From positions 124,001 through 188,000 of the forward strand of contig JAYWIR010000016.1 of assembly GCA_036172245.1 (NCBI GenBank): 64,000 nucleotides of DNA. Direction: 5' to 3'. The stretch is from Raillietiella orientalis (Eukaryota). The notes beneath the pieces are model-generated. The model was not told the origin of the DNA. It searched no databases and worked only from the letters and a program-made list of their open reading frames with translations. Shown piece after piece: positions 1 through 64,000 of the stretch. Both the position numbers and the translations under genes were made by a program. Each line of letters starts with the position of its first letter. Positions within the stretch are counted from its first letter, which is position 1.

Positions 1-3000
1 CTACCGTTTGCACACGGCTCCGCCGCAAAGACGCGCTGCGTGCACGGATCCCTCACACGATTCAGGTGGCACTGAGGAGGGAGGGAAGATGGCAGGGGGG
101 GGGGGGATGAGGAAGAGCGCAGTCCGGCGACAGAACTTCAGCTTGAGCACTGCGACGCCGTCGCGCGCCATCTTTTTGGATTCACCCGCGCAGCACCCGT
201 TCGTAATCGAGACCCCGCCGGTGGCCACGGTGATCGCTCACCAGCGCAGACCTCCCTACCCGAGATGGGGATCCGCACCTGGGTGCTCAGGCTGGTGCGT
301 TTGCTAACCGCGCCTGAGGTGTTCCCGCACGCCTTAACATCCAATGCACCGTGAAGCGGCCTGGAGGCGGCCACCTGACACGCGCGCCGGTGCCGTCTCC
401 TCCAGCCAAGAGCGCGTCCTTCTCCGCGCACTCCATCGCCTTTCGAGCCAGCTACAACCCCTGGAGGCTCTTCCCTTCCGGAACGAAGCTGCTCGCGACC
501 AAGGCGACGCGGCGTCTCCTCGTTGAGGATCTTCCGCGGGCGATAATGGCGAAGGGTCGGGAAACTGCGAGGCTCTGCGCCTGCACTTTTCTCGTTTCCC
601 CGCAAGAATCCCCCGACGCTCTTCCGCTACCATCCAGCGCTCCTCGATGACCGGCGCCGCCTTCGCCCCGTGCGGTGTTCATCACGTATCCCACAGGGAC
701 CAGGAACTCCGATCTGGATCACATCCCGCCGCACCTGCTTAATAGTGGTGCCTCAGGCGTGCGAAGACCGGTGGCGTAGCAGCGGGGAGAGACGGCGTGC
801 GCAAGTTTGGGGGAGCTGGAAACAACTCTTCGTTTCACTTCTTCCCCACCGGCTGCGTGGGAAGCCCACGCGATCCGGAAGCTGTTCTGGTGCTGCGGCC
901 GCTCTGTCTGGCTCCGTCGCGAGGGCTGGCAAACTCGCGGGGTGGATCGATGGAGTCGGTGGTTTCATCGTCGCGGGCAGCTGTGGCGCAGCGCACAGGG
1001 CAAGGCCGTCGGGAAGGCAGAGGAGCGATGGAGGCGCGAGGCGGAAGGACGATACATCGTTAACACTTCTTAGAAGTTCCCTCCATCTGCTCCCGCTTTG
1101 CCCCTTCCGTCTGCTCGGAGACCACCCTACTAAAACTCTTTCCCCATGAGGCTCGAGTCGGTCTCCGCGCCAGCTGAATGGCCCGGTCGGGGAAACACGC
1201 GCACCTATGTCTGCTGGCACCACCATATTCCCAGGATCCAAGAAGAGTAACGGCGATGACCAAAAAGGAAGGAACGCAGCATGCAAACTTTTTCCTAGCG
1301 CTCTCGCAGAGATTGCGGCGCAACTCGCTCGCAAGGAAATAAAAACAGCCGAAAGAGGAAGGCTGCGTTCTTCGTTTCACGGGAAGAGTCAGACAGCATA
1401 CCTATGCACATTTGTTTGTAGGTGTGTGCATTAAGCAAGCAGCCTGCAGGTGTTTTCATGCTGGAGCCTTACCATTTGAAATGCACCGACTGGAGAGTCT
1501 TTGGCATCCGCGCGCAGTCTCGAAATCCCTTCCCAAGACGGACCGGCAATCCTGCTTAATTGCAGTTAATTATGAAACGCGTCTCAGATATGACACATGC
1601 ATAGCATGAGAAAGCAGCTGAGACAGGAAGGATCCATCCTTCAATTTTCATCAAAACGTATTCTTCGCGTTATGAATTGCTGACTAATCGAGACATTAGC
1701 ACATGGAGAAGAGCGGCCATATCAAAGGGCTGTAAAGACGAGGTTTACATCGGAAAAAAAAAAAAAAAAGAACGGTAGTGCTGATGCTAAACACATTAAA
1801 TCGATCACCCATGAAGAAATTATAAATTCTTCTTGTAAATGCAAATAAGTATCTTCATATTACCTACGGCTCTGCACCGTGCTCCTGCGGGAACGGAAAG
1901 ACGTAGGAAACAAAAAAAGAAACTCATTCCTCTGTAATTAGACCGAGGCACCCCGGACTTTGAAACACGGAAAAGCTTCCTGCTGCAAGGTGGGTTTGCT
2001 TTCGCAGGATCGCAGTACGAAGAACAGCTTTCAGGTCACAGGTCGATTCACGGATGGTTCGGAACTGCCTGACCTTTGCGATAACAAGGAGATCACAGAG
2101 TGCTGGCAAAAGAGACGCAGCGGTGGCAGCGCGAAGCAACGGAACAGCCGAGGCGACCTCGACGCGAACGGAGGTAACGAAGGAAGAAAGCAAATGAATA
2201 AGGGGCAGAGGGAGAAAGAGAAGAAGATGAGAAGGACCTCGTGTTTGAGGATCAACCGGCACTTGCGTTACCAACCGGGCCAAACAGAAACCCCTGTTAT
2301 CTTCCCTTCGTGGATTCGAGGCGGTTCAAGGGGACGCAGTATCCTGACGAGGGAGCTCCAAGGAGGGATCCGCTCTTTGATGGAAGCGACAGGCGGCTTA
2401 ACGAATTGGAAGCGCCCAGAGAATGCAAAAATTAACGCCTCTCGTGGCCACTTATGTAAAGCAGCCTCCGATCTCGAGAAATCAACAGCGAGCCGCGTGT
2501 TCACATCCGCTTTGCCAGGTTCCTTCCGGAGGCGCTTTTCTTCGGTCGAAACACGGAGCGGCTGTTGCTCCCTGGCTGTTCCTTCTCGCGAAGGCGGGAG
2601 GGAACCTTCGCTGTCACCGGGACGCCCTTGGGCAGCGCTCACTTCTTACAGTAAACATGCAAATAAAAGCAGTGGCAGGACTCCCGGTCGCACCGCGTGC
2701 AGGTTCGCTCGGAAAACACGCCGAGACGTCGGCACTTTGACCGACGAGGTCCGCCCCCGAGGCACAGGGGAGAAGGGGGGTGGGGGAATAAAAACAAAAA
2801 GGAAAGCAAAATAAAAATAAATAAATAAGTATGAAAAGCTTCAGGAAGGGGGGGAGGGGGGAAGGGATCACTCTCTGCTTTTCGGCGTACTCTGCATCCT
2901 TTCAAGGATGCCGGCAAGTTCCTCCTGTAAACTTTCCAGGTGGGGCCGTCTTGCTGAGATGTGCAAGCGAATGGCGAAGTGGGTGGCGTCCCCTCTTTGC

Positions 3001-6000
3001 TGGCCTCTTTCGGCGGCGCCCCAGACCCACACGACGAAGGCAGCAAAGAGCCGCTGGCGATGCGACTGGCAGCAGTGCACCCCTCACGAAGAGGCGCTTG
3101 AAAACCGAGCTCTCGGGTCGTCTTCCGCGATCCGGAGGGTCGTCGCGAAACTTTTCCGAAGGGGGCGGAGGGCAGAACGCCGGTCCACGAGCAGCCTGCG
3201 GGAAGGACTCGGTTTACCCTCACTTGATTCCGGTCCACGCCGACCACGGTTTTGCTTACGCCGGCGGGCGTTGCACGGGAGACCCCAAATGCAGCGTACG
3301 AGCAGTGCCGGTTGATGCCGAGGGAAGAAGGGCGGACGCCTCCCTGAGCGCCGCGGGCGGCACCGAATCTTCGGGGGGAATCCTCAGGGCTCCGAGAGAC
3401 CTGGAGGATCCGTTCTTTTGGTGGGGCACCCGGGGTGATGGCAGAGCTGGCCCGCTGTCCACCCACCGAGCTGTTTCCTCCCTGCAAGCGATTTCGCAAG
3501 AAGTGGGAGCTTTCGATGGCGCCGCTTCTTGCGAAAGCTTCTTCAGCAACTTCTCCGGCGCGTCGCTGCCAACGTGAGCCAAGTGCGCGCTTTGGCCGCT
3601 GCCTGGTCCAGACCGCACATCCTCCTTGGATAGATTGCCAATCGCTTCCCTTTCCAGGCCGCGGTCGACGAAAGCGCCCGGTGACGGGGGGAGGGAGGGG
3701 AGACCTAAAGGAGACGAAGAGGGATGATCTGTCATCCTGTCATCCTGTCATCTGCGTTCTGCCTCAGAACACGTGAAGAGAGGGTGAGGGATGATCGTGG
3801 GAGCACCTCCTTCTTTCCCGCGGGAACGGAGCACGCGAAGGGGGGAGGGTGTCTGCAAGGAACGGGCTTTCCGATCGGGCTAGGAGCTGCCCCTCGCGAC
3901 GGGGCCGCCGCCGTCCGGTTGCCGGAAGTTATCGCCAAGAAGGAGACGGCTGCTCTCTTCGCCTGCCTCGCAGCCTCTCTTTCCGGAAGACGGGAATCCG
4001 CTCCCGTCTTGTTGGGTTTCGGGTCCCGGATGTCCGCCGCCGCTCCCGGTGAGCGGGATCACTAGAGGAGGCAGAAAAGGGAGAGGGTGGGGACGGAGGG
4101 GATGGAATTCGGGGAAGCAGCGGAGCTGGAGAAAAGCAAGGCGCGCTGCGTCGGCAGGAGGGAGGCTGGCAGGGCGAGAGTCAGGTCCTGACCCTGATCT
4201 CCCTTCCGCCCGCGGGCTCGCTCAGCTCCCACTCCCAGGAAGCTACGAGGTCGTCCCTTCCTCTCCCTTTCCTCGCCCCGAGGGGCATCCTTCGCATCTC
4301 TGTTCGGAAAACCATCGCCCCGGCTGCCGCCCCCTTTCCTTCCCTCGCTGCTCCCGCGTCCTGTTGCCTCTCCTGCCCTCCTCTCGAATCGAGAGGAGGG
4401 CAGGGGCTCGTGGGGGATCTCATGGATGGTGTCCGAAAGACCCGCGACAGGGCCGAAGGTCTCTCACCTGCCCTAACTGCGCGTCCCGCTAGGCCGGTCC
4501 CAAGGGTCCAGGAGGCCAGGGATACAGCAGGGGCCGGTCGCACCCGATGGGCTCGAGGCCGCCCTTGCTTGCGGCCGCAATGCACCTCTCCCGGGAATCG
4601 CGGCGAGACGAAAACGCCGGGACGTCCCGGGGCGGAAGATTTCTTTCCCTTCCCTCCCCCTACCCCTTCCCGAATGTTTCTCCTTTCCCTCCGAAGCCAC
4701 GTTTCCGGGGCTCGGGGGTGCACGAAGGAGCTGAGACCGGAGCCTCGAAAGAACTCCGGGAAGGGAGGGAAGGTTGGTTGCCATGGCGACGCCCTCCGGA
4801 GCAATCCGATCCTCTCACGTAGGTCGGTGACGCCGGACGCAGCTCCCGGCCGGTGAAGGGAGGCGACTCGGAGGCAGGGGACGGGGTGCGGGAAAGAGGG
4901 TGTCTCAATGCAAGCGACTCCCTCACGAAGCGGGAGGCCAAGGAAGCCCCTGAAGCATCCTTCTGGAGGCGCCGCCTCTCCCAAGGGATGCTGCGCACCC
5001 AACGCGATGGAGACCCCCTTTTTTTATCGTCGTTTCTTTTTGTTTCCTGGATGGGGCGGGCTGAGGATCCCTCAAGCAGGAGGGGGCGTTCCCTGAGGAG
5101 GACGAGGAGCCCGGAATCCCGTGGCGCGAGGAGACGGAGGCGTCCTGAGGCTCCTGCTCAGAGGGCACAGGGGTAGGGAGCGGACCGTGGATGGGTGAAG
5201 ACCCGATGTCCCCTGGCTGGAAGGAAGGGAGACGGAGGCGGGAGGGAAAGGCGGCCCAGCTCCCTCGCACCACTCAACAAGAGGTCGACGAGCGCCCCCG
5301 GGCTCCCGGCCGACCCCTGGGAGGGAGGGTGCGTGCTCGCTGCTGCCGTGCCTGCTGATTCGGGGCGCGAGGGAGGCTATCTGCGGGCCGCAAGGGCTCC
5401 TTTGCCCCTGCGCATCCTCGGACCAGGACATGGGTCAGGCACCCTCCAGCCTATTCGACGGGGAGCGCGTGCGAGGGAGAGGGGGCCAAATTTCGGCCCA
5501 CGTTTTCGCAGGGAGAGGCGGGCGTTGCTCCGGACCGATCGTTTCGGGAACGAAGGGAGGAGGACGAGGTGTCCTTTGCTCCCTGGAGGCATCCTAAGAA
5601 TCTCAGACCCGTCTCTCCCCCGCGGACGACGGTGATTGGCGGTCTCGCCCGTGTCTGGCTCAGGCCCACCTATTTCCTCGCTCCTTGCTCCCTCCCTGGA
5701 GTCTCGGCATGCCGGGGTTCGGGTCCGCACGGCCTCTCGGCGCATTTGGCGACGGAAGGGGAGCAGGCCCGTGGCGTCCGGGAAGCAGGAGAGGCCAAGG
5801 TGTGCGAGCCTGGCTTTGCAGAAACCCCGTCGGCCGCCGGGGAAACCGCATCTCCCGGTGCAGAGGGGAAAGGGCGGAGGCGACGCGAGCGCACCCGGTG
5901 ATGCCGGCGCCCGAAAAATCGGGACGAAACGGGGTCAGGTCGTCGCCGATGACTGCATTATTACTTTTTTTTTGGCTCGGCTTTTCTTCGCGTTCCTCCC

Positions 6001-8140
6001 TCCCGTCCCCCCTCCTCGGTTGGCTGCTTTCCATTCGTGAATTTTGGGGCCGAAGTTCTTCTGCCCTGCTTCCCTTCCCTTCCCTCTCGCCTCCTCGCGG
6101 CGCGAGCAGAGGGAAGGGTAACCGCTCGACACCGACCTCGCGCGTCGGCAAGTAAGGAATGAGCGCCTTTTCCCTTTAGAGGGAAGAGGGGGAGGAAACG
6201 CGAGCGGTTGCATTTGGGGGAAGAAGGAGGGGGGGGGGGGGAAGAGGGTGCCGACGCGGTTCCGGGTGAGCGACATCTCGCTTCCCTGTTCCGCAGAGCG
6301 GTGCTCGATCTGGAGAGAGACTTGCCGGGAATTTCCTCCCCTACTCGGACGGAGCGGGAACCCCCTCCCCGGCTTGCAGCTCGCGAGCGCGCAAGCAGGG
6401 GAAACACCGAGGGGAAGGGGGCGGGCACGGGAGAAAACGTGAACAACAACAACAAAAAAAAAAACCCGTTCGCCGCTGCTCTCACGTTAAACGCGGGGGC
6501 AAGCAAACCCGACATTCGCAGGACTTCAACCCGTGGCGACACTTTCTTCCTCCTCTCTCTCTCTCTCTCTCCCTTTTTAACGGCTGACTGCGATGAGGCG
6601 CAAGGATCACCGTTCTTCGCCCCTACGCGAAACGTCTCCATCGCAACCGCGAAATAATGGCGCTCGCGCCCTCGCGCACGCGCAGCTCGCTCGCCTGTTC
6701 GCGCTGGAGTAGCAGAGGCTTTCGATTCCTAGCAACGGAATTATGGGTCGGAGGGAGGGGGGGGGGGGAAGGACCGGGCCGCGCGTAAGCGTGGCCGCAT
6801 ACGCGTTTTGTCACTGCGACCCGCAAATCAAACAGGGGGAAAAAAAAAAACAAAAAACAAAACAAAACAAAAAAAAAAAAACCATCCTGTTTTGCACGAT
6901 TGAATGCTTAGCGTTTCACTCACGTGGATATTTCGCGCCGGGCTGGGGGGGGGGGGGTGAAGAACGAACGAGAAATAAGCAAAACAGACCCCCTCCTCTC
7001 TCCCTCAAAAAAAGAAAGAAAGAAAAGAAAAAGGACCATCTTATAAAATACGATTTTCAAATGCATTCTGGCACTGACGATCTCTTAAACAGGGATTTCA
7101 GCCATAATTCGATTCGGGAGTTCCGGACGGAATTTATAGCGGCAAACACGCGTAAATTCAATCCAGAGGCAGAGGCACTCCTGTTTTGGGAAGGGCTGCG
7201 CGCCTCCAGGCAACGTGCAAGAAGGCCGTCGACAGCTTTCGCTGGAGAGGCGCTCTTCTCCTCCGATCACCCGCCATCCGCCCTCCGCCGGTTCCGGGAG
7301 GCGTCCGGCGTGCGCCCTCCCCGCTTCGTGGTCCCTCCCTTCCCCCCCAAGCCGAGGCTCGCCGGCGTGCCTGGGTCCGGGGCGGAGGGCAGGAGGAGCA
7401 GCCCTCCCCGAAAGCTGGCACGATCCCTCGGAGGGAGAGGAGGTGCGCCCAGAGCTCTCCGAGGAGTCGCAGCCACGCGTGGGGACAACAGGGGCTTGGT
7501 CGCGTCGCAGGCGTGCAAGACCCCCCCCCCGCCCCGGAGCCTCCGCCCCTGCTCACTCGCCCTCGAAGCTGTTTGTCCTGCGGGAGCTGCGGACCGAACG
7601 CCTGCCTGCTCAGAATAACCTGTAAACACGTGTAAATAAAAAAGGAAACACGGCAACCCTGCTGTCTGTGCACCAGGGAAAGGGGGGAGGGGGAATTGCT
7701 TGCATTTCTTTTTTTTTCCCCCCTGCTCTCCTGCGTTTCGATTATCATTTACATCGTAATTACCATTCTATTTTTGGAGTGTCATGCGATCGTTCCACCG
7801 TGCGATCCTTGCAAATCCTTTCTTTCTTTCTTTCTGGTTGCTGTTCTTTTCGGGCCATCCGACTGAATCGCTGCGCCGATTCTTTTTCTTTCTTTCTTTT
7901 TGGCTCTTTCCGGAACTCGCACTCCTGGAGTCCAGCGGCGGGAACGGCCGCACGCCCAACGGGAAATCTTGGAAAAAGGAAGAGAGGAAAAAGGAAAGGA
8001 AGACGAAGGGCCCGCCGTGCTGGTCCTCCCTCCCGAGCGCCCGGATTCGAGACGGGGCGGGGGGGAGCAGGCGTTGCTCGCAGAGATCGTTCGCCAGGAA
8101 CGGCGCGGATCCGGGACCCCATCGACCTTCGAGGCGAAGC

Positions 8141-8186
8141 GAGCTGGGATGAGCCGAAGAGAGAGGTCTTCGGCTCATCCCAGCTC
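8141..8186. repeat. Perfect 20-bp inverted repeat with a 6-nt loop
   Basis: GAGCTGGGATGAGCCGAAGA-gagagg-TCTTCGGCTCATCCCAGCTC. Confidence 0.95.
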
Positions 8187-8407
8187 AGACGCGCGCGCGC
8201 ACTTCTGGTTGGAGGAGGGGCGCTCGTCCTTCCGGTGCGCCCTGCTCCTGCGTAGAGGAACGTGCGCGCCTGGTGCGCCAAACTCGACGGCGTGCGTAAC
8301 TTCGGCTGCTCCTTTCGCAAACGCCGCTTTGGTTTCCGGCGTTCCCGTAACTTCTTCTCCCGTGCTTTCCATTACCGGAGGAGAGAGGAGTAGAGCGAGC
8401 GAGCGCT

Positions 8408-8465
8408 CGCGCGCGCGCGCGCGCGAGAGAGAGAGAGACAGAGAGAGAGAGATGATGATGATGAT
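8408..8465. repeat. Compound (CG)n-(GA)n-(GAT)n microsatellite
   Basis: cgcgcgcgcgcgcgcgcg followed by GA repeats and gatgatgatgatgat. Confidence 0.85.
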
Positions 8466-8856
8466 CGAGTAGCGGCATTTTTCGCACGCGGAAACGAACG
8501 TTTTCCTGCCGCATCGCGCGGCGGACGAAACCTCATCTGACATCAATCACCTCGTGAGTGTGGAAACGCGTTATTCTGCCATTGCTGATGAGCTGGTGAA
8601 AATCCCACCCCATCCTCCTCCTCCTCCCCTACCTGCAAGAGGGGGGGAGGGGGAAGGTTGTAAAATCGCACGCCGCGCCCCGCGTTGCAGCGGAAGTTCC
8701 CTGCTTGCTCCCCCTTTTTATTTTTTCCTTCCCACCGAAGTGAGAAAGCGCTCTTCCTCTCTCCTCCGGGAAGCGCCGCCGCCGCCACCACCGTCAGCAA
8801 GAGGGGAGGGGCGTCCCCCACGTGCGTGAGCAGCTTTCCTCCCTCCTTTGGCGACC

Positions 8857-8975
8857 GCCGAAGAAGCGCCGCAGACGAGGTCTTCGCTTGCCCTCCCGAA
8901 GGCCCTCCGTCCCCCTGCTCGCCGGCGTTCTGAGCCCCATCGGCGTGGCCGAAGAAGCGCCGCAGACGAGGTCTT
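8857..8975 (+). repeat. 28-nt exact direct repeat, 2 copies
   Basis: GCCGAAGAAGCGCCGCAGACGAGGTCTT at 8857-8884 and 8948-8975. Confidence 0.9.
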
Positions 8976-9164
8976 GGACGTCTGCTGGTTCCCCGGCCCG
9001 GTTTCCTTCGCCCCCCCCCCCCCCCCCCCCGAACGCTCTCTGACCCCCTCTTCGCTGGCGGGATGAGCGCCACCGGCGTGGTGGCGAGTTCCGAACGGGG
9101 GGAGAGCAGCTGCGCCTTACCAGGCAACGTGTGGGCGCGTAAACAAAAGATGCGCGCCGCGAAC

Positions 9165-9445
9165 CCACACGACGACGTACGCGCACGCATGCATAATATA
9201 CACGTACATAATGGACGTACGAGAGTATACACAAAACGAGCATCATGAACATACGTGGAACGGTGCACGCATAGCGCGTGTACGCATTCCTGTGTACGCA
9301 TAGTGGACATGTGTACGTGCATCCTGAGCATGCGCACGCACCGAATTCGAAAGAAACGTACGCGTGTACACACGGAACACGCAAAGGCCCGCATTCGGGA
9401 TTTGCGTAGATATGCATACATACATATGCATGGATATGTGTGTGT
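9165..9445. repeat. Degenerate alternating purine-pyrimidine tract (CA/TG/CG/TA)
   Basis: For example cgtacgcgcacgcatgcata, gcgcgtgtacgca, cgtacgcgtgtacacacg, tatgcatacatacatatgcatg. Confidence 0.75.
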
Positions 9446-10247
9446 TTCCCTCACGGTAACGCCGGACGTAGGAAGCGGCGTCGCATCAATCTCGGGTTGC
9501 CATCTCTTTTAGGCAGAACCCTCCACGGAGGGTTGCCATGGGGCACACTTTCCGGAATCTTTCGCATTCATTCCAGCTAATGTATCATCCCAGCAATAAT
9601 TCTTCCTGCGTCGGAGCGCAGGGCATCTTTGACGTCTTCATCTGGGCTTTTTTTTTTTTTTTTTTCCTTTTCTTTCTTTCTTTTTTTCTTCGCGCTCCAG
9701 GGATTGATGATCCGGTCCGTGGGGGACACCTCGCTTTATCCGGAGGCCGGGCGCCGCCGCCGCCGCCGCGCAGAGAGACGGAACACACCTGCGCCGTCGG
9801 CGCGCCTGGCGCGCGGCGACCGCTCGCGCGCAGCTGGTGCTCCGCGCGCGCGCCCCCTCCACAAGCCGCGGCGGCGTCCTTCGCAGTCTCCGATCTTCGA
9901 AGCTTCCCCCGCAGATGTCACACCGAGCGCGCGCGCTCCCCCCTCCCCCCTCCCCCCCGTCCGTCCGTCCCGCGGATGCGGTAGGCCTCTCCCGCGCGCT
10001 CTTTGCCGTCGCGGGAAGCGCCTTTGATCCGGTGCCAGGGTTGGCGGGTAGAGAGAGGGAAGGGGGAGGGCAGAAGAGGGATCCCCCGCGAGCGCCCCCC
10101 CTCCCTCTTCCGCTTCCTCCGCGGACCAGCGGGGCACGAATTGCTCTCCCCCTCATCGGTAGGAGGCCGCCGCCCCGAGGGGGCCCCCTCGAATTCCGCG
10201 TCCTCGACTGTCCCCTCATCCAAGCGTGCAGCAGTACTACTTCGGTT

Positions 10248-10300
10248 GCTGCTGCTGCTGCTGCTGCTCCAGGAGGAGGAGGAGGAGGAGGAGGAGGAGG
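10248..10300 (+). repeat. Compound (GCT)7 / (AGG)10 microsatellite
   Basis: Read directly. Confidence 0.9.
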
Positions 10301-10473
10301 AGAGGCCTCCGTCAAGTTGCCATCTTCTTGTGAGGTCTGTGCTCGGCTGAAAAGAGGGGGGGGGGGGGAGGAAGGAAAAAAAAAAAAAGAATGAGAAAAG
10401 GAAGAAAAAAAAAAAAAAAAAAAAAAAGGAAAAAATGCCTGCCTTTTTCCAGTTGGCGCCTGGGTCGCGGCAG

Positions 10474-10579
10474 CCAATGGCTGGTTTATATTTAGCCGGG
10501 GGAACGCGAGCGGGGGCGGGGCTTGCGCGCCGTGAGGCAAGAGAATACGCTCACCTCGCCGAGAGGGGCGCGTTCATTC
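10474..10579 (+). promoter_or_regulatory. Candidate ptc core promoter
   Basis: CCAAT at 10474-10478, AT-rich TTTATATTTA at 10485-10494, GC box GGGGCGGGGC at 10513-10522 and TCATTC (TCAKTY Inr) at 10574-10579, about 460 nt upstream of the ptc ATG. Motif match only. Confidence 0.4.
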
Positions 10580-10881
10580 CGCAGCTGGATGCGTAGCCGG
10601 TGTGAGCGGAGGCAGTGCGCGTGCGCGAGGAGCTTTCATGCAATGTGGCGCCGCCGCCGCGCGCTTGCGTAGTGTGCGTTCGGTGCGCGCGCGGATCTCT
10701 CTCCCGCGCGGGTTTTTGAACTCCTTGAGACGGATCGCGGCAGCATGCGGAGGCAGCGCTCCGCTCCTTCCTCTGTCTGTGTTCCCTCTGCTGCAACCGC
10801 CCCGCCACCTTCGCCTCCTCCTCTCCTCCCTCCCCGCGTTGCTGTGACCGACATGACGGTGGCGAGCAAGACGGCCGCCAA

Positions 10882-10920
<39 letters not shown>
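10882..10920 (+). repeat. (GAC)13 trinucleotide repeat upstream of the ptc ATG
   Basis: Read directly. An imperfect continuation runs to ~11004. Confidence 0.95.
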
Positions 10921-10923
<3 letters not shown>

Positions 10924-11037
10924 CAAGAAGGAGAAGAAGACGAGGACGGCGACCGCGACGAAGATCCTCATCTCCGCGACGACGACGACGAAGACGATGA
11001 CGACGGCGCTTTCCCTGTTCCCGAGCCGCCGGACACA

Positions 11038-14000
11038 ATGACTCATCCCAGTTGCCCCGTCCAAGACTCCTCCGAGCTCAGAGCTCACGCGAAGGGACTA
11101 TTGAGCGACCCGGACCTGCTCTGCAGACCCAGCTGGACGGACGCCTCCCTAGCGCTTCGGCAGATCCACAAAGTGAGTCTCTCCTTCTCCTTCTCTCGGC
11201 CCCATTTGCGTGTGCAAGGCCCCCGCGAAGGGGAGATCGGTCTCGCCGCAGCCGGTCTCCTTGGCAGCGGCTGCCGACGGACCCGGCGGCGTTCCCGTGT
11301 GTCCCCTCACGCTCTCTCCCGTCCCCCGTCCATCCTGGGAAACTCGCGGTGGTGGTGGTGGTGGTCGTCCTTCCTGGCCGGGAGGCTCGGGCTGGCTCGC
11401 AGTTGCTGCCGGCTTGGTGGGAAGAGGAAGGGCAGGTGGAGAAGCAGCCTTCGTTTACCTCCGCCAGCACTCCCAGCGCCGCCGTGCTGGACTCTTTGCA
11501 GGGATGCAGCACATCCCCCTCTCCCTCCCACCTCCTCCTCCTCTCTACTCCTACTGCTGCAGAAGGCGGGAAAATGCTCAGGAAGTGTAGGTATCTCAGC
11601 GCCAGTGTGGCCATCCAGACGTGCAGCCTTCTCCCGTCGTTTGCTGAACAGGGGCGAAACTACCCCTTTCCTCGTCTCCCCCCCTCCCCCTTTCCACTTC
11701 GTCACCCACTTCCGTAGCACCTCGATGGGTGCGAGGCTGGAATCGCGCGTCGGGCGCCAGGTTCCCGGACTAGTTTCATCCCACCGGGACGAGGGAGGCG
11801 AGCCCAGTGCTCCGGATATGGGCGGGGAAGCGTATAAGGCTGGGATAAGTCCAGCAGAGCCGCAGCAAGGGGCGAAGACTGACCCGACACCAACCAATGC
11901 CCCCTCGGAGTGTGTAAGAGAAGCGCATAGGTCTGCCAGAGCGTAGGGCCGGGAGGTATTGTCTTCCAGCGTGTGGCATCCTCTCATTTCCATGCATCCC
12001 GTGCTTCACGCAACTGTCCAAGAGGATGGCAACCCCTTCGCCTCGTCTTCCCGAACCTTCTGATGCTCTCGTCGTTTCAGGGAAGAGCCACCGGCAGCAA
12101 GCGGTCGCTGCGGTTGAGATGCAAGCTCCAAGCCTCCTTCTTCTCCCTGGGATGCCTCATCCAGCGAAGGGCCGACACAGTCCTAGTCCTGGGAGCCCTT
12201 CTCATAGGCATGTCTTGCGTAGGACTGAAGTCCATCACCGTGGAGACGGATGTGGAAGTTCTCTGGGTGGAAGGTGAGCGAGAATCCTCCTCCGCAGTGG
12301 GAGAGGGAAAGGGAGTTTACGGATCGTGTGTGTGTGTGTGTGGGGGGGGGGGGAAGACTTCGTTCCTTTTATGTCTACGTCAGCAATCCTTTCCGCTCCC
12401 TCCTCCCCCTCCCCCTCCTCCTCAAGTGAGTTGTTGCGCGCTCTTGAGCTTCCCGCCGAGTCGCGCCCACCCTCGTGGAAGCTGCGCCGCCGTTGCAGCG
12501 GAAGGCGGCGGCTTCGGGCTGAACCGGTAGGACGGCTGTCGGAGGAATGGAGGAGACGCCGGTCCACCGGGGAGGAGGGGGACCGCTGCATGCTGTTCCT
12601 ACCCCATTTTTTCCCGCATCATTCCACGCTCTCTTTTTTTGGGGGGGAGGGCGCTTGTGTTTCGGACCTCCTGGAAGTCGCCTCCGCCTTCCTCCCTTCC
12701 CAAATGGAGCGAAAGGCCGAGTTCCTGATGAGACTTCTCGCGTCACGCAGTTTTTCGCCTCGTGCGCGCGAGGCCGCGAGCGTTTGCGTGGCCCGGTTGC
12801 CAGAGCTGTCCCTCCGTACCACGCGCCTGCCATCGCGCGCGCGAGGCGCTTGGTAACCATGGGGCACGCCGTATCTGCCCAACAGCGGTGTAACAATGGC
12901 CGCCGCCTCGCGTGTTGTTTTCCACCGTTGCGAGGCGAGAGAAAGAGCGCTGTGAGGGGGGGGGGAGAAGAGGAGGGAAGAAATCGGAACCAAAAAGAAA
13001 AAAAAAAAAAAACGCACACACACACACGAAAAAAAAAGAAAAAAACGCATTGGGGAGAGGCTTTCGCCACCCGTCCACGCCACCGACGGTAGCAACGCAG
13101 CCATCGGCGGTTGTGTGCACAGACGTGCACAGTGCGACGCTCGCCTATTTGTGTCGAAACCTCGCCGCCGCCGCCGCCTCTGCCGCCTTTTCCCTCCAAC
13201 CTCCCCTCCCCCCCTTTCTCCCTCATCCCCTCTTGACCGAAAACGTCTCAATTCATCGGACGGGACCACACGCGTGGAACGTCGTCGTCTCTCCGTCGCC
13301 GCCGCGAGGCGTGCGCAGCCGGTGAGTCCTGGGAGGTATATGGCTGAAGGAAAAGGAGAGAGAGAGGGAGGGAGAGAAGAGGGAGAGAGCACGAAGGAGG
13401 GGGAAGGAAGGAAGATGAGGAGATGAAACTGGGGGAAGACGAACGCGTCTGGCCTCCGCTTTCGTTGGACGAATGCCGCGATGCTGGCGACGAGGAGCGA
13501 ACTGCCACAGAGGAGGAGGTGAACAGATCGTCCGTGATAGGGGATGGGGATGAGAAGGAGAATAGGAGGAACGTGGGGTCCACTCGTCCTCTCTCGTAAC
13601 TTTGCATCCCCTCGAGGGATGGACGCGCGTGACGCACGTCGAGCATCTCTCACCCGGCAGGAGAGGAAGTACATTTCTGCATGGTAGGTGAGAGATACTT
13701 CCTGGAGGCAGAGCCTGTGTGCTCGTTCTTCAGCCGGCGGTCATGCGAAAACCTCCCCGAACCCGTTGAGCGTCCACCAAGGGATTCGTTCCTTCGGCCG
13801 CCCCGGACCAAGCCCAGCGGCGGCCTACGAGGTGGCCGGCAACCAACATCAGCGTCGTTTCCTTTCCGATGCTCTGCCTCTCCGACCCGTGGCAGCGGGG
13901 TGTCGGCGTTCACCATCTTTGCGCCGTGCCCATGCACGTGCGAGAGAGATCCACGTCGTCTCGTCATTCATCTTTGCCAGCACGCGAGACGAAGCGTGCG

Positions 14001-17000
14001 TGCCTCATGGCGGTGTATGCGGGGGTGCGCGCTTTCTTGCAGAGTCGAAGGCGCTGCGCGTTCCGTGGCACGAGCGGCACCGCCGGGCGGTGGCTGCTCC
14101 CCTTTTGCTTCGCTTTCGTGCGGTCCCTTCTTTTTTTTTTTTGCCTGCCTAGTTGCCTTCCTTTCCAGGAGGAGGTCGTCTGGAAAAAGAACTGACCTAC
14201 ACCCGCAACACCCTCGGGAAAGGTTCCGGCACCATCCACCAGATCGTCATCCAGAGCGCCAGGGAGCAGGGAGTGTCCGTCTTGTACCCTGATAGCCTGT
14301 TGCACCACATGGACGCCGTCCTGGCCGCCTCCCGTGTAACCATCGAGATGTTTGATGTGTAAGGCATGGGCGGGAGAGATGCCCTGGTGTAAAGGAGTCT
14401 TTTTGCGTTTTCTTTCCCCCTGTGTAGGCAGTGGCGTCTGAAGGATCTTTGCCTGGTGCCCACTTACCCCTTTTCTTACGAGTACCAGATCGAGCAGGTA
14501 TGCACGCCGTAAAAGGCTGTGCCGCATCCGTTCCAACCCGAGTTTGTCTTTCCAGATCTTCGAAAAGCTGTTTCCCTGCGTTTTGATCACGCCCCTCGAC
14601 TGCTTCTGGGAAGGGTCGAAGCTCCTAGGACCGGAACATGCCGTTTATTTGCCGTAAGCGTTGTCTTGGCTGCAGAGGTCGCCTTGGGTTGGCCGTCCGA
14701 GTTTTCCCGTGACGTTCGCTTGGGAGGGCTTATCGCCACGTGGGATGTTGCCCCATAAGAGGAGGAGGAGGAGGGATGGGAGAGGGGGCAATTTCTATTC
14801 GATGTGTTTCGGCGGCGGCGTACACCCATCTTCCGAGAGCGCACTGCTTCATGGGTCCATCGTTACTCTGCTACCTGCTCTCTCGCTTTGTCTATAAGAT
14901 CAGGGGAAACACCCAGTGCGCGTGGAATTTCCTTCTCAGAGCCATAAAGAGTTGGTGGTCCTTTTTTTTTTTTTTTTTTTTTTTTTTTCCTTCTTTCAAT
15001 TCGCAACTCCCGTGCAGGCCCTAAGAAGGCCCTCCTTTCCCCTTGAGCCTTCTACCCGTCGTCATTCACCCGCGGTCGCGTAGCTTCACGGATGTGAACG
15101 CGACTCACAAACAAGGGATCCTTCTTTTTTCTTTGTCCTGTTTGTCCAGCGTCTCCCGGTTGCCTTCGAGGCTTTGTCCATTTTGCGCTCTTGCTGCTGC
15201 TGCTACGGGAGCTCTTTTTTTGTACAGGTATCTTTTTTCCGTTCCAGACTGCTGAATAGTACGCGACCGCCGCCCATTCGATGGACTAATTTGAACCCCC
15301 AGAAACTGGTCCAATCTTTGAGGGACTCCTATCCGCTTTTTTCTTTCCAGCCAATCGAAGATTTTTTTAAAGGGGTAAGAGGGTGGAGGGCGTTGTTCCC
15401 GCAGCACGAACCGTGCCCTTGCAGGCGGGGATCACATCCGCCTACCAGGAGAAGCCATGCTTGGATCCGAACGACCCCCAGTGCCCGGATAGCTCACCCA
15501 ACAAAAAGTCGCGTCAGGTGAGTTCACCCTCGACCCCCTTCCCCCCCCTCGTGGTGGTGGTGGTGGTGGTGGCGGCAGCGCTTACCTTTGGAACCCTTTT
15601 CCAGCCTCCGGATGTGGGGGCGGAGCTTACCGGTGGTTGCTATGGTTATGCAGTCAAGCATATGCACTGGCCGGAAGATCTGATAGTTGGCGGCAAGAAG
15701 AAGAACAAGACTGGCTACATCCAGAGGTACCTGTCTCCTGTGGCAGCGTTCCCCAGTTTCCGGAGGGTGACCTTGTGCTCGCCGTAGGGCTGAGGCATTC
15801 CAAACTATTGTCGAGCTGATGGGGGAGAAGCAGCTCTACGAGCACTGGGCACAGGACTTCAAGGTGCACAGCGTGGACTGGTCCCTGGAAAAGGCCGCCC
15901 TGATCCTGGATACCTGGCAGGAAGAATTTCTAAAGGTGCGTTTCTTGGGAAGGGGCGAATGCTCGACGACGACCCCTACCCTTTTTCCCTCCAGGAGCTA
16001 ACCGCTCGCGTCGAAAGCCCCCGCAGCGGTAGCGGCGCGAAGACATACCGCTTCTCGTCTTTTGCAACCCAGAAGCTGAACAGCATCCTGGAGCGCTTCT
16101 CCGAAATGAGCTACGTGAAGCTGGTTGTCGCGTTCCTGCTGGTGGTGGGTGTGCCTCCCTGCGATTTTCTTACCCTCCTCCTACTCGTCTTCCCTCTTCT
16201 CCCTGCGAACTCGCCTCCTACCCGACGTCTTCTCTCCACAGATGGCGTATGCTGCAGTTGTGCTCTTCCGGTGGGACAGGCCAGCCCTATCCCGCAGCGG
16301 CTTGGGCGTCGCGGGGGTCGTCCTGGTGGCTGCGTCCGTCGCGGCTGCCCTCGGTGTCTGCCAGCTACTGGTTCGGACAGGCCTGATGATGGATTTCAAC
16401 GCTTCGACCATGCAGGTGAGTTCGAAGGAAGTGAAACCCCCTCCCCACGGCGAGGGAGGGCGGTGGCTTCTTCGGTGGCAGCGATGGCGCTTTTATCACG
16501 CGCCATTTCCAGATCATCCCCTTCCTGTCCCTCGGTCTGGGAGCCGGCAACCTGTTCTTTCTAGTCCATAACTACGCACACGTAGCCTGCGGCAACTTCT
16601 CTTACCAGGTGAGCTGCTCTCTGCGTATCCGTCCCCATCCCCCATCTCCCTCGCCTCGCGAACGGTCCTTACCCTCCTTTTCGTCTCATGCAGATCGGCG
16701 AGCTGCTGAAGAGAACTGGCGTCGTCATCTTGCTGATCTCATCATGCAACATCTTTTCCTTTCTCGTGGCTGCCATCATACCCATACCGGCCCTGAGGGC
16801 ATTTTCCCTCCAGGTACTCGAAGGGTGACTGTGAAAATCGGCAAAGCAGCTTTCCCCCACCCACCCCTGATGTTTCCTTTCCTCCACCCAGATGGCTGTT
16901 GTGGTTACTTACAACCTCTTCACCGTGCTGGTGATTTTTCCGGCGGTGCTCTGCCTGGACCTGCGACGGAGATCGGCTTCCCGGTTCGACCTTCTGTGCT

Positions 17001-20000
17001 GCTTCAAGGCCCCTGACGGTCCCGTTCCCAAACCGAGGAGTGCTACCGACGAAGAAGCGCGCAAGAAATACCTCGTCCCATCCGCGGCCGTGGACGATCA
17101 AACGGCCATGTCATTGCTGGACGCCACAGAGGTATGAGGCAGTCGGTCTGGGGGAGGAGGGGAGGGGGAGTTGCGCTGGCGTGCTTTCGTCTCCGTTGCA
17201 CGGGAACGGGAGCTATCCTTTTCCCGTGCCGCCACAACTCGGAAACGTGCCAAGAGTGCTCGTCGCTGTCGTCGTTCGAGGTTCGGCTCGAAGGCGCGCG
17301 TTCCCTTGGCCTGCTGGCAAGGACGACCGTGCTCGGCGAATCGCGTGTGTTTCCCCCCCCCCCCTCTCCTCGTGTTCTGTGAACGGATCGGTCACGCGCG
17401 CGCGACCTGTGTCCTGCTTTCGCGTGTCGAGGGTGCACACGAGCAGGTTCCGTGCAAGAGCACCGTTACGTCAACTCTTTGCCGGAACGGTCTTCTTGCA
17501 CGGGCGCGCTGTTGCGTGTGGGTGCGGACCGGCTGTAAATTCGCACAGCCCCCGCGAGCCGCCGCCTTTCCAGAAAACGAAGGACGCGCACAGCGATCCT
17601 TTTGCTGCCTGCACAAAAATAAAAAAGGTGAAAACGAAGAACTGAAGTTCCTGGAAACTCGTGCTTGCGCGTGCAATCGAGTCCAATTCTAATCTATTTA
17701 ACACCAATTCTCGTAGCAGCATACTACCGTTCAGAAAGAGGTCGTTCACGTGCTTACGTGTGCAGAGTGTTTGGTAGTGGGTGCACCGCGCTACTGGGAG
17801 GTTCTCTGAACACTCCCTTAATCCCCCCCCCCCCCCAAAAAAAAAAAGAAAAAAAAATTGGTCAGTAGATGTTTCATCCAAGAGCTTACGATGCCAAAGC
17901 GAGTTCTTTAACAGGACCGTTCATTCGGATGACGTGTGGCCCTGCAAGCGCGCGTCCATTCAGGCACCCCGCCCCCACCCCCCGGCTCCCAATGCACGCT
18001 TTCCTCGACGGTGAGAACGAATTCTCCGGCAGACCGTTGCTGACTCCTTCGATCGCACTTGCCTTCGTGGCGCCCGTGCTCTGTGTGGAAGTGTGCGTCG
18101 GGGGAGGTTACACCACCGCTCCTCCCTGCTCCGCTCGTGGTGGTGCACGGGGAGTGCGCACCGGGGAAAACCGCGCGACCGCGGTCTGGCAGCGTGACCT
18201 TTTTCCGGTTCCCGGAGTGGCGGCGTGCATCCCGAGAGTTTTTCCACGCAGAGTGCCCGTCAGCTCCCGTTTTCGCCGTCTCGAGCTGCTGGGATTTCGC
18301 GGCGGCGGGTCATTCTGCCGTCGTCGCTTCACCCCAGTTTCCGTGGGCAGCGAGATTTCTTGGTCTAACTACTGGGACTAACGGGTTGCACTGACGGCCG
18401 TCCGAAGATCAGAACCCCCCTTTTCCCCTGGACTGAACGTTCTCTTGGAGCGCTCGCGGCGGATTTTCGGGACTGGGGCAAGAGGCCATGCTAGTGGAGT
18501 GTTTTCAGCGGTGGAAGGGGGAAGGGGACCTCTACTTCCTCGGCATGCCCGCGGGCAGCATTGCAACCTCCCAGGACCCGCTTCGGATTATAAATGGAGG
18601 GAGAGGTGTGCAGCTTCAGGAGTGGGGAAGCTCCTGATACCGATGTGGTCCGCTTCGCCCGTGGGCACCTTACGTGTTCTTCAGCGTTGACTCTTGCTCC
18701 TCTTGATATTTAGTGTGCTGGAGAGCAGGGACCTTTTCGCTGTTTCTCAGAAACTTCTAGAATGGAGGGCGGAGCAATCGGCGTGCAGCTCCGTTTTCCT
18801 TTGTTCGCGATCGGGAAGGGAGGGGGGGGGGGGGTTGAACCGGGAATGCGGGTGAAGTCCCCAGGTGTGGCCATCGCGCTGGCCGCGACAGCGGGGGATA
18901 GGGGGCGAAGCACGAGGGAGACTAGGAAGTGGAAACCGCTGATCTTGCCTCTTATGCAGCTGGAGGGAGGAGGTCTCTGGTGCCACCGGGCGTGCTTCTG
19001 CGCCCCGACTACCAGTTGCCCTCGTCGCGGAAGCCTAGCTGTCGTTTAGGCCCCTCTTTTGGAGCGCCTCCTTGCGGGGTGCTTCACGCCGACGTGGGGT
19101 TCCGCCTTGCCACCCATGCCACCTGACTCCCGTCGCTGCTGCTGCTGCTGCTGCTCGTCGGGCACATGCCTGTGTATATCGCTGCCGCCATTTCAGCCTT
19201 GCGTTAGTTTTGGGGTAGCCCAAGTGGCGCTGGGAGTGGGAGAGCGTGAGGACGCAGGGAATGGACAGAAGAGGATGTCGAACTCTCCCCGAGTGCCCCT
19301 CGTCCGTCTCCGCTTCGTTGCCAAGAATTCAAATAGCCTCCCGCGGTTTCCCTACCTTGTTCCCTGCGGTTTGCCTCTTTTTGGCCGTTCACGCTGGCCT
19401 CGTGACCCGGCGTCCCCTGTCACCGCGTTTCGGAAGCGTCCCTTCGGGGTTCTCTTCACAGGAGTGAACGGGAGTGGTTCCCTTGCGGGTTCCCTCCGGA
19501 GTAGAAATCCCTACTAGCGGATCCTTTCCGCATTCCCTTCGGAGGAGTTGAAATGGAGAGGACCACCTCCCATTAGGGTGGTGTCCCTACAGAGAGAATG
19601 AGGAAGGAGATTTCCTTAGGGGTTCCCCTTCGGAGACAACCAGGGTGGGAGGTGATCTTCATTTCCTGGGATTCCTCCCCAGGCGTGAGAGAAACGGATT
19701 CGGAGCCCTTCCTGGATTCATAGGGCGGACCCCCATCCCGGGGTGCCCCCTATTCTGAAGAATTACGCTGAAGATTACACGTCCCCCTGTGGGGTTGTCG
19801 CAGGGGAGAGGCTGGAAACTAAACAGTGTGTTTAAAGAGCCACTTGCGCCGCGAGGCACGCGACCAGCTCTGAGGTACTTAGAGAACCAAGAAAAAGAAA
19901 ACTCTCAAAAAAAAAAGCTGGAAAGAAAACAGCGAAGACAGAAGAAAAAGAAGACCCCAAGGATTTCCATCGTCCCGGCGACTCCCGAGTATGCGCATAT

Positions 20001-20152
20001 GGGTCGCCGACGAGACATGTCTGGCCCTCCAGAAACCGGATCGTCCTCTTAAAGATGATCCTTGCGACTCCGATGGTTAACATGACGACTCCCGGGAACG
20101 GCTCCTGCCCTATTTCCGACGTCGAGTTGTCCTAACTGAAACCAAGGCAGCG

Positions 20153-20185
<33 letters not shown>

Positions 20186-23100
20186 AGCCCCGGTGAAAAG
20201 GTGGGCTGGGGGAGTAGGAGGAGGAGAGTTTCCGTTGGTCGGATTTTCGAGATCAAGTAGTTGGGAAGGGAGAGAGCGTGGTTTGTCCACGCAAGTGGTC
20301 AGCGAGGAAAGCTCTTTCCGGAAACCTCATGCTGCCACAGTAGCTCGTCTCTCGTTTATCTCAAACAGGTTGACTGCGCTTCCCCCCCCCCCCCCCCCGT
20401 CCTCCTCGTGCCTCCCTCTGTTCGTCCCAGTGACTCCCGGATCGAGTTTTCAACTCCCTTTTTGCTCGGAGCCGCGCTGCGCTCTTTGGGTGCGCAGCCC
20501 TCCCTTCTCGGCCAAGGTTTCCGCGAGTCGCCATCGTGGAACCGGTGGTTTCCGTGGGTCGGCGCTACACGCCTTCACTGCAATGGGAGGAAGAAAATGC
20601 GATCCACGAGTAGTCGGTCCGCGGATCTCTGTCGTCACGCCACCCTCCTCCACTCGCCCTCTGCGCCTGGTTTTTTTTCCAGGGGTCCAGGAAGACGGGC
20701 AGAGCAGGATGATTCTTCGTGACGGCAGCGTTTCGTGGAGCGCCCGTGGTTTGCGCGGTGCTCCCTCCTTTCCCGTCCTCCCTCCCGCTCCTACTCGAGA
20801 CCAGGATAGCTCGACTTTTTTTTCCTTTTGACTTCTTGCCGACCATCATGAAAAAATAAACAGGAGCAGGCTTTGTTAAGGGAGGGTTGGAGTAGGGGTG
20901 GGGGAATTCCGCTTGGAGCGGCTCAAGGCGGAAGAGGGACGAACCGCTCCCTGGTGGCGAGCAGATGTGCGCGCATAGGTGCTCGCGCTGTTTCCTGCAT
21001 GCGGTAGCCGTGTGCACGACGAGGGGAGGAAGCCGAGCGGGATGCGAGAGAGAGGAGGCCCCAAAGTCGGAAGAAGCGCAGCGTTCCCGTGTATGTGTGT
21101 TTTTCTTTTTGCGACTTTATAGACATCGTGGTAGAGCGGAGAGCGAGGCCAGAGGTCGTACGTCTGCCTCGTTTGGGGCCGACAGCTCAAGGGAAGGAGG
21201 CAGGGGAAGCGAGAGGAATGAGAACCCCCGTAGAGAAGATGTTTTTCTGCTGCTATGTTTCCCCCGCTCTCCCCAAAACCCCAGCCTCCTTCCCAGGAGC
21301 GTTCCTTGGCCGCGGATCTGCCTTTTTATCCTCCTCCTCCAGCCATGCGCTCCTTCCGGACTCCGTTCAAGAGGACGTGCGCGTCTCACCGCTCCTGTTG
21401 TTGCGTCTGGTGCTGCGAACTAGTACGCCGGAGTCACGCACTTCTCGTGGAAGACCTTTCTTTTAAAAGGAGGAGGAGGAGGAAAAGGAAACATTCCGTC
21501 TCGCGACTTCTTTTTTTTTTTTTGGCTCGTTGAGTACCTCAAGAGCCGTCGCGTACCTGGCGGCTCACGCAGCTCTTTGACACTGTTCCACGCTATCCGA
21601 GGGTGCGTGCAATTCTTCAAGATAGGGGAAGAGACCACTCTTTGAACCCAGGAAGAGTTCGGAGTCCGTTCCATTCACGAGGAATCATCGGAGGGGTCCA
21701 CTCCATTTTTTTCTTCTCCAGAGGGAACCACGAATTCTCTTAGGTTGATGCTGTAGCCGCACGCTCCACTCCGTAATCGTTGCGCGCCGCGCATGGCTTC
21801 ACCCCCACTCCCTGCGGACTCCCCACTCGCAGGGTAATAGGGAGTGCCGACGACACTCCTAGCGTGTGGTCCGTTCCCGTGATTTGCTCCTTTCGCGCGG
21901 TGTGTTCCTCTTGATAGCGGTGGCTCATGCTTCTTTCCCTCTACCATCACCTAACCCCTTTACTCCTGCCTCCCCTCCCCTCACCTACAGCTTTCTTCCC
22001 CATTTCATCGCCTATCCTTTTATCAATGGAGGTTCCAGATCTGTGATCGGTAATTCCTTAGGGGAGCGCTTGGTTCCGCATGCCTCTACGGTCGCTGCCG
22101 AAACGTGAGTCGTGGACTTCGCGATAGCGAAGTGTGACATGTTGCACGCGCGCGCCCGAGCGCGCGCGAGAGAGAAAGAGAGGGAAGGGGGAAACCAGAG
22201 CGAGCGCACGGAAGGTGGGCGTCTTCCCCCATCTGCTCGCTCTTCTGATGGTCTTTTTTCCTGTCCCAAGGAATCCGGGAAGAGCGCGCAGCCAGCCTTG
22301 CTCACAGCAGCGTCCATCTCCACCAAGTCTGCGGATCCCTTGAGCAGTCCGGGCTACCACTGTCCCTGGGACCTGGGCTCCCTGGCAAGGGACTACTATG
22401 CGAACTGGCTACTTCTGCGATCCGTGAAGGTCTGTGTACACTGGACGAGCCGATCTAGCAATTCTCCTTTCTCCTCCCCTCTTCCCTTCCTCTCTTCCCC
22501 TGAAAAGATCGTCGTGCTGGTGGCGTTGGCAGTGCTGCTGGCCGGCAGCGTGTGGGGCGCAACCGTCCTCAAGAACGGCCTCAACCTGACCGACGTGGTG
22601 CCCCGCAACACGAGAGAGTACCAGTTCCTGTCGGCGCAGTCCCGGTACTTCGGCTTCTATCACATGTACGCCGTCACCAAGGGGGATTTCGAGTACCCCA
22701 CGAACCAGAAGCTGCTTCACGAGTACCACGACTCCTTCACCCGCGTTCCCAAGATCATCAAGAACGACGACGGCGGACTGCCCCCCTTTTGGCTGAGCCT
22801 GTTCAGAGACTGGCTGATCGGCCTGCAGAAGGCTTTCGACCGCGACCGCACCCAGGGGTTGATCAACGTGGACGGCTGGCTGAAGAACGCTTCCGACGAG
22901 GGCGTGCTGGCTTACAAACTGCTCGTCCAGACGGGCCACGTTGACAATCCAGTGGACAAGTCCCTAGTGAATCACGTGCGATTGGTGGACGCGGAAGGTG
23001 TGATCAATCCGAAAGCGTTCTACAACTACCTTAGCGCCTGGACCACGAACGACGCGCTGGCCTACAGCTTTTCCCAGGCGGACTTCCATCCCGAACCCAA

Positions 23101-26100
23101 AAAGTGGTTCCACAACTCGGAGGATGTGGACCTGAAAATTCCCAAATCTCAGCCCCTTGTGTACGCTCAGCTCCCTTTCTTCCTCAACAACCTGGCCGAC
23201 ACTCCGGACATCACCAATATGATCGAGGCGGTAAGGTCCATATGCCTCCGCTTCGAGGACCGAGGTCTCCCCAATTTCCCCTCCGGCATTCCCTTCACCT
23301 ACTGGGAGCAGTATCTGGACCTGCGCTCCTTCCTCGTTCTCGGACTGAGTTGTGCCCTGGCGGCTGTGCTCCTGTGCGTGGGTGTGGTCCTCGTGAACAT
23401 TGGCGCGGCGATTCTCGTTGCTTCCGTGATCTTGGTGACCATCATCGAGCTCACGGGGATGCTAGGGTTCCTGGACATCCGCCTGAGCGCCATCCCCGCG
23501 GTCATCCTTATCACTTCTGTAGGCATCTGCACCCAGTTCGCTGTTCACATCGTCGTGGTGAGTGTGCGCGAGGGAAGGTCTCGTGCGAGAGCGGGAAGCA
23601 GCTCCTAACGTTCTCCTCCCCCCTTTCCAGGGTTTCCTGACGAGCATGGGAAGCAGGGATCACAGGACGCGCGTCGCTCTGGAGCACATGCTGCCGCCGA
23701 CGTTGCACGGAGCCATCCCTTTCTGCCTAAGCATTTCGGTGCTTCTTTTCTCAGATTATGACTTCATCATAAGGTGAGGCGCGCTCCGAGAAGGAAGAAG
23801 GGTCGGGGCGCGTAAGCGCGCTGGAGCCAAAGGGAAGTGGTGGATCCAAGCAGCGGAGAACTGCCTGCAGCAGAGCTGGCAGCCGCGCCTCTGTCTCCTT
23901 CCCTCCTCCCTCCCCCCCGTTCGCTCTTTTCTCACTTCCCTTTCGCGAGGAAGACAGGAAGCTTCTCCCACCATCACTCCGCCCCGTGCCACCCTGCTGC
24001 CTCCACGCGACCTTTTGCATCAAGGAGGGGGCGCCAAAGGCTGTTCGCCGTCTGGGTGCTCGCGCCGCCGCGGCAGCTGCTCGGGAAGGTGTCTTCTTGC
24101 CTGCTTCCCCTCGGCCTTTTCGCAGCTTTGCTCCGAACGTGCATCTCCCCTTTCCCTGTGCCGGTCCGGCCGCTGACGTGCTCTCCTTCGAGTGACACTT
24201 GGGGAAGCAAGTGCGCATGACCTTTTCCTGCGTGATGCTCGCCCGCTTTGCGCCTCGTCGCTTGCGTCCGCTGCTGCGGTCTTCTCGGAGAACACGTTCC
24301 GCCTTGGCGGTTCTCTTTGCACATCCCGGGCGCGTGCTTTCCGAGGCCACTTGGGGTCGCGAAGGAGGATCCTGGCTGGACTTCACCTCGACCGCCTCGA
24401 AGCGGGCCACTGTGCCGTTGGGCCGCCCCCTCCCCCAGGTTTGAAAAGCCGTGAGAAGGACAGGAAAGTGCTAATAAAATGTGTTTTTTTTTTAAATCTC
24501 TCTTTCTCTCTCCTCGTTACATTCACGTCGTCTCTGGGCGACCACCTGTGGAAAGCGGACCGCATCAGTGTTTCGCTTCCCCTCCCCTTTTTCCCCAAGC
24601 TGGAAATCTGTCCGAGTTGGAGAACGTGTAGCATTCCAGTTTCTTTCTTTTCTTTTGAGGGGGGGGGAGGGGGGGCTTTCTTTCTTCGAGGCCGCCGCCG
24701 GCGAGGGCTTTCCCACCACGCCGCCGCGTACGAAAGCAATTGCAGTTTCAGCGTACGCGCTCTCTTGCGATTAGGAAACGTCCGCGGACTCTTGGCTCCC
24801 GTGCGCCTGCGCCGATCGAACGCTGCACCCGTGTCCGTATCGGCGAGAGGAGCATCTTCTTTGCAGCCTCCAGACGTTCGCCGTGCAGCGGGTCGGCAGC
24901 GCGTCCGCTGTCTCCGGGGCCTCTGTAGAGACCGTGGTGCATGCAGGCATGGTCGGTCGAGGAGCCGCCTGTTGTCTTCCCCTCTTGAATTCTTTCGCAG
25001 AGCGGACACACCGAACGCCTCCCAGTTCTCCGTGTTCCCCTGAAACGCCTACGACTTGGGGCCCTGGGGATGTTTTATTTCCCTCGCCATTGTTGCCATT
25101 GCTGTCACTCTTTGCTGCCGAGGTCACGCCGCTTTTTCTTTCCCCTCTCTTTCGCTCTCGTTGCGTTCCGCCCGAGTTTCACTTTTCCGCAAGTGTACGT
25201 ACCTTGCTGTCCAGAGGGATTGCTGGAGGAAAAGGGGGGTTGGTTGTCTCGAGTCGGATGTTCTGGAACGAAGTCCCGTCTCTCTTGGTGACGTCGGTAA
25301 ACATCTCGGGAGAAAAGTGTCGCAAGAGCGAATCCAAGTTTCCGAGGTACTGCAGTTGGCATCTCTCTTTCACACTCGTGAGAGTTGAGCTGCGTTTTCC
25401 CAGTTCTTAATTCGATACCCTGCAGTGTTAAAAGGCAACCTTTCAAGGCTGGGTTTCTCGTCAAACCGAGCTGTTGAGATCATTCCAGCAGGGACAGCGT
25501 CTTTCTGTTCGCCTGCAAGATGATCATCCGGAGTCGAACTGCACAGTTGGACCGCGTTGTTGTTAATGCACGTAAAAGTACTGGAATAGTAGAGATGTAA
25601 AGGTTCTGATTCATTTATTCCCAGGGAATAGAAGGGATGAAGTGTTCCCAGGTTGGTTTTTAGATCTGTCTTCCATCCGGTTGACTTGAGATTCTTGGCG
25701 TCTCAAAAGAGCTCGCCTCCATGAAAATCCAACGCAGGAGCCATTATTTGTTTTACCATTTGATGTCATCCTCTTTTTTTTTTTTTTTTTTTTGCCTTGT
25801 TCAATTGACTCGAGTCTTTCAAGTGCTCAGAAATACGTCGAAGGATCGTTTGGCATTCCGTGAGGGGAAAAGAAAAAAAAAAAAAAAATCGCATATGCAC
25901 ACGAAAAGGTTACGACTTTGAGCTTCCTTGAAATTCTGCAGCGGACGGTGTTCTCTGTGCTTTCGCCATTTCTCATCACTCGATGTTCAATGGTCTTCGA
26001 GCATGTGGGTTTTCAGAAGGGCACTTTTCGTTCGGTCTGCCTCGAACCGGGCAAGGCTCCCTCGGGTAATGTGCGGGCGCAGTAAGCGTACTTAGGGGCA

Positions 26101-29100
26101 GGGAAAAGCTGTGGAGGGTTCACCCGTGCGCACCACACGAATGCCCGGAAGTCGCAGGGCTCGCGTGAAACAGCGAAAGAAGTGCTCGGATGTACACCTC
26201 TGTTTTGGATGGCCGTAGGTTGGCCTTTCTTGGGGATCGCGCAGTCGCCACAAAACAAAAACGTAAATCTTCGTCAGAATGGGTTCTTGTCGAAGGCTGT
26301 GTCATTCTTCCGGGAGCGTAAAGTGAAAAAAGCTGCGGATCCGCGTGGGATCAATCGTCTTTGTTTTCCGATCCGTCTCGCATGAAAGTGTAGCCGCCCT
26401 TGCGCATCCGCAGGATCCCCGTGTGCTCCCCTGCGTTCCCGGGTCTCGGCGTGGGATGAGAGCAGTAACCCGTTGCTAGGGAACTTCGCTGCTGCAGGCT
26501 GTCCCCGGTCTTCGCTGCTGCAAAGGCTGGGGACAGTTCCACGTTGCGTCTGTGTGTCACCCCCCCCCCCCCCCCCAGGCCAGTTGCGTTCGCCCCGGCG
26601 CACCCGGGTGTGCACTTAAACAGTTGCGACAGCCTATTTAATGATCTCATTGCAAGTGGGATTCTTTTTATGATGGGGAACGGAATTTTTGGCATATTTA
26701 ACGACACGCTGCTCGTCTTTCAGTTTCAAAGCTATAATCATGCTTCTTAAATCATTTGGAAACTGTAAAGCATTGTCTCTCTTCAACGTAAACAAACTGG
26801 AAGCGCGCTGCATCGCCATTTTGACCCGTGACGTCATTCCCCGTCCTTTCCCTCCACCCCCCCCCCCTTCCTCTTCCCCCCAGTTGTTATCTTTCATTAG
26901 TGACATTAAGATATAAGTTTCTTTCTTTCTTTCCTTTTTTTTGGTTAATGTATTTGGCTGCATGCATGCTTGCTTAGGATTTGTCCAGGGAGACGTGTGT
27001 TGGTGATTTAGTGTTTCCACTGGACAATGATTACGATAGCGTGCTCAATTCTATCACGTGACGGAATCAAGATTTATGTTTATTGCAGTTGTTGTTCCAG
27101 TCACGTTTGCGCGGCACTGCGGAGCACGGCACGGAATTGTAGGTTTCGGTTGTGCACCCACGGTCCGGTGGGATCGTGGGGCCTTTCCCTTCCCCAGCGC
27201 AGGGAGCTTCGCGAGACCGCTGCGGGTCGCGTAGGTTTGCATGACCGGGTGGCAGGCGAAAGGTTTCCCTCCCTCCGGAGCAATTCGTTCTCCCTCTCAG
27301 AGAAGGTCCACCGTTTTATCTGCTCCTGCAATCTCCAATAAAATTCCCCCCCCCCCCTCCGTCCCTCCCTCTCACACTGGTAAATAATTTATCATGCTCA
27401 TTAGGTGCGTTTGCTGAGTTACGTGTGAGAGAACGGTGAAACGGTCCGAATTAATTACCTTTGCTGTTGTTGTACGTTGGTTTCTGGTGTGTACGTGTGT
27501 GTACGTGTTCGTGACCGTGCGCACGCTTGCAGTAGCATTTTATTCGTAGTGGTTTTACGTACGCGGTATATTTGCAAGGGGGACGTGCTCGCCTTTTTTC
27601 GCTTCCTTTTTTCCTTTTTGAAAAAAAAAAAAAAGGGGGAAGAAAGGGAAATCTGCGGTGTCCCGGAATCCGCTGTTTGCTGCGAGTTTTGTCCGTGTCG
27701 CCCGAACCTCTCTCCCTCTCGAAGCGGTTCCAGGGCTTCGGGATGCTGTGCGCGATGCGTCGCGTGTCGGCAGACTCGCTCCCATCCTGACGGCTCATCA
27801 TCCCTTTGCCGCCTCCCATTTCTCAGCGCTCTCCCTTTTTTTTGCCTCCTCGCGGCGGGCGCGTCCTCCTTGGCTTGCCAGCAGATTCGCGCACCCGGGC
27901 GGGTCCTGCGGGAGCTTCGCCCTCCCCTCGCCCAGCATGCACGAGTACCGCTGGGGGGAGTAGGGTGGTAATTTGGGAGTGCAGGCCCTCAGCGCGCTTC
28001 GGGCCGGGGATATCAGCGGTGATCTTCGTCCTCTCCTTGTCGCCGTGCGCCTTGTGTGCCTCCCCCTCCCCCTTCGTTTTTCCTTTTCTTTCTCCCCAGG
28101 AAGGTCCCCTCACCGCCTTTTTCTGCGGTGCGGCGGCGTGGTGGGGACGGAAGTGCTCCTCTCAGGAAGTTTCATCTCTCCTCACCCGTTGGAAAGAATC
28201 TTCCGTGGAGCCTTCCGGCTCGCAGGCCGTGCCGTTCCGCGCTCTTTGCTTCCAGAGGCTGCCGCTGCGTTCCCGGTCCCCCCCTTCCGCGTGGCTTTTC
28301 TTCCGATGCTCCGTGCTCATTTCTTCGCTCCCGCTCATTATCCCCGTTGTTTCTGCCGCTCCAGCCCGCCCTTCAATCCTTTCTTTTCGCCATCGGAGCG
28401 GCCTCCTTTGCCGCGCACGAGTGAGGAGGGATCCTTCCCTCCCATCCGGGCTTCCCGCCGCCGCTTCAATCAGCCTTCAGCCGGCAGCTGGAAGTCCGCG
28501 GGATGATTCGCCGTGCTCTTGGGAATTGCTTGCTCGCCGGGGTATCCCGCCGCCTCCAGGAGGGAGGGAGAAGACGCCTTCGTTTCCCGTCCGTCGAAAC
28601 GCCTCTTCCCGGCCCTACGGGGACTAGAGAACTCTCTTAAATAAATCCGGGGATTCGCTCCTCCGACGGGAAGTCTTCCCATCCGTCGTCAGGCGTCCCT
28701 GGCGACGGTCGCAGCCTAACGCATTCGGCACTCAGTCCCCCGGGGTGATTTCGTACCCGCAACGCGCCTCCCCACCCCCCTCTTCCCCCTTCCCCTGTGA
28801 ATTTTCTGATTTTTTTTTCCCCTCTCGTCCTTGCGCTTGAATTTTTCTTTCTTTCTTTCTTTCTTTTTTTTTTTTTGACAGGGTGGGAGTGGGGAGTGAG
28901 GGTGGGCGTGAGGAGGGAGACGCGATCTCAGGAGACTGTTCGAGCCCGGAAGGCGATGGGACCGGAAACGTTGCAGAATTCTCGCAAGAGGAAGCAGAAA
29001 AAAAAGACAGAGAGAGAGAGAGGGAGAAGGGGGGGGGGGCAGCAGAGTGACCCACGCGAGGCCCGGAGGGCGGGCGAGCCTGGAATTGGATGCTCCTTCC

Positions 29101-29460
29101 CCCGCCTTCCCACTCGTCGACTCTGTAGGGACCGACCGGCCGCGCGCACTCCGCCCAGAGTTTCGCGCTCCTCTCGCGCGTGCGATGGTGGCGCTTTTCT
29201 GGATTGTCTCTCTCCTCGCCCTTCTCTCGCGCTGCCAGGGAATGCGGGCGCACACCCGAAGAGGAGCGGGGTGTGGGGAGGGGGAGGGGAGGGGGCAGTT
29301 TAGCCTGCCTCTAGCCGCCGCCTCCGCCGCACCGAGTGCATCCTTCATGATGAATGCCGTCGTGTCACACGGGAAAAGGACGCCGCTAATTGAGCCATGA
29401 AAGTCAGATCGATACTCCGCGTGACGCTCGCAGGCAGGGCGAACCGAAAGAGGGGGGGGG

Positions 29461-29491
<31 letters not shown>

Positions 29492-32400
29492 GAAGAGAGA
29501 GGGGTTGAGGGAGGAAGGGAGAGAGAATAGCAAATTCCTTGGTCTTTTTCTTCTGTCATTTGAAGCGCGACGCGCGTGTCGCGACGGCATCGGCGGACGG
29601 ACGGACCGACTCGCCGAGCGCATGATGGATTCACCACCTTTGCGAAATCGCGGCCTCGCCTTTCACCTTTAACGGTGCCTTTTGTGACGGCCGTTCCTCT
29701 CCTTTTTTTTGTCGTCCTCTTTTCTTTTTTTGTTCCTCTGCGCGCACCCGCACGGCCCCTCTCGCACGCGCCTGAGAAGCGCAGCGTTGTTCCCTGTAAT
29801 GAAGATGTCTTCGGCGGCGGCAGCGACGTTGCGATGAAGCCGTCGTTCCCTTCTCCTCCCCCCGCGCGGAGGAGGAGGGGGAGGACGGGGGCGACAGAGG
29901 GACGGGGAAGCAGGGGCGTTCGCAGGACGAACGGCAGGAGGAGGAGGAGGGGGGGGGGAGCGGGAAGGAGAAAGAGGACGATTTGCAATTAGCCTGGACG
30001 TAAAACGCTGATGGCTTCTTCTCTCTCGTTCGTCTCGCGGCACGCCCCCCGGGGCTGCGGAGGAGGAGGAGGAGGAGTCCGGCGTTCTTTGCGTAGAGCA
30101 CCTGCGGAAGGAACGCTCGGCATCTCCCTCCGCGGGACCCTCACGAACGTATTTTCCTTGGGGAGGAGGCGGGGATGCCAAGCACCCCCTCCGGGTGAGC
30201 AAAAACCTCCGCAATCTTCCTCTCTCGTGGCCGCTCTTCTGCTCCTCGCCTTCTCGAAATTTGACGTCTTAATTGCGAAGCTTTCGCCCTGTCATTGTTG
30301 CGTCAGCGTGGGCTGCGGGACGCTCGCCGTACCCCCACCTTTTCCATCCACCCCCTGCTTTTCTCCCTCCTCCTCCCTCTCTCTCTCCTTTTTATTAGGA
30401 CTCCCGTGGTTCGGGACCCTCTCGGATACCCGGAATTTTCTCTCGAATCGCCGCCACCAGCAGGGGGTTCCCCCCCCCCCCCCCCCCTCTGCGGGCCGCT
30501 GAATCGCGTCCCCTTTTCCTGCCCCGGAGCGATCGCAGGACGACATTTTGTCTTCTTGGTAGACAGGCAGCCTTTCCTTTCTTTTCCTCCTTTCTTCCAG
30601 GAACGCCGTCCATGCGGCGGGAGGGGCGAATAGGGGCGCAGGTGGAAGTGCGCGCGCTTTTGGGAGAAGGAAAGAGGGGAAACAAACGCGTTGCCCTCCC
30701 CTCTTCCTCGGCCGCCAGAAGGCAGACCCCAGACCCCCCATCCCCACGAGTAGCGTTGGCGCTGTTTTCGTGTGCGAGGCACAGCCAGGGCACCCCTTCA
30801 TGTCGTGCCGGCCCTCCGTCGCGGCGCGACGCCCTCCCCCCCCGTTCTTTTTTTCTTCTGGGAGACCAGAGCAAAGTTCGCAGAAAAGAGCGTTGGTGAG
30901 GAAGGAACCGGGTGCTTCGGGCTCGGTAGTTGGGCCCTTCTCGGATGCGTGACGATCGTGACGAAAGCGGTGCACGGGAGCGGCGGCGACGGCAACGGCA
31001 ACTTGGAAGCGCGCGAGGGAAGGGAGGAGGCCGATGGGGAAAGGGATGCGCTTTGCTCCCGTCGCGGAGGGAGAGAAGGTCGGAGGAGCACCGGCGGCGC
31101 CTCGGCACGATCGCGTGCGCGTCCTGCGCCGGGCACCCCCGAGGCACCCCTTCTCCCCCCGCCCGCTGGCGACGGTTCTCCCGTCACATCCTTGTCGGGA
31201 GGAGGCGGCGGCGTTCGGGAGGGCAGCTCACGCGTGTGTCCCTCAAGGGGGTGGCGGCGCGCTTTTCTCCTTCCGAGCTCCCTCTGCCGCCCTCGGGACT
31301 TTCCTCCCACTTTCCCCGAGCCCGGTGGTGGGCGCTCACGGGAACCACGCGGATCCCGAGAAAAGGAGAGCAGGCCGCGCACCCCGGTGGTACGCCCCCG
31401 CGTGTTCAAAGCGCGCGCGCGGCTTTCGCCTCCCTCTCTCTGCTTCCTGCGGGGGCGGGAACGGACGCGTTCTCCCGCCCCCCTCTCCACTTCCTGTAAT
31501 TAGAAAAATCCCTCGCTCGAATCAACTAGCGGGATGGAGGAAAAGAAGGGGGGGGGGGCGTGGAAGGAAATGAGATGGGGAGGAGGAGGGATGTTCTGCT
31601 CAGTAACCACGGCAGCGGCGGGGGCGGAATAGCCAAAAGTGAAAAACCGTTTCTTTTGAGAAACGTATTGTTGACTCCCCCCCTCCCCTCTTTTTCGCCT
31701 ACGCAGATGCGGCACCGGAATGGAGCGGTTCCCCGCGTTCTGGAAGGGTGCTGACTTCCGCTTCCTCCTCATCGGGGGAAAAAGAAAAAAGAAAAAGCGC
31801 GCTCGCGCAAACAAAAACAAAACCGAAAACAAGGCTGGGAGCTTCCGGTAATGGGCCCCTTTGCGTGAGCGCCTCCGGCGTGTCAGCTTCCCTCTGGCAT
31901 GCATGCGTGCACGCATGCGTGTCGCCGCCCACCCTTGATTGGAACGCGCAGATATGCGTCCGAGTGGGCTGCGAAGCGTGAGGTCGAGGGGCAGGGGAGA
32001 GGAAGGAGGGATGCTGCAACGCGAGGCGCCTGCAGCAGGCGCAACAGCGGACGCTTAAGAGTGTGGAAAGGTGGGATTCGCCTCTCCCCTCCCCTTTCCC
32101 CCCCCCCGTGTATGTTGCTGCCGTCCGCCCGTCCCCCGCTTTCTCACCTGCCTGCCATTTCCTGCCCCGCTGCCACCACCCATGCAGTGAATGCGGAGAT
32201 CGGTCTGCAAGAGCACCCGCGTCATGGCAACGGACTTTGAGGAGTCTCGTTCTTTTCCTTCTTCACGTCCCAACCCCACCCCGGCGCTGGTGATGGGGGG
32301 GGGAAGGGTACGTCTGCACATACGAGCGAGATGGTTGGGAAAGGGAAGGTCAGAAGTGTCCCCTCCGGGAGGAAGAAGCCTCCAGTTCCCGCACACAAGG

Positions 32401-35222
32401 AGAATGCAGTTCCGCTTCCATGCAACGTGGGCAGAGCTCAGGAATAGCTTGCGCCTAGGTTGCGGCCATCCGTTCCCGCGGAACACTTTCGGGAAAAACA
32501 GAACACCCAGCTTTTCGCCCCCCCCCCCTCCTCCTCCTCCCTTTACCCATTTCTCTCCCCCCCCCCCCTCTCGACACTCCCGTTGCTGTCGTCGCCACGT
32601 TCCCGGTGGTGGAAGCGGTCTCGTTACACTCGCAGGGACGCGCGCCCTCGCCGATGCAAGATGGATGTCGAGACGATGGGCTGTAGGGGAACGCATTCCC
32701 CGACGGCCCTGGCAACGTCTCGCCTTCTCCATGGCTAGGGCGTCGGCAAACACGTAGCAGCAGTCCGGCCGTTGTCAGGAGTGGAAACTTTCCATGCGCG
32801 CGTGGATGCAAGCAAGGGTGCGAGAGTAGGGCGTGAGAAGGCAGGAAGCTCGGATTGTGGGGGAAGGGGGGGGGGGAGGGTGACGCGGCATTGCGGCTCG
32901 TGTGCCTTTTAGGCGAACGCGATGCACATTGCAGACGCCCTCCCAGCCCTGCCTACCTCCCGATCCCCGAAGTCATCCCCGAGTCCCTCGCCCCCTTTGC
33001 TCCTGTCACTCTGTGTCCCTCGCTTTCTCGTGTTCTGGCTCAGCGTCTGGCCTTCAGGATGGGAAGAGCCATACTCCGACAAAAAGGCGATCTCTCAGGT
33101 CACCTGCTCCCCCCCCCTCCTCCTCCCGTTCAAGCGAAGAGCCGTTCCCATCGCTCGCCGCAATTTTTCCTCTGAAAGATAAAATGTAAAAGAACGGCGA
33201 CTCGGCGTCCGCCGTAATTCACTCCCCGCTCTCCGGAAAAGAGCCTTTCAAACGACCGTATTTTATCTTCCGAGTTCCCGGTGCCTCCATATTTTATTCA
33301 GCGAGTGGCTAGCAGGAGGTGGGAAGACCGCGACGACGGCCAGGTCCTGCGCAAGCTGTGCAGATCGTAAATCGTCCTCTTCGGCGTCACCCCGCGCTAT
33401 CAGATAAAACACGATCGGCGGCGACCTGCAGTCACCGGCAAGTTTTTTCTCTCCCTCCTTCCTCCTCCTCTTCCTCCCTCTCCTCCCCCGACCCCTCATC
33501 TTCCGGCCGCCGCCGAGAGCAGACTGATCTTCCGCCGATCCGTAATGTGCCGTTGTCGGGTCTCTTCGAGGGGCTCTTTTTTGCGTTTTCCTGCAGGCGA
33601 CCAGCATCATCCTTCTGCTCCCCTCCTCCCAGCAGTAGGGGAGACGTTGAAATTTCTTCATCAGCCGCTGCCGATGGAGAATAGGGAGGTAGCGCCGGAG
33701 AAGAGCGACGCCTCTCCTCCGCCTCGTGCGTCAGCAGGGAGGGGAGGGGCTGGGTGTGCGCAGCGCGTGCTTGGTCCCAAGGAACTCGCCTGGGGGCGCA
33801 CATGAGAGAAGGCATGACCTCCCCAATGCTCTGCGGGCATGCGAAGCCGCGTGGCAGGTTTTTCCCCATTCCTGCGTGCGTTTCCTGTGCAGAGAGATCC
33901 TCCCCCTTTTCGACAAGGGTACAAGAGCACGCACCTCACAGCTAACCCACGAACCTTCTGTGTATCTCTAATGACGAAACCCCCTTTTTTTACACCGGGA
34001 GGGGGGGGGGGAAGAGAGGGACTTCTTGGTGCGTGATACTCCCCCCCCCCCTCCCCGAGAGCAGCGTCCGTATGCATGGTCCGGGCACTCCTCTCCCTGT
34101 GCTTTCGTGCGACTCGTGCTTTTCTGGAATGTCTCCCACGTCTTGGTGGCTCCTGTTTTCCGCTGGCTGTGCCCACGAGTCGTCTCCCACGGCAGGCCAT
34201 CCGTGTGGGCCCGGGAAGATCCCCCCATTCCCTAACGAAAGAACTTTCCTGTTCCAGGTATTTCTTCCTCGTCATCATTGCCTTGCTGCTGTTCGGTCTG
34301 CTGAACGGACTTGTCCTTTTTCCGGTCCTGCTCTCTCTGCTGGGTCCGCGAGCTGAGGTGAGTGTCGCCGCCGACCTTGCGCCGTGGCCGCTACTGAAAT
34401 GCGTCTCGTGGTTCAGGTAATCCTCGCCGACAACGGGAATCGTCTGCCTTCCCTCACCCCTTACCCTTCTCCCGTCTCCCACGTGAAGGACCGCCACAAA
34501 AGTGCTTCGGGAAACTTGAACGTTCCCCTGAGACCACCTCTCTATTACAAGAGTGGTCCTCGTCGGATGAGCTCCGACATGTCTCTCAGTACGATTACCG
34601 AAGAACCGAACTCTTGGCAGTCCAACTCCCATGAGATAGTTGTGCAGCCGGAAGTCGTGGTGGAAACCACGACGTGCCCCTCGAACTGCAGCAGCACTAG
34701 CGCCAGTGAAACGTCCAGCGGCTCAAGAGGATCTCACGTCACGACCAAAGTGACGGCTACAACCAAAGTGAAGGTGGAGGTGCATTCTTCAAGAAGTGGT
34801 AAGCAGTCCGGCTCGAAGCGAGCTGGGGACTTTGCTGCGAGGAGAGCCGGGAAGAGGGGAGAGCCGCCCCCCTCTTCCCGGTTGCTCGGGCTGGGAACAA
34901 GGGACTGGGACGCTTAAAGGAGAGGGAGGATGCGCCTGGACGCGATCGGGGTGGTTAGGGGACGGGTTTCGGAGCTGCCCTTCTTCCCGAGTTCGCCTGG
35001 TAAGGCAGGAGGATCTTCGTCATGGGGAGCAAATGCAGTTGGAAGATGCGCGCGGGGATGAGACGATGCGGACGTGGAATGGACGCGGTGCATCGCTTTC
35101 TCTCTGCAGGTGCCAGCCGCGGCTGGCTCTTGCCGCGCGAATCTGGCGATGGCCTTGGCGCTCCCGCGAAGGAGGACGCTTTCTCATCTCACGGTGACCG
35201 TGCAGACGGGTGCTTGTCGTAA
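11038..35222 (+). CDS. ptc: Patched-family Hedgehog receptor (12-TM RND/SSD protein), 20 coding exons, ~1300 aa
   Basis: Exons joined by hand at GT-AG sites with consistent phase: 11038-11172, 12081-12273, 14169-14358, 14428-14497, 14556-14653, 15248-15374, 15425-15517, 15605-15726, 15788-15935, 15995-16144, 16242-16415, 16513-16608, 16694-16813, 16892-17131, 22271-22429, 22508-23557, 23631-23773, 34258-34357, 34417-34798, 35110-35222 (3903 nt). Patched hallmark motifs: [133 protein letters not shown]. The last exon and possible extra exons in the 17132-22270 intron are less certain. Confidence 0.95.
16242..16980 (+). other. ptc: Sterol-sensing domain (approx. TM2-TM6) of Ptc, exons 11-14
   Basis: [20 protein letters not shown]...[17 protein letters not shown]...[10 protein letters not shown]...[38 protein letters not shown], which matches the Patched SSD pattern. 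Confidence 0.9.
22508..23557 (+). CDS. ptc: Ptc exon 16: TM7, extracellular domain 2, TM8-TM10
   Basis: Part of ORF 22112..23608; [73 protein letters not shown]. Confidence 0.97.
29452..29500 (+). repeat. Poly-G followed by a (GA)n microsatellite in ptc intron 17
   Basis: Read directly. Confidence 0.85.
34534..34545 (+). other. ptc: PPxY (PPLY) motif in the Ptc C-terminal tail, candidate Nedd4/Smurf-family WW-domain ligase site
   Basis: CCA CCT CTC TAT in the frame of exon 19. PPxY motifs are known in Patched cytoplasmic tails. Confidence 0.6.
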
Positions 35223-36349
35223 CCGGAGTGCAACCGGAGCCGGAAGTCGAGGATGTTGACGCGCGGCGGCGAAGGGCGACAAAAGCCTCGCGAGTTGCGG
35301 AACGCACCATAACGGGACAGCTTGCCAGGTGAGGCCGACGTCGGTTTTCCGTTCGTCGCCCGGTTCGCCCGTGCTGCTCCCGCGTTTCCGTGGCGCCCGC
35401 GCACCTCCGTTACGCTTTCCGCTTCGCCGTGGGAGACGACGGTAACGGGGAGGAGGAGGTCCGCGTGGCGCGAGCGAACTGGAGCAATCCGTTTGCCGTT
35501 GCGGAGGGAACGCAGCTGGATCTTCCTCCGGTGGACGTCACAGAAAGGACGCGTCCCACGTTGACCGCAAGGGCGGTGCTCCCCCTCGCGCTCCTTGGCT
35601 GCCGACACGCCACGTCTGGCCCTTCGCTTCCCGGTGTGGTGCTGTGCCTCTCCGTGCCATCCCTCCTTTGCCCGTTCCTCAACCTGCGGACAGTTCCCCT
35701 TGGCAACGGCTTGAGATCGACTTCCTTCCCCCGCGCGCGTCGATGCGCCGTGACGGGAATAGCCAACGGCCGAGAGCGCCTTGAAGTCGAGAGGTGTCCC
35801 GGCGGCGTGCGAACGTGCGGGGGATACGTTGCTTAAGAGTACACGGAGTGGCGAGAAAGTAGGTGCTTCCGTTGTGAATGGTCAATTGTAGGATGTGGGT
35901 CCCTGCGCGCTTGGGAATTTTATTCTCGAATGGGTATGTCCCACGAATGATTGCTTAGGTCACCCGTGTCCCCTTGATGGTTCGTAGGAACCGGCTTGAC
36001 ACCTCCTCCTCCCCCTTGGCTGACAGTTTGATGATCCACGCGGGATGCCGTTTCTGGGGGCATCTCCTTTTCTGCGCGCAAATCCTCGAGTTGGCAGAGT
36101 GCGGATCTTTCCAGAATTTTATGGCTTTGGCTTGGTCGCCCGTGGTGCGCCGGAGTTGACTTTCGCACGTGCGTGGCGAAGAGGTCCACTTCCTTCGCAA
36201 GACCAGGGCCGGGTCATGACTCATGCTCCGTTCCGGTAGGGAGGGGGGGGGGGAAGGAAGGGAAGGTAGGCAGGCAGGCAGGCTTTGTGTTCCTCCGCCT
36301 CGTTAATCGGAACGTGGACGAGTAGCGTAGTAATAGCAATAATAATAAG

Positions 36350-36355
36350 AATAAA
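36350..36355 (+). terminator. Candidate ptc polyadenylation signal (alternative at 37484-37493)
   Basis: AATAAA about 1.1 kb after the predicted stop. Motif only. Confidence 0.35.
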
Positions 36356-39300
36356 GAGGTCTCTCCTCTCCCCGAGTCGTGTGAATGTTGGCGGCGCAGC
36401 CTCCCGTTGAATTATTTGCGTACGCGCTGTCGGCACGGCTGTCTCCTGAAGGTGCCACGTATTTTCGGTTTGTTTTATTTTCCTTCCTTCCTCCCTTTCG
36501 TTTCCGTTTCGGGGATTTTTTTGTTTTTTTTTTTTCATTTCGAAAAGTGGAATCGCGGCGGTGGAAAAATTTTTATCCGATTGGTCCCCTCGGGGTTAAT
36601 GTTACAAGCCAGATTTAAACTCTAGTAAAGTTGACAGGCACACTTGATACAGATGAACAGCTTCCCTTCCCTTATCTAGAGGCGCGTTTCGTTTTGGATG
36701 GATGTGTTGACCCTATCCTCGATAAGATGGTTTTCGTCCACCAGGGAAGAATTCCGACGAAGGCTTCTGTCTCGCCTTTCGCACCGTTTTTGCTGCTTCC
36801 GCGGGTGGTGGTGGTGTCTTAAGCAGGGGGACCCGCGAGGACCGCGACCTCCGCCTCAGCACTCTCCCTCCCTCCCCCCCCCCTTCCTCTCTCTCTCTCT
36901 CTCCCCCTTGCGTTCACACGTTCGTTAGGCCATTACTGGGAAATGTTTTCGAAGCTTCGCGGACGCGCAGGACGCCCAGAAAGGTTCAAAAGGGAGAGCC
37001 ATCCCTATGCTTGCTCGAAGGCAGGTGTGTCTGTCAGGGACTCTCTCCTTTTTTCCTCCCCCCCCCCCCCCCCCTTCTCTGTTCTCGCGCGTTCCGCCTG
37101 CGACTTTAGTCGCTGCCTCGCATTCATGCGGACGTCTCCCGAGAATGCGCTTTGCGGAAAAGTTATGATTCTGTTTTATTTTCCAGGTGCCTCGATAAAG
37201 GAGTCAAGCAGGCGGAAAAGGGGGTCGCCGTGCTCAGAAGATATTTCCTCTTCGTGAAATACCTCTCTGTCCCCCAACTCTGTGATTGGCATCAGCCACC
37301 AAGATATCGCATAATACTCGTCCTATTTATGTTTCTCCCCCCCCCCCCTCTCCTCTCCCCTCCTCCACTCCAAAAAGATGTGATTGCAGCGAAGCTGTTT
37401 CCGTATTTACCCAGAGCTTGTATGACACGTACTGTACACATTGGATAAATTATTTTACTCGCTTTCCAAGAGTGAGAAAGGAGAATAAATAAATTTATTC
37501 TTGTACGTTTCCGCGCGCGTGTCGTGCGCGCGCATCGGTGTTTTGCAGCACGACGGTTTTGCGGTCCCGCGAACCGCGTGTTGGCCACCGTCCGGGCGGC
37601 CCATCCGCAGCCACCCAAGGTCGTGGGTGGGGACCGGAAGACCGCAAAGTGGACCCCGGAGACGAAATCGCCAAGGTTTGTTATGATTCGGCGACCTCCG
37701 AATCGAGGCGGCCAGTGGAGCCGCTTGCGGGCGGGCTGCTTTGGCGCATTCCCGCCGGAGTGGATCCCGCCAAAGGAATGGCGCCCGAAGTTGTTGGCTC
37801 GCAGGAAATCGAAAGCCTCTTCGTTTCTTGAAAGTGAGAGCCTCCATTTGCAAAATAAGTTATTGAAGTCGCAGGGAGGCCCTGCGATGGAATGTGCGCA
37901 CAGTCTCGAAGGCGGCCCCGGCCGTTGGGAGGGAGGGGAGGGGGGGGGGAGGAGGAGGAGGAGGAGGAAAAACCTGTCTTGCGAACGCATCAGTTTTCAC
38001 ACGTATATCGCGGTCGGCCGGGGATCCCCCGCTGGAATTCCCGCGCACCATGGAAACGAACCGATGTGGTGCCGACGGCGCCCGTCGTTCGGATGGGCAT
38101 TTCACGCATGCGCGCACCGATGGACCCACGAGAAGCGGGCGGCTCGCACGGACCCCCCTCCCCGGTTGCCGAAAGCGGGTGGATGCTGGGCCGATGCAGC
38201 CTCGGCCGGAATCGGGAAGAAATCACCGCGCATCTGTGGCACCCCAGGGATCTCCTCCGCTTCGCATGCGGGCAGCAGGCCATTCACGATCCGGCTGCTT
38301 TCTCAAAGCTCGGTCCAGCGCGGAGGAGAGCGCGAAGTTTCCTCGGCCCGGCTGGCGACGGCAAAAATCTTCGAGGTGGAGATTTTCGGGACTCGGAAAG
38401 CGAGATTCCGTGCACGCAGGGCTTTTGTGCCCCGGCGGAGCCCTTCGAAAACTTCCCGCCAAGAAAAAGAGCGAATTCTCCATGCGAGCGTAAGCCCAAC
38501 TCGCCGAGCCGCGGGTCGAGGAAAAACGTCCGTTGCCAAGCGTTTCACCACTCGCGAAAGGTGGTGGGCATCTTCGACCTTTTTTTTTTTTTTTTTTTTT
38601 TTTTCCTACTCCTCCCCCCGTGCAACAGCAAGATCGCTCGAAAACTCGATTTCGCCGCTGCCCATCAGCCATCGATGGGCGCCGCCATTTCCGATTCGCG
38701 TCAGAGCGGCCGTTTCGGCGGTCCCAGCAAACACGTCGGTTGGCACGTAGGCGTTTCCAAGCAAAAAACAAGCCGTTGCCAGGCGCTCCGCATTGTTACG
38801 TGGGTTTCGCCCCGCGAGCGCGTGGCTTTTCGCGGCGCAGGGACGAGTCGCGAGCGTTGTTGATTCGAGGTGCCCCGCCGCCCTTCCGTTTCGCCTTTGC
38901 GTGCCACGAAGCTCCCTCCTGCCCCACGGCACTCTCCAAGAAGGACCAGCGCCAGCAACGGAAGGCGGATGCAGCGGCCACCCGAGATTCGTGCCCGCCA
39001 GCAAACAGGTCGCCCTCCCGGTAGCCTTTCGCGTTTCCAAGCCTTGGCGTGCGTCAGCCCTGCCAGGCCAGCCCTCGCTGCTGCCGGGGACTCCCGCGGC
39101 AGCTGCAGGCGGGCCGCTCGCCGGGTCGAAGCGCACGCGCCCGCGGGCGGACTGCGCAGGAGCGCAGCGCCCCGGATCAGCTTTGCCGTTCCCTCTCTTA
39201 GAAGGTTCCCTGCCGGAGGTTCGTTGCCGCTGCTTCCCTGTCACCCCCGCTCAGCATCCGCCGCCAGGCCGATGGGGTCGGTAAGCCAGGCGATCCTCGG

Positions 39301-42300
39301 CATCACCCCGAGGGATGGAAAGGAAAGCGAGAGGAAGGGCGGGAGTGGAGGAGGCTGCGGCGCGGCAGCCGACCGGGAACGAAGCAGAAGGTCTTCTTGG
39401 AAGCTTCGGCAGAACTCTCTGTGCCTGCGCGAACTTCCGATGCCCCCCTCCTCCCCCCTCTAAAGGGAGTGCCGAGCGCGTCCCATCGTGTCTTTCCGAA
39501 CCTCCCTCGCTCTTTCCGCGGTCCCTTTCCTCCCGCTCTACTGCTTCCACCGCCTTGACTGTCCTTGTCTTCCATCCCAACGCCCTGGAAGTTGGCTCTC
39601 GATTGCGCCAAACCGACCTTGCACCGACACGCTTACTCTTAAGCATATCAACTTTGCAGCTCGGCGCAGAGGGAGTCTAAGGGCGGGGAAGCGGTCGTCG
39701 CATCCGAAGGAGACCCACTCCCCATGGCCTTCGCCTCGCTGCCGCGTCACCTCCGTAACGGTCCTCTTCGATTGCCCCGGGGGAACTCCCCTTCGTGGGT
39801 AATCGGGAAGGCTCCCCCTTTCGTGTGCAGGAAGCATTTCGATGCGTTCGTCCCCTCCCCCTTGCCTCCTCCTTTCCCTCTCCATCTCTGCCCCGCACGC
39901 TTGCCGACGGGAGTGCTGCTTTCCCTCCGGCCAGGGTGAATCTCCGCGGACCGCCAAGCTGGTGTTCATCCCTTGCGCGCGCCCTTGGGGTTTTCCCCCT
40001 GCTCCTGGAGCTGAGGGAGAGGAAGAAGGAAACCCTCCTGGCTCCACATGGTGGGAGCCAGGAGGGAAGGGAGGGGGGCAGGACACTGACTAGCCCTGAC
40101 CTGCCGGACTGGGGTGGGGAGTCCTCGACCATAGAGGGAAGTTTCCGGGGTCTCTGGACGTCTGAGGGTGCGGCAGAAGTCATCGGGTGCCGGGGAACCT
40201 TAAGACCACCAAAGCGCGGTCTTGCCCGCGCTCCTTGAGGTGCTTCGCCGAATGGATTCCCGGGCAAAGTGGCCTGTGGGTGGTTCGCTCATAGATGCTG
40301 ACACGGGAGCCACGCAATGGTTGCATAAGATTTCGCTATCCTTCCGCGGCACCACCCTAGACTCCTGGAGAGAGAGAGACAGGGGGATGTTTGCCTTTGG
40401 AGCACAGGCGGGCGAGAGACGATAGTATTGGGAGGAGGGGAAGGAGAGTGAGCGTTGGAGGAGGAGGGGCACGAAGACGCTCTGCTTCATCTCCGAAGCT
40501 GAAGGGGGAGGAAGGAGTAACGTACTCCCGTGTCGCTCCCGTCCCTGCGTCAGCAGACCCTCGGCAGGTATCCTCCCTCTCCTCTCCCGTATCTTTGCCG
40601 TCGACACGTTCTGCGTCGCTCCTCCCAGCATCGAGCATGCTGGGAACGGACTTGTATTTCTTCGACCTCGGGAAGTCAGAGGAAGGTTCGAGAGTCGGCC
40701 GGCTGCGTCCAGGGTTCGCCTTCCTCTCCGGGCGCTGTAGACCCTCAGGGGAAGCGGGCTGAGGGTGAGCGGGGTATGCCCCAGCGAATGAACTCCGGGC
40801 CTCCGGTGCCTTCCCGGTCTCCCACGCCGTCGGCCACCGGCTCCTCTTCTGTTCCACGAGCGTGCTCCCGGGCTGGCTGCAGTTGCGCGATTTCCAGTGC
40901 AGGGCGCCTCCGAAGTCGTATTCCAGAAGCTCAGGAGTCCCTCTGCTGGATTTCGTCTCCAGTCTGAGGAAATTCACTTGGTGGTAGGGAGCACGGAGAC
41001 TGGTCTTTTTCATACACATTCTTTCAAGGGTTCATGAGAGGGAGATCCGATGCTTACAAGGCATCACTCGCAGCAGGCTTCCCGAAACTGTAGCCAAGAT
41101 GGCGAACTGTCCAGCTTCCATGCTTCATTAATTGAAAAATAAAAAATAGAAAGATAGGAACCCACTTTCGTCGCACAGTACTTTTTCCCCCCCTCTCTCT
41201 CTCTCTTCTCTCTTGTGTCCACTGCTTCAAATGAAGGATGTGTTCTTTGAAACGCTGCGCCCGGTTTCTGCAAAGCGGTGCCCTCCCTCACCTTTCTTCC
41301 GTTGTCTCCGTTTCCTTCCTTCAACAGAGACGATGGTTCGGGAGCAGTGGGCGACGACGCTGCTTCTAAACAGAGGGAGAGCATGGAGTGTGGGCGGGTG
41401 CCTCGCAGGAGACGCGTGTATCTTCGGCATGGCTCGGACGCCTGCGCATGCCACGCAACCACTCCTGCTGACCTTCATCCTCGTGTGGAATCTCCACGAG
41501 CGGGTTCTTTGCAGAGCAGTGCTTGCCACAACCGGAAGGGAAAGCAAGGCCGATACCGGCATAACTGAACGTGGAGGAGGCAGCGGTTTTGAAATCCGAA
41601 AAGGGAGAACTCGAATTGCACGAACTCGGCTGCTGCCCGGTGCAGGGCAGGGGGCGAGGAAAGGTTTGGGAGCTGTGCTTTCGGCGGCGCGAGTACACCT
41701 TCTAGGAAATCACACTTCATCAGGATCTTTGATGCAGTGTGACTGTGGTGAAACCCCTCCAATAAAGAAACTCCCTGGTAGGAAATCACAGAATAAAACC
41801 AAGAATTGGACATGGAAAGCCATCGAGCTGTTCGTGGGTTTGGGGCGACTGGAAAGTCATCGCAAAGATACCGTGAGATGCCGCCATGCAAGGAGCTTCT
41901 GTATGCCTCGTGTCTACAGGGTGTGATGTCGGGAAAGCGAAAGAGAAACATTGGTCAATTTCCAGTCGTACTTCGCTTCCCTCAAAACCGCATGAGAACA
42001 AAGATCCAAGGGTTTCGAGAGGCAAAGTATGACCTCGAAATTCTGGGCAGCATATTCCTTAGTCACAGTACCAAAAAAACAAAAACAAAGGAATGGACAC
42101 ACAGAAGCTGCTCCAAATTCAGAAGCACCGATCATTCTCTCAAGGATACAATACTACAGAAGAACGTTGGAATGGGCACCCATGACCGAATACAAGGTTC
42201 CTTCATACGAAGAAATCGCAAAGATTCCGTACGTTTTGTACGTTACTTCGTGTAACCAATCCGAGGCCACAGAAAGTTAACAGGTACGCTATGTTGCTCG

Positions 42301-45287
42301 TCTAAAAACTAACACCGAAAAGTAAGCCAGAGAGACGTATACTTAAAATCCAGATGTCGAAACCTAACTTGTTCTAACTCAAAGCTAGATGGCAACCGGC
42401 GATTTCAACGGAAAAATAGGAGGCCCCGAAATTTCACAATTTGCATTTTGAGATATAGAAGCATATGCAGTGTACATAAAAGCTTAGCTGTACAGGAACC
42501 AGGAGACTCGAATCAAGACTCAACAGACTTTCGCGAAAACTCAAAATGAATCCATCTCCTTATTTTTCATAGAATTCTGAGCGGGATGAAGACAGCGACG
42601 GCACCAGCTGAGAGAGTGATTGAAAAAAGTTCTTCCATTTGCCAGGAACTTTAAGAGAAGACGAAAAGTCCAAGCATGCCGAAAGGAACAGAAAAAACAA
42701 AAAATCCATGTTCCTTCAAAATAGGAGACGGCCTTAGGATCGAGTTGAAGAAAAAGTTTTCAAAAACTTTTTCTTAGAATGGCGAAGAGTTATGGTTTGC
42801 TATATGCATTTGGGATTTCTTCTCCTTTTCATGACGATAGAATCACATTCTACGTATTCTTTTAATATTTGCAGCCCAAGTTAAAGAACATCGATTAGCT
42901 TATAACTTTAGAGAGTTAAAGTGCTTTTTAGAGCAAGTATGTGGCTTTTTATTGTTTTTTTTTTTGGATGAGTTTTTGAAAAACAATTTTTTTTCCCCGC
43001 ATTATGAGGACTTATGATTTCAGTTTGCCGAAGTGAATGCATAGTGTTTGAGAATATGAGAATCTTCTGCTATATTTTTCCACTCGCACGAGTTCTCGTG
43101 GACTAAAATGGATTTCCCTAGAAAGTTTTGTATGGTGTCAGTCACCACATCTGGAAACCGTCGTGATAAACACTCCTATAATCGTAGGGCGTGTCGGTTT
43201 TCACCTATTTTACGTTTCGTCTCAATGCATCGAGAGCACGTCGTTTCAGCCCAAGAATGTCCTAAGGAGCACATTATGCAATTGCACCTTAGCAGTAAAC
43301 AACAAAAGGATTCCGTGTTTATTTAATTTCTGTTTAATTTGGCATTTTATATCATCCGTTCCATCTGTGATTTTAGACTCATTCGATCGTAGCATCATCA
43401 TCTCCAAAAGTGCAACAGCTATCGTCGTATAAGGGCAACACGAGCTCTTTAAACGATGGAAGTGATGAACGTAGTCGTACTTGATGGGACGTGAAGGAAA
43501 ACATAAAAAACGATCGAAATTGTCTTTGCGTTTCTAATTTATTTCAGTTTGAGGGAATACATGAATAAAATACATAAATACTCGGCTGAAATCACACTTG
43601 AACGACGGAAAAAATTTCGTGTAGAAATATTCCTCATCTCTTGTGATACTCTTGGATAGAAATAATGAAAGTTACATTTGTTGTAGTAGATTCTCTTGTC
43701 GAGGACAAAAAAAATTTCCCTTAGCTGGTTAACTGAATTTCATACAAGGGAGTGAGACCCTATCGAAATTCGCTGCTGGAATATAAGTATTGAATAAAAA
43801 TTTTTATGGGGGAAGTGGTAACGGCGCAGTAGGTACATTGTCTTTTGAGGAATAAATGATGAAAGGAACGTAGGTATCATAAATTGTATTACAACTATAT
43901 TTGGATATACGAACTTATAAAGATCCTAAGTTCGTAGAAAACAGGAGGTAATTTCTATGCACTTTCATGTAAATTGCAAACTGTTCTAACTGGAAGTAAT
44001 TTCAATTGTGGATAATGAACGGCAATTTTTGCTGCACAAAAAAAAATTGCCCCTAAATTCCTTTTCCCTTGTTTTTTTTTATTAGCAGCGTTGCAGTTCT
44101 TGTATGCAGAAACGTTTCTAAAGTCAGGAGGGGGAGTAAATGAAGGAAGCTGTGATTGAGTCTGAAATTTTTTTCTTTTTTTTACTGTTGACCTTTGAGA
44201 AAAGTGCATTGCTGTAGAACATCCAGGGAGACTTGCTCAAAAGTTACTTTAGGTGGTCTTTCTGAGTGAAGGTTCTGAGTTGGTTTCAAGAACGGCGGCA
44301 TTAGGTTTCCTTTCAGTAGATGTACTTAAACGCAGAACTTAAATAGATACCTACTAATAAAGTTATGTTTAATACAGTGTGCGCCTTAATTTCGTTAAAA
44401 ACGTGAACCTTCTCATTGATGCGTTTAAATTGGGATGCATTAATAAGTGTGAGCGTTTTTTTTCGTTTCATTCATGAAGTTATCATGCAAAGGGTTCACC
44501 CTTTCCCAGTATTCCCGTGTGTTCCATAACTTTCGTCTCACCGTTTTTGATTAAGGGCAAGATGCAATTCTTTCTTGCATAAACAGATGTACTTGTTTCT
44601 GTTCGATTCTCTTATTGTGAATGCTGTTGTCAGAATGAGAAGGTGCAGTTCTCTAGAATAAGGTTTTCAGAGTAATCCCCATTTCTTTATGTTATAGAAT
44701 TTTAAATAGATTGTGGTATCTGTAGATTTGTGAACAGCCTTGGAATGAGTGAGTGCATTGCTTTCTTAGAAATATGTGCAGTAGCTATTGTGATGTATTT
44801 AATGTAACGTATTTTGTGATTAATAATAGTTTTTGTAGAAAATCATCATTGTTTTGATTTTATTTCATCCATTGTAAATCTATCATATAATCTAATTGAG
44901 ATTCATGTAATCATAAGTTTTCTTTACCAGTAGCTTGAAATTTTTCCCTGTGCCAGTCAGCATTTTATGTGCCAAAACAGATGTTATACATGTGACACGA
45001 AGTTATGTAAGCTGTATTTGCATTAATGCTAAGATCCTGTAACTTTCGAGAATGTATTATGGTTTGCAAATGCTCTAGGTTAGATAAATTAGGATTTTTC
45101 ATGAGATGTGCAAATCATTTTCTGAATCAAAACCAGATAACTATGTTATTTTTTGTGTAAAATTTATAAGTGAAAGTTTCAAAAACTAATCAGTTCATCA
45201 GGATTTAAAAGTGAGTAAATAGGGCTTCCTTATATAGTTAGTAAGTATCCAGACTGATATCAAAAACTTAATTCTTTCTGATTTTAG

Positions 45288-48074
45288 ATGGATGACTCCA
45301 GCATATATCCAGAAACTCCATTGGTTGTTCCAGCAGACATAACTCCTGAGGGAAGCCCCAAGTTCCTGCAAGAAGCGAGTTCCTTTAGTGTTGTGTTTTC
45401 CAAAAGTAGAGCAAGCACTTGTGAATCTCCTGAACCAAACTGTCCAATATGTTTAGGAAAATCAGAAAACAAGTCTTTTACTGACTCTTGTTTCCATCAG
45501 TTCTGTTTCACATGTTTGTTGGAATGGTCAAAGGTAATAACTGTTTTCAAGCTTATGTAGTTGAAGTCATATCAAAATTGGAACCTTTCCAACCTTGTTA
45601 AAAGTAATGTAACATAGGAGTGATATGTGAAGATCCCTGTTTTAATTGCAGCTGTATACACAAGATAACACATAACCTTTTTTGTTATTTTATTGGAAGA
45701 TCCACTTGCTATTTGTTTCAAGTCTAAAGGTCTTGTGAAAATGTGCAAAAAAAGCGTTTCATGTTGCATGTAAGTTTTTGTATAAAATGAGAAAAATTTG
45801 TACCATTTCATTCTGCAACGCTTACACAGTATGCAGATTAAAAAAGAAAAAAAAATCATTTGACATTTTTAAAAATTAGTTTGTAATTTCAAGTTTTTTA
45901 TCTCCAGTCATCATTGATCATGGCTATTGAGATTCAAACTTTCAAAAACGCGATTCCTAATTTCCTTTGAATGCATTCATTTTCTTACATATCGGTTGTG
46001 TTAAATGTTATTTCCTACATATGTTTGGGTTGTTGTTTTCTTCTCATTTAGACTTGTGTAAACTATAACGTTTTTGCCAGTGTGTTAAGTTCCTGAAACT
46101 GTTATAATTTGGAATGGATTTTAAATTTAAAGGTACAGCTGAATTAACTGGTATTTCCTTATAAAAACATTTTGTAAGCAAGCAGCTGGGAAACAGTGTA
46201 CTCCATAAAAAGTTCTTTATGGCCCTTTTTCTTATAAAATGTAGGTAAATTCATTTCTAGCATTATGATATACTGATTTTTGGAGTTCTTGTGACATGCA
46301 TGAGAATTAATTGGTTGCTCACTGTAGCACATTGTGTTTTACCGCATCTTTGGTTGACAAAAATTGTACATTTGATTCATGAAACGTTTCTTTAAGAGTA
46401 TGCTCTGTCACTATCCTTTAGACTTTCATATTTCAGAATTTGTTTTATGCTATGTTTGTTGTCATGGCTTTTCAATGTGTATATGTCCATTAGGTACAGG
46501 CAGTTTGTCCTCTGTGTAAGCAGCCATTCCGTTCTATCATTCACAATGTTCGTTCCAACAATCAGTATGACCAGTATGAGGTTCCAGCTCCTCAGTCAAG
46601 AAACTCTTCAGATTGGACGGAGTTGCAGATCATTCAGATGGGCAGGCGTTTCCGTTATAGGTTGGTTTTTGGTTTGACTGGATCCTGATCCCCACTGAAG
46701 TGTCTTCGATTGCTTAAAAACGAATTTCATTTTCCAGGACCACTATGACACCTGATGCTATGCGCCTAATGTCACAGAGAAATGCCATGTATGATTATTT
46801 GCCTACAGAAGTGCGTCCCAGACGCTCTACCAGAAACATGTGGTCTTCTTTTCAACAGACCTCTTCTAGTGATTTTAGAAGAGCCATTTATTATCACGAC
46901 ATGTGGGTGGAGCCTGTAAGTGACTTAACAGGAAGATATAGGGAGTGTTCACCAGAGTTCTATAGGTATACTCATTATTGTAAATAATGATGCTTTACCT
47001 AAGCTTGTGCTTCAACTGTTTTCCAGAAACAATCCAGCTTCTACACATAGACTGATCCCATGGCTAAATAGAGAATTGAATGCGATCTTAGAAAATCCTA
47101 CAAGTATCATGTATGTGATGGAGTTCATCCTATATCTAATTACCGTATTTGACATTTGTGCACCACAGTTTCGTGATCGCATCATAGGTTTTGTCCGTGA
47201 TAACACAGATCATTTTATTCACGAATTTTATTCCTTTGCTCGCTCCCCTTTTGATATGGTGGGCTATGATCAGCATATACACTATCCATCTCGTAGACCA
47301 ACGGTCTCTGTTCCATCTTTACAATCTGTTGTATCTGATGATGACAGCGATGTCATTGTTCTCTCTCCTGAAATCAATCGACACTCCACATTCTGCAACA
47401 ATCTCCATGAAACCCATAATCCTGAGCCACCATCTAGCAGAAGTGCTCTTTTAAACTGTGTTGCAAATCGTTCTCAGCCTAGCACATCTGGACAGAGTGA
47501 TTTGCCTGATAATGTAGGCAGTTCAGGTGATGAAGTGGAAATCATTGAAGTGATGAAGCCACGCCATGAGAGGACACCAGTGATTATCACTTTAAGTGAA
47601 ACAGAATCAGAGGAGCATATCAGGCCAAGAAGAGCAGCAACAAAAAGGAACTATATTTTCTCTGATTCTGATTCTTCATGTGATAGCACACCTGTTCTAT
47701 GTAAAAAGCCCAAAGTGCGCACAACAGCCCATCATCGACTAGCACAGTTACAAAGCAGTGAAAGTGAAATAGAATCTCCAGAGACACCAAGTGCCTATAA
47801 GCCACGTTTAGATAGATCCAAGTTCAGAGAGAACCATAAACAGTGTACATCCAAAATGCAGCATAGAAACCCTCCCCGAAGTGTCATTGTGGTAAAAGAA
47901 GACAGCAGTAGCAGTCACACAAGTAGTTCCAGTCGACATCACCATAAATTAAAGAAAACAAAGAAACATAAACACAGGAAACATAGGCACGAATCAAGGC
48001 AGCATAGGGATTCTGACAGTAGCACTCACAGCAAGTCACTCAAGCTCAAGATTCGCATTAAGCAACCTCTATAA
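45288..48074 (+). CDS. Topors: E3 ubiquitin/SUMO ligase Topors (RING-HC), 4 coding exons
   Basis: Exons 45288-45533, 46494-46660, 46738-46965, 47027-48074. RING CPICL...DSCFHQFCFTCLLEWSK|VQAVCPLCKQPF, then RRFRYRTT, SPEFYRNNPASTHRLIPWLNREL, TDHFIHEFYSFARSPFDMVGYD, SIM-like DVIVLS/VEIIEV/VIITLS and a basic K/H-rich tail. The ATG directly follows an acceptor (ttttag), implying an upstream exon. Confidence 0.93.
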
Positions 48075-48108
48075 ATGCAAATTCTGAACTATTGTATCTG
48101 TTGGCGCA

Positions 48109-48114
48109 AATAAA
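48109..48114 (+). terminator. Candidate Topors poly(A) signal
   Basis: AATAAA 34 nt after the stop codon. Confidence 0.55.
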
Positions 48115-48138
48115 TGGTGTACTTTTCCTTTTCTGCCG

Positions 48139-52237
<4,099 letters not shown>

Positions 52238-54176
52238 TGTAAAAGCCTTTAAATTCTACCTTATGCAATCCCTACTCTGTACACACGCACCCATGATTTA
52301 CGCCCTCGTAACGTGATTATAAGTATTACCAAGTTTACAGCGATGTTGTTTCCACGATTTAGACTACAAAGTTACTTCTTGAATCACTCAATTAACTTTC
52401 TCAAAAAACGACTTTATATGTAAAACCTTAATTTAGAAAATACAGCAATTGATATGTAATCAGTATTTAAAAGTATGCAGATCAACAGTTTAATAATAAA
52501 AAGGATTTTGTACAACATTCAATCAACATTGAAAGATCTTCCTTTTTATAGGAAACAAATTGTTTCTGTACTTCTCATACATAATAAACACAAAACACGA
52601 TCTCAGATCGTGTTTGTAATGGTTTTTACGACTTGTATTAATGATGATTACTTTGAATTTTGTACATCAATGCATTATCATACATTCATTTGCAATGCTG
52701 TTTGGAATTAGGCACAGTGCTAAATATTCTTGAATCTGAAACACGATCTCATATAAATAATTATTAAAAATTTTCTATGCTTGAAATAGTATAATGTCGA
52801 TACTCCCGAAAACTTAAAAACAATGTATACGATTGCTCGTCTCCTTAGATTTATATTTTCCAAGTTATTATTTTTACACTGAGTTAGACATATCCCTCTT
52901 GATCTAAAACTAAGTCTTATGTCTTTTAAGCTATGTATAAATTTTAGAAACGCCACATCTTCATAAGTTATTAAAAACTGAAAGTTATGTGATGTTCCTC
53001 CTACAAAAGCTATGCAAGTTATTTTTTTCTTTATGTCAATGCACCAAACAGTCTGTTTTTACAAAGGTTTATAGAATAGAGCTGTTTCTTGCGTACTTCT
53101 AGTTTCAATCTCCAGTTTGCCTCTACTGTGTCCTGAAAATAAGAATCACTTTATAACGAATGTTCTTGAAACTATTTTGCCGCATTTGCAATAATGATGG
53201 ATTTCCTCAAGAAGCATTTCCGACTACAGATTATGGAAAAGTCTTTCATATTCTGGATCTCCGGCGAGTTCCTCCAACGTTTACACATTGGAGCACAAAT
53301 AATATCCTATAAACATCAGTGCTCATCAGTCCATGGTAAAAAGAGTACGAGCAACAGAGGCAAACAAGATAAACCTCATGTACAAATGCTTTCGTCTCGA
53401 TGCTGTGGTCCAGATTTGCAGTCTGGAGTTCTCTCTCACAATTCTAACACAAAGCAAGGTAACACCAACGCTTTGACACGGAAGCATTTTGCATGTCCAA
53501 ATTTCGGATAGAACCTTCAACCTGTACAACGACCTACATTAATCCGTAACCTTATTGCCACGAATTATGCCGCCACTGTTGATTTGCACCTTCCCTGTTG
53601 CATAATGGGAAAAATAAGTGCCAGTTGTGAAGTGACCTGATAGAGAATGGGAATGAACGAAACGACGTAAATACATGCCTCATCCACTGTTATAATTTTG
53701 TTATGCTTGCAAAGATGGAGTAGAGGCTTAATTTAGATTTCCAGTGCAATTACCAAAACTGCAGTAGGTTCTTAGGTTCATCACAAGAGAACATGCTACC
53801 ATCCCTTGTTGTCTTTACATTTCATATGTATTGGTATTAAACACAATACATATGAATTGCAGAGAAGACAATGTAAAGATCTTTCAGTTTGTGATCCTTG
53901 TTTTCCTTCATTCCAAATCCATTTAATGCACTTTCACACAAACATTCACTATTTTGCTGAATGGAACAAATTTTTGTGGTGAAATGTTTCATCAAATGAG
54001 GGCTGCAAACAACAACAAAAAATCGATGTGATCAAAACACTGTTGTCTGTAAACATGTTATTTAAAAAACACATACCAATTGACTTTCCCACAACTTCGG
54101 ATCTGTCATGCAGTCTGATTATTACATTTTTATGAACACTTAATTTACCTTACGTTTTTATTTTTAGAAATTAACA

Positions 54177-54704
54177 TCAATACAAAATTGATTTCTTTTT
54201 CACAAATACAACTGTGCATCTGTTAAATAGGCCATATTTTGCTACACACTGATTATCTTTTTTCAATGCAGTCTTTTCAAACATGAGCACATATGTCTTC
54301 CACACGTACTTCCAGCTTATCTTTTTCTTGATTTTCAACTCATCCTTTAGAAAAGGTGCTTAATATTCTTGGAAGGAAAGCTGACTCACCAGCCTTTGCA
54401 TAGTTGCTCTTTGGATTGCCTTCTTCAATTCCAAAACCGTAGCTTGCTGTCCAATGACCACTGGCAAAACAATTCCATCATTCCTGCATACATTGATTGT
54501 TATAGCTTGTCCACTTTCTAGGGAAATCAATGTTTTGAGTTCATCACTACTTGGGTTTTTCTCGATGCCAGTCAGCAAAGGATCTTTACTGATAAGATAA
54601 TTGACAGCATCTCTGAATAAACCGACAAATTGAATATGTGACAGGTCAGAGGATAACACTTTTAGGCAATCACTCAGCTGCTCCCTGTCAGGCAGCACTT
54701 CCAT
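54177..54704 (-). CDS. SNRNP25: U11/U12 snRNP 25 kDa protein (ubiquitin-like), 2 exons
   Basis: Exons 54704-54390 and 54344-54177. DPLL...LESGQAITINVCRNDG.VLPVV..QQATVLELKKAIQR...ISWKYVWKTY...YGLFNR..VVFVKK matches the SNRNP25 pattern. Confidence 0.9.
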
Positions 54705-54753
54705 CTTACTATGAGAAAAAGTGATTAGTCTCGTTACTGAAATTAATTTCAAA

Positions 54754-56015
54754 TTAATGTATCTTAGACCCAGTAGCCAATTGAATGCTGGATGGTCTAC
54801 AGATCACCAGCAATTCATAGAAAGCTAAAGCCATCAATAAAACTCTATTCATAAGTTCTTTTTTTCCTGGTGATTCTGAATAGTAATGTTGTTTCAGTTC
54901 ACTCATAATAGTAATTTTTTCAAAGTTTAAAAAAGGACTTCCTTCCAACAAAGCATCTACAACATCATATCCACACTTTCTGTTATGATCTATGGATAAA
55001 TTGAATAGCTTCAATATATATTTTGGGTTCACCATATAAACATCTTTACAATATTTTTCACTTAGCAAAGTTAACAAGCTTGCTTCAATTTGTGACAGAC
55101 ACAATGCAAGTGTAGGATTTCTTGAATAAATATCAACATATGTTCTCTCTTCAAAAAGATACAAATCTGGCTGCTTAAAATCTACCTCTATGAATAAGTC
55201 ATTGATCTACAAAAGAATTATCTTGAACAAAATTTAGCCAAAATTTACTTACTTTCTGAATTAATTGCCAGCTTAAAATATTTTTTTTCATTAATGCTTC
55301 ATATGAGAGGCACTTCCAGAGCCTTACTTCACAATTGGCTTTCAAAATGATAACAGCAATATGTCCAGGAGTATAATACATTGCACCAACAGATTTCACT
55401 GCCTAAACAGTAAAGATGTACTTGAAAAAACAAAAAACACACACATATGCATTGTATTTGTGAAAGTTTTGAAAAATAAAAACTGCAGGTAAGCAAACAA
55501 TTATAAGTTTGTTTTAGATACTTACTTTTGCATCCAGCTGAAGCTTCGGTGAAAGGAATTTTCCAATTGCTGGTAGTTTTCCGGATGGCTGAGGAACTCT
55601 TTGATCTTTAATAATCGTCTTGCAAAATTTTTCCAAACACTATCACAAAGAGAACAGAATCATTACTTATTAGGCAGTATGCTTGCAGGAGATGAAAAAC
55701 TCATGAAAACAAAAGCCCATTGGGTGCTTATTTGAGAAAACTAAATACCTTCAATCCTAACCCATCCACTTCAAGCAAGTTTTCTAAACTTGTAAACATC
55801 CCATAATTTTGCCTACACTTTATTACCCCAGCACTCATCATTTTAGGCAAGTGGCGCTCCAGAAAGTCACTAAGATTCCACTTGTTCACCGCTTCAAGAA
55901 CGATTTCTTGTTCTTCTTTTGTGAAATCATGACGAAATTCTAATAATTTAGCAGGCATTTTTGAGGTCGACACGGCTCTTTTTATAGTCCTCAGGATATT
56001 GAAACTGCTGCACAT
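54754..56015 (-). CDS. TEFM: Mitochondrial transcription elongation factor TEFM-like (HhH plus RNase H-like/resolvase fold), 4 exons
   Basis: Exons 56015-55749, 55639-55526, 55402-55253, 55206-54754. Basic N-terminus, FTKEEQEIVLEAVN, RQNYGMFTSLENLLEVDGLG (HhH), PDLYLFEE, QIEASLLTLL and C-terminal ELMNRVLLMALAFYELL. Confidence 0.8.
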
Positions 56016-58199
56016 TTTTCACATTCCAAAATTCAGTCTGTTTTCAGTTAACTTGGCTGTTTAGATTATTTTAGATTAGCTGGTCTCGTAGTGCTAGGAA
56101 TTTTTCCAAACCGGGAGTGCACTCACGGAAGCAGAGCATGATAGCAGGTGTATCGAACTGAGAACTTTTCATAATTAGACCGTCCTTCCACCAGGCCATG
56201 GATTCACATTCCTGAGGCCCCTTTACTCCACTACCAGGAAAACCACCCCAGCTGCCCGAAGCAGGATGGACAACATTACAGGGTTGTCGTAATTTTTGCT
56301 CACAGTTATTTAAATTTGTTAATTTAGGATTATCCATCCTAATTTTCAGAAATGATTTGAAGTATATGTTTTAATCAGCGATGGCTTTAAAATTCAGAGG
56401 CGGAATATATGCAGGAATCGAAATACGGATCGTAAGCAAATAGTGAATACTAATTATCATCGAATGCATGTTCGTCCGGTAGTTTTCCCTCGCTTTTAGT
56501 TTGCTGATTCACGAAGTGTGGCATTTATAAGCATGCAAAAAATTGAATTGGTTTCTCATTTTCATTGCTATGAAGACGAAATTCTCATGAACAATGCTGC
56601 ATATGCTGATGAATCAATCAATCAGTTGATCGAATAATTGTAAAAGGAAACAGTCTATCAAATGTCTCAAGGAACGTCTCTTGACTTTTCTCTTATTTCG
56701 ATGCCTTATTGAACTTTCCATGATCTGAGAGATGAAATGTAAGAGCAATTGTTACAAAATAAAATTCCTCCATATGAATAAGGCAGGCACTTCATGTAGA
56801 AAATTTCTTATTCTAAGAATTATTTGATAAAATTATGTATGAAAAAATAAAGATGAAACAGCTTCAAATGGAATGAATGCAATATGAATTTATTTCAAAT
56901 AATAGGAGTAGGAGAACAATCACTTACCCCAAATTATTCCCAATTCAAAAAAGAAGCAATGTTTTTATTTCCAACCATTTCTACGCTGTTAGTTTTGAAT
57001 GAATTTCAATGAGAGTACTTATTACCTGAAAAAGATTCCGAACATACTGTTATAGATGTTAATAGTATCATGTAATTGCGAGAATTCTAAGTGGAATTCC
57101 TTAATTTCTCCCCCTTCACGACAACTCTTTGCTAGTATCCTTGGTTGATCACCAGGATCTCCCATCATCCGTAGTCGCTTTCTTTACCTAGTCGACCAGG
57201 ACTTCATAAAATTTGGTGCATAGTTGAAAGTCATGAGTACAGATGATGTAAGATGAGGAACAGCATTTCTTTCATTTCAGACTTTGACTCCCCATGGACC
57301 TCCCATCTATCGGCGGGCTGTTCCTCGGATACATAGGAGATAATAACGAAAGGGCATATGAATTTGTAGTCTGCAATGATAGTCCCAGATGTTACCAAAA
57401 TGATTGGACATCTGACGCCGTCCAATGCAGCACATGAACTTTCCCTGATCAGGGCGTCTATCAATTAGAGATGGCTATGGCATAGCATATGTTGAATGAT
57501 GCGGATGTCTTTCTTCCTATGGTTATCGCCGCTTCTCCATGTCCCCTCTGGTATGAACGCATCCTAGAGGGGACATTTTTTCCTTGAGAACAGAAGTTTC
57601 GCGTGTGGTCAGTATTCCATACAAAATTCTTGATGGTCTGTCTGTCTAAGAAGGTGTTCTCCTAGGTCCGTGTGACATGCCGGGAGAGCTCCCAAACAAG
57701 TACAGGAATGGGATATTTTCCTCGGAAGATTCACTGTGGAAGTAACGTCCTTTTGCTCGTTCACCATATATATATATATATGGTTGCAGAAAAATTGGTG
57801 GCACTGTTTCCTTACCTATCGGATCTTGTTGAACACTATCCAGTCCCTTTCGAGTGGCTTCCAAGCCACTGGAGATGCAGCAAACGTTGGGAATTTTGGA
57901 GTCTATTCTTTGGATACCGAGCGTCCTCTTTCCGTTTGGTCACTCCCCCCTTCCCCTCCAGGAAGGAAGACCGCATGCATGCGCGGGTGCCGAGGAAATC
58001 AGAAGGGCGGTAAACTCCCTCTAGCCGATACTGGGGGTCAGCTGGAGACCTGTCCGGAACCCGTCGGTCCGGAACGGGACACCCTGTTGGACACGCCTGT
58101 CCTGGAAGGGGTGGTGGTGGTGGAAGGAAGAGCAAGTGAGGAGGGCAACCAGGAACTCCAGGTACATCCTTTCCTTTCCTCCTCGAGAGACAACATCGG

Positions 58200-60300
58200 C
58201 AACCTGGAGATCCCGGGGTCGGCCGTACCCTTTGGGCGAAGAACCGGATGGCTCGTGGAGGAGCCATATTGTTCTCTTCTCAGGTCACAGGGTCATAGAA
58301 CGGAGCCAACGGTTGCACACTATGAAAGACGCTCATTAGAATGCGAAGAAATGGATGTGCTGATGGTAAAGGCATTGGTGGTAGCTTCTGCACGTCCTGT
58401 ACCTCTTTACCTCTCCACCTGTCCCCCTGCAACTACTTGGGACTGAATCTGACCATAAGCATCTTCCTCCTACACGGAAAGCCCTCGTGGGCACGCGAGC
58501 TCTTGTCTGCCACCGGGCCATTATTGCTCAGCACACGGAACAGCAACTCTCTTCGCTCTGCTCCAGTCATATGGCCTCTCCGGCCGTCGTCTTGGCGACA
58601 GGGGCTGCGTTCGTCCAGGGTGGCGTTCCCGGTGCGCAACAGCTGCTCCGACAGCAACAGCACGGTCGGTCGACTCGTCCACCAGTTTATCTCGGGAGGC
58701 GGCGCCTCGTCGCATCGATCGCCCCCTCCCCCCTCGCACGGACTGACCAACAACCCCTGCGGGTCCATTCGTTTCGGCTCTGATGGGTCCGTGCCAAAAG
58801 AGCGCCTCCTCACGATCCAGAGCGAGGGATCGCGTGGGGATGTTCGGACATGCATCGGGGAGCGACCCCTTCCTCCCCGGGAAGTCACAGGACAACGCGC
58901 GTCCGCCGCACTCGCCCACGCCTGGTGCTGCTGCCCCCCGTGATCCAGCCGCCGCGCTCGGTCGCTCCAGCAACTCTGCTCTCTTATCGCGTTCGTCTCG
59001 GAGAGCCGACCGGCTCCGGGTCTATTCCCAGCCGTCGTGCAGCCTCGCTCCACCTGAGAGCAAGGAGAGCAACGGCATCACGGCCCACATCTCCAGGCAA
59101 GGCCACCACGGCGCCCATCTGCTACCGATTCTACCTGGAGAGGGACGCAGGCTCTGGTGAGAAGCGATTCCTCACCTCCTTCCCGTCCCATGGAAGACGT
59201 GGCAGTGGACGCATCCACAGGTCCATGTAGACGATTCGGGACTGGGAGCAGTTCGCAGCCAGTAGCAGCCGTCATCCAACGTGACTGTTCCGCTGTACGG
59301 ATAAGGCCAAGTGGACATTTCTGCACGGGGCACAAGAAGTGTGGCAAAATCAGTACCACAACGCGTGGTCCAAAATAATAAAGAAGAATCTCCGGGAACT
59401 CTTTCCCCCCAAGGAAGGAAACCACGACGTGCTCGCCACGGCTGCCAGCCTCTATGGCGGCGTTTCCCAAACTTTTCCTATGAAGGAGCGCTTCACAAAT
59501 CCCGAAATTTGAATGGAATACCTTGGTTATTTTATAGGGTAGGTAGATATTGATAATAAGTAAATTTAGCAAGTAATATAAGAGTTAAGAAACAGTTATT
59601 CTCAAATTTTAATTATGTAAAAGGAAGCACGTGAAAATTGTAAAATAAACTCCACAGCATTTAAAATATTTTGATTTTCATAATTTTTTGTGGAACACCA
59701 GTGTTCCGTGGAGCATAGTTTGGGAAATGCTGCTCTGCGGGATTGGGCACGTGAACCTGCAAGCGGTTGGAGAGGTGGTCTCGAGGAGCGATCTGCCACC
59801 GGGCATTCCGGACTACCTCTTCATGTCTCGCCCCGGAGGAATCTTCAGAGGTTCGAGGACTAGGTGCTGGATTGGTAACATCCAAGACGAGCTTTGCACG
59901 GCGTGCGGGGACGGGGAAAAGGACCCCCCATCTCAGCTCCACATGCTCGCCTGCCCAACGCTGCGCCGAGACTGGACAGTGCTGAAGGCTGTGACTATCC
60001 TGAAGAGCAGCGCGAGCATGGGAGTGCCCGGGTGGGATTGTTTGAAGAGGATGGCAACGTTCCCCGCTACAATCCCACGATGGAGGCATCCATCGCTGTC
60101 TTCGTCACGAGCGTCGTGATAAGAGAGGCAAAAATGAGGAAGAATAATACAAGGAAGCAACGCCTGCCATGGACATCTCGAAAGGAATCATTCAGAGGAA
60201 GACCGGCGTTAGGAACAGCCTCGGAATCTTCTCCTGGATTTGTTCGCTGTATCTTGAAAAAGATTAAGGACAAAGCCGAAAGGATTGGCCTTTGATACCT
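58200..60300 (+). mobile_element. Decayed non-LTR retrotransposon (RT/C-terminal part, L1/Tx1-like), with frameshifts and stops
   Basis: GC-rich block. Translated fragments in the expected order: HIVLFS, CNYLGLNL (RT YLG motif), RLVHQFI..G, WQNQYHNAWS and a C-terminal zinc knuckle CTACG..EKD....HMLACP....W (ORF 59688..60119). No intact YADD seen; boundaries approximate. Confidence 0.55.
59458..59732. mobile_element. hAT (Charlie-like) MITE, 275 nt
   Basis: TIRs CGGCGTTTCCCAAACT (59458-59473) and AGTTTGGGAAATGCTG (59717-59732), 14/16 complementary. Flanking 8-mers CTCTATGG and CTCTGCGG (6/8) fit a decayed 8-bp TSD. The interior is AT-rich within GC-rich flanks. Confidence 0.75.
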
Positions 60301-63300
60301 ACTGACAGCATCTCGGAAAAACGTCACACAGAATTGTGAGCCATTTTGTTTCGGAACAAATGTATACATATTGCTTTCATGTATGAGTTGTACATAATAA
60401 ACTCACCCATCGCTTGCCGGGCCTGGGGAAAATTCGGCTTGAAGGCGCTTCACAGATATGCTAAGCACATTTTCAATTAACCAAAAACACAAGTGATAGC
60501 TTAATTTGGCTATAAGAGTGATAACATCAATCGAATAATCATTATAATCTCTAATGCGAATTTGTCTCGAAACTTTTATTGGCATCCTCTCATCGTCATG
60601 AGACAATGATTGCCAAAAATGATATCAGTCTTATAATAAAGTGTAGAAATGTAGTGTTTCAAAAGCAAATTTCTTTCAAAAAACGCATTGCTCTGATTGG
60701 AAGGACTAAATAAATGTGTTATAGAGAACAGAAGGATTACCTCATGCAAGCAAAGAGCTGAGAACTAAAGACAAGAAACAGAAAACACAAGTACATCAAG
60801 AAAACAGAGTTTTTTTTTGTTTTGTTTGTTTGTTTGCACAACATCAAGTTTCTATTGCAATGAAGCTGAAAGCAATATTGTACTCAGCAAATTATTTCTC
60901 CAGTGATTTTATATTGAAATCCGAAGGCAGTCATCCGGCTTTCCGTAACATTCCACAAGTCCTTTTGGGCTGAGCATTCCACGTCCGCTCCCTGGGAAAC
61001 GTGATGCATGGTGCTTCAGATACAGAACAACTTTTGTGTCGGCTACACTTTCCACTTATCTTCCCACCGCAACTCCCCGCCAACTTGCTGTTTAAGCGAA
61101 CCCGACTTCTGCTTTCACAAGGCACCGTTTCTGCTGCTGGACCCACCCAGAATGCTATTCCTTCCCAACAAGGAATCTTGGTGAAATAGTAAGGGAGACG
61201 TTGAGGCATTCCCCCCCTCCCCCGTCATGATGACTTCCATGGACTCTGCAGCGATGCAGCTGGCACTGCCGCTTCCGTTTTGCGTCAGGTCCTTCCTCCC
61301 TGTGCAACCAACATGGAACCTCTGTGCGCAATGAATAAAGACTTCTCCCGTGCATAAGCCCAGGAAAGCCAAATTTCAGTTTGAGTCACAAAAGAAGAGG
61401 ATCTCTTCTTTTGTGACTTTATTAGCGATCCTGAAGTCACGTTCGCTTCACCGAGTTCCTCATCCGGAGTGCCACGGATGGAACTCGGGGCAGTCGCTGG
61501 AGGTTGGAAACCACAGATTCGTTGCAACTCTCGAGAAAAATCCGAGATTTTCGATTTTGGAGGGGGGCAAGTCGTCGGGGGGGTTGCTGTACGATTCTCA
61601 TCTTTGCTCTGATCCTTTTTGCCGACCTGTGTGTGTTTCGGTTCACAGTAGTACCCTTCTCAACAACCAAGTTTGACCGAATCGGCCCAATCCATAGGCT
61701 TTTTTCTGTACACGTGTCGCATTTAGAACCATGTTTACATGTGTTGTGATTCCGGGATGATTTTTCGTTTGCACATCAAAAGGGAGTTTTGTAAAGTATG
61801 AATTTCTGTTTTCATTCTAATTCTGATTACACTTGGGATTTGCCCGAAACCGACCAATGATTTTCACAACCATCAAATTTATTCATTTGGTAGTGCTTTG
61901 TCTGGCTTCAGAAAATCTTGGAAATAAATGCCCTTTTTTTTTGTTACTGGGATCCAATCAGTTCTTGGGGAATTTATTTGGGGAAAATCGTTCTTTAAGA
62001 TAAACAAATACTCCTGCTTTCATCGGCGAGTGAAACTTTCCTTCACGAAATACATGTTAAAAAAGAAAAAGGATTTTCATAAGTACTGTAGTGTTGCCCA
62101 CACCTTTTCATACGCCCGAATTTTTTTGTTTTTGTCAGCTGTTTTAGAATATGCTTATTGGGCTTTCAAACTCACACTGAATTGTTGCCAAGTTGTAGAG
62201 AGAACATCACTAGAATGGAAATCTAGGAATTGGAACAGAAACTAAAGGTCCCTGAATTTGAGTGCAGCTTTCACACAGAATTACTGAAATTCGAATTACC
62301 GGTGGCTGTGTGTACCTTGATGACAGCGAAGAAAGCTGCTGGTGAAAATGGTACGTTTGGTTGCTTCTTCCTCTTTTTTTTTTTTTGTTCCTTCCTTTCT
62401 TTCAGATTGCCATTCTGGTTTTTCGTTTTTTCCTCAACTTGTTTACTCAACCTAACGATTTTCTTTGTCCGGAAAGTTACGGGCGTCCTTGAATTTAGCG
62501 AATAAGAATTTTAATAATGTGCTCGACTTTACAACGAAAAATAAAGTAAAATGGGGGAAAAAGGTGCATATTCTGTTCCTATGTGCGGCTGTCCACAGCC
62601 AAGTCATTCACAATGACGGCAGTTCGCAGAAATGCAAAATGAAGTGCCGATCTTTGGGAAGCTCATTTTCTTTTTTTCTTCTTATTTTTTTTTTCCTTTC
62701 CAAATTCCTTCGTTGTTTTCCTGCCGATTTCGTTTGTTTGTTTTCCATTGAAGGCACCAAGTACTACATCATAGTAGTGATCGTCAATTTCTACACATTT
62801 CCATGCATTCTATTTGACCTCACCCAGCGTCCCACGGTAATGCCACAGCTTTCGAAATGGCAAATTAAAAACCAATCCTTCGCATGGTTGGGATTGCAGT
62901 GCTCCGAACAAAAATGCATGGAATTGCCCTTCCCCAAATGCTCTGATCCTGTTTTTTTATTTATTTATTTATTTTATTTAGCAGCTAATGTAAGTTATGC
63001 TTCCACGAACCACTTCAATTGCTTGTCCTCGTGTGGGTTCGTCGATTTCAGTGCCTCGTTCCAAAGTGGAGCCGTGGACAACATATTCGCTGATGATGGG
63101 TGAGAGAAAAAGAGAAAAAGAAATCTGTGGCACGTGGACGTGGACCGATTCGGTCCTGAGGTTCCATGAGGCTTCCACGCTTTTCGTCCAGGGATCCGGA
63201 GTCCCGGCGGGAGCACTTTCAAGTGGAAGGGCCCAGGGAAGAAAGGAAAACCGTGCCCTTTCTTTGCTTGCACGTGCTTGCCGTTTTTCGGTCCCCGCGC

Positions 63301-64000
63301 CGGGGTGGTCGCAGCAGCCCCCCCCCACCCCCCCACCCCACCTGAACGGCAGCACGTGGTCGATCCACGAGCGCGAAGATCGGGCTTGGCGTGTTTTGGG
63401 AGCAGCGTTCAGCAAACACGCACGCAGACACACTCCCACGAGGTTTTCCCGGCTTTCCCTGGGCCCCATCCGCCCCCGAAGTGGGAGCGTCGCGACTCGG
63501 TCAGCTCGCTTGCCGGACGGAAGGGCATCGTTTTCTGCTCGGCCTCTTTGGAGGAAGATGGAGAAGCACGGGGGGAATACCTCCGGGAAAACAATTCCGC
63601 TTTGCGCACCGCTCTCCGCCCCCTCCCCCCGCTCCGGAGGAACACCTCCAGCACGCGTCGCCGTGCACGAGCCGTACAAAGGCGCCAGGCAGCGTGGCAC
63701 GTTTCCCCCCCCGCCCAAGCTGCATCTGTGCACGAGCTGAACACTTCCCGGGAAGCTCGCAGGGAACCTCGGAAGGCCAACCAGTTGACATTTCTAAAAG
63801 GGGGGAGAGAGAGAGGGGGAAAAAAAAAAAAAAAAAAAAAAAAAACCCATGAATAATGGAGATGCATGCCGTGCTCCGTTTGTAGAAGGCCGTTATTTCT
63901 CGGCTTTCGATTCTGCACGGAAAGTATGCGTCCAGGATGGAAGTTATCTTTGCAGCAGGAATTAGAAAAGATAACGTGAATATACTATGAACACTATTTT

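Follow-up and report, generated by a model that had tools for sequence, protein, structure and literature searches.

Can a Patched protein that has lost every acidic residue of its cation site still be a working Hedgehog receptor, or must it be a transport-dead decoy? The question is raised by a gene in the 64,000-nucleotide stretch of DNA analysed here (the window), which the initial annotation, made from the letters alone, took to be a candidate natural decoy. The gene is a genuine Patched, the Hedgehog receptor. In sequence searches, it matched solved human PTCH1 with an E value of 2e-105 and NPC1 with only 3e-5, and the best 120 of the 649 Patched relatives recovered at E<=1e-20 are all arthropod Patched. 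Hydropathy peaks of the protein match TM1-TM12, TM1 and TM7 are each followed by a large ectodomain, and the protein aligns collinearly with full-length relatives, being 58% identical to Daphnia Patched over its whole length. Among the best 120 of the 649 relatives, the ectodomain 2 exon is at most 67% identical to arthropod Patched, and database protein searches, whatever the length class, gave relatives of 68% identity at most. With exon-sized pieces as the only queries, the sterol-sensing domain PF12349 (TM2-TM6) scored 20.6 bits versus a cut-off of 22.3; relatives carry both PF12349 and PF02460.

The spliced model spans 11038-34917 on the + strand, with 19 exons and an uninterrupted ORF of 1284 codons, which bears out the original estimate of a frame intact over ~1300 codons. 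The interval first reported, 16513..23545, does lie inside Patched, but the gene is far larger. All 18 introns are GT-AG, and two of them are long (5.2 kb and 10.5 kb). Exon 1 was matched by three of the ten guide proteins in tblastn searches; at the exon 14 donor, several candidates score alike, and the stop codon of that ORF comes after 17134. The exons and the residues of interest are as follows.

11038..11172, +, exon 1, start codon and N-terminal cytoplasmic segment; no other in-frame ATG in the ORF block, donor GTGAGT
12081..12273, +, exon 2, TM1; tblastn matches from 10/10 guide proteins, GT-AG junctions
14169..14358, +, exon 3, ectodomain 1; guide-protein model
14428..14497, +, exon 4, ectodomain 1; guide-protein model
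14556..14653, +, exon 5, ectodomain 1; guide-protein model
15260..15374, +, exon 6, ectodomain 1; alternative acceptor at 15248, the two acceptors scoring 186 and 182
15425..15517, +, exon 7, ectodomain 1
15605..15726, +, exon 8, ectodomain 1
15788..15935, +, exon 9, ectodomain 1
15995..16144, +, exon 10, end of ectodomain 1 and TM2
16242..16415, +, exon 11, TM2-TM3; five residues more before TM4 than in the guide proteins
16513..16608, +, exon 12, TM4, GxxxDD changed to GxxxGN; CAG acceptor, GTGAGC donor
16546..16551, +, codons GGC AAC, G508 and N509, opposite PTCH1 D513/D514 (HMMER alignment, 6e1h)
16567..16569, +, H515, equivalent of PTCH1 H520 (Site 2), retained (alignment)
16694..16813, +, exon 13, TM5
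16736..16738, +, I543, opposite PTCH1 T551 (alignment to PTCH1)
16892..17089, +, exon 14, TM6 with the first part of the cytoplasmic loop; 3' end uncertain
22271..22429, +, exon 15, cytoplasmic loop before TM7; 5' end uncertain, extra loop exons possible in the 5.2-kb intron
22508..23557, +, exon 16, TM7, ectodomain 2 and TM8-TM10; E 2e-105 to PTCH1
23534..23536, +, codon CAG, Q1030, opposite PTCH1 E1095; neighbours C1028 and T1029 also unusual
23631..23773, +, exon 17, TM11; D1081 (PTCH1 D1128, Site 2) retained
34258..34357, +, exon 18, TM12; preceded by the 10.5-kb intron
34417..34917, +, exon 19, C-terminal tail and stop codon; PPLY at residue 1158 (34534-34545)

PTCH1 positions were assigned by HMMER alignment to solved human PTCH1, in 6e1h numbering. 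Site 1, the central cation site of the RND-type transmembrane core and the presumed power source of the protein, lacks all its side-chain ligands: D513 is replaced by G, D514 by N, E1095 by Q, and T551 by I. The GGC AAC and CAG codons were thus read correctly at the outset, lying exactly opposite D513/D514 and E1095, and the TM4 and TM10 translations given for them were confirmed from the sequence; only the residue numbers have moved, from 512, 513, and 1048 to G508, N509, and Q1030. The Gly of the TM4 GxxxD(D) motif is retained, and GxxxE/D of TM10 is absent, with Gln instead. Table 1 of PMC9949057 gives T551 as a minor Site-1 contact in PTCH1; among 119 relatives, this column holds T in 76, S in 19, A in 19, K in 3, R in 1, and I, the residue of the window protein, in only 1. 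Both residues of Site 2, described in PMC9949057 as PTCH1 H520 and D1128, are retained as H515 and D1081. The H520 column is His in 105 relatives, and the next four residues listed are found in two each. In TM4, TM5, and TM10, no acidic residue was seen that might compensate. Near the site, polar residues occupy TM columns that are otherwise conserved as apolar (A479Q, A502S, and V1029T; the alignment also shows G1028 changed to C), and these changes look more like remodelling than decay. The substitutions are not bypassed by another exon within the window: a six-frame HMM scan recovered the known TM4 and TM10 exons at E values of 1e-5 and 2e-13, found no alternative to either, and gave next best matches at E>=1.

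The window Patched departs from its relatives at just 3 of 176 conserved ectodomain columns, versus 26 of 112 in the TM core. For near-invariant columns, the figures are 19/97 in TM segments versus 14/240 in the ectodomains (Fisher p 4e-4), and the protein ranks 2nd of 93 in changes at near-invariant TM columns. Its TM-core terminal branch (0.78) is the longest of 28 taxa, and its TM/ECD branch ratio is 1.76 versus 1.03 tree-wide, a moderate excess of branch length. Ectodomain conservation is equal to or above the median of canonical relatives. The surplus of changes at near-invariant TM columns would fit relaxed constraint on transport. The claim that the gene is under selection is upheld by its intact ORF, its canonical introns, and the near absence of altered ectodomain columns. 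That the changes are sequencing or assembly errors, or the early decay of an incipient pseudogene, is very improbable: the high GC3 of the gene (0.74) might favor it, but the four site codons lie in three exons and, like the 26 other conserved-TM changes, are all in frame, and the stop-free reading frame, the introns, and the ectodomains are not those of a decaying gene. The amino-acid composition is also near the relatives' mean, and GC-biased drive therefore fails to explain the residue changes.

In the Drosophila ptc-S2 allele, Smoothened repression is lost, but Hedgehog is still sequestered. The ptc-S2 mutation is D584N (PMC4362464), affecting the first TM4 Asp of GxxxD as in the window Patched, but it is a single induced mutation, and that Asp is the only triad carboxylate of Drosophila Ptc. 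Engineered mouse PTCH1 NNQ (D499N/D500N/E1081Q) is described as binding ShhN with SMO suppression abolished (10.1101/352443), and D513Y and D513A/D514A PTCH1 appear as inactive or tested forms in PMC9949057 and PMC8654371. The window Patched is uncharged at the same three positions as NNQ, with every cation-site carboxylate replaced, and the initial annotation was right that the whole charge triad is gone. It differs from NNQ in having Gly rather than Asn at the first position and ~26 further conserved TM-core columns altered, and in being a natural gene in an arthropod setting, in which the loss of two of the three charges is often tolerated. Read as a natural equivalent of NNQ, it would combine a conserved ectodomain with no cation-coupled transport, either as a Hedgehog sink beside a canonical copy or as the sole Patched; we hold this to be possible but somewhat doubtful. 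The more specific proposal is that this Patched, probably a paralogue, binds and sequesters Hedgehog as a sink, gradient shaper, or dominant-negative and, its transport being dead, does not inhibit Smoothened. The neutral or apolar state of all Site-1 side-chain ligands, the strong contrast of well-conserved ectodomains with an eroded TM core, and the length of the TM branch all argue for it; the PPxY motif, retained as had been reported, would permit endocytosis, and ptc paralogues occur in crustaceans, e.g., barnacles. Comparative data point both ways on whether repression is lost, and we regard the proposal as unlikely. No second ptc locus was found inside the 64-kb window by tblastn with the guide proteins, the TM core is still ~51% identical between the window Patched and distant arthropods, and Site 2 is retained.

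The step from triad loss to dead transport presumes, moreover, that the triad is indispensable in arthropods. Among the 161 Patched sequences covering all three triad columns, three acidic residues are found in only 35, two in 47, one in 67, and none in 12. Arthropod triads vary, and their loss is recurrent. By implication, the initial annotation had other Patched proteins retain the first TM4 Asp; in fact, that Asp is missing in 50 of the 115 aligned arthropod relatives, being His in Hymenoptera, Gln in Lepidoptera, and Asn in spiders and Artemia, and GxxxD(D) is thus no defining feature of arthropod Patched. TM4 reads H-D in 37 of the 115 (those named are Hymenoptera), and the TM10 column is Glu or Asp in no more than 39 of the 117 arthropod relatives aligned there. 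Drosophila Ptc is the classic functional arthropod Patched. The state initially given for it, with the first TM4 Asp but without the TM10 Glu, was recovered in the Drosophila montana/virilis/hydei cluster (TM4 D-H, TM10 C). Because Drosophila Ptc keeps one triad acid and few relatives keep three, the inference that a lost triad means dead transport is weakened. Daphnia (D-N/D) and Artemia (N-G/D) also have reduced triads, and these proteins share with the window Patched the family, 12 TM segments, two ectodomains, and a C-tail motif; the difference is that Drosophila, Daphnia, and Artemia each keep at least one triad acid, and the window protein none. The loss of two or three acids, together with the contrast between TM segments and ectodomains, is likewise seen in Drosophila, Hymenoptera, a gall midge, and an eriophyoid mite, and these triad-poor proteins are annotated as their species' Patched, which argues against a sink. 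The few-acidic state requires at least 11 changes on the tree. After phylogenetic correction, 8 independent pairs do not establish that triad loss goes with TM erosion (p ~0.25), which also counts against the sink. None of the 161 relatives has Gly at the D513 column. Overall, the interpretation in the initial annotation is partly supported.

In the phylogeny, the window Patched nests inside pancrustacean Patched. Its sister group is unstable, being either barnacles plus copepod (SH-aLRT 94) or branchiopods (SH-aLRT 85), both supports falling below the 95% mark. The position is one expected of an orthologue rather than of a diverged duplicate branching beside a canonical copy, which speaks against a sink. 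Two ptc are present in barnacles in the tree of database relatives. The isolation of the lineage, with an intact protein and conserved ectodomains, could also suit a rewired pathway, in which a sole Patched would have a Hedgehog-binding or sterol/lipid role like nematode PTC and no transport-based regulation of Smoothened; C. elegans Patched homologues are described in PMC3078328 as functioning without Smo. However, the nematode proteins are reported to require their GxxxD motifs (PMC3078328; for PTR-18, PMC8104386), and the ectodomains and C-tail motif of the window protein are typical of arthropod Hedgehog receptors. We consider such rewiring quite unlikely.

Most likely, the window Patched is its lineage's working Hedgehog receptor, with what appears to be a remodelled, uncharged ion site. 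On this explanation, purifying selection maintains an intact Patched gene in a non-hexapod pancrustacean, and the gene is the extreme of an arthropod trend in which triad acids are shed singly while the ectodomains stay conserved. Taken as a whole, receptor function included, the explanation has in our judgment about an even chance of being correct, and different ion coupling is rated likelier than a decoy. The sequence establishes what the gene is, that it is intact, which residues it carries, how rare they are, and how far the ectodomains and the TM core differ in conservation; Hedgehog binding, Smoothened repression, and altered coupling are our inference. Hedgehog would still be bound via the conserved ectodomains, co-receptors of the Ihog type would probably take part as they do in insects, and the receptor would still be internalised via its PPxY tail. 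Smoothened would still be restrained by a cycle independent of carboxylate-bound cations; this could use the peripheral Site 2 pair, H515 and D1081, plus an uncharged polar pocket, for which N509, Q1030, the newly polar T1029, C1028, S502, and Q479 are candidates. Alternatively, the driving force may be other than that proposed for vertebrate PTCH1. The NNQ phenotype, the D513Y and D513A/D514A forms, ptc-S2, the longest TM branch, the changes at near-invariant TM columns, the lack of a compensating acid, and the barnacles' two ptc were counted against this explanation. If the window Patched is the sole Patched and still restrains Smoothened, carboxylate ion coupling would be dispensable for Patched function in at least some arthropods.

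The 12 triad-less sequences include a gall midge and an eriophyoid mite. Most of them fall in an eight-row mite-like Patched subclade (SH-aLRT 96) adjoining the oribatid mite Oppia, whereas the gall-midge Patched is sister to the Drosophila representative within the fly clade (SH-aLRT 99). Two sequences without a triad acid resemble the window protein in a TM core that departs more than the ectodomains: conserved columns are altered at 26/112 in TM versus 9/176 in ectodomains in Sitodiplosis mosellana (P0110), and at 57/108 versus 23/176 in Fragariocoptes setiger (P0157). They are, however, independent lineages with other replacements (N-H/S and H-T/I, respectively). The mite-like group has Glu at the T551 column, possibly a relocation of charge, to which the window Patched has no counterpart.

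A gene model guided by ten full-length arthropod Patched proteins describes the window Patched as a single plus-strand gene, with the following features.

11038-34917, plus strand: Patched gene, 19 exons, 1284 codons
16513-16608, plus strand: small exon carrying TM4, with a CAG acceptor and a GTGAGC donor
16546-16551, plus strand: TM4 codons GGC AAC (G508 and N509 of the model)
17090-22270, plus strand: long intron (5.2 kb)
23534-23536, plus strand: TM10 codon CAG (Q1030 of the model)
23774-34257, plus strand: long intron (10.5 kb)

The open reading frame had been called intact in the initial annotation, and it is free of internal stops, with all 18 introns GT-AG; the PPxY motif said to be kept occurs as PPLY, at residue 1158. 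The 16 introns other than the two long ones span 50-1895 bases, 12 of them being shorter than 100, and the long open frames of the 5.2-kb and 10.5-kb introns gave no match in Pfam, nor did Rfam yield anything. The junction across the cytoplasmic loop (17089/22271) is not certain, and the loop may contain additional exons, but the site residues are unaffected. Only one Patched locus lies within the window: a second ptc locus was sought on both of its strands and none was found, the minus strand being without matches. Two smaller observations concern the same model. Upstream of the start codon, its frame stays open for some 100 codons (10729-11037, plus strand); this stretch contains a long Asp/Glu run and no further ATG, and could be either low-complexity 5'UTR sequence or part of an unrecognized upstream exon. 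Exon 11 (16242-16415) is five residues longer in the stretch from TM3 to TM4 than three aligned guide proteins (two tblastn gaps).

The central cation site (Site 1) of human PTCH1 is built around an acidic triad, D513 and D514 in TM4 and E1095 in TM10, which has been described as highly conserved (PMC9949057, PMC8654371). The TM4 and TM10 codons from which the initial annotation argued that the window Patched lacks all three charges are present and translate as it said. In HMMER alignments to solved-structure sequences (6e1h numbering), the TM4 exon aligns to PTCH1 502-524, and D513 and D514 face the window G and N; the large exon aligns with an E-value of 2e-105, and its Q lies opposite the TM10 Glu. 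Ion contacts listed in Table 1 of a molecular dynamics study are D514, D513, the V510 backbone, E1095 and T551, and the same source gives H520 and D1128 as the peripheral Site 2 pair (PMC9949057). The window counterpart of T551 is Ile543, in a column where relatives have T (76), S (19), A (19), K (3), R (1) or I (1), and the Site 2 pair is retained as H515 and D1081. Polar uncharged side chains were gained in the membrane near the site (A479Q, A502S, V1029T and G1028C), and a search of TM4, TM5 and TM10 for a compensating acidic residue found none; E1001 in TM9 is common to many relatives of every triad class. The initial annotation allowed that an alternative exon might supply a normal TM4. 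The complete set of 2262 six-frame peptides from the window was searched with HMMs made from the TM4 and TM10 exon segments of relatives; the known exons were recovered (E 1e-5 and 2e-13), and the next-best matches were noise (E>=1), which removes this route by which the reading in the initial annotation might be refuted.

Similarity, architecture and phylogeny all place the window gene in the Patched family. Scanned with Pfam as exon-sized pieces, it gave a PF12349 score (20.6 bits) just short of the 22.3-bit cut-off. Every one of the best 120 of 649 relatives is an arthropod Patched, with identities of up to 67%. With the exon of the second ectodomain as the query, the best identities were 67% in the "longer" length class and 68% in the "near" class of fragment-length proteins; the C-terminal tail exon had a best match of 47% (Artemia), and the best match in a library of 50%-identity representatives was 62%. 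Trees place the window Patched among non-hexapod pancrustaceans with an unstable sister group: in one, which carries a long-branch warning, it joins barnacles and a Calanus-like copepod (SH-aLRT 94), and in a broader one its partners are two branchiopods, Daphnia and Artemia (SH-aLRT 85). Neither GxxxDD nor GxxxE/D is found in the window protein, but many arthropod members also lack these motifs, which thus do not define Patched in that group.

Triad residues vary widely among these relatives. Among the best 120 of 649, the TM4 pair is D-D in 37, H-D in 37 (those with names being Hymenoptera) and D-N in 19, with D-H in 5, Q-D in 4 (Lepidoptera), N-N in 2 (spiders) and others fewer; the TM10 column holds His in 64, Glu in 21, Asp in 18 and Gln in 4. 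The first TM4 Asp is absent from 50 of the 115 relatives in this set that could be aligned. A wider but taxonomically unbalanced pool, comprising every retrieved sequence of at least 700 residues that covers all three columns (n=161), has three acidic residues in 35 sequences, two in 47, one in 67 and none in 12; Gly at the D513 column occurs in none of the 161. Despite the imbalance of the sample, complete neutrality of the site is clearly rare yet not unique. By cluster look-up, Drosophila Patched is of the D-H/C type, in agreement with the statement in the initial annotation that it keeps the first TM4 Asp and lacks the TM10 Glu; a single carboxylate is sufficient in the best-studied arthropod receptor. 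Look-up also gave D-A/Q for the copepod Tigriopus, D-S/E for a Calanus-like form, and a triad-less Patched in the eriophyoid mite Fragariocoptes setiger. A "patched-like" protein of the gall midge Sitodiplosis mosellana (P0110), with N-H in TM4 and S in TM10, is left with no acidic residue; within the fly clade it is sister to the Drosophila representative (SH-aLRT 99). On a 57-row tree, the state of having no more than one acidic residue changes at least 11 times by parsimony. Repeated erosion of the triad in arthropods is a by-product of the analysis whose usefulness may exceed that of the gene itself; no discussion of it was found in open-access full texts, although comparative studies were not targeted and we do not claim that it is unpublished.

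In a mite-like group of Patched sequences from the representative library (P0175, P0176, P0177, P0178, P0179 and P0197), the triad columns are also without an acidic residue, and a Glu occupies the TM5 column that corresponds to PTCH1 T551. This Glu may be a relocated ion-binding charge. The three members placed on a tree, P0175, P0177 and P0179, form a clade (SH-aLRT 100). The window Patched differs from this group in having made no acidic gain in TM4, TM5 or TM10.

Constraint on the transmembrane (TM) core and on the ectodomains of the window Patched was compared by several measures, which agree in direction and vary in strength. Compared with seven references that evolve slowly, identity is 0.63 for the ectodomains and 0.51 for the TM core, a ratio of 0.81 that lies at the low end of 30 taxa, although flies reach no more than 0.81-0.84. 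At near-invariant columns, defined by leave-one-out agreement of at least 90% of relatives, 19 of 97 are changed in the TM core and 14 of 240 in the ectodomains (Fisher p 4e-4); the TM fraction ranks second among 93 full-length sequences, for which the median is 3%. On a fixed tree, the terminal branch measures 0.44 in the ectodomains and 0.78 in the TM partition, where none of the 28 taxa has a longer one; the resulting ratio of 1.76, against 1.03 tree-wide, is second after that of a spider. When conserved columns were set on sequences with two or three acidic residues, the window Patched departed at 26 of 112 TM columns and 3 of 176 ectodomain columns; medians for the family are given in the table.

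Table. Median departure at conserved columns by number of acidic residues at the triad (columns set on 82 sequences with two or three acidic residues; site columns left out)
Acidic residues; n; TM; ectodomain
Three; 32; 3%; 4%
Two; 34; 5.5%; 2%
One; 66; 12%; 3%
Zero; 10; 57%; 24%

The TM core is thus really but moderately accelerated, and the ectodomains are held very tightly. GC-biased composition was rejected as a cause: GC3 is 0.74, but GARP/FYMINK is 0.25/0.22 against means of 0.25/0.23 in relatives. Across the family, the TM excess rises with the loss of acidic residues (Spearman -0.77, uncorrected for phylogeny). Phylogenetic correction leaves eight independent pairs, of which 3.4 run in the same direction, 0.1 in the opposite one and 4.5 show no difference (sign-test p ~0.25); because the family rows are non-independent and the pairs so few, a link between triad loss and TM erosion is not demonstrated. 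The facts fit a Hedgehog receptor whose ion site is completely neutralized and whose ligand-binding half is subject to ordinary, strong constraint. Artefact or decay is a very improbable explanation.

Current models hold that Patched inhibits Smoothened through cation-driven sterol transport via the acidic triad (PMC9949057, PMC8654371). Engineered mouse PTCH1 with a neutral triad (NNQ) is reported to lose SMO suppression and retain ShhN binding (10.1101/352443), and the Drosophila allele ptc-S2 is given as D584N in PMC4362464. From these mutants, the initial annotation proposed a transport-dead Hedgehog decoy. The neutral triad on which that proposal was built stands, but the transfer of the NNQ and ptc-S2 results is weakened by the arthropod comparison, since arthropods routinely dispense with two of the three charges and the annotated Patched proteins of whole lineages have none. 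By analogy, the window Patched would function like NNQ only if the vertebrate requirement applies in its lineage. A non-repressing Hedgehog sink, most plausibly a paralogue, is nevertheless a serious rival that we hold possible, if doubtful: the neutral site and conserved ectodomains speak for it, the variability of the triad in arthropods against it. Should the window Patched turn out to be a second copy, it would be a Hedgehog decoy that arose from the very receptor it competes with. A rewired pathway we consider unlikely. Our preferred reading, to which we give a roughly even chance, is that the window Patched is the working Hedgehog receptor of its lineage, with a coupling that would be remodelled or different.

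Three results bear on the model of cation-driven transport: the triad is complete in only 35 of 161 sequences, reduced to a single residue in Drosophila, and absent in 12 including the window gene. Receptors that naturally lack the triad and have well-conserved ectodomains are separation-of-function variants that need no engineering, and the window, gall-midge and mite genes could reveal whether Smoothened repression outside vertebrates needs ion coupling at Site 1.

Exact Gli/Ci-like sites were absent, and those with at most one mismatch numbered 16 against 12.7 expected, using a 9-mer consensus. Rfam, tRNA and tandem-repeat scans of the window found nothing. Composition switches sharply at 42000-58000, where GC is 0.33-0.40 as compared with 0.54-0.66 over the ptc gene and its upstream flank; this block includes a 381-codon open frame (46929-48071, plus strand) with no Pfam match. 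Among 69 other long open frames of the window, Pfam gave one match, ubiquitin-like: the frame at 54363-54803 (minus strand) matches PF18036 (E 7e-8) over the first 37 profile positions only, and probably represents a single exon of a gene next to ptc that lies within the AT-rich block.

What the first reader, a model, noticed from the sequence alone, without database searches (positions are those of the whole stretch)
54690..54780. TEFM and SNRNP25 are 49 nt apart and can be spliced into one in-frame ORF: bicistronic or fusion locus
Seen: the TEFM stop ends at 54754 and the SNRNP25 ATG is at 54704 on the same strand, with no AATAAA in the spacer and no room for a separate promoter. The spacer is a clear 3' splice site (branch-like gactaat, tttttctcatag|54708). 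A GT at 54769 within the last TEFM codons (ACT GG|gtctaag) gives a 61-nt intron that removes the stop and reads ...LATG-K-MEVLPD in frame. Inference: one transcription unit yields a mitochondrial transcription factor and a minor-spliceosome subunit as a dicistronic mRNA, a fusion protein, alternative splicing from a shared 5' exon, or SL trans-splicing. The donor is weak.
Basis: partly seen in the sequence, partly recalled or inferred. Interest (0 to 1): 0.7.

Follow-up and report, generated by a model that had tools for sequence, protein, structure and literature searches.

The report
Tight TEFM-SNRNP25 pair, candidate operon
Two unrelated housekeeping genes of an invertebrate animal lie head to tail only 49 bases apart with a splice-acceptor signal just before the second gene, which fits one shared transcript cut up by leader splicing, but no RNA data could be found and the proposed fusion protein is probably a chance reading.

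Summary
On the minus strand a four-exon TEFM-like gene ends at 54754. A two-exon SNRNP25 gene starts at 54704. The 49-nt spacer has none of 14 poly(A) hexamers tested, and a strong acceptor (branch-like CTAAT, pyrimidine tract, AG at 54710-54709) lies 4 nt before the ATG.

The fusion reading is weak:
- The 61-nt intron does give an open 484-codon frame, but 7 of 22 GTs in the last TEFM exon are in frame, which is chance level.
- Its donor has C at +3, seen in 0 of 9 introns I inferred in the window.
- 0 of 131 SNRNP25 relatives carry a TEFM-like part.
- SNRNP25 has a normal-length N-terminus from this ATG.

My best reading (about 0.45) is two separate proteins from an operon-like unit, with SNRNP25 mRNA capped by spliced-leader trans-splicing at 54709, as in Ciona or Oikopleura operons.

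The main rival is SNRNP25's own promoter. An Inr-like TCAGT sits in the spacer, so "no room for a promoter" does not hold.

No RNA run was listed, no genome is held, and no synteny data were obtained, so the mechanism is untested.

The scan has already noted similar pairs elsewhere in this genome, one reportedly with RNA support. This is one more candidate.

The parts
55749..56015 (-). TEFM-like exon 1 (ATG 56015-56013; 89 codons; basic N-terminus, helix-hairpin-helix region)
   Evidence: frame, donor AAG|GTATTT. HHH_3 E 9.3e-05, 22.9 bits, below the cut-off of 27; top PDB hit human TEFM 5ol9, E 0.077; first 25 residues have 5 basic and 0 acidic.
55526..55639 (-). TEFM-like exon 2 (38 codons, phase 0 at both ends)
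   Evidence: Open frame flanked by AG and GTAAGT. No family hit of its own.
55253..55402 (-). TEFM-like exon 3 (50 codons, phase 0)
   Evidence: No Pfam or PDB hit of its own.
54754..55206 (-). TEFM-like exon 4 with stop TAA 54756-54754 (150 codons; RuvC/RNase H-like pseudonuclease part)
   Evidence: the four best PDB hits are human TEFM, E 0.005-0.013, residues 13-135 aligned to 226-356 of 360; nearest Atlas clusters carry Ydc2-catalyt or Pox_A22 (RuvC-like).
54705..54753 (-). 49-nt spacer between the TEFM stop and the SNRNP25 ATG; none of 14 tested poly(A) hexamers
54709..54730 (-). 3' splice-site-like signal: gactaat (54730-54724), pyrimidine tract (54723-54711), AG (54710-54709); first exonic base would be 54708
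   Evidence: It has 10 of 12 pyrimidines plus CTRAY and is one of 8 such sites in 32 kb. It scores as high as or higher than the four real acceptors of the two genes.
54736..54740 (-). TCAGT, initiator-like pentamer inside the spacer (basis of the rival own-promoter reading)
   Evidence: 22 TCAGT on the minus strand of 16 kb, about 0.06 expected per spacer. The Inr consensus is recalled, not tested. I saw no TATA- or DPE-like match by eye.
54709..54769 (-).
   Evidence: the in-frame fusion is real as arithmetic; 7 of 22 GTs are in frame. The donor has C at +3, against 0 of 9 inferred donors in the window.
54390..54704 (-). SNRNP25 exon 1 (ATG 54704-54702; 105 codons)
   Evidence: PF18036, 33 bits against a cut-off of 22.8, profile positions 1-36; human SNRNP25 8r7n_B, E 1.9e-14; 131 relatives. 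N-terminal length is typical.
54177..54344 (-). SNRNP25 exon 2 with stop TGA 54179-54177 (55 codons), after a 45-nt intron (54389-54345)
   Evidence: PF18036, 56.1 bits, profile positions 42-88, continuing exon 1..
54157..54162 (-). AATAAA, the only canonical poly(A) signal downstream of both genes, starting 15 nt after the SNRNP25 stop

Best explanation
These are two separate genes: a mitochondrial transcription elongation factor (TEFM-like) and the 25K subunit of the minor spliceosome (SNRNP25). They are packed into one operon-like unit. I infer three steps. Transcription from a promoter upstream of TEFM runs through the 49-nt spacer. The SNRNP25 message is then freed and capped by trans-splicing of a spliced leader onto the acceptor at 54710-54709, so the mature mRNA starts 4 nt before its ATG. 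The TEFM message ends at or just before that acceptor without a canonical AAUAAA, as in Ciona and Oikopleura operons. Shown here: the gene models, the spacing, the acceptor-like signal and the lack of a poly(A) hexamer. Inferred, not shown: any use of the acceptor, the leader, and the shared transcript.
For: Both genes are real and complete and lie 49 nt apart on one strand. The acceptor-like site has a branch motif and 10 of 12 pyrimidines, and no plausible cis donor is paired with it. Such sites occur 8 times in 32 kb. None of 14 poly(A) hexamers lies between 54800 and 54591, while AATAAA follows SNRNP25. In Ciona, 16 of 18 operon upstream cistrons lack AATAAA, and Oikopleura operons have 23-30-nt spacers and also lack it (PMC1488885, passages read). 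Joining any of the three real TEFM donors (all phase 0) to 54708 gives an immediate TAA, so the acceptor is not a normal TEFM exon. SNRNP25 needs no upstream coding exon: its N-terminal length matches relatives. SL trans-splicing is known in copepods and amphipods (PMC4664967 and PMC5111886, passages read). As leads only, not tested here: earlier scan notes list several similar pairs in this genome, and one (e1-7631493) reports RNA with a leader spliced on.
Against: There is no RNA evidence of any kind for this locus. No SL RNA gene was found in the window, and no genome is held to search. The acceptor could still be chance: about 0.01 to 0.12 per spacer, depending on stringency, and chosen after the fact. 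Five of the 8 equally strict sites have no known function. An Inr-like TCAGT in the spacer offers a conventional alternative. TEFM and DIMT1 show no comparable acceptor just before their ATGs, so leader splicing, if it exists, is not evident at every gene. No synteny data were obtained. The taxon is not established here: the best SNRNP25 relatives are a coral and Daphnia.
Confidence: 0.45

Rival explanations
1. Two conventional, independently transcribed genes in a compact stretch. SNRNP25 has its own core promoter overlapping the TEFM 3' end, with a TSS near the TCAGT at 54740-54736 (34-nt 5' UTR). TEFM transcripts read on and end at a non-canonical site or at the shared AATAAA at 54162. The acceptor-like tract is then coincidental.
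For: TCAGT lies 36 nt upstream of the ATG. A second one (TCAGTT, 56161-56156) lies 144 nt upstream of the TEFM ATG. The spacer and TEFM tail are AT-rich. That overlapping tandem genes are common in compact arthropod genomes is recalled, not tested.
Against: The only support is a 5-mer, about 0.06 expected per spacer. I saw no TATA- or DPE-like match by eye. This reading does not explain the strong acceptor with a branch motif 4 nt before the ATG, nor the lack of any poly(A) hexamer for TEFM.
Confidence: 0.25
2. Cis-splicing from a shared or upstream non-coding 5' exon onto the 54709 acceptor. One promoter would then yield either TEFM mRNA or, by skipping the TEFM coding exons, SNRNP25 mRNA.
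For: A good acceptor has no nearby donor. A donor-like T|GTGAAA lies 5 nt upstream of the TEFM ATG (read by eye).
Against: All three coding TEFM donors joined to 54708 give a long upstream ORF ending in TAA 1 nt before the ATG, which would hinder SNRNP25 translation. The 5'-UTR donor is weak and was chosen after the fact. No RNA data exist.
Confidence: 0.1
3. A stable dicistronic mRNA ending at the AATAAA at 54162, with SNRNP25 translated by internal initiation or reinitiation.
For: There is no poly(A) hexamer before 54590 and a single AATAAA after SNRNP25. That dicistronic mRNAs are annotated in Drosophila is recalled.
Against: Reinitiation after a 327-codon ORF is inefficient (established knowledge). 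Nothing points to an IRES. This reading leaves the acceptor unexplained.
Confidence: 0.05
4. A TEFM-SNRNP25 fusion protein made by removing the 61-nt intron 54769-54709.
For: The splice would be in frame and gives an open 484-codon ORF. The acceptor is good.
Against: In-frame GTs are at chance level, 7 of 22. The donor TGG|GTCTAA has a pyrimidine at +3 and no G at +5, against 0 of 9 inferred donors with a pyrimidine at +3. None of 131 SNRNP25 relatives has a TEFM-like part. By inference, a mitochondrial presequence would misroute a nuclear snRNP protein.
Confidence: 0.03

Closest known systems
Ciona intestinalis SL-resolved operons (Satou et al. 2006, PMC1488885; passages read)
   Same: Co-oriented, functionally unrelated genes less than 100 nt apart. 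The downstream cistron is preceded by an acceptor. The upstream cistron mostly lacks AATAAA (16 of 18).
   Different: In Ciona the poly(A) site and the acceptor were mapped by cDNA and abut exactly. Here nothing is mapped, and the stop-to-acceptor distance is 45 nt, which would have to be the whole TEFM 3' UTR.
Oikopleura dioica operons (as described in PMC1488885)
   Same: Very short spacers (23-30 nt intercistronic), no AATAAA in upstream cistrons, and short introns (45-120 nt here).
   Different: It is a different phylum, and the leader and the polycistronic RNA are shown there but not here. My recollection that Oikopleura lacks a minor spliceosome was not checked.
Caenorhabditis elegans SL2-type and SL1-type operons (as described in PMC1488885)
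   Same: A downstream gene freed by leader trans-splicing. The rare SL1-type operons have little or no spacer.
   Different: Typical SL2 operons have spacers of about 100 nt and an AAUAAA in the upstream gene. Here there are 49 nt and no AATAAA.
Spliced-leader trans-splicing of crustaceans: calanoid copepods (PMC4664967) and the amphipod Parhyale (PMC5111886); passages read
   Same: These are arthropods that add a leader at an acceptor in the 5' UTR. Earlier scan notes call this genome crustacean-like.
   Different: [quoted passage not shown] Neither published leader motif was found in the window, and I did not establish the taxon.
Conjoined or read-through fusion genes and dicistronic genes of insects (recalled; no paper read)
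   Same: Two unrelated ORFs in one transcription unit.
   Different: Those rest on documented transcripts. Here the only candidate fusion donor is poor and no fused homologue exists among 131 relatives.

Membership tests
SNRNP25 (U11/U12 snRNP 25K) | C-terminal ubiquitin-like domain of the SNRNP25 type (Pfam PF18036) | tested here: met
   exon 1 scores 33 bits and exon 2 scores 56.1 bits, against a cut-off of 22.8. Profile positions 1-36 and 42-88 are colinear across the 45-nt intron.
SNRNP25 (U11/U12 snRNP 25K) | Sequence similarity to the solved human protein and a conserved N-terminal segment | tested here: met
   8r7n_B, E 1.9e-14. D41, L44, E55 and G65 are invariant in 25 sequences; the DPLL motif offset is 40, against a median of 43 in relatives.
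TEFM (mitochondrial transcription elongation factor) | N-terminal helix-hairpin-helix domain | tested here: inconclusive
   HHH_3 scores 22.9 bits, below the cut-off of 27; the top PDB hit is the human TEFM N-terminal domain, but at E 0.077.
TEFM (mitochondrial transcription elongation factor) | C-terminal RuvC/RNase H-like pseudonuclease domain | tested here: met
   the four best PDB hits are all human TEFM (E 0.005-0.013), aligned to residues 226-356 of 360; nearest Atlas clusters carry Ydc2-catalyt or Pox_A22. The support is weak in score but colinear with exon 1. No structure was predicted.
TEFM (mitochondrial transcription elongation factor) | Mitochondrial presequence | tested here: inconclusive
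   the first 25 residues have 5 basic and 0 acidic residues. No targeting predictor was available.
SL-resolved operon | Co-oriented genes separated by less than about 100-200 nt | tested here: met
   49 nt from stop to ATG.
SL-resolved operon | Unpaired 3' splice acceptor just upstream of the downstream cistron | tested here: met
   (sequence only; its use is not shown).
SL-resolved operon | Downstream mRNA carries a spliced leader | not testable with these tools
   no RNA run was listed, so read laying could not be used.
SL-resolved operon | Polycistronic precursor spanning the spacer | not testable with these tools
SL-resolved operon | SL RNA genes in the genome | not testable with these tools
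   no genome is held. Within the window there was no Rfam match and no match to published copepod or amphipod leader motifs.
Cis-spliced fusion (conjoined) gene | Consensus-like donor paired with the acceptor | tested here: not met
   the donor is TGG|GTCTAA, and 0 of 9 inferred donors in the window have a pyrimidine at +3.
Cis-spliced fusion (conjoined) gene | Fused homologues in other organisms | tested here: not met
   0 of 131 SNRNP25 representatives match any TEFM exon at E up to 10.

The most novel reading that the evidence does not exclude
This pair is one cistron junction of a genome-wide set of SL-resolved operons in a crustacean-like arthropod. These would be of the Ciona/Oikopleura type, with almost no intercistronic DNA and no AAUAAA. 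A 2021 paper states that operons have not been reported in copepods or amphipods (PMC7986045), and my two literature searches listed no paper whose title or abstract start describes arthropod SL operons.
Probability: 0.4. Interest if true: 0.65.

Novelty: new member of a known kind. Interest (0 to 1): 0.4.

Why it matters
If leader splicing at 54709 were shown, this pair would add to evidence that an arthropod-like animal uses operons. That would be another independent origin of operons in animals, and a case where 3'-end formation of one gene and 5'-end formation of the next are coupled within 45 nt. On its own, without RNA data, the locus is only a well-formed candidate. It couples a mitochondrial transcription factor with a minor-spliceosome subunit, which have no evident functional link, as is usual for such operons. 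The fusion-protein idea, which would have been the most surprising, is not supported.

Tried and rejected
- RNA evidence: the look-up of sequencing runs (kind rna, 54100-56100) listed none, so read laying was not usable.
- Whole genome: none is held.
- Word-indexed protein search with SNRNP25 exon 1: no hit.
- Metagenome scan with the single protein: 467 pattern matches, none confirmed.
A 6-sequence alignment then gave 2 loci.
- L001 is a coral-like SNRNP25 whose matched part is one continuous ORF, and its contig starts only 128 nt before the match. My first impression that it shares the window's intron was wrong.
- L002 shows no TEFM-like match within 4 kb upstream by tblastn at E up to 10. 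TEFM diverges fast, so this is weak evidence.
- Look-alike stretches in other scanned genomes: none.
- TEFM exon 3 alone: no PDB hit. The ORF 56074-56370 upstream of TEFM and 70 other ORFs: no Pfam family.
- Rfam on the window: 0 matches. Published copepod and Parhyale leader motifs: 0 matches.
- A scan for 'strong acceptor + ATG within 12 nt + ORF of at least 60 codons' found 22 sites against 3.84 in shuffles. It is not specific to gene starts: the site at 16241 is an internal Patched exon, so I draw nothing from it.
- Cluster look-up of the best SNRNP25 relatives named only a coral and Daphnia, which does not settle the taxon.
- No structure prediction or complex prediction was run.

Full report
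**What is there**

The window has a sharp change in composition. It is about 0.55-0.66 GC up to about 42 kb and from about 58 kb, and about 0.33-0.40 GC between. The finding lies in the AT-rich block.

On the minus strand I read two gene models:

- **TEFM-like gene.** Four exons: 56015-55749, 55639-55526, 55402-55253 and 55206-54757, with stop TAA at 54756-54754. It encodes 327 codons and all introns are phase 0.
- **SNRNP25.** Two exons: 54704-54390 and 54344-54180, with stop TGA at 54179-54177. It encodes 160 codons and has one 45-nt intron.

A script confirmed that both joined frames are open with a single terminal stop.

**Identities**

SNRNP25 is secure. Both exons hit Pfam PF18036 above the cut-off, with colinear profile positions 1-36 and 42-88. 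Exon 1 matches the solved human SNRNP25 at E 1.9e-14. An exhaustive HMMER search found 131 relatives at E up to 0.001.

TEFM is weaker but coherent:

- Exon 4's four best PDB hits are all human TEFM (E 0.005-0.013), aligned to residues 226-356 of 360.
- Exon 1's best PDB hit is the human TEFM N-terminal domain (E 0.077), with a sub-threshold HHH_3 match.
- The language-model look-up puts exon 4 next to clusters with Ydc2-catalyt or Pox_A22 (RuvC-like) members. By my recollection that fold fits the TEFM pseudonuclease domain.
- Exons 2 and 3 have no hits of their own.
- The first 25 residues have 5 basic and 0 acidic residues, which is compatible with a mitochondrial presequence.

**The observation**

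- The spacer is 49 nt (54753-54705).
- gactaat is at 54730-54724, followed by a pyrimidine tract and AG at 54710-54709.
- A GT is at 54769-54768.
- Removing the 61 nt 54769-54709 gives an open 484-codon frame.

None of 14 poly(A) hexamers tested lies between 54800 and 54591. The first AATAAA is at 54162-54157, starting 15 nt after the SNRNP25 stop.

**Is the acceptor more than chance?**

I used a simple rule: YAG, at least 9 of 12 pyrimidines, and no AG just upstream. The 16-kb AT-rich block has 81 such sites on both strands, about 0.12 expected per spacer. Only 8 also have a CTRAY motif 8-40 nt upstream, about 0.012 per spacer.

The spacer site is among those 8. With 10 of 12 pyrimidines it scores at least as well as the four real acceptors of these two genes, two of which fail the rule.

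Two cautions apply. The rule was chosen after seeing the site, and five of the 8 sites have no known function.

**The fusion reading**

TEFM exon 4 has 22 GT dinucleotides, and 7 are in frame with the 54708 acceptor, which is the expected one-third. An in-frame GT therefore says nothing.

The donor TGG|GTCTAA has C at +3 and lacks G at +5. I inferred nine donors in this window: 3 in TEFM, 1 in SNRNP25 and 5 in DIMT1, read, with Pfam support for three DIMT1 exons. None of the nine has a pyrimidine at +3.

None of the 131 SNRNP25 representatives matches any TEFM exon at E up to 10. The long ones I inspected carry unrelated N-terminal extensions.

The conserved SNRNP25 core starts at residue 22-23, and the DPLL motif lies at offset 40 against a median of 43 in relatives. 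The ATG at 54704 therefore gives a normal protein. By inference, a fusion would also send a nuclear snRNP protein into mitochondria. I put the fusion at about 0.03.

**What the acceptor could be for**

Joining any of the three real, phase-0 TEFM donors to 54708 gives an immediate TAA, 1 nt before the SNRNP25 ATG. The acceptor is therefore not a further TEFM coding exon. A shared coding 5' exon would also leave a long upstream ORF in front of SNRNP25.

That leaves three options: a leader or non-coding exon joined at 54708, no use at all, or an unusual arrangement.

The combination seen here is a co-oriented pair less than 100 nt apart, an acceptor just before the downstream ATG, and no AATAAA for the upstream gene. 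This is what is described for Ciona operons, where 16 of 18 lack AATAAA and poly(A) site and acceptor abut. It is also described for Oikopleura operons, which have 23-30-nt spacers and no AATAAA (PMC1488885, passages read).

Spliced-leader trans-splicing is documented in calanoid copepods (PMC4664967, passages and primer table read). Parhyale leaders are listed in PMC5111886 (passage read). A 2021 methods paper states that operons have not been reported in copepods or amphipods (PMC7986045, passage read). My searches listed no paper whose title or abstract start describes arthropod SL operons. No paper that links TEFM and SNRNP25 as a locus turned up either: the two papers listed hold each name once and, by title and abstract start, are on unrelated subjects.

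**The conventional rival**

The statement that there is no room for a promoter does not hold. A promoter can overlap the TEFM 3' end, and the spacer contains TCAGT at 54740-54736. That matches the arthropod initiator core as I recall it. It occurs 22 times on the minus strand of the 16-kb block, about 0.06 per spacer. By eye I found no TATA- or DPE-like element in register.

A second TCAGTT lies 144 nt upstream of the TEFM ATG. TEFM and DIMT1 lack a comparable acceptor just before their ATGs.

**Context**

- The next recognised gene downstream on the same strand is DIMT1. Pfam RrnaAD hits three exons, and the best PDB hit is human DIMT1 1zq9 at E 1.5e-54. Its ATG is at 52237-52235, 1.9 kb from the SNRNP25 stop, so the 49-nt spacing is exceptional locally.
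- Nothing recognisable lies in the 2 kb upstream of TEFM.
- A RING-finger exon on the plus strand begins with an ATG that directly abuts another of the 8 strict acceptors, at 45287. I did not establish whether that is a gene start.

**What the scan noted before**

Earlier notes on other pieces of this genome describe it as crustacean-like. They list several operon-like pairs: UTP23-NAXD at 42 nt, PGAP1-STRAP at 67 nt, REXO4-CNBP at 77 nt, VHL-RUVBL1 at 84 nt, and two three-gene clusters. For REXO4-CNBP the notes report RNA showing a leader spliced on just before the ATG.

I could not test these notes. They raise my prior that leader splicing exists in this organism, but they are not evidence for this locus. 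My own look at the taxon was inconclusive: the best SNRNP25 relatives are a coral (47% identity) and a Daphnia cluster (45%).

**What could not be done**

- No RNA run was listed.
- No genome is held.
- No SL RNA gene or published leader motif is in the window.
- Synteny could not be examined. The two metagenome loci found are a coral-like contig that starts too close to the gene, and a distant locus without a detectable TEFM within 4 kb upstream.

**Verdict**

The probabilities I assign are:

| Reading | Probability |
|---|---|
| Operon-like pair resolved by leader trans-splicing at 54709 | 0.45 |
| Own promoter in the spacer or TEFM tail | 0.25 |
| Cis-splicing from an upstream non-coding exon | 0.10 |
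| Stable dicistronic mRNA | 0.05 |
| Fusion protein | 0.03 |
| Other | remainder |

This is one more candidate of a kind the scan has already flagged in this genome. It becomes interesting only together with RNA proof.

Noticed in passing
window 48160-52237, minus strand: A DIMT1 (18S rRNA dimethyladenosine transferase) gene of about six exons. Its ATG is at 52237-52235, it has a 2.8-kb intron, and AATAAA lies near 48165. Human DIMT1 1zq9 matches at E 1.5e-54.
   Followed up: partly
window 45288-45534 and 46929-48071, plus strand: A RING-finger exon whose ATG (45288) directly abuts a strong acceptor with a branch motif (AG 45286-45287). Downstream lies a 381-codon Ser/Lys/Arg-rich ORF with no Pfam family. 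The two may be one E3-ligase gene converging on the DIMT1 3' end (the ORF ends 48074, the DIMT1 AATAAA is near 48165).
   Followed up: partly
window 56615-56725, minus strand: A 35-codon ORF (ATG 56722) preceded by a strong acceptor-like site (AG 56726-56725; 10 of 12 pyrimidines) 3 nt before its ATG, about 600 nt upstream of TEFM. It has the same layout as at SNRNP25. It may be chance or a small upstream cistron.
   Followed up: no
window 56156-56161, minus strand: TCAGTT (initiator-like) lies 144 nt upstream of the TEFM ATG, inside a locally GC-richer stretch (ORF 56074-56370, no Pfam family). It is a candidate TSS for TEFM or the whole unit.
   Followed up: no
window 54705-54710, minus strand: The acceptor AG overlaps a donor-like GTAAGA (A|GTAAGA), so the junction reads as a combined acceptor/donor.
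   Followed up: no
window 16242-16568, plus strand: This ORF aligns to residues about 440-492 of solved Patched-1 (E 1e-06). The Patched gene noted earlier at 16513-23545 therefore has at least part of this exon, and presumably its first about 440 residues, upstream of the noted range.
   Followed up: no
window about 42000 and about 58000: GC content switches sharply: 0.55-0.66 outside and 0.33-0.40 inside a 16-kb block that holds the RING gene, DIMT1, SNRNP25 and TEFM. Earlier notes describe GC-rich LINE islands in this genome.
   Followed up: no
L001 108-437: A metagenome contig encodes the C-terminal part of an SNRNP25 that closely resembles the coral (Pocillopora) protein P0001. The matched part is one continuous ORF, so this contig has no intron where the window gene has its 45-nt intron.
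   Followed up: partly
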